Shown here one piece after another: positions 1 through 49,258 of a stretch of 49,258 nucleotides of DNA (position 1 is its first letter; each line of letters opens with the position of its first letter). This DNA comes from an uncultured bacterium. GTDB lineage: Bacteria; Omnitrophota; Gorgyraeia; Kaelpiales; Kaelpiaceae. The notes under the pieces are model-generated. The model worked only from the letters and a program-made list of their open reading frames with translations. It searched no databases and was not told the DNA's origin. A program made the translations under genes and the position numbers. Location of the stretch: positions 1 to 49,258 of the forward strand of contig CBEUCN010000003.1 of NCBI GenBank assembly GCA_965541635.1. Reading direction: 5' to 3'.

Positions 1-2
1 CA

Positions 3-587
3 GATATTCAAAGTGGAAATCAGATGGAGGAAGGTGCAGTTTTAAATTCTGTTGAGAATATTAATCCCGATAGCGCTTATATTGTAAATGTTCAAAGAGC
101 CATTGAAATGATTCAGAGTGGAGAGAATATAGAAAGGATATCTCAGGAGACAGGTTTAAGTAAAGAGATGGTCAAAGCACTTCAGGAAGCATGGAAAAAT
201 GGCACTATTATGAAGAATTCCAGTGGTGCTTACATAGTAGTCCAGGTTGAGGTTGACGGCGAAAAAAGAATAATAGTGATTCCTGCTGACACTATAATAT
301 ACGTTACTTCTTCCAAACCCAGTGAAATTGTTAAAGAGATAATAAAGAAAGTTTTCCTTAAAAAGCCCCAGGTCTCTGATGCTACCGTAAATAGGATATT
401 TATCCTGTTGATCCTACTGGCTGTAGCGTGTATGGCTGGAGGAATTACCCTGGCAATAGTGATTACAAGAAGAGAATACAGAAAATGGCTGGAGCAAATC
501 CCATTACCCCAAAAGCCTGCAGGAAAAGAGACCAGACCTGTTTATACCAAATTTGTAACCGACTATCACACTTATTATAGAAAATAA
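3..587 (+). CDS. Hypothetical membrane protein, probably truncated at the 5' end by the window edge
   Basis: The frame is open from base 3 (DIQSGNQ) through the ATG at 24. It has an HTH-like segment (ENIERISQETGLSKEMVKAL) and one hydrophobic helix (IFILLILLAVACMAGGITLAIVI) near the C-terminus. Confidence 0.7.
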   Translation, partial: DIQSGNQMEEGAVLNSVENINPDSAYIVNVQRAIEMIQSGENIERISQETGLSKEMVKALQEAWKNGTIMKNSSGAYIVVQVEVDGEKRIIVIPADTIIYVTSSKPSEIVKEIIKKVFLKKPQVSDATVNRIFILLILLAVACMAGGITLAIVITRREYRKWLEQIPLPQKPAGKETRPVYTKFVTDYHTYYRK

Positions 588-631
588 CAGATCCCTAATT
601 GTTTAATATTCTTTAAAAATAATTTATATTT

Positions 632-659
632 GTGTCCGATAATATATCTTATGTTAACT
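632..659. other. dif-like XerC/XerD recombination site
   Basis: GTGTCCGATAA-TATATC-TTATGTTAACT has the 11-6-11 layout. The right arm matches the E. coli XerD arm TTATGTTAAAT at 10/11 positions, with 20/28 overall. It is intergenic, between convergent genes. Confidence 0.8.
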
Positions 660-670
660 TTAAATTAAGT

Positions 671-693
671 AACTATTTGATTATCAATAAGTT
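671..693. repeat. Imperfect 23-bp palindrome next to the dif-like site
   Basis: AACTATTTGAT-T-ATCAATAAGTT, pattern AACTnnTTGAT-n-ATCAAnnAGTT. Confidence 0.55.
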
Positions 694-704
694 TTAAAAT
701 AGAG

Positions 705-1133
705 TCAAATCCCTATGAATTGAAGGATAACTTTCCTCTTTCTGGGAGTATTGTCAAATTCCAGAAACACTATCTGCTGCCATGTTCCCAAAATGAGTTT
801 ACCTTCCGAAAATGGGACTGTTAAAGAAGGGCCTATAAGAGCATGTCTTAAATGGGAAAAAGCATTGCCATCTCCCCAGGTAGCATTGTGGTGGTAATTA
901 CTTCTTTTGGGAATAAGTTTCTCCATTAAGATTGGAAGGTCCTTTTTGAGACCCGGTTCATATTCAATGGTGGTAAGACCTGCAGTGGAGCCAGGAACAA
1001 AGCAGGTTACTGTCCCTTTTGTAAGATTCAGTTCATTGAGAGTTTTCTGGACTTTATTGGTGAGGTCAATTATATCTCCCTCACCATGAGTTGAAAAGTG
1101 CAATTCTCTGGTTTCAATTCTAACTTTTTCCAC
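705..1133 (-). CDS. yjbQ: YjbQ/UPF0047 family protein (secondary thiamine-phosphate synthase-like)
   Basis: Motifs GSTAGLTTIEYEPGL, NAFSHLR and LGTWQQIVFLEFD. GTG start. Confidence 0.92.
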   Translation of the reverse strand: MEKVRIETRELHFSTHGEGDIIDLTNKVQKTLNELNLTKGTVTCFVPGSTAGLTTIEYEPGLKKDLPILMEKLIPKRSNYHHNATWGDGNAFSHLRHALIGPSLTVPFSEGKLILGTWQQIVFLEFDNTPRKRKVILQFIGI

Positions 1134-1254
1134 GTCTGTCTAACCTTCCTTTTCTTTTAGAAATTTTTTTCAACACACTTTTGTCTCTAATAGTAAATTG
1201 GTGTTTAAATTTTAATACTGGCATTTTGTTTTGTCTTTTATCCAATTCCCTCAT
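1120..1254 (-). CDS. Possible 44-aa basic small ORF
   Basis: Hand translation gives MRELDKRQNKMPVLKFKHQFTIRDKSVLKKISKRKGRLDRRGKS. It fills the hinT-yjbQ gap and overlaps the yjbQ start. No clear SD. Confidence 0.3.
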   Translation of the reverse strand: MRELDKRQNKMPVLKFKHQFTIRDKSVLKKISKRKGRLDRRGKS

Positions 1255-1260
1255 CTTTTC

Positions 1261-1302
1261 AACAATTAACCATCAGCCATATGCCATTAGCCATTTGCTA
1301 TA
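1261..1302. repeat. Degenerate heptamer tandem repeat (6 units, consensus about WGCCATT)
   Basis: aacaatt aaccatc agccata tgccatt agccatt tgctata. Bases 1284-1301 are identical to 24401-24418. Confidence 0.75.
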
Positions 1303-1309
1303 TACTCCA

Positions 1310-1654
1310 CTATCCTGGTGGCCAACTAAATTTTCTTCCACCCAGAAGATGAAGATGAATATGAAATACCGACTGTCCTGCTCCAGGATTACAGTTGATT
1401 ACCAGGCGATACCCATCTTCTATTTCTTTTGCCCTTGCCAGTTTTTTGGCAACTATAAATAATTTCCCTACAAGTTCAGCGTCGTTTTCTTCTAAATCCG
1501 TAACTGTTGGAATGTGTTTCCTAGGTATTATAATGATATGTACTGGTGCCTGGGGATTGATATCGTTAAAAGCCACTATCTCTGGATCTTCATATACTAT
1601 AGAACTTGAGATTTCTTTATCAGCAATCTTACAGAAGATACATTCTTCAGACAT
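1310..1654 (-). CDS. hinT: Histidine triad (HIT) nucleotide-binding protein
   Basis: CIFCKI N-terminus, DINPQAPVH, GQSVFHIHLHLLGGR and a C-terminal WPPG. Confidence 0.96.
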   Translation of the reverse strand: MSEECIFCKIADKEISSSIVYEDPEIVAFNDINPQAPVHIIIIPRKHIPTVTDLEENDAELVGKLFIVAKKLARAKEIEDGYRLVINCNPGAGQSVFHIHLHLLGGRKFSWPPG

Positions 1655-1666
1655 TTTGCCCTCCTT

Positions 1667-2134
1667 TCAAATTTCAATTATATTTACATTCAAGGAATCA
1701 AGCTCAACCACTGCTATCGTTGCCTTTCCGGAAAGCCAGCCGCTTGCCTCTCCAGGATTTATTAGCAAACTTTCTCCTAATTTTTTAACCTCTGGTTTAT
1801 GAGTATGACCAAAGACTATTATATCTGCATATTCATTGTCATAATTTTCAATGTCGTGTATTACTATAAGTTTTTTATTATCAAGAATTAACGAAATCTG
1901 TCCCTGTTTTATTCTCCCCTGTGATTTTGTAATCAGTCCTTTTTTCTCTCCATCATTATTCCCCAGAACACCTGTCCAGTCGCAATTCAATTCTTGAAAC
2001 GGCAAAAGGCTAAAGGGAGCAACAAAATCACCGGCATGAATTACAAATTCTACTCTATTTTTATTAAAGATTTCCACTGCTTTTTTAATTTTAGGAAGAT
2101 TGTCATGAGTATCAGAAATTAATCCTATCTTCAT
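1667..2134 (-). CDS. YfcE/MJ0936-family metallophosphoesterase
   Basis: Motifs SDTHDN, HAGD, GNND, FGHTH and NPGE. Start moved to the ATG at 2134 (MKIGLISD). Confidence 0.93.
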   Translation of the reverse strand: MKIGLISDTHDNLPKIKKAVEIFNKNRVEFVIHAGDFVAPFSLLPFQELNCDWTGVLGNNDGEKKGLITKSQGRIKQGQISLILDNKKLIVIHDIENYDNEYADIIVFGHTHKPEVKKLGESLLINPGEASGWLSGKATIAVVELDSLNVNIIEI

Positions 2135-2142
2135 ATTATATA

Positions 2143-2193
2143 ATTTTAACAAAACAAATTAAATTTGCAAATTGTTATTATGTGTGTTTTAAT
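2143..2193. promoter_or_regulatory. Putative bidirectional sigma70 promoter sharing one palindromic -35 hexamer
   Basis: TTGCAA at 2165-2170 lies inside the palindrome AATTTGCAAATT. On the + strand it is followed by a 17-nt spacer and TGn-TTTAAT (2188-2193). On the - strand it is followed by a 16-nt spacer and TAAAAT (2148-2143). Each -10 is 8 nt from its ATG. Confidence 0.5.
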
Positions 2194-2201
2194 TTAAATT
2201 T

Positions 2202-2978
2202 ATGGAGGATAAAGGATTTCAAAAAGTCTGGGAATTAGTTAAAAAATTACGAGGACCTCAAGGCTGCCCCTGGGATAAAGAGCAAAACCATTACACTCTT
2301 CTCCCCTATCTTATTGAAGAAGTATATGAAGTTGCCAATGCCGTTGAGAAAGGTGATGTTGAGGATTTGAAAGAAGAGCTGGGAGATTTACTTTTTATGG
2401 TTTTTTCCTATATTTCAATTGCAGAAGAAAAAAATTTATTTCGGTTGAAAGAAGTAATAGATGTTGTTATGCGCAAGATGGTTGCCCGCCATCCTCATGT
2501 ATTTGGAGGAAAAAAATTGAAAACTTCTCAGGATGTTGTAAATCACTGGCATAAAATCAAAGATGAGGAAAGAAAAAAGAAGAAAAAATCTATTATGGAT
2601 AACATTCCTCGGAATATCTCTGCTCTTATTCGGGCTAAACTGGTTCAAGAAAGAGCCTCTCGAGTGGGGTTCGATTGGAAGAGCGCGCAAGATGCATTTT
2701 TAAAAGTTAAGGAAGAAATTAAAGAGATCGAACAACTTCTATATAAGTCACAAAGTCAAGAAAAGTTACAGGAAGAAATTGGTGATCTATTATTTGCTGT
2801 AGTAAATGTTATCAGACTTTTAAATATTGATCCTGAGATAACCTTGAGGGAAACAATAGAAAAATTTATTCAGAGGTTTAAATATATTGAAAGCAAAATC
2901 ACTGAACAGAATAAATCATTACACGAAGTTACACTTGATGAAATGGAATCTTTATGGAAAGAGAGTAAAAGAATTTAG
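2202..2978 (+). CDS. mazG: Nucleoside triphosphate pyrophosphohydrolase MazG (two domains)
   Basis: Motifs LRGPQGCPWDKEQ, EELGDLL, RHPHVFG, ASRVGFDW and EEIGDLLF. Confidence 0.96.
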   Translation: MEDKGFQKVWELVKKLRGPQGCPWDKEQNHYTLLPYLIEEVYEVANAVEKGDVEDLKEELGDLLFMVFSYISIAEEKNLFRLKEVIDVVMRKMVARHPHVFGGKKLKTSQDVVNHWHKIKDEERKKKKKSIMDNIPRNISALIRAKLVQERASRVGFDWKSAQDAFLKVKEEIKEIEQLLYKSQSQEKLQEEIGDLLFAVVNVIRLLNIDPEITLRETIEKFIQRFKYIESKITEQNKSLHEVTLDEMESLWKESKRI

Positions 2979-3226
2979 AATTTCCAGTCTTCTCCTTTGA
3001 AGAATTCACCGTATTCATCAAAAATTTTATTTAAGGTATCTAACATACTCTGTTTTAATTTCTGTTTAAATTTCTCCATTTCTTCTGGATGATTGTTTCT
3101 AATATGTCCTAAAAGATTAAACTGAATATTTCCTAAAAGATCGGCAAGATCATCAGCTTCTACAATTATTTTTTCTCCACAAAAGCACTGGATTGCTATC
3201 CTGTATTTTTTTATCTCTTCTCGCAT
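2975..3226 (-). CDS. Small putative metal-binding protein (CxC...HxxxxH, loosely DUF1059-like)
   Basis: QCFCG and GHIRNNHP motifs. Strong SD (AAGGAGG) before the ATG. Confidence 0.65.
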   Translation of the reverse strand: MREEIKKYRIAIQCFCGEKIIVEADDLADLLGNIQFNLLGHIRNNHPEEMEKFKQKLKQSMLDTLNKIFDEYGEFFKGEDWKF

Positions 3227-3254
3227 CTTTCCTCCTTCTTATTAGATGGTATTT

Positions 3255-3283
3255 ATTAAACCATTATCACATTAAAAAAGCAA
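3255..3283 (-). promoter_or_regulatory. Putative sigma70 promoter for the 83-aa gene
   Basis: TTGCTT, a 17-nt spacer ending in TGG, then TTTAAT (extended -10 type). Confidence 0.4.
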
Positions 3284-3295
3284 TTAAAAATAATG

Positions 3296-3613
3296 TTAGT
3301 CAAATCCCCAAGTTTTCTTTTTCACTCGAAGTTTATCATCTGATGCCAATTCAAACCAGATACAGGCGCATGATATTGAGTATTTTATATTGTAACGCCA
3401 GATTTCTGATAACCCATGCTTCTGGGAAATAAAATAAGAGATTTTTATAGGTTCTCCTAACAAATCTTTTACCTCCTGTTTGGTCATTCCTATTTGAACT
3501 GATTGATATTGTTGGGCATCTATGCTACGATAGAAAAATCTATAGGAATAGGTAATTATCATAACAATTGTTAGAAGAATTAGATAAATAACCTCTTTAT
3601 TTTGCTTACGCAT
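3296..3613 (-). CDS. SmpA/OmlA (BamE-like) domain protein with an N-terminal membrane anchor
   Basis: N-terminal hydrophobic helix. The segment YQSVQIGMTKQEVKDLLGEP...WRY fits the SmpA/OmlA signature. No lipobox Cys is seen. Confidence 0.6.
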   Translation of the reverse strand: MRKQNKEVIYLILLTIVMIITYSYRFFYRSIDAQQYQSVQIGMTKQEVKDLLGEPIKISYFISQKHGLSEIWRYNIKYSISCACIWFELASDDKLRVKKKTWGFD

Positions 3614-3615
3614 GA

Positions 3616-4878
3616 TTAACCTCCTTTGTGAAGATATTTCCGGGGGTCAGTAATTTTACCTTCTAAAGCTGAAGCAGCAACTGTAGCTGGAGATGCTAAA
3701 TAAATAAAAGCGTTGGGATTACCCATTCTGCCTTTAAAATTTCTATTAGCAGTGGAAATTACTACTTCTCCATCTGCAGGAATCCCTCCATGCGTTCCTA
3801 CACAGGGACCACATCCTGGAGGTAAAATTAGGGCTCCAGAATCAATAAAAGTTTTTATCAAACCTTCTTCCAATGCCTGCTGTAAAATCTCATGAGAAGC
3901 CGGGGTTATAATAAGTCTTGCTTGTGTTTTCTTATTTTTTAATATGTGGGCAGCAATCCTCAAATCCTCCAGTCTTCCATTGGTACATGTGCCTATATAA
4001 GCCTGGTGAATTTCAGTGCCTTCTACTTTTTCAACATTTGCTACATTATCTACTCGATGAGGTAAAGCAATCTGAGGACTAAGGTTAGAAATGTCAAATT
4101 CTTTCACCCAAAGATAATCAGCATCGTTGTCGGGATAAACCGGTTCCCACTTAGAATCCTTACATTTTTCTTTTAACCAGGAAAATGTTTTCTCATCAGC
4201 AACCATCAGTCCTGCTTTTGCTCCCAGTTCTACTGCCATGTTGGTGATTGTAAATCTGGCATCCATACTTAAAGATGAAATTGTTTCGCCATGAAATTCT
4301 ATTGCTTTATAAGTACAGGATTTTGCTGATAGTTCTCCAATAATGTATAGAATTATATCTTTAGCAGAAACTGCAGGAGGCAGTTCTCCGTTTATTATAA
4401 TCTTAACACTTTCGGGAACCTTAAACCAATTTTTCCCTGTAGCCAGCACTATTGCGACATCTGTAGAACCCATTCCAGTAGCAAAACTGTTTAAAGCGCC
4501 ATAGGTACAAGTGTGTGAATCGGCTCCCGTAATTAAACTTCCCGGGTAAGCATGACCTTTTTCCATTATTACCTGATGGCATACTCCTTTGCCCTCAGGA
4601 TAAATTAAAACGCCAGTTTTATCTGCAAATTCCTTCATTTTTTTATGAACATTGGAAATTCCTAAATTAGGACTAGGGACGCTGTGATCGATTACTAAAG
4701 CAAATTTATGAGGAGAAAAGGGTTTTTCTTTACCTAGTAAATAAAATGCATCTATAACCAGTGAACTTGTTCCGTCTTGAGAAAAAGCAAAGTCAACCTC
4801 AGCCTTTACTATATCACCACTACAAGCATTTTTTCCTGATTTTTGGCTAAGTATTTTTTCAGCAATTGTTTTACCCAT
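3616..4878 (-). CDS. leuC: 3-isopropylmalate dehydratase/homoaconitase-type large subunit (short 420-aa form)
   Basis: Motifs GADSHTCTYGA, IGTCTNGR, CGPCVG (4Fe-4S ligands), STANRNFKGRMG and YLASPATVAASA. Substrate specificity is uncertain. Confidence 0.88.
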   Translation of the reverse strand: MGKTIAEKILSQKSGKNACSGDIVKAEVDFAFSQDGTSSLVIDAFYLLGKEKPFSPHKFALVIDHSVPSPNLGISNVHKKMKEFADKTGVLIYPEGKGVCHQVIMEKGHAYPGSLITGADSHTCTYGALNSFATGMGSTDVAIVLATGKNWFKVPESVKIIINGELPPAVSAKDIILYIIGELSAKSCTYKAIEFHGETISSLSMDARFTITNMAVELGAKAGLMVADEKTFSWLKEKCKDSKWEPVYPDNDADYLWVKEFDISNLSPQIALPHRVDNVANVEKVEGTEIHQAYIGTCTNGRLEDLRIAAHILKNKKTQARLIITPASHEILQQALEEGLIKTFIDSGALILPPGCGPCVGTHGGIPADGEVVISTANRNFKGRMGNPNAFIYLASPATVAASALEGKITDPRKYLHKGG

Positions 4879-6022
4879 TTATAAATTCTCCAATTCTGGC
4901 TATTCCTTCTTTTATTTCTTGTTCAGAAGTAGCATAACTTATTCTGACAAATTCATCATTTCCAAATGGTTTTCCAGGAATAACACCTACAAGTTTATTT
5001 TTAAGGAGTTCATTAGCAAATTTAAAGGAATCATATCCTATATTGCTTACTTTAAGAAAAAGATAAAATGTCCCTTCTGGAAATATAAAATTCAATCCTA
5101 GCTTTTTCAAACCAGAGACCACCAGGTTCCTACGTTCTCTGAAAATGTGACGCATATTGTCTATTTCTTGCTGTGGTAAATCCAACGCAGCCAATGCTGC
5201 TTTTTGACTTATACTACAAGCATTGGAAGTCATCTGCCCCTGAATTTTTGCTATCTGGCTTGCAATTTGAGGAGGAGAACATGACCACCCAATTCTCCAC
5301 CCAGTCATAGAATATGTTTTAGATACTCCGTTGATTGTAATTGTATGATTCCAGATTTCTTTGCTTAAGGAAGCAATAGAAAAATGAGCATTTTCATAAG
5401 TGAGTTGGCTATATATTTCATCACTAATAATGAAAATATCATTTTCCACTGCCAGTTCTGCCAGTTTAATAAGTTCTGATTTTCTCCATACAACTCCAGT
5501 AGGATTACAGGGAGAGTTAAGGATAATGCATTTTGTCTTTTTAGTTATTTTTGATCTTATCATGTTAAAATCAGGATGAAAGTTATCTCTTTCTTTAAAA
5601 TCCACCACCACTGGTTTTGCTGAACACAACTTTACCATTTCCGGGTAACTTACCCAGTATGGGGAAAAAATTAATACTTCGTCTTCAGGTTCCAGTAGAA
5701 CAAATAAAGTATTGAAAATAGCATGCTTGGCTCCATTGGAAATAACTATTTCATTAGGATTATAATTTAAGGAATACCACTCATTAAGTTTAGAGGATAT
5801 TTTTTCTTTCAAATCTAGGATACCAGTAACTGGAGTATATTTAGTAAAACCAGCATCTATTGCTTTTTTTGCTGCTTGTTTAATTGCGGCTGGGGTATCA
5901 AAATCAGGTTCTCCACCTGCAAAGTTAATTACTTTTTTCCCTTCTTTTTTAAGACGCTTAATTTCAGAAGTTATTTTTAAAGTAGCAGAAGGATTTATTT
6001 CTTTTACTCGCGAAGAAACCAT
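4871..6022 (-). CDS. aspC: PLP-dependent class I/II aminotransferase (aspartate aminotransferase-like)
   Basis: Motifs GEPDFDTP, NSPCNPTG, SDEIY and SKTYSMTGWRIG. Confidence 0.9.
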   Translation of the reverse strand: MVSSRVKEINPSATLKITSEIKRLKKEGKKVINFAGGEPDFDTPAAIKQAAKKAIDAGFTKYTPVTGILDLKEKISSKLNEWYSLNYNPNEIVISNGAKHAIFNTLFVLLEPEDEVLIFSPYWVSYPEMVKLCSAKPVVVDFKERDNFHPDFNMIRSKITKKTKCIILNSPCNPTGVVWRKSELIKLAELAVENDIFIISDEIYSQLTYENAHFSIASLSKEIWNHTITINGVSKTYSMTGWRIGWSCSPPQIASQIAKIQGQMTSNACSISQKAALAALDLPQQEIDNMRHIFRERRNLVVSGLKKLGLNFIFPEGTFYLFLKVSNIGYDSFKFANELLKNKLVGVIPGKPFGNDEFVRISYATSEQEIKEGIARIGEFING

Positions 6023-6031
6023 TACTTATAA

Positions 6032-6670
6032 TTAAGGATTCTTTTTTCTTTTCATAAAGTCCTTAAGTCCTGAAAGGAAACCTTTTTTGGCTGGTTTTTC
6101 TTCCTTTTGTTTTTGTTCTTTTTCAGTTTCTTCCTTCTTTTTGGGTTCTTCTTCTACTTTGGATTCTGCTTTCTTTTTTGTTTTCTTTTTCTCTTCTTTT
6201 ACCTCTTCTATTTTTACTTCTTCTATCTCGGAAGGAATTTCTTCCTGTAATTGTTTCTTTCTTTTTTCACGGCGTAAAAACCGCCGTTTTTTCTTTTCTT
6301 CTATTATTTCTTCTTTCACTTTTGTAAATTCAATAATTGCCATTAAGGCATTATCACCTTTTCTGTTATTTACCTTAATTACTCTAGTATACCCACCATT
6401 TATCTCCTTAAATCTGGGAGCAATGTCATCAAATAGTTTTTTAACAAGATCTCTATCTTGAAGCCAGCGGTAAGCCAATCTTCGGGAATGGATATCTCCT
6501 CGTTTCCCAAGAGTCACCAGTTTATCTGCCCATCGCGAAACTTCTTTTGCTCTTCGATAGGGAGTTTTTATTTTTTCTTCAGTTATTAAAGCAATTAATA
6601 AACTCCGAATTAATGCTCTTCTCTGATCTTGTGGTTTCCCGAGCTTAAATCTCTTTTTGCGATGCCGCAT
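6032..6670 (-). CDS. rplQ: 50S ribosomal protein L17 with a ~95-aa C-terminal extension
   Basis: MRHRKK...GGYTRVIK...RKGDNA core. Follows rpoA. K/E-rich tail. Confidence 0.97.
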   Translation of the reverse strand: MRHRKKRFKLGKPQDQRRALIRSLLIALITEEKIKTPYRRAKEVSRWADKLVTLGKRGDIHSRRLAYRWLQDRDLVKKLFDDIAPRFKEINGGYTRVIKVNNRKGDNALMAIIEFTKVKEEIIEEKKKRRFLRREKRKKQLQEEIPSEIEEVKIEEVKEEKKKTKKKAESKVEEEPKKKEETEKEQKQKEEKPAKKGFLSGLKDFMKRKKNP

Positions 6671-7670
6671 TTTTCTTTGCCTCCTCTATGATCTTCTTGA
6701 CTTCTTCTGGTAAATCCATTCCGAACGAAAGTCCCATATTATTTAAAATTTCTATGAGTTCATTCAAGGATTTTTTTCCAAAGTTACGATGCTGAAGCAA
6801 TTCCTGTTCTGTAAGTTGAACAAGTTCACCAATAAGAGTAATATTTGCTTCCTTCAGGCAATTAGCACTCCTTACGGATAATTCTAACTCTGAAATTGGT
6901 GTGGTTAGTTTTTTGATGAATTCCTCATCTATTTTCTTTTCTTCCTCTTCTTCCTCTTCTTCTACAACTTCTACAAATTTTGTAAATATATCTAAATGTC
7001 TCTGAAGGATATAAGCACCATATACGAGTGCTTCTTTGGGTTCTACACTACCATTGGTCCAGATTTCTATTATTAACCTTTCATAGTCAGTAATTGCACC
7101 TACTCTGGTGTTTTCTACCCAGAAGTTTACTTTTTTTACTGGAGAAAATAGAGAATCTATAGGAATAACTCCTATAGGCATTCCTTCTCGTTTATTACGC
7201 TCTGCAGGAACCCAGCCTCTTCCTCGTGAAACTTCCATTTCTATTTCCAGTTTGGTATTATCAGTAAGAGTAGCAATATGATGGTCAGGATTTATTATTT
7301 CTACAGTTTCATCAGTTTGGATATCTTTTGCCTTTAATTCTCCTTTTTTTTCTCCCTTAAGCATAATGGTTCTGGGGCTTCTGGAATGGCAGCGAATAAT
7401 CAATCCTTTGATATTCATTATGATTTGAGGTACATCTTCCAATACTCCAGGGATAGCAGCAAACTCATGCTGGACGCCGGCAATTTTTATTGCAGTAACA
7501 GCACTGCCTTCTATAGAGGAAAGAAGTACCCTCCGTAGAGAGTTTCCAATGGTTATTCCATAACCACGTTCAAAAGGTTGAGCAATAAATTTGCCATAAG
7601 TAGCGGAATAACTTTTCTCATCTACCTCAATATTCACAGGCATTGCAAAATCTCTCATTCTTACGCCCAT
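6645..7670 (-). CDS. rpoA: RNA polymerase alpha subunit
   Basis: PFERGYGITIGNSLRRVLLSS, ELSVRSANCL and NFGKKSL. Confidence 0.99.
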   Translation of the reverse strand: MGVRMRDFAMPVNIEVDEKSYSATYGKFIAQPFERGYGITIGNSLRRVLLSSIEGSAVTAIKIAGVQHEFAAIPGVLEDVPQIIMNIKGLIIRCHSRSPRTIMLKGEKKGELKAKDIQTDETVEIINPDHHIATLTDNTKLEIEMEVSRGRGWVPAERNKREGMPIGVIPIDSLFSPVKKVNFWVENTRVGAITDYERLIIEIWTNGSVEPKEALVYGAYILQRHLDIFTKFVEVVEEEEEEEEKKIDEEFIKKLTTPISELELSVRSANCLKEANITLIGELVQLTEQELLQHRNFGKKSLNELIEILNNMGLSFGMDLPEEVKKIIEEAKKNAASQKEI

Positions 7671-7682
7671 GTTCTACCCTCC

Positions 7683-8309
7683 TTATCTAGAATAGAATTC
7701 AATTATTAACTGTTCTTGGACAGGAATTACAATATCTTCCCGAGATGGTAAAGTCAGGACTTTCCCTTCCAGTTTTTCTTTATCTAATTCCAGCCATTTC
7801 GGCACCGGCCGATCTTCACAAAGTTCCAAATTTTCTTTGATCAGATTTCGAGAAGCTTCTCTATCTTTAACAGTGATACGGTCACCTGGTTTTACAAGAT
7901 AAGAAGGAATGTTTACTCGACGGCCGTTTACATATATGTGACCGTGGTTAACAATTTGTCTGGCTTGAGCCCTACTTAAAGCAAAATTTAATCTGAATAT
8001 CACATTATCCAGTCGTCTTTCTAAAAGTTGAAGTAATATTTCTCCCGTGACTCCCTTTTTTCTGCTTGCCTCTTTATAATATTTTTTCATTTGACGTTCA
8101 CTAACTCCATAAATCCTTTTTACTTTTTGTTTCTCCCGCAATCTTATCCCATAATCAGAATGCCTTACTCTGGTTTTACCATGCTGTCCAGGAGGATATG
8201 GCCTTTTTTCAAAAGTACATTTGTCAGTAAGGCACCTTCTTCCTTTCAGAAATAATTTCATTCCTTCCCTTCTGCAGTATCTACACACTGATTCTCTTGC
8301 CTTAGCCAT
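7683..8309 (-). CDS. rpsD: 30S ribosomal protein S4 (zinc-type)
   Basis: [22 protein letters not shown] and IIEFYSR. Confidence 0.99.
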
Positions 8310-8323
8310 CCTTCAATACCTCC

Positions 8324-8719
8324 TTATACTCTTCTCTTTTTTGGGGGACGACATCCGTTGTGAGGTAATGGAGTTACATCCTTTATTGCTTTAACATTAA
8401 GACCTGCAGTCTGTAGTGCCCTTATTGCTGTTTCTCTTCCAGCACCAGGGCCTTTTACATGGACTATAATATTCTTTACTCCATACTCCATTGCTTTTTT
8501 AGCAACATCATTTGCGGCCAACTGAGCTGCAAATGGAGTAGATTTTCGAGTTCCTTTAAATCCTACCACTCCTCCACTTGACCAAGCAAGAACATTACCT
8601 TCAGGATCAGTAATTGTAATAATAGTGTTGTTAAATGTAGCCTGAATATGGGCTATTGCTAATGGAACCTGTCTGGTTATTTTTTTCCTTCTTCTTGTTC
8701 TTAGCCTCTTCTGAGCCAT
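8324..8719 (-). CDS. rpsK: 30S ribosomal protein S11
   Basis: [19 protein letters not shown] and PHNGCRPPK. Confidence 0.99.
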
Positions 8720-8724
8720 CTAAA

Positions 8725-9105
8725 TTATCCCTCCCGTTTTTTCTTCTTGACACCAATCCCTGGACGAGGTCCTTTTCTGGTTCTGGCATTGGTTCTGGTT
8801 CTCTGCCCCCTTACTGGAAGTCCTAATTTATGTCTTATTCCGCGATAACATCCTATTTCCATCAGATGTCTGATATTCTGCTGAATTTCCCTTTTAAGTT
8901 CACCTTCTACTTTATAATTCTTCTGAATATATTCAGTAATACGGGAAATTTCTTCTTCACTTAAATCTTTGGTTTTTTTATCACCAGATATGTGAGTATT
9001 TTTCAGTATCTCTTTAGCCCGTGAACGTCCAATTCCAAATATATAAGTTAGTGCTATTTCTATTCTCTTTTCCTTGGGTAAATCAACACCTACAACTCTG
9101 GCCAT
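8725..9105 (-). CDS. rpsM: 30S ribosomal protein S13
   Basis: [10 protein letters not shown] and [17 protein letters not shown]. Confidence 0.99.
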
Positions 9106-9120
9106 TTTTTACCTCCAGTA

Positions 9121-9234
9121 TTAACCCTGTCTTTGTTTATGTTTGGGATTTACACAAATTACTCTTATTACACCTTTCCTCTTTATTATTCGACATTTAT
9201 CACACAATCTTTTGACAGATGCCTTTACCTTCAT
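9121..9234 (-). CDS. rpmJ: 50S ribosomal protein L36 (missing from the ORF track)
   Basis: Hand translation gives [37 protein letters not shown]. Lies between infA and rpsM. Confidence 0.98.
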
Positions 9235-9244
9235 AATAATCACC

Positions 9245-9460
9245 TCACTTACGATAAATAATTCTTCCTCGTGATAAATCATAAGGAGAAAGTTCAACTA
9301 CTACCTTATCACCCGGTAAAAGTTTTATGTAATGCATTCGCATCTTTCCACATACATGGGCAAGAACTATATGCCCTTCTCCTACTTCTATCCGAAACAT
9401 GGCATTAGGTAGCGCCTCCAGTACTGTTCCTTCAACTCTAATTGGTTCTTCTTTACCCAT
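9245..9460 (-). CDS. infA: Translation initiation factor IF-1
   Basis: [16 protein letters not shown] and [10 protein letters not shown]. Confidence 0.99.
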
Positions 9461-10223
9461 AATTAAATTCAGTTAAAATCTCTGGTTGTTCACCCGAAAT
9501 TAAAATTGTGTGTTCAAAATGTGCTGATAATTTACCATCTTTTGTAATTGCTGTCCAGCCATCTTTAAGGATTTCCACCTCATAACTTCCAGCATTTACC
9601 ATCGGCTCTATAGCCAGAACCATTCCATTTTTCAATTCTGGTCCCTCTCCTGGAAATCCAAAATTGGGAATTTCCGGTTCCTCATGAAGCTGTTTTCCAA
9701 TACCATGTCCTACAAATCTTCTCACCACTGAAAATCCATGCTGGTTTACATAATTTTCTATAGCTGATGAAATATCTCCTAGTTTATTTCCTGCCTGTGC
9801 CTTAGATATGCCAATATAAAGTGAGTTTCTGGTTGTCTCTATAAGTTTTTTCGCCAAAAGAGATATTTTACCAACTCCAAATGTCGCTGCTACATCTCCA
9901 TAATATCCTTTAAATCTCACTCCCAGGTCTATACTGATAATATCTCCAGATTTTAAGATTCTATCTCGGCTAGGAATGCCATGAACCACCTCATTATTTA
10001 TAGAAGCACATATAGTTTTAGGATAACCACGATAACCTTTAAAAGCAGGGTAAGCCTTAAATTTTAAGATCATTTTTTCTGCAAATTCATCAAGACTTTC
10101 AGTATCTATTCCAGGAGCAATTTTGTCCTGAATAGCTTCTAAAACTTTTCCCGCTATCTTACAGGCTTTCCGAATTTTTTTAATCTCTTCCCGGTTTTTT
10201 ATAAGAATAGTCATTGTAAGCAT
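9453..10223 (-). CDS. map: Methionine aminopeptidase type I
   Basis: VVHGIP, GHGIG, LHEEP, AIEPM and SAHFEHT. The start may be at 10214. Confidence 0.98.
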
Positions 10224-10227
10224 ATAT

Positions 10228-10902
10228 TCAATTTACCTGTTCTAGTTCGGTTAATTTTTCTTCCACCTTTTTAAATATATCCTTAGCAGATAAATCACCG
10301 GAAATTGTAAACAGAATATTTTTATTCCGATAATAGTCTATAATTTCTCTAGTCTGAGTTTCATAGATTTCTAACCGTTTACGAATAGTCTCTTCCTTAT
10401 CATCTTCTCTCTGATAGAGTTCTCCACCACAGCGATCACATATTCCTTCTTCCTTGGGGGGAGAATATTTTATGTGATAGTTTGCTCCGCAGTGAAGACA
10501 TACTCTTCTTCCTGTTAATCTGTCCAATATGGTTTCATAACTGGTTTTCAGATATATTGCCAGATCAAGCTGTTTATTTAAAACTTTAAGGATTTCATCC
10601 AGTCCCTCAGCCTGGATTTTTGTTCTGGGAAAGCCGTCAAGGATAAATCCATTTTTAACATCGTTTTCCTGTAATCTGGTTCTAACCATTTCCAAAACAA
10701 GATTGTCTGGAACCAGTTCCCCTTTCTGGACATACACCTTTATTTCTTGAGATAACTGTGATTGATTATCTTTTAAAATCTCCCGAAACATATCTCCGGT
10801 AGAGATATGAGGTATTTTATATCGCTTGGCCAGTAGATCAGCCTGGGTGCCTTTCCCGGCTCCTGGTGGTCCCATTATTATAAGATTATATCCTGATTTC
10901 AT
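10228..10902 (-). CDS. adk: Adenylate kinase (zinc-binding LID)
   Basis: GPPGAGKGTQA, LDGFPRT and a CxxC...CxxC lid. Confidence 0.99.
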   Translation of the reverse strand: MKSGYNLIIMGPPGAGKGTQADLLAKRYKIPHISTGDMFREILKDNQSQLSQEIKVYVQKGELVPDNLVLEMVRTRLQENDVKNGFILDGFPRTKIQAEGLDEILKVLNKQLDLAIYLKTSYETILDRLTGRRVCLHCGANYHIKYSPPKEEGICDRCGGELYQREDDKEETIRKRLEIYETQTREIIDYYRNKNILFTISGDLSAKDIFKKVEEKLTELEQVN

Positions 10903-12242
10903 CTCCTTCCTCTTATTTTTCCTTTTCGCATAAATCCTTCATATTGTCTCATTAACAATTGCGATTCTAATTGTCTTTCGGTATCCAAAAGAACGCCAAC
11001 AATAATTAAAAGTCCTGTTCCTCCAAAGAAACTCGCCACCAGATAAGGTATGTGAAGAGAATAAGAGATAATCGATGGAAGTATTGCAATTATGGCTAAA
11101 AATATAGAACCGGGAAGAGTGATTCTAGTCATTATATAATCAAGAAAATCAGCAGTATTTTTACCAGGTCTTACTCCGGGAATAAATCCTCCAAATCTTT
11201 TCATATTTTCAGCAACATCAGTAGGGTTAAATATTATTGCAGTATAAAAATAGCTGAAGAAAATTATTAATCCACTATACAGAATGTAATAAAGTAAACT
11301 TCCTCGCGTAAATAGAGATATTATTCTTTGTAGATTTTGTGATGGAAAAAATCCAGCAATAGTGGCAGGGAAAAGTAAGACAGATTGGGCAAATATGATG
11401 GGGATAACTCCAGCTTGATTTATTCTCAGGGGGATGTAGGTACTCTGTCCTCCATATACTTTCCTGCCAATTACTCGCCGAGCATACTGGACTGGAATTC
11501 TTCTTTGTCCCTGGGTTAAAAGTACAACCGCAACAACAACTGCCACTAGCATTACAGCCATTATTATCAAGGTGAATGGTTTAATCTGTCCTCCTGCTGG
11601 AGAAAATGGTGCAGTTAAAAGAAAAAGTTGATAAAGAGCAGCTGGAATACGAGAGATAATACCAGCAGTAATCAAAATAGAAATTCCATTGCCAATCCCG
11701 TATTCTGTAATTTGTTCTCCGAGCCACATTATGAAGATTGTTCCTGTAGTTAAAGTAATCACTGTAGAGAATCTAAATCCCCATCCAGGATTGAAAACAA
11801 TTTGATATCCTCTGAAATATTCCGAATTTTCTAACCATAAACTGATAAAAAATGCTTGGAAAGCTGTTATTACCACTGTTAAATATCTTGTCCACTGATT
11901 TATTTTTTCTCTTCCTCTTTCTTCATGAGCAAGTTTTTCTAGGGCTGGAATTACTGGGGTAAGAACTTGAAGTATTATTGCTGCTGAGATATAGGGCATC
12001 ACTCCTAAAGCAAAAATGGTCAGCCTCCTCATTGCTCCCCCTGTGAACATGTTTATAATTCCGAATAGATTACCACCAGGGGTATCGGCTAAGGATTTGA
12101 AGAATTCGGAAAGGGCCTGACCATTTATACCTGGAGTAGGAATGTAAGCCCCTATCCTATATACAGCAATCAATCCTAATGTGATCAGAAGTTTTTTTCT
12201 TAAATCCCTTATTTTGAATACATTAATGATTGCATTAATCAT
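10899..12242 (-). CDS. secY: Preprotein translocase SecY
   Basis: IFALGVMPYISA, GIGNGIS, AGVIPIIFA and FGGTGLLI. Confidence 0.99.
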   Translation of the reverse strand: MINAIINVFKIRDLRKKLLITLGLIAVYRIGAYIPTPGINGQALSEFFKSLADTPGGNLFGIINMFTGGAMRRLTIFALGVMPYISAAIILQVLTPVIPALEKLAHEERGREKINQWTRYLTVVITAFQAFFISLWLENSEYFRGYQIVFNPGWGFRFSTVITLTTGTIFIMWLGEQITEYGIGNGISILITAGIISRIPAALYQLFLLTAPFSPAGGQIKPFTLIIMAVMLVAVVVAVVLLTQGQRRIPVQYARRVIGRKVYGGQSTYIPLRINQAGVIPIIFAQSVLLFPATIAGFFPSQNLQRIISLFTRGSLLYYILYSGLIIFFSYFYTAIIFNPTDVAENMKRFGGFIPGVRPGKNTADFLDYIMTRITLPGSIFLAIIAILPSIISYSLHIPYLVASFFGGTGLLIIVGVLLDTERQLESQLLMRQYEGFMRKGKIRGRR

Positions 12243-12245
12243 TTT

Positions 12246-12692
12246 TTAAATTTTTATTGTTTTCCCACCTTTAGATTCAATTTTTTCTTTAGCAGATTTG
12301 CTAAAAGCATGAGCGCAAACTTCCAGTTTTTTATCCAATTCTCCCTTGCCCAAAATTTTTACTGGCTTGTTAATGTAACGGATAATTCCTTTTTGTTTTA
12401 AGGTTTCAGGAGTTATCTTATCACCATTCTGAAATTTAATATTTAAACTTAAAATATTTACTTCCTGGTATTCTTTAGTAAATCTGGCATTATTAAATCC
12501 TCTTTTTGGTATTCTTCTAATCAGTGGCATCTGTCCACCTTCAAAATATGGTCGAATCCCAGGATGGGATCTTTTTTTCTGTCCATCCATTCCCCGGCCA
12601 CAAGTTTTACCGTATCCAGAACCAGAACCTCTTCCTACTCTTTTTTTCTTCCTGTTTGCTCCTGGTGGTGATTTTATTTCATGCAACTGCAT
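12246..12692 (-). CDS. rplO: 50S ribosomal protein L15
   Basis: RVGRGSGSG and FEGGQMPL. Start moved to the ATG at 12692 (MQLHEI). Confidence 0.97.
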
Positions 12693-13200
12693 TTTCTCCC
12701 ACCTCTTCATCTTTTTTGTTGGTTTCTATACCAGAGTTAACAAGTTGAGATTCTCTCGCCAGTCGTAATTGCCTGAGGGCAACCATTGTTGCTTTGGCCA
12801 GATTTACTGGGGTGGTAGACCCCAAGGCTTTAGTCAAAATATCTTTTATCCCAGCCATTTCACATATTGCTCTCACTACACCTCCAGCAATCACTCCTGT
12901 TCCTTGGGAAGCAGGCTTTAACAATACTTTAGATGCACCAAAACAACCCACTACTTCATGAGGAATAGTAGTTCCTTGAAGAGCAACTTTTGTCATATTT
13001 TTCTTTGCTTCTTTTATACCTTTTCGAATAGCATCGGCTACTTCATGGGCTTTTCCCAGTCCAATGCCCACTTTACCCTGGCCATCTCCTACAGTAACCA
13101 AGGCATTAAATGAAATACTTTTCCCACCCTTATGAACTTTGGTAACACGATTTATGGTTATAACCTTTTCCGAAATTACAACTTCCTGTTCTTCTACCAC
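12679..13200 (-). CDS. rpsE: 30S ribosomal protein S5
   Basis: RVTKVHKGG and [12 protein letters not shown]. Start moved to the GTG at 13200, which has an AGGAGG SD. Confidence 0.97.
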
Positions 13201-13213
13201 TTCTCTACCTCCT

Positions 13214-13591
13214 TTAAAATTCCAAACCTGCTTCCCGAGCAGCATCTGCTAAGGCTTTTACTCTTCCATGATATTTATATCCACCACGGTCAAAAACCAC
13301 CTTGGTAATTCCTTTTTCCTTTGCTTTTTCCCCCAGTAGTTTCCCAACTTTTCTGGCTGCTTCTATATTCCCACCCGTTTTCAGTTCTGCTTTCAGTTCG
13401 GGAGAAAGAGTTGATACTGTGAGGAGAGTTTTACCTTGCGTATCATCTATTAGATGGGCATATATATGCCTTAAACTCCGAAATACAAAAAGTCGCGGAC
13501 GTTCTGAAGTTCCAAAAATCTTCTTTCTTATTCTCTTATGCCTTCTTAATCTTGCTTTTCTCTTTTTTTTCATCAAGTTAGAAATGTCCAT
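13214..13591 (-). CDS. rplR: 50S ribosomal protein L18
   Basis: RPRLFVFRS and [12 protein letters not shown]. Confidence 0.99.
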
Positions 13592-13594
13592 TTG

Positions 13595-14134
13595 TTACTT
13601 TACTCCTGCTTTTCCTGCTTTTCTCCGGACATATTCTCCTCGATACCTTATTCCTTTTCCTTTATATGGTTCCGGAGGATAATAATCTCTAATTTCAGCA
13701 GCCACTTCTCCTACTTTCTGCTTGTCTATCCCTTTAACTATTATAGTAGTAGGGTTAGGAGTCTCTATAGTTATACCTTCTGGTATAGGATATTCTACAG
13801 GATGAGAAAATCCTAATTGCATAACTAACTTTTTCCCTTGGACCTGAGCGCGATATCCTACTCCTACTATCTCCAACTCTTTCTGAAATCCCTGTGTTAC
13901 ACCAACTACCATATTATTTATAATTGCTCTGGTAAGTCCGTGAAGAGCACGGATTCTTTTTTCGTCACTTTCTCTTTTAACAATTACCTGGTCATTTTCA
14001 ATTTCCACTTTTATTCCCTCTGGTATCTGGAAATTTAATTTTCCTTTAGGACCTTCAATTAAAATATCTCTATTCTGGATATAACATTTCACATTATTAG
14101 GTAAACGTACTGGTTTTTTTCCTATCCTAGACAT
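13595..14134 (-). CDS. rplF: 50S ribosomal protein L6
   Basis: MSRIGK, GVGYRA and PEPYKGKGIRY. Confidence 0.99.
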   Translation of the reverse strand: MSRIGKKPVRLPNNVKCYIQNRDILIEGPKGKLNFQIPEGIKVEIENDQVIVKRESDEKRIRALHGLTRAIINNMVVGVTQGFQKELEIVGVGYRAQVQGKKLVMQLGFSHPVEYPIPEGITIETPNPTTIIVKGIDKQKVGEVAAEIRDYYPPEPYKGKGIRYRGEYVRRKAGKAGVK

Positions 14135-14149
14135 GGCGTATTCTCCTTT

Positions 14150-14548
14150 TTAATATACATAGCAGATGACTTCTCCTCCTACTTTTAATTTTCTTGCTTG
14201 GTCATCAGTAACTACTCCTTTTGAAGTAGTCAATATAGCTGTTCCTATCCCTCTTAATACTCTGGGAACTTCCTCTTTATTTACATACACTCTTCTACCT
14301 GGTTTAGAAATTCTTTTAATATCAATCAACGCTGGGCTATTTTTATTCAGATATTTGAGATAAACTCTGATTATTCCCTGTTTATTATCTTCTATGAATC
14401 TATAATCTTTTATATACCCTTCTCTTTTTAGAATATCTATTATCGCTAATAACAGTTTGGAACCTTTTAAATTCACTACCTCTTTTCTCGCACGATAGGC
14501 ATTTTTAATTTTTACAAAAGCATCAGCCAAGGGATCGGTTACACTCAT
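14150..14548 (-). CDS. rpsH: 30S ribosomal protein S8
   Basis: DPLAD, ISKPGRRVY and VGGEVIC. Confidence 0.99.
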   Translation of the reverse strand: MSVTDPLADAFVKIKNAYRARKEVVNLKGSKLLLAIIDILKREGYIKDYRFIEDNKQGIIRVYLKYLNKNSPALIDIKRISKPGRRVYVNKEEVPRVLRGIGTAILTTSKGVVTDDQARKLKVGGEVICYVY

Positions 14549-14557
14549 CTTTACCTC

Positions 14558-14743
14558 CTACCAGCTCGCTTTGGTAACTCCAGGAATTTCTCCCCGGGAG
14601 GCCATTTCCCGAAAACATATTCTGCACAATCCAAATCTTCTCATATAACCGTGTCTTCGTCCACATATCTGACAGCGGTTATATTTTCGCACTTTAAATT
14701 TTGGTTCTTTCTGCGCTCGTAAAATTTGGGATTTTTTTGGCAT
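14558..14743 (-). CDS. rpsZ: 30S ribosomal protein S14, type Z (zinc-binding)
   Basis: 61 aa with RCQICGR...CRICFR and GVTKASW. Confidence 0.98.
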
Positions 14744-14745
14744 TT

Positions 14746-15294
14746 CTATTTCCTCCTGAAAGGCATTCCTAAAAGTTTTAATAGTTCCAATGCTTCCTGC
14801 TTAGTTTTAGCAGTGGTCACAAATGTTATATCCATTCCTTGAATATTTTTTACTTTATCAAGGTTAATTTCTGGAAATATTGTCTGTTCTTTTAGTCCTA
14901 GAGTATAATTACCACCACCATCAAATCCTTTATTTGTAGGTAAACCCTGAAAGTCTCTTACTCGTGGTAAGGCAACATTAACCAAGCGATCAAAAAATTC
15001 GTACATTTTATCCCCTCGCAATGTTACCTTACAGCCTACAGGCATCCCTTTTCTGATTTTAAAGTTAGAGATTGATTTTTTTGCTCGTGTTATCATAGGA
15101 TGTTGTCCAGTAATTTGTGCTAATTCTTCCACCGCTCTATCTAAAATTTCAATATTGTGAGCACCTTCCCCTACTCCCATGTTAATGATGATCTTGTATA
15201 ATTTTGGAACCTGATGGATGTTTTTATATCCGAACTTTATCATTAATTCTGGAATTACTTTATCCCGATAATAATTATAAAGTCGAGCCTTCAT
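14746..15294 (-). CDS. rplE: 50S ribosomal protein L5
   Basis: NMGVG, KVTLRG and LPRVRDF. Confidence 0.99.
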
Positions 15295-15602
15295 ATCGTT
15301 TCACCACACTTTTTACATACCCTTACTTTAGTGCCATCTTCCAGAATTTTAAATCCTACCCGCACGCCTCTACCACATCTATTGCATACCGGCATTACAT
15401 TAGAGATATGAATTGGTGCCTCCATTTCTATAATTCCACCGGGCATATCCTGTCTTCTTTGTCGCATATGCTTTTTCACTATATTTATTCCCTGAACAAG
15501 TACTCTTTGATTTTGAGGATAAACTCTGATTACTTTTCCTCTTCTTCCTTTATCTTTACCAGTAATTACTTCTACAGTATCACCTTTTTTTATTCTTGCC
15601 AT
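15291..15602 (-). CDS. rplX: 50S ribosomal protein L24
   Basis: [24 protein letters not shown] and two CxxC motifs. Confidence 0.99.
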
Positions 15603-15611
15603 CGCATCCTC

Positions 15612-15980
15612 CTACAAAACTTCTGGTGCCAGAGAAATTATCTTCATGAAATTTTTGTCTCTTAATTCCCGAGCAACAGGCCCAAATACTCTGGTGCCAC
15701 GAGGATTCCCTTGTTTATCAATTAATACCACAGCATTACTATCAAATTTTATCCAAGTGCCATCACTGCGCTTTACTGGAAATTTGGTTCTTACCACCAC
15801 TGCTCTTACAACTTCTCCTTTTTTTACTGCTCCCTCAGGAGAGGCTTCCTTTACACTGGCAGTAATAACATCACCAATTTCAGCATATTTTTTATTAGAA
15901 CGACCAATAACTTTTATGCAAGCAACTTTTTTAGCTCCGCTGTTATCAGCCACATCTAATCGGGTTCGCATTTGAATCAT
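15612..15980 (-). CDS. rplN: 50S ribosomal protein L14
   Basis: [16 protein letters not shown] and SLAPEVL. Confidence 0.99.
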
Positions 15981-16228
15981 TTCAACACCTCAACCAATCG
16001 CCATCTTTTCTCCTTAGAAAGAGGACGAGTTTCTACTATTTTGACTTTATCTCCTATCTTGGCTTTATTCTCTTCGTCATGGGCTTTATATTTTTTGAAT
16101 TTTTTAATTGTTTTTTTGTACAACGGATGCTTTACCAATCTTTCCACTTTGACCACAATAGTTTTTTCCATTTTGTCTGAAACTACAGTTCCAATAAGTT
16201 CTTTCCTTTTACCTCTTTTCTTGTTCAT
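15977..16228 (-). CDS. rpsQ: 30S ribosomal protein S17
   Basis: VVSDKMEKT and ETRPLSK. Confidence 0.99.
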
Positions 16229-16229
16229 T

Positions 16230-16427
16230 TTAACTTACCTGTCTTTTTCTTTCGTTAAGAATTGTTTTTATTCTGGCTATGTCCCTTTTACAAGCTTTTA
16301 TTTCATGAGGTTTTTCCAGTCTCCCTATTTTAATGTCAGAACGTAACTGAAATAACTTTTTATATAACTCGTCCATTTTTTGATTTAACTCTTCATTAGT
16401 TAGGTTCCGTAAGTCTTTTGCTTTCAT
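16230..16427 (-). CDS. rpmC: 50S ribosomal protein L29
   Basis: MKAKDLR...RDIARIKT. Start moved to the ATG at 16427. Confidence 0.97.
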
Positions 16428-16840
16428 AATGCTTCTCTCTTTACAAACTTGCATTCCACGGGAAGTTTGTCAGAAGCTACCTTAAATGCTTCCTTAGCCA
16501 TCTCTTCAGGAACTCCTTCTAATTCAAATATAATTCGTCCTCTTTTTACAACTGCTACCCAAAATTCTACGTTTCCTTTTCCTTTACCCATTCTGGTCTC
16601 CAAAGGTTTTTTAGTAACTGGTTTGTCTGGAAATATTCTAATCCATAATTTACCACCTCGTTTTAACTGCCTAGTAATAGCCACACGTGCCGCCTCAATC
16701 TGACGGTTTGTTATCCAGGCATTACTTATAGCCTGCAAACCATACTCTCCAAATACAATGGTTGTCCCTCCTTTGGAGATTCCTTTCCTTCTGCCCCTCT
16801 GAGCTTTACGATATTTTACTCTTTTGGGCATCATAACCAT
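16424..16840 (-). CDS. rplP: 50S ribosomal protein L16
   Basis: QIEAAR, WIRIFPD and RMGKGKG. Confidence 0.99.
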
Positions 16841-16842
16841 TT

Positions 16843-17499
16843 TTAACTCTCCGTTTCTTTATCCTTTTCTAAAATGGCGTCTCCTTTATAGATCCAGACT
16901 TTGACTCCAATAAGTCCTGCTGTGGTTTTAGCCTCGGCAAATCCATAATCTATATCCGCTCTCAAAGTTTGAAGGGGAATTTTGCCTTCTTTATAAGTTT
17001 CACTACGCGCAATTTCAGCACCTCCAAGTCTACCTGCACAGTTGATCTTTATTCCTTTTGCTCCTCCTTCTATTGCCATTTGAATTGCTCTTTTCATAGC
17101 CCGGCGATGAGAAACTCTTTTTTCAATTTGAAGTGCTACATTTTCGGCAACTAACTGAGCACATACTGCAGGATTATTTACTTCTTTTATATCTATTACC
17201 AGTTCTTTGTCTTTAACTATATCCTGAAGATCTTCCTGAATTCTATCAATTTCAGCACCTCTTCTCCCAATAATTACTCCTGGACGAGCACTGTGAATTA
17301 TTACTCTTACTTTTTCAGGGTATCTTTCAATCTCTACATTGGCAATACCAGCATATTTAAGATTTTCTTTGATATACTTCCTTATTGCAAAATCTTCTTT
17401 TATGAATCTTTTTATATCCTGAGGTCGAGCAAACCACCGCGAACTCCAAGTTTTTATATATCCCAATCTATACCCGATTGGATGGACCTTTTGTCCCAT
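16843..17499 (-). CDS. rpsC: 30S ribosomal protein S3
   Basis: [17 protein letters not shown] and [11 protein letters not shown]. Confidence 0.99.
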
Positions 17500-17871
17500 T
17501 TATTTCTCTCCTCCTTTTGTTTTTAAAACTGGTGGATTCTTTAAATCCAGTTCTACAGTGATATGAGAAGTTCTTCTTCTGACCATTACTGCTCTCCCCA
17601 TACTTGCTGCACGATATCTTTTAAGCATTGGTCCCTGATCAGCAAAAATCCGGGATATATATAACTCCTGCATTTTAAGTCCATGATTATTCTCAGCGTT
17701 GGCTATTGCTGAATTCAAGACCTTTGCTACTATCCGTGCTGATTTCTTATTTAAATTATTTAATACCATTAATGCCTGCACTACATCTTTACCCCTAATC
17801 ATATCTATTACCTGTCTCACCTTACGGGGAGAAACTCGTATAAATCTTGCTTTAGCCCTGGTTACTGCCAT
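17500..17871 (-). CDS. rplV: 50S ribosomal protein L22
   Basis: SPRKVR, SAIANAENN and TSHITV. Confidence 0.99.
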   Translation of the reverse strand: MAVTRAKARFIRVSPRKVRQVIDMIRGKDVVQALMVLNNLNKKSARIVAKVLNSAIANAENNHGLKMQELYISRIFADQGPMLKRYRAASMGRAVMVRRRTSHITVELDLKNPPVLKTKGGEK

Positions 17872-17882
17872 TGTTTTCCACC

Positions 17883-18170
17883 TTACTTTTTCTGAAGTTT
17901 AGCCTTGGCTTTAATGCCACCATGGCCACGAAAAGTCCTTGTGGGAGCAAATTCTCCCAGTTTATGTCCTACCATTTTTTCTGTAACATGTACTGGAATA
18001 AATGTCTTGCCATTGTGAACTTCAAAAGTAAATCCCACGAACTCCGGTATTATTGTTGATCGCCGAGACCAGGTTCGGATAGGGCGTTTTTCTCCTGATT
18101 GTAACATCTTTTTTACCTTTTTCAGTAATTTTTCATCAACAAAAGGTCCCTTTTTAAGTGATCTCGGCAT
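17883..18170 (-). CDS. rpsS: 30S ribosomal protein S19
   Basis: RSLKKGPF and [11 protein letters not shown]. Confidence 0.99.
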
Positions 18171-18176
18171 TGGTTA

Positions 18177-19010
18177 TTACCCTCCCTTTTTCTTCTTTTC
18201 GCGCCTTTTAACTATGAATTTATCTGAAGCCTTATTCTTTTTTCTGGTCTTATATCCTTTTGAAGGCCATCCCCAAGGAGAAACAGAGGGTCTTCCTCCC
18301 GAGGTATCTCCTCCCATGGGATGGTCGATTGGGTTCATGGCTACTCCTCGCACGTGTGGTCTGATACCCAACCACCTTGACCTCCCTGCCTTACCCAGAC
18401 TTATATTTATATGGTCAGCATTACCTACCTGACCTATGGTAGCATAACAGTCTAAATGAATAAGTCTTACCTCTCCTGATGGCAGTTTAACATGTGCATA
18501 TTTTCCCTCTTTAGCTAGTATTTGAGCCCAAGTCCCTGCTGCTCTCACTAATTGAGCTCCTTTTCCTTTGTAAAGTTCAAGATTATGAATAGGAATACCT
18601 GTAGGGATATTTCTTAAAGGTAATGCATTACCGACTTTAATTTCTGCATTTTCCCCAGCAGATATCACTTCTCCAACTTTCAATCCTTGGGGCCATAAAA
18701 TGTATCTTCTTTCTCCATCTTCATATTCTAAGAGAGCAATTCGGGCACTCCGATTGGGGTCATATTCTATACTGAGGACTGTAGCATTTATCCCTCGTTT
18801 ATCTCTTTTAAAATCTATAATTCGGTAATGTCTTTTATGTCCACCTCCACGTCTGCGGACAGTAATATGTCCTTTACTATTTCTACCCCCAGTTTTTTTC
18901 AGAGGCTCAAGGAGAGATTTTTCGGGTTCTTTTTTAGTAATTTCTTCAAAGGTAGAATAACTCTGAAACCTCTGTGCCGGTGTTAATGGTCTTCTTTTCT
19001 TTATCCCCAT
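18177..19010 (-). CDS. rplB: 50S ribosomal protein L2
   Basis: [16 protein letters not shown] and [11 protein letters not shown]. Confidence 0.99.
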
Positions 19011-19018
19011 AATTTACC

Positions 19019-19291
19019 TCACTCTATTTTGTATCCTTCTTTTAAAGTAACAATTGCTTTTTTACTACTCGAAGTTTTACCTGGTTGCCACCATCTCAAT
19101 CTTCTAGGTTTAGGAGTAATTTTGACAGTAGCAACTGATTTAACTTTAACATTATAAATCTTTTCAATTGCCTGCCGGATTTGTATTTTATTTGCCCTTT
19201 TGTCTACTTCAAAAATATATTTCCTATCGGGTTCCATTAGACTTCCCTTTTCGGTGATTACCCTTCTTTTTATGATCTCATAAGGATTCAT
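19019..19291 (-). CDS. rplW: 50S ribosomal protein L23
   Basis: ITEK, ANKIQI and KKAIVTL. Confidence 0.98.
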   Translation of the reverse strand: MNPYEIIKRRVITEKGSLMEPDRKYIFEVDKRANKIQIRQAIEKIYNVKVKSVATVKITPKPRRLRWWQPGKTSSSKKAIVTLKEGYKIE

Positions 19292-19911
19292 TTTTTCTTT
19301 ATTTTCTCCTGAATCTGTTTAAGCCCATCCTGAGTAATTACCAGTTTTTTACAGTTCAAAACATCATAAGCAGTTATCTCAGAGGCACGCTTTAAAAATA
19401 CATAAGGTATATTTCTACAAGAAAGGCGAGTGGTTTTTGATGGTTCTGCAGTTACAAATAAAGTCTTAGTATTTAATAAGTTTAAATTTTTTAAAATTTG
19501 CTGAAACTGTTTAGTTTTAGGGGTATCTACTTGTAAAGAATCTAAAAGAAGTAAAGCCTGATTAATATATTTAGCATTAAGTCCTGATTTTAAAGCCAGT
19601 TTTTTCATTTTGGCAGGTAATTTGATATAATAATCACGTGGTTTGGGGCCAAATACTACCCCGCCTCCTCTCCAGATTGGTGACCGGATACTTCCTGCTC
19701 TTGCTCTTCCAGTATGCTTTTGAGGCCAGGGTTTTCTTCCACTCCCTCTGACTTCTCCTCGGGTTTTGGTATTGGCTGTGCCTTTTCTTTGATTGGTAAG
19801 ATAGGCATTTATAACCTGATAGAGTAGTTTCTTATTGACCTTGCCATCAAAAACTTGGGGGTCAAGGTCTATTTCTCCTACTTTTTCTCCTTGAATATTA
19901 TAAACATCCAT
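19288..19911 (-). CDS. rplD: 50S ribosomal protein L4
   Basis: KPWPQKHTGRARAGS and GGGVVFGPKPR. The ATG at 19911 just after the rplC stop is preferred; 19938 is the alternative. Confidence 0.96.
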   Translation of the reverse strand: MDVYNIQGEKVGEIDLDPQVFDGKVNKKLLYQVINAYLTNQRKGTANTKTRGEVRGSGRKPWPQKHTGRARAGSIRSPIWRGGGVVFGPKPRDYYIKLPAKMKKLALKSGLNAKYINQALLLLDSLQVDTPKTKQFQQILKNLNLLNTKTLFVTAEPSKTTRLSCRNIPYVFLKRASEITAYDVLNCKKLVITQDGLKQIQEKIKKK

Positions 19912-19912
19912 T

Positions 19913-20704
19913 TTAAGATTTAATGTTTCCACTTTCATCTTCCTTAATATTTTGCTGTTTTTCTTGTTCCGATTTTTGTTCCTCCGCTTTTTCTACCTCT
20001 CCCATTTCTTTTACTTCCTCACTCTCTTTTATTTTTCCTTCAGACTCAGGAATGACTAATTCTGATTTTTTCTTTGTGGCGCTTCGGATTATAAGAATTG
20101 AATTTATAGCACCAGGCACACATCCCTTAACTACCAAAAGATTTTTTTCTACATCAATATCTACTATTTCCAGATTTTGAACAGTAACCTTTTCATTTCC
20201 ATCATGTCCAGGCATATGAAGACCTTTCCATACCCGGGAAGGATCAGAACTGGCACCAACCGAACCGATTGCTCTATGAGATTTACTACCATGAGAACGA
20301 GGACCAATGTGCCAGCCCCAGCGTTTTACCCCACCCTGAAACCCTCTGCCTTTTGAATTTCCGGTAACATCTACGTATTCTCCGACATTAAAAATATTTA
20401 CTTTTAATTCCTGACCTGGAGAATATTTTTCTAACACCTCAGGATTCTTTATTCTAATTTCTTTTATATACTTCAATGGGTTCATTTTTAATTTGGAAAA
20501 CATCCCCATAACAGGTTTTTTTACTTTCTTTTCTTTTGTCTCGCCATAGCCAATTTTAATTGCTGAATAACCATGAGTTTGAGGAGTTTTAACTTCAAGG
20601 ACATAACAGGGGCCAGCTTGAATAACTGTTACTGGAATAGCAGATCCATCTTTAAATATTTGAGTCATTCCAATTTTTTTGCCTATCAATCCTTTAATTA
20701 CCAT
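19913..20704 (-). CDS. rplC: 50S ribosomal protein L3 with an acidic C-terminal extension
   Basis: GKKIGMTQIF, SKGRGFQG, SHGS and VKGCVPG, followed by a ~55-aa E/K/Q-rich tail. Confidence 0.98.
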   Translation of the reverse strand: MVIKGLIGKKIGMTQIFKDGSAIPVTVIQAGPCYVLEVKTPQTHGYSAIKIGYGETKEKKVKKPVMGMFSKLKMNPLKYIKEIRIKNPEVLEKYSPGQELKVNIFNVGEYVDVTGNSKGRGFQGGVKRWGWHIGPRSHGSKSHRAIGSVGASSDPSRVWKGLHMPGHDGNEKVTVQNLEIVDIDVEKNLLVVKGCVPGAINSILIIRSATKKKSELVIPESEGKIKESEEVKEMGEVEKAEEQKSEQEKQQNIKEDESGNIKS

Positions 20705-20752
20705 TTTTCTTTTTCCAATTTCTATCTAATTAGCCAACTAACAAACCTTCCA

Positions 20753-21067
20753 TTATTTTATTTCCACATATACTCCTGCCGGTAGATTTAACTTTCTAAG
20801 AGCATCTATGGTTTTAGCGGTCGGTTCTAAAATTTCAATCAGACGTTTATGGGTACATAATTGAAATTGCTCTCGTGATTCTTTATCAATATGAGGTCCT
20901 CGGATTACAGTGAATATTTCTCTTTTGGTTGGCAATGGAATGGGGCCAGAAACCTTTGCCCCCGTCCGTCTGGCAGTATTTACTATTTCCTGTGCAGACT
21001 GGTCTATCAGTCTGTGGTCATAAGCTTTCAACTTTATTCTTATTTTTGTTAAGTTTGCTTCTACCAT
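20753..21067 (-). CDS. rpsJ: 30S ribosomal protein S10
   Basis: [17 protein letters not shown] and SREQF. Confidence 0.99.
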
Positions 21068-21082
21068 TTTATTTCAACCAAT

Positions 21083-22282
21083 TTATTCTACTATTTCTGA
21101 AACCACACCTGCTCCTACTGTTCTACCACCTTCCCTTATAGCAAACCTTAATTCCTTCTCCAATGCTACTGGCTTTATCAACTCTACCTCTAATTCTACA
21201 TTGTCTCCTGGCATTACCATTTCTACTCCCTGGGGCAGTTTTATCACTCCAGTTACATCTGTAGTCCGGAAATAAAACTGAGGCCGATATCCATTGAAAA
21301 ATGGTGTATGCCGTCCTCCTTCTTCCTTCGTTAATACATATACTTGAGCCTTGAATTTTGTATGCGGTGTTATACTTCCTGGCTCAGCCACTACCATGCC
21401 TCGCTCTACATCCTCTTTCTCTATACCTCGCAATAATAATCCCACATTGTCTCCTGCTATGGCTTCATCTAAAATCTTTCTGAACATCTCTATACTCGTT
21501 ACCACTGTCTTTCTCGTTTCTCTTAATCCTACTAACTCTACCTCCGCTCCAGGAGTAATCCTCCCACGCTCCACTCTCCCTGTTACTACTGTGCCTCGCC
21601 CTGTTATTGAAAATACATCCTCTATTGCCATCAAAAATGGCTTGTCAATGTCTCTTTTGGGAGTGGGTATATACTCATCTACTGCCTTCATCAACTCTAT
21701 TACTGGCTTGCATTTCTCACAATCATCTTTGCCACACCCACATTCCATAGCCAGAAGCGCACTCCCTTTTACTACCGGTACCTCATCTCCTGGAAAATCA
21801 TACTTGGATAACAATTCCCTTACTTCAAGTTCTACTAGATCTATCAGTTCCTTATCATCTACTTGGTCAGTTTTGTTCAAAAATACCACTATCGCAGGAA
21901 CATTTACTTGACGCGCTAATAATATATGTTCTCTGGTCTGAGGCATAGGGCCATCTGCTGCACTCACTACCAGTATCGCTCCATCCATCTGCGCTGCTCC
22001 TGTTATCATGTTCTTTACATAATCAGCATGCCCCGGACAATCTATGTGAGCATAATGACGGTTCTCTGTCTGATACTCTACATGCGCTATGTTAATGGTT
22101 AACCCTCTCTCCTTTTCCTCCGGTGCATTGTCGATATCTTCATACTTCTTTTCTTCAGCCATTCCTCTCTTTGCCAGTACTTTGGTTATTGCTGATGTTA
22201 ATGTTGTCTTACCATGGTCAACATGTCCTATCGTTCCTACATTTACATGAGGTTTTGTCCTTTCAAATTTCTCCTTCGCCAT
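21083..22282 (-). CDS. tuf: Elongation factor Tu (str-operon copy)
   Basis: [21 protein letters not shown] and RFAIREGG. Confidence 0.99.
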
Positions 22283-22295
22283 CTTTCACCTCCCT
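21083..22295. repeat. ~1.2-kb direct repeat (tuf plus RBS); partner at 36213-37425
   Basis: Identical by eye apart from one synonymous change (21089 T versus 36219 C). Identity extends 13 nt upstream of the ATG. Confidence 0.93.
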
Positions 22296-22296
22296 T

Positions 22297-24369
22297 TTAT
22301 AATAAAAACTTCCCTACTATTTTTTCAGCTATATTTTGCGGCACCTGATCATAATGGGAGGGCTGCATTACAAATGTTGCCCTCCCTTGCGTTAGGGAGC
22401 GAATAATTGTAGCATAACCAAACAATTCTGACAAGGGGGCATAAGCCCTTATTAATTTTACATTTGCTCTCTCAGTTATACTTCTAATATTTGCTCTTCT
22501 GGAATTTAAATCTCCAAGTACATCTCCTAAATACTGTTCAGGTGTAAATATTTCTAAATCCATTATGGGTTCTAATAATACGGGATAAGCTTTTTTTAGA
22601 GCTTCTCGAAAAGCGAGACTTCCAGCCATTTTAAATGCCACATCAGAGGAATCAACTTCATGATAACTTCCACCAACTATTTCTACTTCCACATCTATTA
22701 CCTGATATCCTCCTAGAACTCCAGCTTCAGCAGAGGACTTAATTCCTTCTTTTATTGCCGGAATAAATTCTTTGGGTATAATTCCTCCTACTATCTTATT
22801 TTTTATTTTTATTCCTGAGCCTTTCTCTCCAGGTTTAATATTAATTACTACATGGCCATATTGGCCTCGACCACCAGTTTGTTGAATGAATTTTCCTTCA
22901 GCAGTAGCTGGTTGAGTAATTGTCTCTTTGTAAGCAACCTGAGGTTTACCAATATGGGTTTTGACGTTAAATTCACGATGGAGACGGTCAAGTATTATTT
23001 CCAGATGAAGTTCACCCATGCCAGAAATTATTGTCTGTCCAGTTTCCTGGTTATATCCTACTTTAAATGTGGGATCTTCTTCTGAAAGTTTTTGAAGAGC
23101 AGTTGTAAGTTTATCTTGATCATATTTAGTCTTAGGTTCGATTGCCAGTGATATTACCGGTTCCGGGAATTGCATACTTTCCAGAAGAATTGGGGATTCT
23201 TCGTCAGTAATAGTCTCACCAGTTACAGTATTTCTTAACCCCACCACAGCGACAATGTCTCCAGCATAAACTTCATCTCGTGGCTCTTTTTTATCAGCAT
23301 GCATCTGCAAGAGTCTGTTTACTCTTTCTTTGACTCCTTTATTTACATTGTAGACATAACTTCCACTTTTTATACTTCCAGAATAAATTCTTACATAATT
23401 AAGTTTGCCGACATAAGGGTCAGTGGTAACTTTAAAGCAGAGGCCAGAAAAAGGTTCTTCATCCAATGGCTTTCTTTGTTCTTCTTCTCCTGTTTTGGGG
23501 TTTATACCTTTTATAGGAGGTATATCTACTGGAGATGGTAAATAATCACAGATAGCATCTATTAAAGGTTGAACGCCCTTATTTTTAAGAGATGACCCAC
23601 ACAGAACCGGTACCAATTTATATTCTATAGTTGCTTTTCTAAGTGCTTGCTTTATACACTGCTTGTTTACCTCTTCCCCTCCAATATAGAAATGTAATAT
23701 TTGATCATCAAATTCTGCTAATTTTTCTATCATTTTTTCTCGATATTCACGAGCAGTAGATAAAAGGTCATGAGGAATTTCTTGATACTCATATTTAGTT
23801 CCTAACTCATCAAGATAGGCAATCATTTTCATTTCTAGAAGATCAACGATTCCCAGAAAGTTTGATTCACTTCCTACTGGAAGTTGAATAACCACAGGGT
23901 TGGTTCCCAGCCTTTCATGCATCTCCTTTACACATCCATAAAAATCAGCTCCCACTCTATCCATTTTATTTATATAAGCAATTCGAGGGACACGGTATTT
24001 ATCTGCCTGACGCCATACAGTTTCAGATTGAGCCTCTATTCCTTCTACTGCACAGAATATTACTACTGCACCATCAAGAACTTTTAAAGACCTTTCCACT
24101 TCAGCAGTGAAATCAACGTGTCCTGGGGTGTCAATTATATTTATTCTGATATCTTTCCAAAAACATGTGGTGCAAGCAGCAGTAATTGTTATTCCCCTTT
24201 CTTTTTCCTGCTGCATCCAGTCCATTACAGCAGTACCTTCATCTACTTCTCCCATTCGGTATACTCTACCGGTGTAAAACAGGATTCGTTCGGTAGTAGT
24301 AGTTTTACCAGCATCTATATGGGCTATTATTCCAATATTCCTAATTTTCTCTATTGCTATCTGCCTCAT
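22297..24369 (-). CDS. fusA: Elongation factor G
   Basis: [21 protein letters not shown] and GMGELHLE. Start moved to the ATG at 24369, because the longer ORF begins inside the heptamer repeat. Confidence 0.98.
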
Positions 24370-24398
24370 ATTCCTTATGATTAATAAATAATCAGTTT

Positions 24399-24433
24399 TT
24401 CCATTAGCCATTTGCTATTAACCATTTGCTAAT
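24399..24433. repeat. Degenerate heptamer tandem repeat (5 units) in the rpsG-fusA spacer
   Basis: ttccatt agccatt tgctatt aaccatt tgctaat. Same family and orientation as 1261-1302. Confidence 0.75.
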
Positions 24434-24434
24434 T

Positions 24435-24914
24435 TCACCATCTATAATGTGCGAATGCTCTGTTGGCTTCAGCCATTTTATGAGTGTCAATCTTTTTCTT
24501 TACCGCTGCCCCTTCTCCTCGGTAGGCATCCAACAGTTCCTGAGCCAACCTTTCACACATTGGTTTTCCTTTTTTAGTTCGGGCGGAGTCTCTGATCCAG
24601 CGTAAAGCAAGAGACAGAGCTCTATCAGGAGGAACTTCTACTGGTACCTGGAAAGTAGCACCACCAACTCTGCGAGGTCTGACTTCCACTGCAGGTTTCA
24701 CATTGTCTATTGCCTTCTTTACTATTTCCAGAACTTCCTGAGGTGTCTGCTTATTCAATTTTTTCATTATGATCTCAAATGCATCATAGACTATTTTTTC
24801 AGCAATTGATTTTTTACCATCCCACATAATCATATTAATCATTTTCTGGACTAAATAACTGTTATATAAAGGATCAGGACTGATTTTTCTTTTTTCTGCT
24901 CTTCTTCTTCTCAT
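24435..24914 (-). CDS. rpsG: 30S ribosomal protein S7
   Basis: [14 protein letters not shown] and [13 protein letters not shown]. Confidence 0.99.
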
Positions 24915-24936
24915 CTTAATTCAACCTCCAAATATA

Positions 24937-25311
24937 TTATTTCTTGGGTTTCTTAGTACCATATTTAGAACGAGATTTCTTTCTGTTTTCAACGCCAGCA
25001 GCATCAAGAGTTCCTCTTACAATGTGGTAGCGCACACCAGGTAAGTCTTTTACTCTTCCTCCTCTTACTAGCACTATAGAGTGTTCCTGAAGATTGTGTC
25101 CTTCTCCTGGAATGTAGGCAGTAACCTCAATTCCAGTAGTAAGACGAACCCTGGCGACTTTTCTCAATGCCGAATTAGGCTTTTTGGGAGTCATAGTCCT
25201 TACCTGAACACATACTCCTCTTCTTTGGGGGCAACCTTTCAATGCTGGTGATTTACTCTTCTTTTTCTTTCGTTCTCTTCCTAGTCTTATCAACTGCTGA
25301 ATTGTGGGCAT
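24937..25311 (-). CDS. rpsL: 30S ribosomal protein S12
   Basis: [10 protein letters not shown] and [12 protein letters not shown]. Confidence 0.99.
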
Positions 25312-25312
25312 A

Positions 25313-28300
25313 TTATCCCTCCTTCTCCTGTTTTTCTTCCCGAACTATTTCAATTTCACGATGGGCAGAAAAACCTGTTCCTGCAGGTATTAGATGTCCC
25401 ACGATGACATTTTCCTTAAGTCCTTTCAGTCTATCTATTTTTCCAGCACAGGCAGCCTCGGTTAATACCCGTGTGGTTTCTTGGAAACTTGCTGCTGAAA
25501 TCCAGCTTTCAGTAGTTAAAGATGCTTTACTTATTCCTTGAAGAATTAACGTACCAATTGCAGGCTTACCACCTTTTTTCATTACACGCTCATTCTCTTC
25601 CCGAAAGACAAACTTATCCACTTCTTCACCATATAAGAAATTAGTATCTCCCGGATCCTCGATTCTTACCTTCTTAAGCATCTGACGAATGATAATCTCT
25701 ATGTGTTTATCATTAATTTTTACACCTTGGAGGCGATAGACTTCTTGAATTTCATTTATGAGATATTCCTGAAGTTTTTTCTCTCCACACACATTTAATA
25801 TATCTTGTAAAACCAAGGGACCATCAGTTAATGGAGTTCCTGCCTCTACATAATCTCCACGATAAACATTAAGATGTTTTCCATGGGGAATAATATATTC
25901 TTTCACCATTCCGGTTTCACTTCTGACAATTATTTTTCTCTGGCCTTTCTTGAAAGGGCCAAATTCTACTATGCCATCTATCTCAGATATAATGGCGGGA
26001 TTCTTTGGCTTTCTGGCTTCAAACAATTCAGCCACTCGTGGAAGGCCACCAGTAATATCTCTAGTCTTTACAAGTTTACGAGCAGTTTTTGCTATCACAT
26101 CTCCAGCAGTAACCTTCTGACCATCTTTGACCAAAATAATTGCTCCTGGAGGTAAAGGATAGAAACCGAGAACCTCGGTTTCTTCATCATTAAGAATGAG
26201 TATCTGAGGATGATACTCTCCCTTATATTCAATAACCACAAGTCTGGTATGGCCACTCACCTCATCGTATTCTTCCTTTACAGTATGTTCCAGATCTATA
26301 TCTTCGTATCTTACCTTTCCACTTACTTCAGTTAAAATTGGCGAAGTATAAGGATCCCATTCTGCAAATATTTCACCTTTCTTTATATAATCTCCATCTT
26401 TAAATTTAATAAAAGCACCCTGAGGCAAAGCAAATCTTTCTAGTTCTCTTCCTGTTTCATCGTTAATACTTATCTGTCCATTTCTATTTAAAATCACATA
26501 TCCTTTTTCTTTTTCAGCAGTTCTTAGATTATGATACTTTATGTAGCCATCGTATCTTGCTTGGACATATGACTGTTCAATTATTCGGGTTGCGGTACCA
26601 CCAATGTGGAATGTTCTCATTGTAAGCTGTGTTCCAGGCTCACCAATTGACTGGGCGGCAATTATACCCACAGCCTCTCCCAGTTCCACCAATTTACCCG
26701 TGGCAAGGTTTCTTCCATAGCATTTTCGGCATACTCCATCTTTTGTTTCACAGGTAAGGACACTACGGATTTTTATCTTCTCAATACCCAGTTCTTCTAT
26801 TTTTCTGGCTTTGTCTTCGTCTATCTCCTCACCTGCTTTTACTATCAATTCATCAGTGACAATATCCACAATATTATCGCAGGCAATACGGCCTATAATT
26901 CTTTCTCTTAAAGGTACTACTACTTCGTCTCCTTCAATTATTGCTGATACAAATATGCCGTTAACAGTTCCACAGTCCTCTTCTGTAACCATCACATCCT
27001 GAGCAACATCCACTAACCTTCTGGTCAGGTATCCAGCATCAGCAGTCTTTAATGCAGTATCAGCAAGGCCCTTTCTGGCGCCATGAGTAGAGATGAAGTA
27101 TTCCAGCACTGTAAGTCCTTCACGAAAACTGGATGTGATGGGATGTTCAATAATTTCTCCCGATGGTTTAGCCATAAGTCCTCTTATTCCACATAACTGT
27201 CTTATCTGTTGACGAGAGCCTCGAGCTCCAGAGTCAGCCATCATAAATGTAGGATTAAATTTATCCATCTCTTCAAAAGTTTCATCTTCAATAGCATCGG
27301 TAGCGTGGGTCCAGATATCTATCACCTTATTATATCTTTCTCCGTCAGTTATAAATCCTTTCTTATATTCATTATCTACTCGTTGAACTTCCTGACGGGC
27401 TTTTACAAGTATTTCCTGTTTTTTAGACGGAATTTTTAAGTCTTCCATACCCATAGATATTCCAGAAATGGTTGCATATTCAAATCCCAGATCTTTCATT
27501 CTATCCAGGAGTTTTACAGTTTCATCGTGTCCAAATAAACGATAGACTTCCTTTATAACCTCAGAGATTTTACCTTTGTCCATAATTGCATTTACAAACG
27601 GAAATCCTTTGGGAAGAATACTGTTAAAAATACATCTCCCCACTGTAGTGTCTATAATTTTATTATCTACTCTTAATTTTATTTTGGCATGAAGGGCTAC
27701 TTCTTGATCAGCATAAGCATAAAGAACCTCATCAATATCTGCGAATATTTTACCTTCCCCCAGTTGGTCATCTTTCTCTTTGGTAATGTAGTAAATTCCC
27801 AGAACTATATCCTGAGTAGGAGATACCAATGGACCACCATGAGCAGGAGAAAAAATATTGTTTGATGATAACATCAGTAGCCGTGCTTCCATCTGGGCTT
27901 CTACTGACAGTGGGACATGAACTGCCATCTGGTCACCATCAAAGTCAGCATTAAATGGAGGGCATACTAGGGGATGAATTTGGATTGCTTTACCTTCGAT
28001 TAACTTGGGTTGAAACGCCTGAATGCTTAAACGATGAAGGGTAGGAGCACGGTTTAACAATACGGGATGGTCTCTGATGACATCTTCCAGAATATCCCAG
28101 ACTTCTTCTGTTGCTTTCTCTACAAGTTTACGAGCACTTTTTATTGTATGAACATGTCCCCTTTCTCTAAGTTTTCTCAGTATAAATGGTTCAAATAATT
28201 CCAGAGCCATTATTTTGGGTAATCCACATTCATAAAGTTTAAGTTCTGATCCTACCACTATTACACTTCTTCCAGAATAATCAACTCTTTTACCTAAAAG

Positions 28301-29302
28301 ATTCTGACGGAATCTACCCTGCTTCCCTTTAAGCATATCTGCTAATGACTTTAAGGGTCTGTTACCATGTCCCAAAACCGGTCGTCCATGTCTTCCATTT
28401 TCAAATAAGGCATCGACCGCTTCCTGAAGCATTCTTTTTTCATTTCTAAGAATTATTTCCGGTGCCTTTAGTTCAATGAGCTTCTTTAATCTATTATTTC
28501 TGTTTATAACTCTGCGATAAAGATCATTGAGGTCACTGGTAGCAAATCTTCCTCCCTCCAGAGGCACAAGAGGACGAAGGTCGGGTGGTATTACGGGTAA
28601 CACATCAAGAATCATCCATTCGGGCTTATTCCCAGAACGTCGAAATTCTTCCACGATATTCAACCGCTTGATCATTTTTTTAGGGATTCGTTCTATGGGC
28701 ATTTCCTTAATATTATTTTTAAGTTCGTTTGCAATCTTGTTTAAATCTAGCTCCTTAAGTAAGTCTCTTATTGCTTCTGCTCCCATTTTAGCTTTAAATT
28801 TATTTCCATATTTAGCCCGCATCTCTTGGTATTTTGCCTCTGTAAGTAATTCCTTTTTCTTTAAAGGAGTCTCACCAGGATCAATTACTATAAACTCTTC
28901 GTAATATATCACTCTTTCCAATTCTCTAATTGTAAGGTTAAGGAGTGTTCCTATTCTGGAAGGTAAAACTTTCCAGAACCAGACATGAACTACAGGAGCA
29001 GCAAGTTCGATATGTCCCATGCGTTCTCTTCTAACCCGGGAATGGGTAACTTCTACCCCACAGCGGTCACAGATAATTCCTTTGTACTTTATTCTTTTAT
29101 ATTTTCCACAGTAACATTCATAGTCTCTACTGGGACCAAATATTCTTTCACAGAATAGACCATCCTTTTCAGGTTTAAATGTGCGGTAGTTTATAGTCTC
29201 AGGTTTTTTTACCTCTCCCCGAGACCAGCTTTTTATAACTTCTGGAGAGGCAATCCTAATACTTATCTGATCAAAATTGTCGCTAATACTACTTTTATAC
29301 AT
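25313..29302 (-). CDS. rpoC: RNA polymerase beta' subunit
   Basis: N-terminal zinc finger, NADFDGDQM active site, [13 protein letters not shown] and SAASFQET. Confidence 0.99.
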
Positions 29303-32300
29303 TTTTCACCCTCTCCCTTTTTTCTTTTTTTGCTGGTGGTTTTTCTTTACTCTTTTCTAACCTTACATCTAGAGCCAGGCCTTGCAGTTCTCTTAAAAGT
29401 ACATTTAATGATTCCGGAGTCCCATGCTGGAAGGTATTTTCGCCTTTAACAATAGATTCATAAATTTTCGTTCTCCCCTGTACATCGTCACTCTTTACAG
29501 TAAGCATTTCCTGCAGGGTATAGGCAGCACCATAAGCCTCCAGTGCCCATACCTCCATTTCTCCGAATCTCTGACCTCCAAATTGAGCTTTCCCTCCTAG
29601 GGGCTGTTGAGTAACCAGAGAATAAGGCCCAATTGCTCGGGCATGAATTTTATCATCAACCATATGAATTAATTTCATCATATAGAGATAGCCTACAGTC
29701 ACTTTTTGTTTAAAAGGTTCTCCAGTTCGGCCGTCGTAAAGAGTAATCTTACCATCTTCAGGAAGTCCTGCTTTTCGTAATAGTTCTTTTATTTCTTCTT
29801 CTGTTATTCCTGCAAATACTGGAGTGGCAATCTTTATCCCCAATTTTCGGACTGCCCATCCTAAATGGGTTTCCAAAATCTGTCCGATATTCATTCGTGA
29901 TGGTACTCCTAGGGGATTAAGTACAATATCTACTGGTGTGCCATCAGGAAGATAAGGCATATCTTCCTCGGGTAATATTTTAGAGATTACTCCTTTATTT
30001 CCATGTCTACCTGCCATTTTATCTCCAACTACTATCTTCCTTTTACTAGCAACATGAACTATAATCCTTTTTAATACTCCTGGAGGTAAGATATCTCCCT
30101 TCTTTATCTTTTCAATTTCAGTTTCCATTTCATATAAAATTTCTTCTATTTGGTCATCATAAAACTTAAGAACCTTGGCGATTTCTTCTTCTTTTTCCTC
30201 GTTATCTATAAGTTTAACAACATCGAGATCGCATCTCTCTAAATTTTTGATATGACGTTCGGTTATAATATGATTTTCAGGAATTATTATTCTTCCAGTG
30301 TCCATATCTTGAAGAGGGGTGGCTAATTTCTCACCCAGCAGGAATTTACCTATTCTCTGTAATTTCTCTTTCTGGAGTTGCTTTACTTTTGTTTCGTACT
30401 CTTTCTTGAGTGCTTTTATTTCTCGTAACTCCCGTGATTTTTCTTCTCGGGATAATGTAGCTCCCTCTTTTCTGGTGAATACTTGAACATCTATTACTAC
30501 CCCATATACTCCAGGAGGAACTTTTAGTGAAGTATCTCTAACATCTCCAGCCTTTTCACCAAATATTGCTCGTAACAGTTTCTCTTCAGGAGTAAGTTCG
30601 GTTTCAGTTTTGGGAGAGATTTTTCCGACTAGAATATCCCCGGGTTTTACTTCAGCACCGATTCTTACAATTCCATTTTCGTCAAGATTCCTGAGAATTT
30701 CCTCACTGACATTGGGGATATCTCGAGTAATTTCTTCTGGACCCAGTTTTGTTTCTCTGGCTTCTACTTCAAATTTTTCTATATGAACGGAGGTAAATAT
30801 ATCTTCTTTAACTAGCCTTTCACTGATTAAAATTGCATCTTCAAAGTTGTAACCCCTCCAAGGCATAAATGCTACTAAAACATTTCTACCCAAAGCCAAT
30901 TCTCCATCTTTGGTAGCAGCACCATCAGCAATTATATCTCCTGCCTGAACTCTGTCACCAGCTCTTACCAGTGGTCTTTGATTTATACAGGTATCAGCAT
31001 TAGTGCGTCCGAATTTTATAAGGTTATATTCTTTTCCCCCAATAATTATCTTTTGAGAATCGACATATCTAACTACACCATCTTTTTCGGCAATAACTAC
31101 TGCTCCCGAATCTCGTGCAGCCTTTTCTTCCAGTCCAGTACCTACCAGAGGAGATTCGGTTTCCAATAGAGGCACTGCCTGTCTTTGCATATTTGCTCCC
31201 ATTAATGCCCGGTTAGCATCATCATGCTCTAAAAATGGAATTAATCCTGCAGATACTCCCACTATTTGTTGAGGAGCAATATCTATAAATTCAATCTGAT
31301 CAGGATTTGCTTTTATTAAACTATTTCGATATCGACAGAATACTTCCTTATCTATAAATCTGCCATCTTTATCCAAGCGAGCATTAGCCTGTGCAATGAC
31401 ATAATTATCTTCCTGATCAGCTGTTAAATACACAATTTCCTTGGTGACTTTCCCATTTTTCACTTTTCGATAAGGAGTTTCCAAAAAACCAAATTCATTT
31501 ACCCGAGCGTATATTGCCAGAGAGGTAATAAGTCCAATATTAGGTCCTTCTGGAGTTTCGATAGGACATATTCTTCCATAATGAGAATGGTGGACATCTC
31601 TAACTTCAAATCCTGCTCGTTCTCTATCTAAGCCGCCTGGTCCTAGAGCACTTAATCTTCTACGATGAGTAAGCTCTGCCTGAGGATTGGTCTGATCCAT
31701 GAATTGTGATAAACTTCCGCGTCCAAAAAAGTCTCGAATAAGAGCAGATATCAATTTAGAATTTATAAGATGATGAGGCATAACCGAGTCCATCTCGTAG
31801 ATAGCCATTCGTTCCCTGGCTACCCTTTCTATCCTTAATAGTCCAATTCGGAATTGTTCCTGTAATAATTCTCCCACTGTTCTTACTCTTCTATTTCCGA
31901 GATGGTCAATATCATCAGGTTCCCCTTCTCCTCGACGTAATTTTAAAAGATATCTTACTACCTCTACTACAGTTTCTTTATCTAGCGTTCTTTTATCTAA
32001 GGGGGTATCCATTCCTAATTTTCTATTGATAATGAATCTTCCCACCTGGTGAAGATCATACCGCTTGGGCTCAAAGAAGAGTCTATGAAAATATCCCTCC
32101 GCATTCTCAATAGTGGCAGGATTTCCAGGTTGCATCTTTCGGAATATGTCTATTAAAGCCTCCTCTTTGCTGTGAGTGGGGTCTTTCTTGAGAGTATTTA
32201 TAATTTCTGGAATGTCTTCTTTCACTGTCAGGATTTCTTTTATTCCTTGTTTTTCCAATCTCTGAGTTATTTGAGTGGTTAGGATTTCATATTTGGGAAC

Positions 32301-33032
32301 CAGTGTCTGGTTGGTTTCAGGTTCAATAATCTCTACTGCCAGCACTTTCCCCACTACTTTTCTCCAGTCTCCCCGACTTTCGATTTTTATTTTTTCTATT
32401 CCTCCAAATTGATTAAGAATATCTTCATCACTGCTAAAACCTAATGCTCGCAATAATGTGGTAACTGGAAATTTTCTTCTGCGATCAATCAACACATTAA
32501 GGCATCGCGATTGATCAAATTCAAATTCTAGCCAACTTCCATAGTAGGGGACAATTCTGGCAGTAAATGATACTTTGCCAGTGGGCTCTACAGTTTCTTC
32601 AAAACTTACACCTGGAGAACGATGGAGTTGGCTTACTACTACTCGCTCATCTCCATTTATTATGAATGTTCCTTTAGGTGTCATATAAGGAAGATCGCAT
32701 AGATATACTTCTTGCTCCTTTATTTCTTTAGGAGTTTTTAGCCTCAATTTTACTTTTAAAGGGACGGCATAAGTGATTTCTCGCCGTTTACATTCTTCAA
32801 TGGAATATTTTGGTTTCTTAACTGTGTAGTAAAGATATTCCAGGCGATAACTTCCATCACTACTCTCAATGGGAAAAGTCTCTCTTAGAACTGCCTCCAA
32901 TCCCTGATGTTTTCTTTTTGTTTTGGCGATATCTTCCTGGAGGAAATCCCGATAAGAAGAAAGTTGAATATCTATTAAGTGAGGGGCCTCTATGGGAAAT
33001 TCTACTTTAGCATAACTTATACGTTTAACCAT
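29295..33032 (-). CDS. rpoB: RNA polymerase beta subunit
   Basis: [31 protein letters not shown] and [13 protein letters not shown]. Confidence 0.99.
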
Positions 33033-33051
33033 TCAAACCACCTCTCAACAG

Positions 33052-33528
33052 TTATTTCAATTCTACTTTTGCTCCCACTGCCTCCAATTTCTTCTTTATC
33101 TCTTCTGCCTCTTCCTTCTTTATTCCAGTAACCACTGGTTTTGGCGCTGATTCTACAAGTTCTTTCGCTTCCTTAAGTCCGAGATTGGTTACTGCTCTTA
33201 CCTCCTTAATAACTTGAATCTTATTATTGCCAACTTCAGCCAAAATGACATCGAATGTAGTTTTTTCTTCAGCTTCTGGTGTGGCAGCACCTCCTCCAGC
33301 TGGAACTCCTGCTGCTACCCCCATAACTGGCATAGCAGCACTCACTCCAAATTTTTCTTCTAATGCTTTTACGAGATTGGCAAGTTCCAATACAGATAAT
33401 GATTCAATTTCTTCAATAATCTTTTTTTCTTTTTCCCCTAACTCCACAGAACTAGTTTGCTGTTTTTCCTCTTGTTTTGCTTCTTCCTGTTTAACTTCTT
33501 GTTCCTGATTTTGAATATCCTCTACCAT
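33052..33528 (-). CDS. rplL: 50S ribosomal protein L7/L12 with an N-terminal Q/E-rich extension
   Basis: [19 protein letters not shown] and [11 protein letters not shown]. Start moved to the ATG at 33528, which has a GAGGT SD. Confidence 0.97.
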
Positions 33529-33547
33529 TTTCTTTACCTCCTTCCTT

Positions 33548-34075
33548 TTATTGAGATTCTTTCTTTTCCTTAATCTGCCTGAGAGCATTGACCAAGGAAT
33601 TTATATTAGCCTTAAGCACATATACCAAATTGGAAATAGGTGATTTAATTATCCCAACCATTTGAGTATAAAGAGTATTACGAGAAGGCAACTCTGCTAT
33701 TTTTAATATTCTCTTTTCATCAAAAACTTTACCTTCCAGATATCCTGCTCTGAGTTTTAATCCTTCATATTCTTTCCCCAATTCTTTTATCTGTTTAGTA
33801 ACTACAATTGGGTCTCCTTTTCCATATATCAAGGCTAATTCTGCCTGAATAAAATTAACAATTTGCTCCAGGTGGGAATCTTCTAAGGCTTTTTTTAATA
33901 AATTGTTTCTCACCACCATCATTTCTGAAGAAAGTTCTCTAAGTTTTGCTCGAATATCCTTTAAACCATTTGCATTTATCCCTTTGAAATTTGTAAGTAT
34001 AATGTATTGGGAAGATTGGATTCTCTTTTTATACTCATTAACCATCAGCTGTCTTGTAAGAACCCCAATTTTCAT
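33548..34075 (-). CDS. rplJ: 50S ribosomal protein L10
   Basis: [11 protein letters not shown] and IAELPSR. Lies between rplA and rplL. Confidence 0.96.
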
Positions 34076-34767
34076 CTTGTAACCTCCTTGAGGTCTATTT
34101 TGAGACCTGGTCCCATGGTAGTAGAAATAGCCATCTTTTTAATATATTGACCTTTGGCAGAAACTGGTTTTGCCCGATATAAGGCATCTATAAAGGCATT
34201 TATATTTTCTACCAGATGGTCAACGGGAAAAGAAATCTTTCCTATACCTACATTAACCACTCCGGTCCTATCTACTTTAAAATCTAACTTTCCGGACTTT
34301 GCCTCCTTTATTGCTTTTTCTATATTATCAGTAACAGTCCCCACTTTAGGGCTGGGCATTAATCCCCGGGGACCTAAAATTTTTCCCAATTTTCCGACTT
34401 CTCTCATCATATCAGGAGTGGCAATTGCAACATCAAAATCTAACCATCCTGATTGTATTTTGGCTATTAAGTCTTCATTACCCACATAATCAGCACCGGC
34501 TGCTTGTGCCTCTTTTTCTTTCTCTCCTTTAGCAAATACTAAAACCTTTATTTTTTTCCCTAATCCATGAGGAAGAACCACACTTCCTCTAACCATCTGA
34601 TCACTCTTTTTGGGATCAACGTTGAGTTTACAGGAAACTTCCACTGTTTCATCAAAGTTAGGACGAGGAATATCTTTTAAGATTTCTACCGCCTCTCGTA
34701 TACTGTAAACCTTATTAGTATCTACTTTCTCTAGAATTTGATTGAATCTTTTGCTCCTTTTTGCCAT
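34072..34767 (-). CDS. rplA: 50S ribosomal protein L1
   Basis: [14 protein letters not shown] and STTMGPG. Start moved to MAKRSKR at 34767. Confidence 0.98.
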
Positions 34768-34768
34768 T

Positions 34769-35200
34769 TTATCCCTCAATCACTTCTATGCCCATACTGC
34801 GGGCAGTTCCCTCTACAATTTTCATAGCCTTTTCTATGTCTTTAGTATTTAAATCAGGAAGTTTCTCCTGAGCAATTTCTCTCAACTTTTCTCTAGTAAT
34901 TTTTCCTACTTTTTCTTTATTGGGCACTCCCGAACCTTTAGCTAGGCCACAAGCCTGTTTAAGTAAAACGGAAACAGGGGGATTTTTAATTATGAAACTA
35001 AAACTTCTATCCTCATAGACCTCAATTTCTACCGGTAATATAAGTCCCATTCTGTCTTTTGTTTTGTCATTGAACGCCTTACAGAATTCCATAATATTTA
35101 CACCATGTTGACCAAGTGCAGGTCCTACAGGAGGAGAAGGATTTGCCTGTCCTCCGGGACAGTAAAGTTTAATTTTTGCCACTACTTTTTTCTTAGCCAT
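34769..35200 (-). CDS. rplK: 50S ribosomal protein L11
   Basis: [22 protein letters not shown] and GTARSMG. Confidence 0.99.
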
Positions 35201-35202
35201 TT

Positions 35203-35727
35203 TTAAATCCTTTCCACTTGCCAGAATTCCAGTTCTACCGGAGTCTGTCTTCCAAATATGGTAAGTAAAACTTTAACCCTGCCCTTTTCTAAATTTACCT
35301 CTTCCACTTTCCCGTTAAAGTTAGTAAATGGACCATCAATTACCCGTACGGTCTCACCTTTTTCAAAAACAACTTTAGGACGAGGTTGCTCAATTCTCTC
35401 TTCACTCTGGTGTTTAATTTTTATAACCTCCTCTTCTGGCAGAGGGACTGGTTTATCTCCTGAACTTAAAAATCTGATTACTCCTGGAGTTCTTTTTACC
35501 AGGAGCCAGGTATCATCATTCATTTCCATCTGTACTAAAACATATCCAGGATAAAATTTGCGTTCGCTAACTCTCTTTTTCCCTGCCTTAACTTCAGTAA
35601 CTTTTTCAGTAGGTACAAATACCTCTTTTATCAAATCTTCCAGTCCTTCTTGTTTAATTTTATTATCTAATGCCTGCTTCACTTTATATTCCTGCCCGGT
35701 CTGAGTTTGAACTATATACCATTCCAT
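35203..35727 (-). CDS. nusG: Transcription elongation factor NusG
   Basis: [17 protein letters not shown] motif VIDGPF and FGRQTPVEL. Confidence 0.99.
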
Positions 35728-35728
35728 T

Positions 35729-35914
35729 TTATTTCAATAAAAATGTCATCAATCTGGAAAGCAGAAAATCAATTACTCCAATATACACAGCCAGAAAGGC
35801 CACAAAGATAAAAGTCACTATAGTGGCTCCAATCAGTTCATTTCTACTCGGCCAGGAAACCTTTTTAAACTCTAACTTTACCTCTTTCAAGAAGTTAGAA
35901 AATTTTTTTATCAT
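35729..35914 (-). CDS. secE: Preprotein translocase SecE (single transmembrane helix)
   Basis: EFKKVSWPSR followed by a TM helix. Upstream of nusG. Confidence 0.97.
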   Translation of the reverse strand: MIKKFSNFLKEVKLEFKKVSWPSRNELIGATIVTFIFVAFLAVYIGVIDFLLSRLMTFLLK

Positions 35915-35932
35915 TTTCTTCTTTCTCCCAAT

Positions 35933-35960
35933 AAAAAATAGCAGTAATTACTGCCTTTTT
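35933..35960 (-). terminator. Short hairpin with a U-tract downstream of tRNA-Trp (weak terminator or processing stem)
   Basis: Minus strand reads AAAAAG-GCAGT-AATT-ACTGC-TATTTTTT. The core GCAGTAATTACTGC is a perfect palindrome. Confidence 0.4.
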
Positions 35961-35961
35961 G

Positions 35962-36036
35962 CAGGCCTGGAGGGACTCGAACCCCCAACCCCCGGATTTG
36001 GAGTCCGGTGCTCTATCCAGTTAGAGCTACAGGCCT
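35962..36036 (-). tRNA. trpT: tRNA-Trp (anticodon CCA); 3' CCA not encoded
   Basis: Cloverleaf with AGGCCTG/CAGGCCT acceptor stem, GCTC/GAGC D-stem, CCGGA-CTCCAAA-TCCGG anticodon arm and TTCGAGT T-loop. Confidence 0.97.
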
Positions 36037-36055
36037 ACTGCCCTATCCATAAAGT

Positions 36056-36205
36056 TTATTTTACCTCTTTATGCAAAGTATGCCTTTTACAGATTTTGCA
36101 GTATTTCTTAAGTTGTAATCGCTCACTAGTATTTTTCTTATTTTTAGATGTTATATAATTTCTGGAACCACACTCACTACAGGCTAATGTAACATCTATT
36201 CTCAT
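36056..36205 (-). CDS. rpmG: 50S ribosomal protein L33 (zinc-type; missing from the ORF track)
   Basis: Hand translation gives [49 protein letters not shown]. Confidence 0.98.
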
Positions 36206-36212
36206 TTTCAGT

Positions 36213-37412
36213 TTATTCCACTATTTCTGAAACCACACCTGCTCCTACTGTTCTACCACCTTCCCTTATAGCAAACCTTAATTCCTTCTCCAATGCTACT
36301 GGCTTTATCAACTCTACCTCTAATTCTACATTGTCTCCTGGCATTACCATTTCTACTCCCTGGGGCAGTTTTATCACTCCAGTTACATCTGTAGTCCGGA
36401 AATAAAACTGAGGCCGATATCCATTGAAAAATGGTGTATGCCGTCCTCCTTCTTCCTTCGTTAATACATATACTTGAGCCTTGAATTTTGTATGCGGTGT
36501 TATACTTCCTGGCTCAGCCACTACCATGCCTCGCTCTACATCCTCTTTCTCTATACCTCGCAATAATAATCCCACATTGTCTCCTGCTATGGCTTCATCT
36601 AAAATCTTTCTGAACATCTCTATACTCGTTACCACTGTCTTTCTCGTTTCTCTTAATCCTACTAACTCTACCTCCGCTCCAGGAGTAATCCTCCCACGCT
36701 CCACTCTCCCTGTTACTACTGTGCCTCGCCCTGTTATTGAAAATACATCCTCTATTGCCATCAAAAATGGCTTGTCAATGTCTCTTTTGGGAGTGGGTAT
36801 ATACTCATCTACTGCCTTCATCAACTCTATTACTGGCTTGCATTTCTCACAATCATCTTTGCCACACCCACATTCCATAGCCAGAAGCGCACTCCCTTTT
36901 ACTACCGGTACCTCATCTCCTGGAAAATCATACTTGGATAACAATTCCCTTACTTCAAGTTCTACTAGATCTATCAGTTCCTTATCATCTACTTGGTCAG
37001 TTTTGTTCAAAAATACCACTATCGCAGGAACATTTACTTGACGCGCTAATAATATATGTTCTCTGGTCTGAGGCATAGGGCCATCTGCTGCACTCACTAC
37101 CAGTATCGCTCCATCCATCTGCGCTGCTCCTGTTATCATGTTCTTTACATAATCAGCATGCCCCGGACAATCTATGTGAGCATAATGACGGTTCTCTGTC
37201 TGATACTCTACATGCGCTATGTTAATGGTTAACCCTCTCTCCTTTTCCTCCGGTGCATTGTCGATATCTTCATACTTCTTTTCTTCAGCCATTCCTCTCT
37301 TTGCCAGTACTTTGGTTATTGCTGATGTTAATGTTGTCTTACCATGGTCAACATGTCCTATCGTTCCTACATTTACATGAGGTTTTGTCCTTTCAAATTT
37401 CTCCTTCGCCAT
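36213..37412 (-). CDS. tuf: Elongation factor Tu (tRNA-linked copy)
   Basis: Protein identical to the 21083-22282 copy. Confidence 0.99.
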
Positions 37413-37444
37413 CTTTCACCTCCCTGTTTTTGGTCTCCAGATTA

Positions 37445-37520
37445 TGGAGCCCTCGAGCGGATTCGAACCGCCGACCCCGTCCTTACCAAGGACGTGCTCT
37501 ACCGACTGAGCTACAAGGGC
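37445..37520 (-). tRNA. thrT: tRNA-Thr (anticodon GGT); 3' CCA encoded
   Basis: GCCCTTG...CGAGGGC-T-CCA, CGTCC-TTGGTAA-GGACG anticodon arm and TTCGAAT T-loop. Confidence 0.98.
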
Positions 37521-37606
37521 TTTAAAAAGTAACAAAGATAGGACATAACATCCCACCTTTCTCTTTTTATTTAACTCCAAATTGTTGTCTTTAAATTACT
37601 GTAAAA

Positions 37607-37635
37607 AATTTACATTAAAGTTCAAAACTTGTCAA
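37607..37635 (-). promoter_or_regulatory. Sigma70-type promoter heading the tRNA-Thr/tuf supercluster
   Basis: Perfect TTGACA (37635-37630), 17-nt spacer, TAAATT (37612-37607), with AT-rich sequence upstream. Confidence 0.65.
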
Positions 37636-37682
37636 GTATTTTTTGTAAAGTTATCTTTCACAAATTTTATTTTTTATTAATT

Positions 37683-38678
37683 TTAGGAATTGACTAACCT
37701 CATGTTGTCAGTACCTTTATTTGCCCTATTTTCATTTTCCAGAAATTTTAGGAGAGCATATAAAGTTGAATTATAAGGAACTGGAATACCAACCTCACCA
37801 GCCAATTTTACCACTGCTCCATTAAGAAAGTCTATTTCGGTTTTTTTACCACAATGAATATCCTGAAGGGTTGATGATTCATGTTCAGCAGTTGCTGGCA
37901 ATAATCTGGTATAGAAAACTTCGAGGTATTCCTGAGGAGTAGGCCAGTGGGTTCTGTATCCTAATTTTGACATTACTTGATATACTTCAGCAACAATGTT
38001 ATCCATTATATCTCGAGTCCACTTCTGTTCTCCCAATTTACCATAAGGAACATTTAAAATAGCACCAAGAGGATTTAAGGCACAATTATAGAGCATTTTT
38101 GCCCACAAATCTTCTGCAATATGGGGATAAACCTCGCAGGGAATATCGCCATTATTTATAACAGTAGCCAGCTCCTGCAAACACAAACAGTCAGCGTTAA
38201 AAATAGACCCGATATGGATAGGTTCGGCATGGACTGTTATTGTTACTCTATATTTTTGTTTGCGAACAAAACCAGTTATAACCCGAGCATTATAGATTTT
38301 ATCCCTGGGGAAGAATTCTGCAAATATCTCAGCATTTCCCCATCCATTTTGGAATAAAACAATTTTAGTTTTATTTTTAAACAATTGCTTGTGAGAAGAT
38401 AAATCACGGGCAGAAGTAAAACTGTCATATGATTTTACACATACCAGAATATAATCAAATTTTTTATTTTTCCTGATTTCATCCAAATTAGTAAAACACT
38501 CAAATTGATCGGGAAGGAAATGACATTCTCCAAAAATCCCATTCCTAAGTAATCCCTGACTTTTTAAAGCGGCACAAGTCTCACTGCGAGCAAGGATATT
38601 AACCTTCTGCTGGGATTTTAAAAGACAACTTGCTATTCCCAGACCTACTGCTCCTCCTCCATAAATCAGAATCTCCAT
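37683..38678 (-). CDS. panE: Ketopantoate reductase (ApbA/PanE family)
   Basis: GGGAVG Rossmann motif, VCVKSYD, FQNG, WAKMLYNCALNP, SSTLQD and TEIDFLNG. Confidence 0.93.
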   Translation of the reverse strand: MEILIYGGGAVGLGIASCLLKSQQKVNILARSETCAALKSQGLLRNGIFGECHFLPDQFECFTNLDEIRKNKKFDYILVCVKSYDSFTSARDLSSHKQLFKNKTKIVLFQNGWGNAEIFAEFFPRDKIYNARVITGFVRKQKYRVTITVHAEPIHIGSIFNADCLCLQELATVINNGDIPCEVYPHIAEDLWAKMLYNCALNPLGAILNVPYGKLGEQKWTRDIMDNIVAEVYQVMSKLGYRTHWPTPQEYLEVFYTRLLPATAEHESSTLQDIHCGKKTEIDFLNGAVVKLAGEVGIPVPYNSTLYALLKFLENENRANKGTDNMRLVNS

Positions 38679-38680
38679 TA

Positions 38681-38809
38681 TTACTGGGAAATAAGTATAT
38701 TATAAATATCTACATAATTGTTTATTAACTTTACTTGTAGTATAACTATAATCAACAAAAGAATGGCCAGTAAATAATTAAATCTCCTTCTTTCGCTTAC
38801 TAATCTCAT
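38681..38809 (-). CDS. Unannotated 42-aa single-pass membrane peptide
   Basis: Hand translation gives MRLVSERRRFNYLLAILLLIIVILQVKLINNYVDIYNILISQ. A full-length SD (AAGGAGGTGA) lies 5 nt before the ATG, and the stop is 2 nt before the panE ATG. Confidence 0.7.
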   Translation of the reverse strand: MRLVSERRRFNYLLAILLLIIVILQVKLINNYVDIYNILISQ

Positions 38810-38823
38810 ACTGCTCACCTCCT

Positions 38824-38851
38824 TTTTGAGATTATTATTTTGAGATTATTA
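38824..38851. repeat. Perfect 14-bp tandem direct repeat
   Basis: TTTTGAGATTATTA twice, directly upstream of the SD of the 42-aa ORF. Confidence 0.85.
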
Positions 38852-38859
38852 TACTAATT

Positions 38860-39873
38860 TTAGTTTTCTTTTACCGCAATTAAATTATTCTTACATTCAA
38901 AAATACTCCCCAGAAACTGTTCCACTACCCAGATATTTGTACGAGTATGGAGAGAAAGCTGAGTGACAGTAATTTCTCCGCCACAGAAAGCCAGCCAGGG
39001 TATTAAATTATCACCTGTATGAGAATCACATCCTGCCTGAGAATTTATTTCTCGTAATAGTTTATCTACTGCTTCTTCAGCCACTTTTTCTGCTGGTTTT
39101 CCCTTTTCTCCCAGGGCATCTGCTCCCAGAACTGTATTGTAGCATTCTGCCCATACCACAATACCACAACCACAAGATAGAGTATCAAAATATTTTACAT
39201 CTAAATCAAGTAAGTAATTTTCTTTTAAAATTTCTTTTACTTTATCTTTCATACGTTCTCCTACTTTATTTTTGGAGAGTTCTTTACTGGCATGGATTAT
39301 TCCAGCAATTTTGTATACAGCTTGACGATGAGTCAAATCTATCTTTCTCCGTTCCTTCCAGGGATAAATTTTTACCTCAACCTCCCCTCCTCCCTCAGGA
39401 TAATAGCCTTGATTTAAAATTTTTATATCTAACTTTACTCCCATAATAGACAAAATTGGTACCAAAACATTTTTGTAGTAATCTACTGGAATTGCCTTGG
39501 GTACATGAGTTCCTCCTCTGATTTTTAATCTAACAACATTCTCACTTTTCATAGCCAATGGAAGAACCAGAGTTTGCAATAAAAGTCCAATAGAGCCGGC
39601 TGTGCCGATATCTATATTTAAATTTTTAGCATAAAATCCCTGAGGTATAAATTCCACACAACAGGACCCAATAGAAAGACCTTTGACTTTAGCATTACAT
39701 AGTTCAGCCATTACCTTAAATCCTGTATAATGCTGGGAGCGAAGTCCAGGTTTGGGTCTTTTTCCTCTTATGTTGTAAATTTTAACTGGCTTGTTTAAAA
39801 CGGCAGAGAGTGCAAGTGAAGTCCTTAGAATTTGGCCTCCACCTTCAAGATAATCACCACAAATCTCAACCAT
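38860..39873 (-). CDS. rtcA: RNA 3'-terminal phosphate cyclase
   Basis: EGGGQILRTSLALS, RPKPGLRSQH, GTAGSI, GYYPEGGG and the catalytic His in LHTRTNI. Confidence 0.96.
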   Translation of the reverse strand: MVEICGDYLEGGGQILRTSLALSAVLNKPVKIYNIRGKRPKPGLRSQHYTGFKVMAELCNAKVKGLSIGSCCVEFIPQGFYAKNLNIDIGTAGSIGLLLQTLVLPLAMKSENVVRLKIRGGTHVPKAIPVDYYKNVLVPILSIMGVKLDIKILNQGYYPEGGGEVEVKIYPWKERRKIDLTHRQAVYKIAGIIHASKELSKNKVGERMKDKVKEILKENYLLDLDVKYFDTLSCGCGIVVWAECYNTVLGADALGEKGKPAEKVAEEAVDKLLREINSQAGCDSHTGDNLIPWLAFCGGEITVTQLSLHTRTNIWVVEQFLGSIFECKNNLIAVKEN

Positions 39874-41549
39874 TAGAATTCTATCCTCTCTAAATTTCTT
39901 TTTCCTTGAAAAAGAAAATACAAACCACCACCTGTACTTATAACAATAAAAATAAGCATCCCTAAGGCATTATAGGTATGGAGTTGGGAAAATGTGATCC
40001 TTCCTATAAGATAAAGATAAAATGGGAGTCCCAAAATCACAGCCATAAATCCTACATACATAAGAGAAATGATGAGAGCAAGAGTCCCGCCAATTCCAGC
40101 AATGATTCGGGAGGGATTATCATTCCTAAAATTTGGGAACCAGCCTCCAAGACCAATTATCATTCCAATTAATGTCAGAGCTGAAACTGCAGAACCTACA
40201 GTGCTTACATTTACAAACTCTTGAGAAATTTTTAACATAAAATTAGAAATAGTTATAAGACTGACATTAATAATTACTGCAAATGTAGCAATTCCTATAA
40301 ATTTCGAAAAAAGCAATCTCCCACGGCTGATGGGAGCTAGATTTAGTATCCACATTCTTTTCCCTTCCAAACTTATAAGGGGAAAGACAAATCTTACTGC
40401 CAGTGAAGCCAAAACAAGATTGGTAGCAATAAGATTTAAAAATGCAATGAACATCTTCCATTTAAATGGAAAAGATTGGTAATATTGTCCCTGAAGATTG
40501 GTAAAATAAACTGCCAGAATACCAAAGAATATTAGAAGTTGAAAGTATTGCACAGGTTCTCTAACTATAGATTTCAGGTCTTTAACTACAAGTTCTCTTT
40601 CCGCTGGTCTCAGAAGCCAAAATATCTTCTTAATCATTTTCCATATCAGATATTTTACTTTTACTCCTTTGCCTCTATGAGTGGAAAGAAGAGTTATAGC
40701 AGGATAATATAGGTAAGGAATTAACAGATATATAATCTGGAATAAAAAGGTAGCGTTAATAACTAATAACCACATATAAAATCCTGACTGCAAAAATCTT
40801 TTAGAAGATAAATTGAATATTCCTGAACTCAACCATAAGGATGGTAAATACGGCTTCTCGGCGAAATTAAAATATGGCATTAACTGCGAAATAAAGAAAA
40901 TTATTTCCCCTCTGGTTTCCATTTGTTTCTGAATATATCTCTGCCTGAGGTAAATCACTGATACCAGGCACAAACAGGCAAGAATAAACATAAGATAAGG
41001 CCGTAAATCCTTATAAGGAACAATCATAATTAGAAAAAGAGTAATCATGGTTCCAATAACTGCAGCTATTACCAGATAGGGAATCAAATATACAAAACTT
41101 ACTGGCAATAGAAATAGTGAAAGTCCCCGTACTTTAAAATAGGCAAACAGAAAAGGTCCGATTAGGACCATAAATGCCCATGAGGTTAATATTAAAGATT
41201 CTATGAATTTAAATATAAAAATTTCGGTATAACTTAAGGGATGAACAAGTAAAATTCGGAGTTCCTGAGAGCGAAATACGGTGGAATAACTGGAAATGGC
41301 ATTGCTGAATATCAACAAGAAAAAAATACTCATGAAGAATAAATTTAATAATTTGTCACATAGAAAGGGCCCCGCTCCTTTAATTCCAGCAAGAAGACTA
41401 AATATATAATGAGCAAAATCGTAACACAGATAAATAATCCCAACCATAAATCCTATAATAGTTAAAATTCTAAGGGAAGGAATCCGAGGTATCTCTCGTA
41501 GGGTATTAACAATTATTTTATATCGGGATGTAAATAAAGGCTTAAGCAT
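39873..41549 (-). CDS. Large (558-aa) polytopic ABC exporter-type permease of unknown substrate
   Basis: About 12-13 hydrophobic segments in two halves, with motifs KDLKSIVREP and RFVFPLISLEG. Overlaps the ATPase gene. Confidence 0.8.
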   Translation of the reverse strand: MLKPLFTSRYKIIVNTLREIPRIPSLRILTIIGFMVGIIYLCYDFAHYIFSLLAGIKGAGPFLCDKLLNLFFMSIFFLLIFSNAISSYSTVFRSQELRILLVHPLSYTEIFIFKFIESLILTSWAFMVLIGPFLFAYFKVRGLSLFLLPVSFVYLIPYLVIAAVIGTMITLFLIMIVPYKDLRPYLMFILACLCLVSVIYLRQRYIQKQMETRGEIIFFISQLMPYFNFAEKPYLPSLWLSSGIFNLSSKRFLQSGFYMWLLVINATFLFQIIYLLIPYLYYPAITLLSTHRGKGVKVKYLIWKMIKKIFWLLRPAERELVVKDLKSIVREPVQYFQLLIFFGILAVYFTNLQGQYYQSFPFKWKMFIAFLNLIATNLVLASLAVRFVFPLISLEGKRMWILNLAPISRGRLLFSKFIGIATFAVIINVSLITISNFMLKISQEFVNVSTVGSAVSALTLIGMIIGLGGWFPNFRNDNPSRIIAGIGGTLALIISLMYVGFMAVILGLPFYLYLIGRITFSQLHTYNALGMLIFIVISTGGGLYFLFQGKRNLERIEF

Positions 41550-42282
41550 TTTGTTCCCGAGTAATTTTTAGAAATACTTCCTCCAATCTGCCTTCAATTC
41601 CACTTTTAGTCTTTAATTCTTTCAGATTCCCAACGGCAAGAAGTAAACCTTTATCTATAATTCCTATACGAGTAGCAATTTCTTCAGCAAATGAAAGAGT
41701 ATGGGTAGAGACACAAACTGTAAGTCCCTGTTGTGATTTTGTTTTTAAAAGTTGTTTCACTTTACGGGCACTGGCAGGGTCTAAGCCTACAAGGGGCTCA
41801 TCAATAACTATTACCTGAGGATCATGAATAAAGGCTGCACTGAAAACCAGTCGCTGTTTCATTCCATGGGAATACCCCTGAATAAGGTCATCTATATAAG
41901 AATTCATTTCAAAATATTCTACAAATTCTTGAATTCTATCTTCTGTTTGTGATTTAGGAATACCATAGAGTGCAGATACAAAATTTAAAAATTCTCGCCC
42001 GGTAAGTTTCTCGTAGAGATAAGGTTCATCAGGAATATAAGCCAGAAGTTTTTTGGCATCCACAGGATGAGTTTGAATATTATATCCTGCTATTTCTATT
42101 TTTCCAACAGTGGGTTTCAAAAGACCTGTAAGAAGTTTTAAGGTTGTTGTCTTGCCTGCTCCATTAGGGCCTAAAAAAACAAATATCTCAGACTTGTGGA
42201 TATCAAGATTTAAGTCCTTTATTGCCCATAAATCTCCAAATTTCTTGCTTACATTTTTAATTTTAATCATAACCTCATTCAT
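41542..42282 (-). CDS. ABC transporter ATP-binding protein
   Basis: Walker A GPNGAGKTT, signature YSHGM, Walker B VIVIDEP and the STH H-loop. Confidence 0.97.
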   Translation of the reverse strand: MNEVMIKIKNVSKKFGDLWAIKDLNLDIHKSEIFVFLGPNGAGKTTTLKLLTGLLKPTVGKIEIAGYNIQTHPVDAKKLLAYIPDEPYLYEKLTGREFLNFVSALYGIPKSQTEDRIQEFVEYFEMNSYIDDLIQGYSHGMKQRLVFSAAFIHDPQVIVIDEPLVGLDPASARKVKQLLKTKSQQGLTVCVSTHTLSFAEEIATRIGIIDKGLLLAVGNLKELKTKSGIEGRLEEVFLKITREQNA

Positions 42283-43762
42283 ATTTAATCACCTCAAGTT
42301 GTATTTTACCTACAAGTTTTATTATATCCATTTGTTGAGGAAGTTCTCCCTCTATTAGAAAAATGTGAGTGGCATCTGCCGGGAACTGATTCAATGTAGG
42401 GTCAACATCTATCCATTGCCGATTAATATAAACTGCTGGCCAGGAGTGATAATAAAATCTATTGTTGGTATACACGAGACCATTTTTAACCTTGGTGGGT
42501 ATGTTTATACTGCGAGCAAGCGCTGCAAATAAAAATGTATGCTCATTACAATCACCCTGACGGGAATTGAAAGCAGTAAGAGCGGAAGGAATACTCAAAG
42601 TCGGTTTTTTTTCTAGATAATTGTATACCCATTTCAGTAATACTTTTACTTTCTTATCATCGTTATTTAAATTCTTAGTGAGGTAGTTTGCTATTGACTT
42701 TATTTGAGAATCGTCCGATTGAATAAAATTATCAGAGCTTAGATATTCAGAAATAGGACCTTTTTCGGTGAAACTAGGGGTTTTAGTTATTACTATGTAA
42801 ATTTTCTTTATTCCGGAAATATTTTCCATTTTCAGGACTTGCTGGCGATTATTATTGAGACTGGCAATATCTATATCTGAAACTGAAAGTTTAACATAAA
42901 GTTTATTAATTTTTTCAGGGTCAAGCCGGACATTGGAAGGAATAGAAAAAAATTGTGCAAGATCAATATTTTCTTTTTTAGAAGCAGATATAAACTCCAA
43001 GGCTTTATCTTGAGGCTCGCGAATCAAAGTTATTCCTAAGGGAGTTTCCTCTTTTAATAATCTTCCTTTATCATCTATCCATGCTTTGGATTCCAAACCT
43101 GAAAATTTAGTGACAACTAAATAACTGGACAATTTTCGAGAATCAATTTTTATTTCCTCCTGAGAAAGAACTGAAAGTTGGACCTCTTGAGATTGAAGAG
43201 TTAAGGGATTGAATGTGAGAAACTTTATTTTCATTCCTGGGTGAGGATTATGCAATTCTTTAGGAGGCCCAAAAAAATTATCTAGCACTGTTCCTTCTGG
43301 AACAGTTATTTCTGTTTTACTTTCATGCCCGTTCTGTCTTAGAGTAACTGCAAACCTATTTCCATCTTTTCGTATCCCCGAAATCTCAATGTGCTGAACA
43401 CCACTAAAAAATGAAAGAGAAAAACTTCTTAATCTATATTCCGGGTCTATTTTAGAATTTATTTTCAACCATACACGTTGGGTAGTTCCTAAAATCGGAA
43501 ACAGTAAAAATGCCTCTGTATCCATTTTATAACCCTGACGGGCATCGACTTCATCGAGTCCAAAAGTAAAATTGGCATATCCAATTTTATTGTTATTAAA
43601 GTAAATTCCAAACCATTCATCGCGAAGGACAAGGTCAGGGGGAATAAATTCTTTATACATGAAATTAACTCTGTTGCCAGACTTTACATTTTTAGTATAT
43701 AACTGAAACATGGAGAATGCCCATAATCCAGTAATAGTAAATACAATCAGAAATTTTTTCAT
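42275..43762 (-). CDS. Exported or membrane-anchored transglutaminase-like domain protein
   Basis: N-terminal signal/anchor. Intact Cys-His-Asp triad: GDCNEH, YYHSW, WIDVDPT. Confidence 0.9.
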   Translation of the reverse strand: MKKFLIVFTITGLWAFSMFQLYTKNVKSGNRVNFMYKEFIPPDLVLRDEWFGIYFNNNKIGYANFTFGLDEVDARQGYKMDTEAFLLFPILGTTQRVWLKINSKIDPEYRLRSFSLSFFSGVQHIEISGIRKDGNRFAVTLRQNGHESKTEITVPEGTVLDNFFGPPKELHNPHPGMKIKFLTFNPLTLQSQEVQLSVLSQEEIKIDSRKLSSYLVVTKFSGLESKAWIDDKGRLLKEETPLGITLIREPQDKALEFISASKKENIDLAQFFSIPSNVRLDPEKINKLYVKLSVSDIDIASLNNNRQQVLKMENISGIKKIYIVITKTPSFTEKGPISEYLSSDNFIQSDDSQIKSIANYLTKNLNNDDKKVKVLLKWVYNYLEKKPTLSIPSALTAFNSRQGDCNEHTFLFAALARSINIPTKVKNGLVYTNNRFYYHSWPAVYINRQWIDVDPTLNQFPADATHIFLIEGELPQQMDIIKLVGKIQLEVIKYE

Positions 43763-44460
43763 ATCAGTTGCTTAAATTTCAATGCTGATTCCCACATATA
43801 AACATTATTGAACAGCACATAACAAATATCATAATCAAGTTCATTTATGAGATTAACAAGTTCTATCAGTTCTGACTTCTGATAATTATATTTGTATCCT
43901 CCTTTTCCGTGCAGTCGAAAATAAATTATCTTCTGGGAAAATGGCTTAACTTTGAATGGGTCAACTGCAATATAAATATTCGACTCTCTACTTAACTTTT
44001 TAATCTCTTCCCAATTCCATTTTCCTCTTGGCTCCCAGATATGAATAAACTTTTTCTGGGTTATTTCTGTAAAAAAGTATTTTAGATTTTTAATATTTTG
44101 TTTACTGGAGATAAAACTGGGAGGGGTTTGAAATAAAATTATTTTGGATTTTAGAATTTCAGCCACTTTTACTATTCGAGAATAGGCATAGCGGACAACC
44201 TTGCTATTCTGAAAAAATCCTGCTTTAGCCAAATCAAGTTCTTCTTGGATTCTGCGATAGGTGGGAGATGAGGAAGGATGAGTTATTACTTGCCAGGCTT
44301 TAATCGTAAACTCAAAATTATCTGGAACCTTCTGGCGCCAGTGAGTAATCGCTCTATCCCGAGGGGGTTGATAGAATGTCTTCTGGACTTCAACGAGATT
44401 AAACTCTTTAACATATTTTTGCCAACCTACTGGTACTCCACAGCAACCAACCTTAATCAT
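43759..44460 (-). CDS. DUF72 (YecE-like) family protein
   Basis: IKVGCCG, VEVQKTFYQPP, FTIKAWQVITH, LFQTPPSF, WEPRG and YFRLHG. Confidence 0.92.
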   Translation of the reverse strand: MIKVGCCGVPVGWQKYVKEFNLVEVQKTFYQPPRDRAITHWRQKVPDNFEFTIKAWQVITHPSSSPTYRRIQEELDLAKAGFFQNSKVVRYAYSRIVKVAEILKSKIILFQTPPSFISSKQNIKNLKYFFTEITQKKFIHIWEPRGKWNWEEIKKLSRESNIYIAVDPFKVKPFSQKIIYFRLHGKGGYKYNYQKSELIELVNLINELDYDICYVLFNNVYMWESALKFKQLI

Positions 44461-44478
44461 TATAAATCAGATTGGACT

Positions 44479-45093
44479 TTAAATCAGAAATTTATGAGAG
44501 AAAATTTTTTTTATTTCTTTATGAGTAGAATCAGGATCTGATTTTACCTTTACAATAAATATTCTTTCAGGATATTTTTCAGCCAACTGAAAGTATCCCT
44601 CTCTTACTTTAGTATGAAAATCGACTCCCTTTTCCTCTATGCGATCTTTAAATCCACTTTTATTTAACCCTTCCGGGATATCAATATCCAGAAGAAATGT
44701 AATATCTGGTTGGAGACCTCCTGTGGCAATATTATTCATTTTTTCAATAATACCAATATCAACTCCACCACCATATCCCTGATAGACAATTGTGGAATCT
44801 ATATATCTATCCAGTATAACACATCTTCCTTTTTGTAATTGAGGACGAATTTTTTCTTCTACCAATTGGGCACGAGAGGCTAAAAATAAGAAAAGTTCAG
44901 TAATAGGGATTATTTCTTTAAATTCTTTAGTTAACAAGATATCTCTAATTCTTTCTCCTATTGCAGTAGAACCTGGTTCTCTAAGTACAACTACTTCTTT
45001 ACCTTGTCTCTGAAGCCAGTCAGCGAGTAATCTTGCCTGGGTACTTTTACCACTGCCCTCTATTCCTTCCAGGGTAATGAATATTCCAGCCAT
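44479..45093 (-). CDS. tmk: Thymidylate kinase
   Basis: EGIEGSGKSTQ, REPG and DRYIDSTIVYQG. Confidence 0.98.
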   Translation of the reverse strand: MAGIFITLEGIEGSGKSTQARLLADWLQRQGKEVVVLREPGSTAIGERIRDILLTKEFKEIIPITELFLFLASRAQLVEEKIRPQLQKGRCVILDRYIDSTIVYQGYGGGVDIGIIEKMNNIATGGLQPDITFLLDIDIPEGLNKSGFKDRIEEKGVDFHTKVREGYFQLAEKYPERIFIVKVKSDPDSTHKEIKKIFSHKFLI

Positions 45094-45102
45094 TATAAAG
45101 AT

Positions 45103-45987
45103 TTAACCTTTGATACCGGTAAGTTTAACTCCCTCAATAAAGAATTTCTGAGCAAATAAGAATATTATAACTACTGGAATAATTGCCATTGTAGATGCCG
45201 CCATTAACAGTGTCCAGTTTACAAGATAATACTGTGACTGGAAATAGGAAAGGCCTATAGGTAAGGTATACATATCTATAGAGTTGGTAACCAGAAGAGG
45301 CCATAAGAAACTCTGCCAGTTACCAATAAATGTAAATACTGTAAGAGTTGCCAATGCCGGCTTGGACAGAGGGAGAATTATTCTCCAGTAGATACCAAAA
45401 AAACTACAACCATCAATTTTAGCAGCATCTTCCAGTTCCTGAGGTAGAGTCATAAAGAACTGTCTGAGCATAAAAGTGCCGTAGGCAGTAAACATAGCAG
45501 GAATAATGAGTGCCTTATAGGTATCTATCCAGCCGATTAATCTCATTAAAATAAATACCGGAATTATTATTACTGCTCCCGGAATCATCATGGTGGCTAT
45601 GTAAGCAAAAAACAACTTGTCTCTTCCAGGAAATCGCAGTCGAGAAAAAGCATAACCCGAGAAAGAACTAGTCACAACTACCCCCAAAGTTACGCAGATA
45701 GCCACAAATATGGAGTTAATATAAAATTTAAAAAAAGGAATTACTTTAAATACCTCAATGTAATTTTTCCAGATAAAATGTTCTGGAAACCAGTTTTTAA
45801 ACTGAAGAGGATCTTCAGTAAATACTTCCTGGGGTAGTTTTAAAGATGTGGAAACCATCCAGATAAATGGAAGTACCATCGTGAATCCAAACAATGAGAG
45901 GAAAATGTAAGCCAGAAGTTTCTTAATTCGTTCTCGTCTTCTTCTGGTTTCTTTAATCTTCTGTAATGACTCCTTACCGGAATTCAT
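45103..45987 (-). CDS. Carbohydrate ABC transporter permease (MalG/UgpE-like)
   Basis: EAA loop ELEDAAKIDG, PLSKPAL and FIEGV. Confidence 0.95.
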   Translation of the reverse strand: MNSGKESLQKIKETRRRRERIKKLLAYIFLSLFGFTMVLPFIWMVSTSLKLPQEVFTEDPLQFKNWFPEHFIWKNYIEVFKVIPFFKFYINSIFVAICVTLGVVVTSSFSGYAFSRLRFPGRDKLFFAYIATMMIPGAVIIIPVFILMRLIGWIDTYKALIIPAMFTAYGTFMLRQFFMTLPQELEDAAKIDGCSFFGIYWRIILPLSKPALATLTVFTFIGNWQSFLWPLLVTNSIDMYTLPIGLSYFQSQYYLVNWTLLMAASTMAIIPVVIIFLFAQKFFIEGVKLTGIKG

Positions 45988-46937
45988 CAGTAATAATGGA
46001 CTAATTTACCTCCCTTTTTCCAATAAAGCCGGGTAAAGAAAAATATTATTACAAACAACACCCAGGCTATGGCTGCTGCATACCCCGCCTTCTGAAATTC
46101 ATAGAGATTTGTGAAAATATAATACATTATGGTTGTACTGGCACCAGCAGGTCCACCTCCAGTTAAAATATAAATAATGGCAAATCCTCCCTGAAATCCA
46201 CCTATAATACTCATAATGGTTATAAAAAATGTAGTGGGAGAAAGCATGGGGAGAGTTATATAACGAAATTTCTGCCATCCGCTGGCACCATCAATTTCGG
46301 CAGCTTCATAAAGGTCCTTAGGAATGCCTTGTAAAGCCGCAAGGTAAAGAATCATATTATATCCTCCAATGGTCATCCATAAACTGATAAGCATGATGGC
46401 TGGCTTTACCCAGCGGGGATCAGAAAGCCAGTTAGGACCAGTTAAGGATATTCCTAGTAGAGAACCAATTTTTATAATAAAATTATTAATTAACCCAAAA
46501 TCAGGATTTAACAATACCTTCCACAAAATTACAATAGCAGCAATAGGACATATGGTGGGCAGGAAAAAAATCATGCGATAAAGAACAATACCTCTAAGTC
46601 TCTGATTCATAGCCAGAGCCAGCAATAAAGAACCAAATATTCCTACAGGAATCGCAAGCATTAAAAATACAGTATTGAAAAGGTAATACCAGAAATGAGG
46701 ATCATTGGGGATGATTTTTCCATTTTCGATATGAAAGCCCAAAAGTTTTATAAAATTAGCCAATCCCACAAATTTCAATCCTGAAAATATATTTCCTCCA
46801 GGAGTTAAAAGTTCCCAGTGGAAGAAACTCAATACTAAAGAAAATATGACAGGAAGAAAAGTAAATACCAAAAATCCAATAAAGTTAGGAGTTAAAAACA
46901 AATATGCAGCCAGTGTTTCCTTATGCTTGGCTTTCAT
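45987..46937 (-). CDS. Carbohydrate ABC transporter permease (MalF/UgpA-like)
   Basis: FVGLANF, LYEAAEIDGA, TGGGP and GYAAA. Confidence 0.95.
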   Translation of the reverse strand: MKAKHKETLAAYLFLTPNFIGFLVFTFLPVIFSLVLSFFHWELLTPGGNIFSGLKFVGLANFIKLLGFHIENGKIIPNDPHFWYYLFNTVFLMLAIPVGIFGSLLLALAMNQRLRGIVLYRMIFFLPTICPIAAIVILWKVLLNPDFGLINNFIIKIGSLLGISLTGPNWLSDPRWVKPAIMLISLWMTIGGYNMILYLAALQGIPKDLYEAAEIDGASGWQKFRYITLPMLSPTTFFITIMSIIGGFQGGFAIIYILTGGGPAGASTTIMYYIFTNLYEFQKAGYAAAIAWVLFVIIFFFTRLYWKKGGKLVHYY

Positions 46938-48378
46938 TTAACTTAGAAGCCTTTCTCCAAGTAGTTTTATCTTTACCATCTTCAACAATTATTCCTAAAG
47001 ACATAAGTTCCTCTCGAATTTTATCTGCAATTGTATACTGTTTTTCTCTTCTTAATAATTCACGGATAGCAACTACCTTATCTAGGAGTTGAGCATATTC
47101 TTTACTTTCCGAAACCTCCTCAAATAGACAGAATATTTTACCAAAATTCAGTATTGTTTGTCGAATCTCAGAGATTAAGATATTCTTGTGGACAAACCAG
47201 ATAGTGGCATCATCCAGAATTTTATTTCCGAGATTTGTTAATTCATATAATGTTCCCAAAGCAACTGCAGTATTAAAATCATCGTCCATTGCTTGAATAT
47301 ACTGCTCTCTGAGTTTATTTAATTTTTGAAACATATTACTAACTTTTGAAGATTTTAATTGAGTTTCATTTCTTTTTATTCCTACACTTCGAGCAAGAAA
47401 AGAATCAAGTTTCTCCTTTGCCTCTACTAACTCATCAAGTTTTTCCCATGAGAAATCAATAGGATTACGATAATTGGTGGATAGAAAAAATAATTTTAGT
47501 ATATCAGGATGGTATCTGCTCAAAACCTGTTCAATAGTAATAAAATTCCCCAAGGATTTTGCCATTTTGTGACCATTGATTGTTAACAATCCATTATGGA
47601 GCCAGTAGCGAGCAAACTGTTTTTCTGTGGCTGCTTCCGACTGAGCAATTTCATTTTCATGATGAGGAAATATGAGGTCAATACCTCCACAGTGAATATC
47701 AAAAGGAACCCCAAGATAAGACGTGCTCATCACCGAACATTCTATATGCCAGCCAGGACGGCCCTTCCCCCAGGGACTATCCCAGGATGGTTCCTGAGGT
47801 TTGGCTTTCTTCCATAAAGCAAAATCTAATGGATCCTCCTTATTTTCTCCTGGTTCTATTCTTGCTCCTGCAATTAATTCATCCCAAGAGCGTTTGGAAA
47901 GTTTGCCATATTCTTCAAATTTCTTCACTCGGAAATAGACATCTCCATTACTGACATAGGCATATTCCTTATCAATAAGTATAGAAATCAGTTTTTGCAT
48001 TTCGGGAATATGTTCTGTAGCCCACGGTTCAATATCAGGAGGAGAAATGCCAAGTTTGCTCATCCATAAGGAGTAGATATTATAATATTTCTCTGCAATT
48101 TGCTTACATACCAGTGATATGTCTTCTGGAGTTTTCTGCTCGCGAGCCTTACTGATAATTTTATCATCAACATCAGTAACATTTCTTACAAACCTTACCT
48201 TATACCCTTTAAACTGAAAATACCTGCGAATTACTTCAAATACATAAGCAGAACGAGCATGACCAATATGAGGTTCATCATATACTGTAGGACCACAGAG
48301 ATAAATCCCAACAGTATCTGACTGTAAAGGTTTAAATTCCTCTTTTTTCCCGGTTAAAGTATTGAATACCTTAATCAC
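46921..48378 (-). CDS. cysS: Cysteine--tRNA ligase
   Basis: CGPTVY, HIGH, GRPGWHIECS, FPHHENE and KMAKS. Confidence 0.99.
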   Translation of the reverse strand: MIKVFNTLTGKKEEFKPLQSDTVGIYLCGPTVYDEPHIGHARSAYVFEVIRRYFQFKGYKVRFVRNVTDVDDKIISKAREQKTPEDISLVCKQIAEKYYNIYSLWMSKLGISPPDIEPWATEHIPEMQKLISILIDKEYAYVSNGDVYFRVKKFEEYGKLSKRSWDELIAGARIEPGENKEDPLDFALWKKAKPQEPSWDSPWGKGRPGWHIECSVMSTSYLGVPFDIHCGGIDLIFPHHENEIAQSEAATEKQFARYWLHNGLLTINGHKMAKSLGNFITIEQVLSRYHPDILKLFFLSTNYRNPIDFSWEKLDELVEAKEKLDSFLARSVGIKRNETQLKSSKVSNMFQKLNKLREQYIQAMDDDFNTAVALGTLYELTNLGNKILDDATIWFVHKNILISEIRQTILNFGKIFCLFEEVSESKEYAQLLDKVVAIRELLRREKQYTIADKIREELMSLGIIVEDGKDKTTWRKASKLNESQA

Positions 48379-49088
48379 TATTCTTCAGTTTCTGATCTGT
48401 TTTTTTCACCCCATTGTCTGAGGACATCTTCTATTTGATTTATCTCATTCTGAATTCTTTCTATGGATTGAGCAAGAGGATCAGGTAAATTGGTATGGTC
48501 AAGAGTAATAGCAGGGATTTTTTTTCCTTCTCTTTTTACTATCCTCCCTGGTATCCCCACAACTGTGGAATTATCAGGGACATCTTTTATTACCACAGCA
48601 TTGGCTCCAATCTGAACATTGTTGCCAATGGTAATATTACCGAGAACTTTTGCTCCTGCTCCAATAACTACATTATTTCCTATCGTGGGATGGCGTTTAC
48701 CTCTTTCTTTTCCAGTTCCTCCCAGGGTTACTCCCTGATATAAAGTAACATTTTTACCAATTATTGTAGTTTCTCCTATCACCACTCCCATTCCATGATC
48801 TATAAACAGTCCCCTATCGATTCTGGCTCCAGGATGAATTTCTATCCCAGTTAACCACTTGGCAAACTGAGAAATGATACGGGGAATATAGGGAATTTTT
48901 AAGCGGTGAAGAAAATGAGCAATACGGTAAAAAATTATGGCATGAAGACCAGAATATGTAAGTATAACCTCAAGTTTGCTAATGGCTGCGGGATCTCGCT
49001 CCATCGCAGCCTGAATTTCAGGCTGAAATATAAAATATATGGCAACAATTGCTAACAGAACCAGAATTAAAAAAATTATTATAAACAT
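48378..49088 (-). CDS. cysE: Serine O-acetyltransferase with an N-terminal hydrophobic helix
   Basis: [22 protein letters not shown] and [12 protein letters not shown]. Overlaps the cysS start. Confidence 0.96.
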
Positions 49089-49096
49089 TGATAATT

Positions 49097-49124
49097 ATTA
49101 TCCCTGAAGTGTTGGAATTGTCAA
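49097..49124 (-). promoter_or_regulatory. Putative sigma70 promoter giving a near-leaderless cysE mRNA
   Basis: TTGACA (49124-49119), 16-nt spacer, GATAAT (49102-49097), then 8 nt to the ATG. No SD. Confidence 0.6.
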
Positions 49125-49136
49125 TTATAGAAATTT

Positions 49137-49258
49137 TTATTTTCTGGCTATATAAGTATAATAAGCAGGGAAAATTTTTAACAGGGAATACTGAATGTAG
49201 AAATTATTCATGAAGTTATCCCAGACAAGATTAGTAAAATAATTTTCAATCATAAGTG
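49137..49258 (-). CDS. 3' end of a probable glycoamylase-family (GH144-like) protein, cut by the window edge
   Basis: Hand translation gives LMIENYFTNLVWDNFMNNFYIQYSLLKIFPAYYTYIARK-stop. It resembles the C-terminal LMIENxxxxLxWxxFM motif of that family. Confidence 0.6.
   Translation of the reverse strand, partial: LMIENYFTNLVWDNFMNNFYIQYSLLKIFPAYYTYIARK

Follow-up and report, generated by a model that had tools for sequence, protein, structure and literature searches.

The window, a stretch of 49,258 nucleotides that makes up the entire contig C3 of an uncultured Omnitrophota bacterium, very probably contains a genuine site for resolving chromosome dimers where replication ends. We are largely confident that positions 632 to 659 are the chromosomal dif of this bacterium, that the site marks the terminus, and that the ribosomal protein/RNA polymerase supercluster sits beside that terminus. 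The dif/Xer system itself is canonical; its chromosomal setting is unusual. The genome under study (G000) is metagenome-assembled and comprises 136 contigs with 1,320,344 bp, an estimated completeness of 95.5%, and a contamination of 0.47%. The features near the site are given below, where the supercluster was defined from the ORF list and from Pfam matches of the ORFs outside 12246–21067 and 33052–35727.

3–587, + strand: 3' part of an ORF for a family-less protein with a C-terminal hydrophobic stretch, truncated at the end of the contig and pointing towards the site from its XerC-arm flank
632–659, + strand: probable dif site, with the XerC arm at 632–642, the central region at 643–648, and the XerD arm at 649–659
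705–1133, − strand: YjbQ/UPF0047 protein (Pfam/NCBIfam)
1310–1654, − strand: HIT protein (Pfam/NCBIfam)
1667–2152, − strand: metallophosphoesterase (Pfam/NCBIfam)
2202–2978, + strand: MazG (Pfam/NCBIfam)
2975–3226, − strand: 83-aa ORF, the end of the five-gene block on the dif side
3296–6022, − strand: BamE-like protein, aconitase-family subunit, and aminotransferase, which travel with rplQ/rpoA in relatives
6032–37412, − strand: supercluster of rplQ, rpoA, rpsD, rpsK, rpsM, map, adk, secY ... tuf, fusA ... rpoC, rpoB ... and a second tuf, transcribed towards dif

As read from the + strand of the window, the site is GTGTCCGATAA TATATC TTATGTTAACT, a 28-bp sequence with an 11-6-11 layout in which the inner arm bases form an ATAA/TTAT inverted repeat and 5 of the 11 arm positions are complementary. 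It occupies the center of a 117-bp spacer between two convergent genes, with 44 nt separating it from the stop of the + ORF at 3–587 and 45 nt from the end of the − gene at 705–1133. When compared with the experimentally confirmed dif sites printed in the portion of Kono et al. 2011 (PMC3025954) that we consulted, the whole 28-mer matched Escherichia coli dif at 20 of 28 positions and Bacillus subtilis dif at 21 of 28, and the XerD arm was identical to both at 10 of 11 positions. The site thus has the same 28-bp 11-6-11 format, XerD arm, and inner repeat as the dif/XerCD systems of these species, which are activated by FtsK/SpoIIIE. It also has the same single copy in G000 and, encoded in G000, separate XerC and XerD equivalogs and an FtsK gamma domain, and in four relatives (G028, G023, G137, and G099) the site lies at the skew switch. 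The XerC arm, in contrast, shares just 6 of 11 bases with either known site; the consulted portion of the same paper describes this arm as more variable than the XerD arm in all phyla, and Omnitrophota were absent from the portion of its Table 1 examined. The sequence-only reading had proposed a 28-bp 11-6-11 site with a near-canonical XerD arm and an ATAA/TTAT repeat, and both the sequence and the 10/11 arm match agree with that description.

Searching the window with up to three mismatches returned one match, and none of 100 shuffled sequences matched. In the whole of G000, no other locus lay within seven mismatches of the site. A position weight matrix was built from 20 sites of 19 relatives, leaving out the site at 632–659; the latter scored 39.4 of a maximum of 45.7 bits, and the runner-up position in 1.32 Mb reached 11.0 bits. 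A scan for other or better dif sites, one of the checks proposed with the sequence-only reading, therefore returned none in G000, and one copy per chromosome was found for the assembled 1.32 Mb (95.5% complete). The genome is AT-rich (36% G+C) and TTATGTTAA by itself is present 29 times, as might suit a palindrome that arose by chance within AT-rich intergenic DNA; nevertheless, the absence of matches among the shuffles, the 28-bit gap to the next site, and the recurrence of the core described below (88 of 151 genomes, against none for its reversed sequence) leave that explanation practically no probability.

The best-named relatives of the RpoA protein belong to Candidatus Omnitrophota. Conservation was assessed within the class, first with a loose pattern in 30 relatives drawn from 22 families. 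It matched 21 of these genomes, and true-looking sites were present in 19 of the 30, yielding the consensus ACGTCC[G/T]ATAA T[A/G]TAT[C/A/G] TTATGTTAACT. Eight remaining loci that fitted the loose pattern were judged chance-like and discarded, as each was without the T[A/G]TAT center. Across the 20 sites of these relatives, positions 8–28 are almost fixed and positions 1–7 are variable, and the flanks of the 19 relatives' sites are unrelated from family to family. We searched 151 genomes of the class, G000 included, with a stricter 19-base core, ATAATRTATNTTATGTTAA, and found it in 88: once in 86 and twice in two (G015 and G080). The exact core was missing from the other 63, and the reversed core, used as a control, was found in 0 of 151. 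Among other Omnitrophota classes, 9 of 59 genomes contained the exact core. A short motif that is held constant in one copy amid changing surroundings is a functional site. The consensus provides a usable dif motif for a candidate phylum that has been studied mostly through metagenomes, and it permits the terminus to be placed and contigs to be oriented in hundreds of fragmented Omnitrophota genomes; as an example of such use, G044 and G087 were flagged as rearranged or misjoined.

The recombination machinery was located in G000 as well, another of the proposed checks. XerD is encoded on C67 (295 aa; TIGR02225, 384.5 bits versus a cut-off of 329.6) and XerC on C52 (290 aa; TIGR02224, 351.2 bits versus a cut-off of 335.15). 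FtsK is encoded on C1 (738 aa) and has 4TM, alpha, motor, and gamma domains, with the gamma domain matching PF09397 at 100.9 bits. A third tyrosine-recombinase fragment, a 90-aa open frame, was noted at a contig end (G000:C46:8883–9023, locus L003). By homology with E. coli and B. subtilis, the left, variable arm of the site would be bound by XerC and the right, conserved arm TTATGTTAACT by XerD. The septal DNA translocase FtsK would move towards dif and activate XerD via its gamma domain, and chromosome dimers would be resolved at division by a pair of strand exchanges in the 6-bp center.

The sequence-only reading had also noted that genes converge on the site, + on the left and − for all but mazG over 48 kb on the right. 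The right-hand half of that statement held, in that the called genes at 705–49088 and both tRNAs (tRNA-Trp and tRNA-Thr, − strand) agree with it; the left-hand half comes down to one truncated + ORF in 631 bp. Because the contig stops 631 bp to the left of dif, a skew switch is not demonstrable in G000, and for the same reason the position of the terminus was deduced from relatives. Convergence by itself is weak evidence, since skew follows gene strand and four more small convergent points exist in G000 (on C7, C33, C40, and C45). We also set aside the GC skew of G000 as a separate line of evidence, as it tracks strand gene by gene and adds nothing past gene direction. Contigs of G000 longer than 8 kb show almost uniform skew (about ±0.15–0.25), with 80 to 95% of long ORFs on one strand, and dnaA lies on contig C13 at a divergent switch at ∼7.3 kb. 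The polarity of the genome is thus the usual one, with genes and G-richness running from dnaA to dif.

Relatives with longer flanks were more informative. On G028:C2, cumulative GC skew peaks in the 100–105-kb bin that contains dif (103,512), and the + fraction of long ORFs drops there from 0.7–0.9 to 0.1–0.5, mostly ∼0.3. G023:C27 exhibits a skew peak and a strand switch in the bin of dif (198,971), with ORF direction changing from ∼0.9 to ∼0.1, and in G137:C1 and G099:C27 the skew and gene-direction switch falls inside the 10-kb bin containing dif. The site is roughly opposite dnaA in three genomes: the complete Omnitrophota chromosome G031 (OY759724.1; 3,360,633 bp), in which dif is 1.46 or 1.90 Mb from dnaA (43/57%); the one-contig G087 (1,974,201 bp), with dnaA at 316, dif at 797,599, and arms of 40/60%; and G106, a genome of ∼2.2 Mb in which a single contig carries both with 1.05 Mb between them. 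Two single-contig genomes are less regular. In G087 the AT skew flips exactly at dif and the sign of GC skew changes at 920–1000 kb, 120 to 200 kb beyond it, a pattern from 797599 to ∼1000000 that would be explained by a recent inversion, or by a misjoin, next to dif. In G044 (1,553,238 bp) the distance from dif is 193 kb to dnaA and 573 kb to rpoA, and the contig has a sharp local switch at dif yet six skew/gene-direction switches overall; this points to a scrambled chromosome or to a scaffold put together in the wrong order. The + and − segments of this G044 contig sum to two roughly equal arms.

The displaced GC-skew sign change of G087, together with the statement in the consulted portion of Kono et al. 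2011 (PMC3025954) that termination need not be strictly at dif, raises the question of whether dif is real and the forks meet elsewhere, such that the ribosomal block adjoins dif without being the last DNA replicated. We consider this improbable. The four genomes with clean profiles (G028, G023, G137, and G099) switch in the same 5–10-kb bin as dif, and even in G087 the AT skew does flip at dif, fitting a recent inversion alongside. Our preferred reading, and the main proposal of the earlier reading, that dif marks the terminus, is supported by the uniqueness of the site, its conservation in the class, the switches in relatives, the presence of XerC, XerD, and the FtsK gamma domain, and the location of dnaA elsewhere; the proposed skew and dnaA checks favor it through the four relatives that switch at dif and the divergent switch around dnaA on C13. 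On the terminus reading, dif would be the junction of the two replication arms, as shown in relatives, and therefore the − strand of the window would be the leading strand for forks that come in from the right. If the forks meet near dif, the supercluster would therefore be replicated last, head-on with nothing. The S10-spc-alpha, str, and rpoBC block, which ends 5.4 kb from dif, would thus be among the last DNA replicated and co-directional with the fork.

The flank on the XerC-arm side required separate consideration, as the site had alternatively been suggested to be the junction of a Xer-exploiting integrated element. Integrative mobile elements exploiting Xer (IMEX; e.g., the CTX phage) occupy dif and make its flank variable. 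In G000 the contig stops 631 bp out on this side, and the protein encoded there belongs to no recognized family: the ORF at 3–587 has no Pfam or NCBIfam match, and it is 85% identical to a homologue of at least 395 aa in the sister species G001 and 36% identical to an ORF that lies 13 kb from dif in G004. Contigs break 0.6 to 1.6 kb from dif on this side in G000, G001, G005, and G008 (window 1–631, the end of G001:C19, G005:C34:1–601, and G008:C2:34978–36552, respectively), so that a variable zone appears right beside dif. The contig of G001 extends 614 bp further left than C3, and neither this DNA nor the 395-aa ORF matches any other G000 contig. In G004, 15 kb on the XerC-arm side (C6:7053–22014) is without G000 homologues; its 16 ORFs include six that match the DUF520, cyclophilin, Ysc84, MMPL, and MgtC families and 10 that match none, and 0 of the 16 match phage or integrase Pfam families. 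Beyond that stretch G004 has homologues of G000 C51, up to the end of C51. From the G004 synteny alone, our guess is that C51 (+ genes, GC skew of +0.148) is the likely left neighbor past an unassembled variable stretch.

These observations, with the two core copies in G015, G080, and G214, are what could be cited for an attachment junction of a XerCD-exploiting element, the true dif then lying elsewhere or in unassembled DNA. Against it, a second dif-like site is absent both from G000, which is 95.5% complete and where the next position scores 11.0 bits, and from the dif contig of G004, the flank of which lacks phage or integrase domains. Furthermore, the site has the class consensus, and its position with respect to YjbQ-HIT-MPE-MazG is identical in three genera. 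The flank therefore resembles that of an IMEX at dif in being variable, and differs in having neither a duplicated or degenerate second site nor element genes. We regard the element as very unlikely, and the sequence-only alternative is left unsupported by the lack of a second site and by the conservation of the XerD-arm flank across genera. The contig breaks were also considered as a sign of an element and dismissed: many sites are <2 kb from a contig start, but the contigs are short and the excess is modest. We read the variable XerC-arm flank of the chromosomal dif as ordinary plasticity of the terminus region, with a small doubt arising from the unassembled left flank. The duplicate core copies are at G015:C109:743 and C179:210, G214:C98:147 and C120:1157, and G080:C14:266242 and C41:2041. 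Five of these six are within ∼2 kb of a contig start, the copy on G080:C14 being 266 kb in. The duplicates might stem from a Xer-exploiting element, from mixed strains, or from contamination (8% in G080).

The distance from dif to the end of rplQ (6032) is 5,373 bp, in accordance with the ∼5.4 kb first estimated between the site and the end of the supercluster. The proposed comparison with relatives showed that this linkage holds in the sister species G001, an independent assembly with 86% DNA identity, in which one contig carries the same order of left ORF, dif, YjbQ, HIT, MPE, MazG, 83-aa ORF, BamE-like protein, aconitase, aminotransferase, L17, RpoA, S4, and SecY. The five-gene block from YjbQ to the 83-aa ORF adjoins the XerD arm in G001, G004, and G008. 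Past the 83-aa ORF, G004 (same family) has homologues of G000:C1, and G008 (same family) has no ribosomal block within 35 kb of dif; in G005, the BamE-like protein, aconitase, aminotransferase, L17, and RpoA are encoded on a contig other than that of dif. The aconitase-family and aminotransferase genes adjoin L17/RpoA in G001, G005, and G011, and the BamE-like gene does likewise in G001. Because G004, G008, and G005 differ beyond the five-gene block, the 5.4-kb adjacency of dif and the ribosomal genes is genus-specific. Intervening DNA may have been lost or moved in this genus, leaving the five-gene block and three genes between dif and rplQ.

An assembly of 136 contigs, and the other genes that G008 and G004 of the same family carry past the 83-aa ORF, might raise the suspicion that dif is real and that a chimeric assembly has placed it close to the ribosomal block. 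Such a chimera is extremely unlikely, given that a single contig of G001, a separate species (86% DNA identity), shows an identical order. Moreover, the 3226–3296 junction is spanned by contigs of three public runs, each from a different study, though one run may be the source sample; these public-run contigs are short and of low depth. Apparent "joints" in the public-run contigs, with sides of 20 to 30 bases, were rejected as most likely coming from other organisms. Misassembly between 660 and 6000, which had been named as something to check, thus left no sign: G001 is collinear and the 3226–3296 junction is bridged.

We then asked how far dif and the ribosomal block stay together across the class. 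Of the 88 core-bearing class genomes, 86 had rpoA, and it was on the dif contig in 18 of those 86. Adding four of eight further core-bearing class genomes from the phylum sample, along with G001, gave a total of 23 of 97. The distances from dif to rpoA in these 23 genomes were 6, 7, 40, 47, 49, 50, 50, 51, 52, 56, 64, 64, 68, 81, 82, 89, 133, 151, 184, 204, 213, 228, and 573 kb, with a median of 64 kb and 16 of the 23 within 90 kb. In every one of the 23, rpoA is transcribed towards dif. It is on the XerD-arm side in 17 and on the XerC-arm side in six (G016, G087, and G114 of one genus; G044, G080, and G224). Same-contig counts favor short distances, and relatives are not independent. As a control for the short-distance bias, we determined how often rpoA shares a contig with dnaA: this was the case in 2 of 138 genomes with both genes, both of them one-contig, and in 0 of 136 multi-contig genomes. 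The comparison of 16 of 84 multi-contig genomes with rpoA on the dif contig versus 0 of 136 with rpoA on the dnaA contig gave p = 8e-8 by Fisher's test, with kinship ignored. In the closed-looking G087, rpoA is at 94% of the path from dnaA to dif.

Among the 15 class genomes with the core and no more than 10 contigs, rpoA was within 90 kb of dif in seven, at 204 to 228 kb in two, at 573 kb in one (G044), and on another contig in five; in these five split genomes the minimum distance, if contigs adjoin, is 81, 119, 154, 167, or 272 kb. Likewise assuming adjoining contigs, the distance is at least 272 kb in G077, at least 167 kb in G017, and at least 368 kb in G106 (20 contigs). At least three well-assembled class genomes thus have the block >270 kb from dif. 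The class trend of a block near dif is strong and not universal, the exceptions being G044, G077, and G106. Outside the class, rpoA was on the dif contig in 0 of nine genomes with the exact core, most of whose contigs may be short. The two placeable genomes of other classes have the block in the origin-proximal third: in G031, the distance from rpoA is 0.54 Mb to dnaA and 1.37 Mb to dif, and in G168 rpoA is 244 kb from dnaA in ∼2.5 Mb. An origin-proximal layout was not what we found in G000, where the supercluster is on C3 by dif and dnaA is on C13. The earlier suggestion of a supercluster kept at the terminus and co-oriented with the fork is thereby supported, with rpoA directed towards dif in 23 of 23 genomes and dnaA on C13 rather than C3.

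Ribosomal protein and RNA polymerase genes near the origin are a textbook case of replication shaping gene position. In the portions consulted of the Vibrio cholerae relocation studies (PMC4395360, PMC5347342, PMC12993453), S10-spc-alpha and rplKAJL-rpoBC are origin-proximal in fast growers, and origin-proximity of ribosomal/RNA polymerase loci is treated as a rule for fast growers in the parts of these papers and of PMC10127744 that we consulted. Compared with the V. cholerae-type layout, the Omnitrophota arrangement has the same conserved block, likewise co-oriented with replication, but the block is 5.4 kb from dif here and mostly 40 to 230 kb from it class-wide, at the opposite end of the axis. 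A limited literature search found no dif or replication-terminus analysis for Omnitrophota. In most of the class, no more than a few per cent of the chromosome separates the block from dif, and in one genus the gap is 5 kb. A counter-example to the origin-proximal rule is noteworthy; the mechanism is not new.

The number of rRNA gene copies is linked to growth rate. One 16S rRNA gene was found in G000 (C19:2319–3893), which suggests a slow grower that would not use overlapping rounds of replication. Without multifork replication, genes close to the origin would gain nothing in copy number, and placement at the terminus would therefore be tolerated. The sole 16S gene of G087, at 402 kb from dif and 774 kb from dnaA, is likewise not origin-proximal.

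It is possible, though we hold it to be doubtful, that the terminus-proximal supercluster is a derived trait of this small-genome Omnitrophota class that has been kept by selection and is not a frozen accident. The block is within about 40 to 230 kb of dif in at least 13 families, the genes between differ, and the side changed in 6 of 23 genomes. As an alternative to selection, an inherited position may have been held by inversions symmetric about the terminus, and side changes around dif are what such inversions would produce. If the position is selected, the benefit might be late replication, single-copy dosage, or nearness to the septum and the FtsK-processed zone, and the class would be, to our knowledge, the first lineage-wide counter-example to the origin-proximal rule. 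The class offers a natural contrast for asking whether position matters without multifork replication, whether symmetric inversions are enough to keep a locus at the terminus, and whether heavy transcription beside dif is compatible with FtsK/XerCD action.

Two further features of the supercluster were observed. The EF-Tu genes at 21083–22282 and 36213–37412 differ at 1 of 1200 nucleotides; they are a tufA/tufB-type duplicate, near-identical within the supercluster. The rplQ ORF (6032–6670) overlaps the end of rpoA by 26 nt and encodes 212 aa, of which residues 20–115 correspond to the Pfam L17 domain, followed by a C-terminal extension of ∼95 aa.

Follow-up and report, generated by a model that had tools for sequence, protein, structure and literature searches.

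Background

The rplQ gene described here, from an uncultured bacterium of the phylum Omnitrophota, raises the question of why a protein of the large ribosomal subunit should end in a short cationic helix resembling the one that targets MinD to the membrane. The signal recognition particle (SRP), together with its receptor, ranks among the most broadly conserved machines of the cell, a few SRP-less mutants are known, and how life proceeds without SRP is a long-standing question. The window, meaning the whole stretch of DNA that was analysed, is 49,258 nucleotides long (contig CBEUCN010000003.1, positions 1 to 49,258). On balance, we lean towards a reading in which the bL17 tail acts close to the tunnel exit as a reversible tether of ribosomes to the membrane and may stand in for SRP targeting, as in mitochondria. 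We infer all three parts of this reading, namely lipid binding, tethering, and the link to SRP loss, from the comparisons set out below.

The extension of bL17

The features on which the analysis rests are as follows.

6032..6670, minus strand: rplQ, encoding a 212-aa bL17 with a C-terminal extension (stop codon at 6032-6034)
6320..6670, minus strand: bL17 core, aa 1-117 (PF01196 over aa 20-115; AF2 pLDDT 88-98 over aa 11-120)
6239..6319, minus strand: extra basic/acidic helix directly 3' of the core, aa 118-144, KVKEEIIEEKKKRRFLRREKRKKQLQEE (AF2 helix 120-144)
6089..6238, minus strand: K/E-rich linker, predicted to be disordered, aa 145-194 (AF2 pLDDT <50 for aa 150-194)
6035..6088, minus strand: terminal cationic motif, aa 195-212, KKGFLSGLKDFMKRKKNP (conservation and tail profile)
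6047..6079, minus strand: amphipathic helix core FLSGLKDFMKR, aa 198-208 (moment 0.73; AF2 helix 199-208)
6645..7670, minus strand: rpoA, upstream neighbour (Pfam RNA_pol_A_bac, RNA_pol_L, RNA_pol_A_CTD)
10899..12242, minus strand: secY, translocon channel (Pfam SecY, E 2e-113)
4871..6022, minus strand: class I/II aminotransferase gene, downstream neighbour of rplQ

The rplQ gene is the last of the S10-spc-alpha ribosomal cluster. It follows directly after rpoA on the same strand, with an overlap of 26 nt between the end of rpoA and its own start; further upstream is the S10-spc cluster. The product matches Pfam Ribosomal_L17 (PF01196) over aa 20-115 with 116.4 bits against a cut-off of 27 (E 1.1e-33), covering profile positions 1-96 of 97. 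The same aminotransferase neighbour was also observed downstream of the tail-less rplQ in another Omnitrophota family, which we call f59.

The initial annotation had described 6032-6320, which corresponds to aa ~117-212 and the stop codon, as a K/E-rich stretch and a terminal motif that follow the L17 core. The translation agrees, with 77 K/E-rich residues (118-194) followed by KKGFLSGLKDFMKRKKNP, the last 18 residues of the protein. The hydrophobic residues of FLSGLKDFMKR fall at i, i+1, i+4, i+7, and i+8, and the protein ends four residues beyond this helix. In an AF2 prediction run with a 34-sequence alignment, the extra helix at 120-144 is predicted at a block pLDDT of 89-92, aa 150-194 are predicted to be disordered, and the predicted terminal helix at 199-208 reaches a pLDDT of only 53-66. 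The helix at aa 118-144 is conserved within the family, as judged from the alignment consensus. The linker is a polyampholyte (26% K, 17% E), and a Pfam search of the tail returned no extra domain, only sub-threshold low-complexity matches. The placement of bL17 near the tunnel exit side, also claimed at the outset, is in keeping with 10.1101/312850, where it is listed among the E. coli tunnel-exit proteins.

FLSGLKDFMKR was found to be the best 11-mer, with a helical hydrophobic moment of 0.73 on the Fauchere-Pliska scale. When the last 18 residues were shuffled 10,000 times, 184 shuffles reached this value, as did 4.8% of the C-termini among 981 ORFs of the own genome with a length of 150 aa or more; the chance test on a single-sequence moment is modest on its own and not extreme. 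The helical periodicity that had been proposed holds among the orthologues, whose moment peaks at 100 degrees. Their anchored 10-mers have a mean moment of 0.78 at that angle vs 0.08-0.13 at 140-160 degrees, and the lowest value among 51 anchored 11-mers was 0.60. The motif region (positions -4 to +11) carries a mean net charge of +4.3, with a range from +2 to +8.

Conservation of the terminal motif

Conservation was evaluated across 55 L17 sequences, made up of the best 30 of the loci of 41 relatives, 20 regions from outside the class that were hand-picked for family coverage, and five more. The anchored terminal motif was present in 51 of the 55, with the consensus C-terminal end K-K-[KG]-G-F-[LF]-x-G-L-[RK]-x-F-[LF]-K. 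Across these 51 sequences, the columns at the start of the helix read G(-1) in 44, F(0) in 49, and L/F(+1) in 48, and those further along read L(+4) in 47, R/K(+5) in 49, F/Y(+7) in 45, and L/F/M(+8) in all 51. The motif ends 2-15 residues from the stop in every sequence that bears it (51/51). The linker has a median length of 75 aa, and its composition ranges from K/E-rich to P/K/A/E-rich. The expectation that the helix would be kept across relatives and the linker would vary was thus borne out across the phylum, with linkers of 41-102 aa, and we regard a conserved motif on a variable linker as a strong argument against a chance origin.

The motif is restricted to L17. A tail profile searched against the own-genome ORFs matched only L17 (E 4.7e-7, next best 0.3), and a C-terminal tag common to many proteins is ruled out, since both a regular expression and the profile match only L17 over all own-genome ORFs. 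A scan of 185,579 species genomes with KKGGFL[SGT]xLR, built from a 13-row subset of the 51-row tail alignment and covering the KKGGFL variant only, returned 102 stretches, of which 62 were confirmed and 61 of those 62 were L17 C-termini. All of the L17 matches with a named taxon were Omnitrophota/Omnitrophica. The 51-row alignment as a whole contains no stretch conserved enough for such a scan. Family f59, with genomes of ~1 Mb, has a tail-less L17 of 110-113 aa, and the motif was found elsewhere in none of five f59 genomes, in a search that had no positive control within f59. In the searchable literature, we found no relevant description of an L17 extension of this kind or of a ribosomal protein with a membrane-targeting helix.

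Comparison with MinD and FtsY

The genome offers no clear orthologue of its own for a helix comparison, either of MinD (best 51 bits vs a cut-off of 213) or of FtsA (123 bits vs 176). E. coli MinD ends in ...EEEKKGFLKRLFGG (NC_000913.3), and E. coli FtsY carries an N-terminal KKRGFFSWLGF and, at its A-N junction, KEGFFARLKRSLLKTK. According to PMC2928010, both FtsY helices (residues ~1-14 and 195-207) are lipid-binding, with a preference for anionic lipids. The best local matches of the tail profile fall on these lipid-binding segments, at a few bits only: MinD 257-265 at 4.7 bits, FtsY 3-11 at 4.8 bits, and FtsY 186-196 at 1.2 bits.

The L17 tail shares with MinD its position at the extreme C-terminus, two lysines followed by G-F-[LF], and a short cationic amphipathic helix. 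It differs in being carried by a ribosomal protein rather than a ParA-type ATPase, in sitting on a disordered linker of 41-102 aa without a nucleotide-dependent dimerisation switch, and in having a longer helix with five hydrophobic positions; a similarity of a few bits gives no sign of common descent. With the FtsY A domain, the tail shares the order of parts, in which a GFFxxLKR-type amphipathic helix comes after a charged low-complexity region; in FtsY this helix prefers anionic lipids. FtsY also does the job that we propose for the tail, in that it brings translating ribosomes to the membrane. In contrast to FtsY, L17 has no NG GTPase domain after the helix and no regulation by SRP or GTP, and the tail is part of the ribosome itself. 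The few-bit profile similarity does not show homology, and FtsY was not found in Omnitrophota.

The same conservation bears on a different reading, which we consider rather unlikely, in which the terminal helix docks, as a short linear motif, on a specific macromolecule instead of lipid. Its target would be SecA, SecY, YidC, a chaperone, a protease, or, in cis, rRNA or proteins of the ribosome itself, and docking would recruit a factor to the tunnel exit or stabilise the subunit. G(-1), F(0), and L(+4) are nearly invariant, which is more than a generic lipid-binding helix would need and could point to a specific protein or RNA partner. Conservation at the level of identity at these positions and at R/K(+5), in 44-49 of 51 sequences, fits such a motif, as does its occurrence on L17 only, both in the own genome and in the 185,579-genome scan. 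Ribosomal protein extensions also commonly bind rRNA. However, a 2.5-fold variation in linker length, together with predicted disorder, is unusual for an extension that binds in cis, and the i, i+1, i+4, i+7, i+8 pattern, the +4 charge, and the KKGF[FL] opening match helices that are proven to bind lipid.

SRP components in Omnitrophota

The genome from which the window derives is 95.5% complete. Searches of it returned no match to the FtsY model, to the SRP M domain, or to the small SRP RNA, and the best score for the SRP54 GTPase domain (PF00448) was 17 bits. A tblastn search with Verrucomicrobiota Ffh and FtsY gave nothing at E<=0.01. Among 41 relatives, no FtsY match exceeded the cut-off and no small SRP RNA was found, and the large SRP RNA was found in none of 40. 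Each protein search found the positive controls in all 14 reference genomes.

In a phylum sample of 301 genomes, where 10 of ~20-50 first-look candidates per genome were scored, a PF00448 match of any kind was observed in 10; L17 was found in 298 of the same 301. Seven of the genomes with PF00448 matches contributed ORFs of ~390-420 aa, and the two of these ORFs that were tested are not Ffh; they are FlhF, adjoining FlhA. Two further matches were weak, at about 26 bits. The match in genome G177 (contig C72) scored 76 bits (E 3.6e-21), and lies in a 79-aa open frame covering profile positions 43-123 only, with one internal stop; possible explanations are a pseudogene remnant, contamination, or a gene that is cut off. 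An Ffh-like gene on contig 8 of genome G237 was rejected as a native Ffh: it is 75-77% identical to Ffh of Desulfomonile/Desulfomonilaceae, and no named hit was from Omnitrophota. This identity suggests a mis-binned contig or a recent transfer, and we consider it a likely contaminant. The L17 of G237 was observed to be tailed nonetheless. In five genomes of 1-5 contigs for which all candidates were scored, none exceeded the cut-off (0/5), and no f59 genome was among the 10 with a PF00448 match. In sum, a native Ffh, FtsY, or SRP RNA turned up neither in the own genome nor in the 41 relatives or the 301-genome sample, single-contig genomes included.

Because none of these components was found in the phylum, the tether is proposed as a replacement of, or compensation for, SRP, and the idea of SRP-independent tethering put forward in the initial annotation gains weight. 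The tail is, however, dispensable for SRP-less life, since f59 has neither a tail nor an SRP match. Each of the two, SRP loss and the tail, seems to have arisen only once, at the level of the phylum, which leaves their association statistically unreplicated.

Other routes of compensation were also evaluated. SecY, SecA, and YidC are present in the own genome, and its YidC (a 490-aa frame) ends in ...CIQKLRK, without a long basic tail for ribosome binding. Extensions on other exit-side proteins were likewise not seen; uL22, uL23, uL24, and uL29 are of ordinary length and are spanned fully by their Pfam models.

The exit-side position of bL17, the failure to find SRP, and the hydrophobic face of the helix are also what would be expected if the leashed helix acted on nascent chains and not on the membrane, as a transient shield for signal or transmembrane segments and a minimal substitute for the SRP M domain or trigger factor. 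We give this little credence, given that a single 10-residue helix cannot form a binding groove and that cationic flanks suit lipid head groups better than hydrophobic clients. Moreover, in PMC8556260, E. coli L17 showed no cross-link to a nascent chain that cross-linked to L23 and L29.

No discussion of SRP in Omnitrophota or Omnitrophica was found in the passages of the literature that were consulted, among them passages of PMC7203096 and PMC8080830. In 10.64898/2026.06.07.730766, the canonical Sec/SRP/YidC route is assumed for the giant membrane-anchored proteins of the phylum.

A proposed mechanism and its mitochondrial counterpart

In the membrane tether that we favour, the bL17 core would sit on the 50S surface at the tunnel-exit side and lead, through the short basic helix, into a flexible charged linker of 41-102 residues. 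At its end, the 10-residue cationic amphipathic helix, KK(G)GF[LF]xGL[RK]xF[LF]K, would lie in the interface of an anionic phospholipid bilayer, in the manner of the MinD and FtsY helices. A single helix would bind weakly and reversibly, so that free subunits could exchange with the cytoplasm. Polysomes, bearing several tails each, would be held at the membrane by avidity, placing their tunnel exits near SecYEG and YidC. Such a constitutive tether may replace or compensate for the SRP-dependent delivery of ribosomes that are making membrane proteins, and its analogue would be the SRP-less mitoribosome with mL45 or Mba1.

The fold of mL45 is Tim44-like. As described in PMC8998825, mL45 in mammals and Mba1 in yeast are membrane anchors of the mitoribosome, and the mitochondria of most eukaryotes lack SRP, according to PMC8321541. 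The likeness is that, where SRP is lacking, the ribosome is attached to the membrane by an exit-side protein of the large subunit, which for L17 is the putative role. The two differ in that mL45/Mba1 folds as a protein of its own and binds the Oxa1 insertase, whereas the L17 element is a predicted helix of 10 residues at the end of a disordered extension, carried by a protein universal to bacteria.

A broader scenario is possible, and we hold it only tentatively, as doubtful. Omnitrophota as a whole may have given up SRP in favour of a mitochondrion-like, constitutive co-translational insertion, with a bL17 lipid anchor on every large subunit and polysomes held by avidity beside SecYEG and YidC. 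The order of parts in the tail, with a GF[FL]xxL[KR]-type helix after a charged region, is that of the membrane-binding half of FtsY. The tail may therefore have arisen by convergence as a replacement, or it may be what is left of the FtsY A domain, taken up by rplQ on loss of the GTPase.

A whole phylum, environmental and widespread, that yielded no SRP component and whose ribosome bears a conserved predicted helix of the MinD/FtsY type by its tunnel exit would be a natural bacterial counterpart of the membrane-tethered mitoribosome. Many CPR bacteria are another SRP-less example, according to PMC8080830. The findings bear on whether ffh and ftsY can serve as universal marker genes, and on how the giant membrane-anchored proteins reported for the phylum in 10.64898/2026.06.07.730766 are inserted.

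Charged L17 tails in other phyla

Charged L17 tails had been said to occur in other phyla, and this was confirmed: K/E/A/P-rich extensions of 40-120 aa are common among the 120 best homologues, and such tails are also found in named Bacteroidota, Verrucomicrobiota, and other records. They differ from the Omnitrophota tail in that their charged end lacks the hydrophobic terminal motif.

This wide occurrence without a tip, and the combination in Omnitrophota of a polyampholyte linker with a hydrophobic tip, are compatible with a tail that mediates ribosome-ribosome contacts, such as clustering, hibernation, or condensates, through both elements. We think this has only a slim chance of being correct, as it does not account for a tip that is kept, at the extreme C-terminus, in the form of a cationic amphipathic helix like those of MinD and FtsY. 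Functionless low-complexity drift with a coincidental terminal similarity is extremely improbable: low-complexity charged L17 tails do arise often, and in ~39 of the 120 best homologues the tail or end lacks the hydrophobic motif, but retention of the motif in 51 of 55 sequences over many families while the linker diverges already contradicts drift, and the 10-residue pattern in its exact form is, across the 185,579 species genomes, all but limited to L17 of Omnitrophota.

A second kind of terminal motif was observed in Udaeobacter-type L17 tails (Verrucomicrobiota, Chthoniobacterales), which end in ...EEPKPKKRRWFGRKS with the motif PKKRRWFGRKS, and which number 41 among the 120 best homologues and 33 among 80 loci. 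As in Omnitrophota, a linker, here acidic/proline, is followed by a short terminal motif, here basic-aromatic; in contrast to Omnitrophota, the motif has 2-3 hydrophobic residues only and no full amphipathic helix, and acidic residues follow it. In five of five genomes, this motif occurs alongside Ffh and FtsY, which indicates that L17 terminal motifs do not require SRP loss. The idea that the tail strictly compensates for SRP loss is therefore weakened from both sides, by f59, which lacks both, and by the Udaeobacter-like Verrucomicrobiota, which have SRP together with a short terminal motif. We know of no earlier description of the Udaeobacter-type L17 terminal motif. Intermediate forms of the tail were also observed, for example one ending in ...KKPGFFKRLFGRKDK (P0083).

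The L17 tail and its conservation

A classical S10-spc-alpha ribosomal protein cluster lies on the minus strand of the window, and the gene for the ribosomal protein L17 closes it:

6032-6670, minus strand, rplQ, last gene of the cluster, after rpoA; product of 212 aa

The Pfam domain Ribosomal_L17 spans residues 20-115 of the product (116 bits, cut-off 27). Beyond this core, we found 77 K/E-rich residues followed by the C-terminal end KKGFLSGLKDFMKRKKNP, so the initial annotation had both described the extension and placed it correctly. The exit-side proteins uL22, uL23, uL24, and uL29 are without extensions. The assembly itself has a size of 1.32 Mb, 136 contigs, a completeness of 95.5%, and 37% G+C; it belongs to the phylum Omnitrophota, given that its nearest taxon-named database proteins are those of Candidatus Kaelpia, Candidatus Saelkia, and 'Candidatus Omnitrophica bacterium'.

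L17 was present in 40 of 41 relatives and in 298 of the 301 genomes of a phylum-wide sample, with open frames of 158-253 aa among the 150 matches listed for the latter. Fifty-five L17 sequences were extracted: the best 30 loci of the 41 relatives, 20 regions chosen from the 301-genome sample to represent families outside the window's class, and five further loci from families absent among the matches listed for that sample. With the hydrophobic pattern as anchor, 51 of 55 show the ending K-K-[KG]-G-F-[LF]-x-G-L-[RK]-x-F-[LF]-K-[GK], and in classes other than the window's it hardly varies from KKGGFL[SG]xLRKFLKG[DE]. Two sequences (L011 and L017) carry degenerate versions, and two from family f59 (L054 and L055) have no tail whatever. 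The segment between core and motif ranges from 41 to 102 aa (median 75), and its composition shifts from K/E-rich to P/K/A/E-rich. A conserved helix on a variable linker, which the initial annotation had put forward as a check on its reading, was thus borne out.

The motif is also specific to L17. In the window's own genome, L17 was the only match to the motif regular expression and also to a tail-derived profile (E 4.7e-7, against 0.3 for the next match). When 185,579 species genomes were scanned with KKGGFL[SGT]xLR, a pattern built on a 13-row subset of the L17 tails, 102 stretches were returned, and 62 of them were confirmed. All but one of these (61/62) are L17 C-termini, with every taxon-titled one assigned to Omnitrophota or Omnitrophica; the remaining stretch lies in an unrelated hydrophobic ORF of a Desulfobacterales record.

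Physical character of the terminal motif

Hydrophobic residues of the motif fall at i, i+1, i+4, i+7, and i+8. The hydrophobic-moment calculation proposed earlier was carried out on the Fauchere-Pliska scale and gave 0.73 for the window's own 11-mer FLSGLKDFMKR, compared to 0.61 for the MinD 9-mer. When the last 18 L17 residues were shuffled 10,000 times, 184 of the shuffles had a moment at least this high, as did 4.8% of 981 C-termini from the same genome. Anchored orthologue 10-mers had a mean moment of 0.78 at 100 degrees, versus 0.08-0.13 at 140-160 degrees, and the minimum across the 51 anchored 11-mers was 0.60. The mean net charge of the motif region among orthologues was +4.3. An AlphaFold2 model based on a 34-sequence alignment predicted the L17 core confidently, along with an extra helix at 120-144 (pLDDT about 90) and a terminal helix at 199-208 of modest confidence (pLDDT 53-66); between these two helices, residues 150-194 scored below 50.

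The E. coli MinD C-terminus had been given correctly in the initial annotation, as minD of NC_000913.3 ends ...EEEKKGFLKRLFGG. The opening of the L17 motif resembles that of this membrane-targeting sequence, as well as those of the two lipid-binding helices in E. coli FtsY, the SRP receptor (N-terminal KKRGFFSWLGF, and KEGFFARLKRSLLKTK located at the A-N junction). In PMC2928010 these two are described as amphiphilic lipid-binding helices with a preference for anionic phospholipids, one at FtsY residues 196/197-207 and the other at the A domain's N-terminus. Searched against MinD and FtsY, the L17-tail profile had its best local matches on exactly those helices, at low scores of 4.7, 4.8, and 1.2 bits. 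At such scores this is a resemblance of kind rather than a demonstration of homology. In the order of its parts, a charged region and then a helix, the tail is like an FtsY A domain without the GTPase.

SRP components in Omnitrophota

In the window's own genome, neither the FtsY model nor the SRP M domain had any match, small SRP RNA had none at E<=1, and tblastn with Verrucomicrobiota Ffh and FtsY returned nothing at E<=0.01; the SRP54 GTPase domain matched nothing better than a P-loop fragment at 17 bits. Across the 41 relatives, no match exceeded the cut-off of the FtsY model, which also picks up Ffh and FlhF through their related GTPase domains. Small SRP RNA was found in 0 of 41 relatives and large SRP RNA in 0 of 40.

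The phylum sample was searched with the SRP54 GTPase domain (PF00448), with scoring limited to 10 first-look candidates per genome, and 10 of the 301 genomes had a match at E<=1e-5. Seven of these are ORFs of about 390-420 aa. Two of the seven were tested and are FlhF, the related flagellar GTPase (TIGR03499, 222 and 208 bits, cut-off 174), adjoining FlhA, and a third has similar neighbours. Two other matches are fragments that scored weakly, at about 26 bits. The sole full Ffh, 511 aa on G237 contig 8 (L082), is 75-77% identical to Desulfomonile/Desulfomonilaceae Ffh, and its named matches include none from Omnitrophota. Given this identity, the contig is probably mis-binned rather than evidence of a native Omnitrophota Ffh; the L17 of G237 retains its tail despite the Ffh.

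In the five best-assembled genomes (1, 1, 2, 4, and 5 contigs), all first-look candidates were scored and none exceeded the cut-off. In every protein search all 14 control genomes gave a match, and the same 301 genomes yielded L17 in all but three. Because FlhF was found, SRP-type GTPases are detectable in Omnitrophota by the method used. Native Ffh, FtsY, and SRP RNA were not found in the own genome, the 41 relatives, or the 301-genome sample. One further PF00448 match in the sample, in G177:C72 (76 bits, E 3.6e-21), is a 79-aa open frame that covers profile positions 43-123 with one internal stop and may be a remnant, a contaminant, or a truncated gene. SecY (window 10899-12242), SecA (908-aa frame), and YidC (490-aa frame) are retained, and YidC carries no long basic tail.

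Bacteria missing SRP subunits have been described before: according to PMC8080830, many CPR bacteria lack two of them. In openly searchable full texts, we found no mention of SRP absence in Omnitrophota or Omnitrophica, and no joint occurrence of Omnitrophota with 'signal recognition particle' or ffh. The relevant text of one study (10.64898/2026.06.07.730766) assumes the canonical Sec/SRP/YidC route for the phylum.

A minority of Omnitrophota carry flhF beside flhA and a MinD/FlhG-like ATPase gene, a flagellar arrangement (L083-L088, from G013, G154, G186, G178, G162, and G168).

A proposed membrane tether

From its sequence, the Omnitrophota L17 tail has somewhat better than even prospects of being a membrane tether of the ribosome. 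The E. coli tunnel exit is described as surrounded by L17, L22, L23, L24, L29, and L32 (10.1101/312850), and by simple geometry a leash of 41-102 residues should be long enough to reach a membrane docked by the exit side. The near-invariant G, F, and L of the motif could also reflect a specific protein or RNA partner.

Stable membrane binding by MinD needs dimerisation. A single L17-type helix would be expected to bind the membrane weakly, and therefore polysomes would be kept there by avidity. Such a tether could supply the ribosome-to-membrane step in a phylum without detected SRP. Mitoribosomes offer an analogue, as they are anchored at the exit, by mL45 or Mba1 in the account of PMC8998825, in organelles that PMC8321541 describes as mostly without SRP. 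The proposed tether would join two known kinds of element, the amphipathic membrane-targeting helix and the ribosome-borne membrane anchor. Searches of openly available full texts returned nothing relevant on an L17 extension or a ribosomal protein with a membrane-targeting helix.

A functional link between the tether and SRP loss is somewhat less likely than not. The tail and SRP loss each appear to be one phylum-level event, so their association amounts to a single co-occurrence, and two lineages count against the link. Family f59, with genomes of about 1 Mb (G045, G047, and also G050, G053, and G056), encodes an L17 of 110-113 aa that lacks the tail; in L054 the gene ends where the core does, and its next neighbour is the aminotransferase gene that also lies downstream of rplQ in the window. 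No SRP-type GTPase was found in f59, nor was the motif found elsewhere in any of its five genomes. Lacking both tail and SRP, the family counts against the reading that ties the two. The second lineage is the Udaeobacter-like Verrucomicrobiota, which retain Ffh and FtsY in 5/5 genomes (FtsY short, 284-314 aa) alongside a short terminal L17 motif of their own, ...PKKRRWFGRKS (41/120 best homologues and 33/80 loci), different from that of Omnitrophota.

Other observations

The Verrucomicrobiota tail (Chthoniobacterales / Ca. Udaeobacter; L092-L171; proteins P0044, P0069, and others) is a second kind of L17 tail, with an acidic/proline-rich linker ending ...EEPKPKKRRWFGRKS. In the window, the start of rplQ and the end of rpoA overlap by 26 nt (6645-6670), which suggests translational coupling. 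The linker between the N- and C-terminal domains of RpoA (window 6645-7670) has eight consecutive glutamates and then two lysines (...VEVVEEEEEEEEKKIDEEF...). The ORF in the uL3 position (window 19913-20704) encodes 263 aa, longer than the usual uL3 of ~210 aa.
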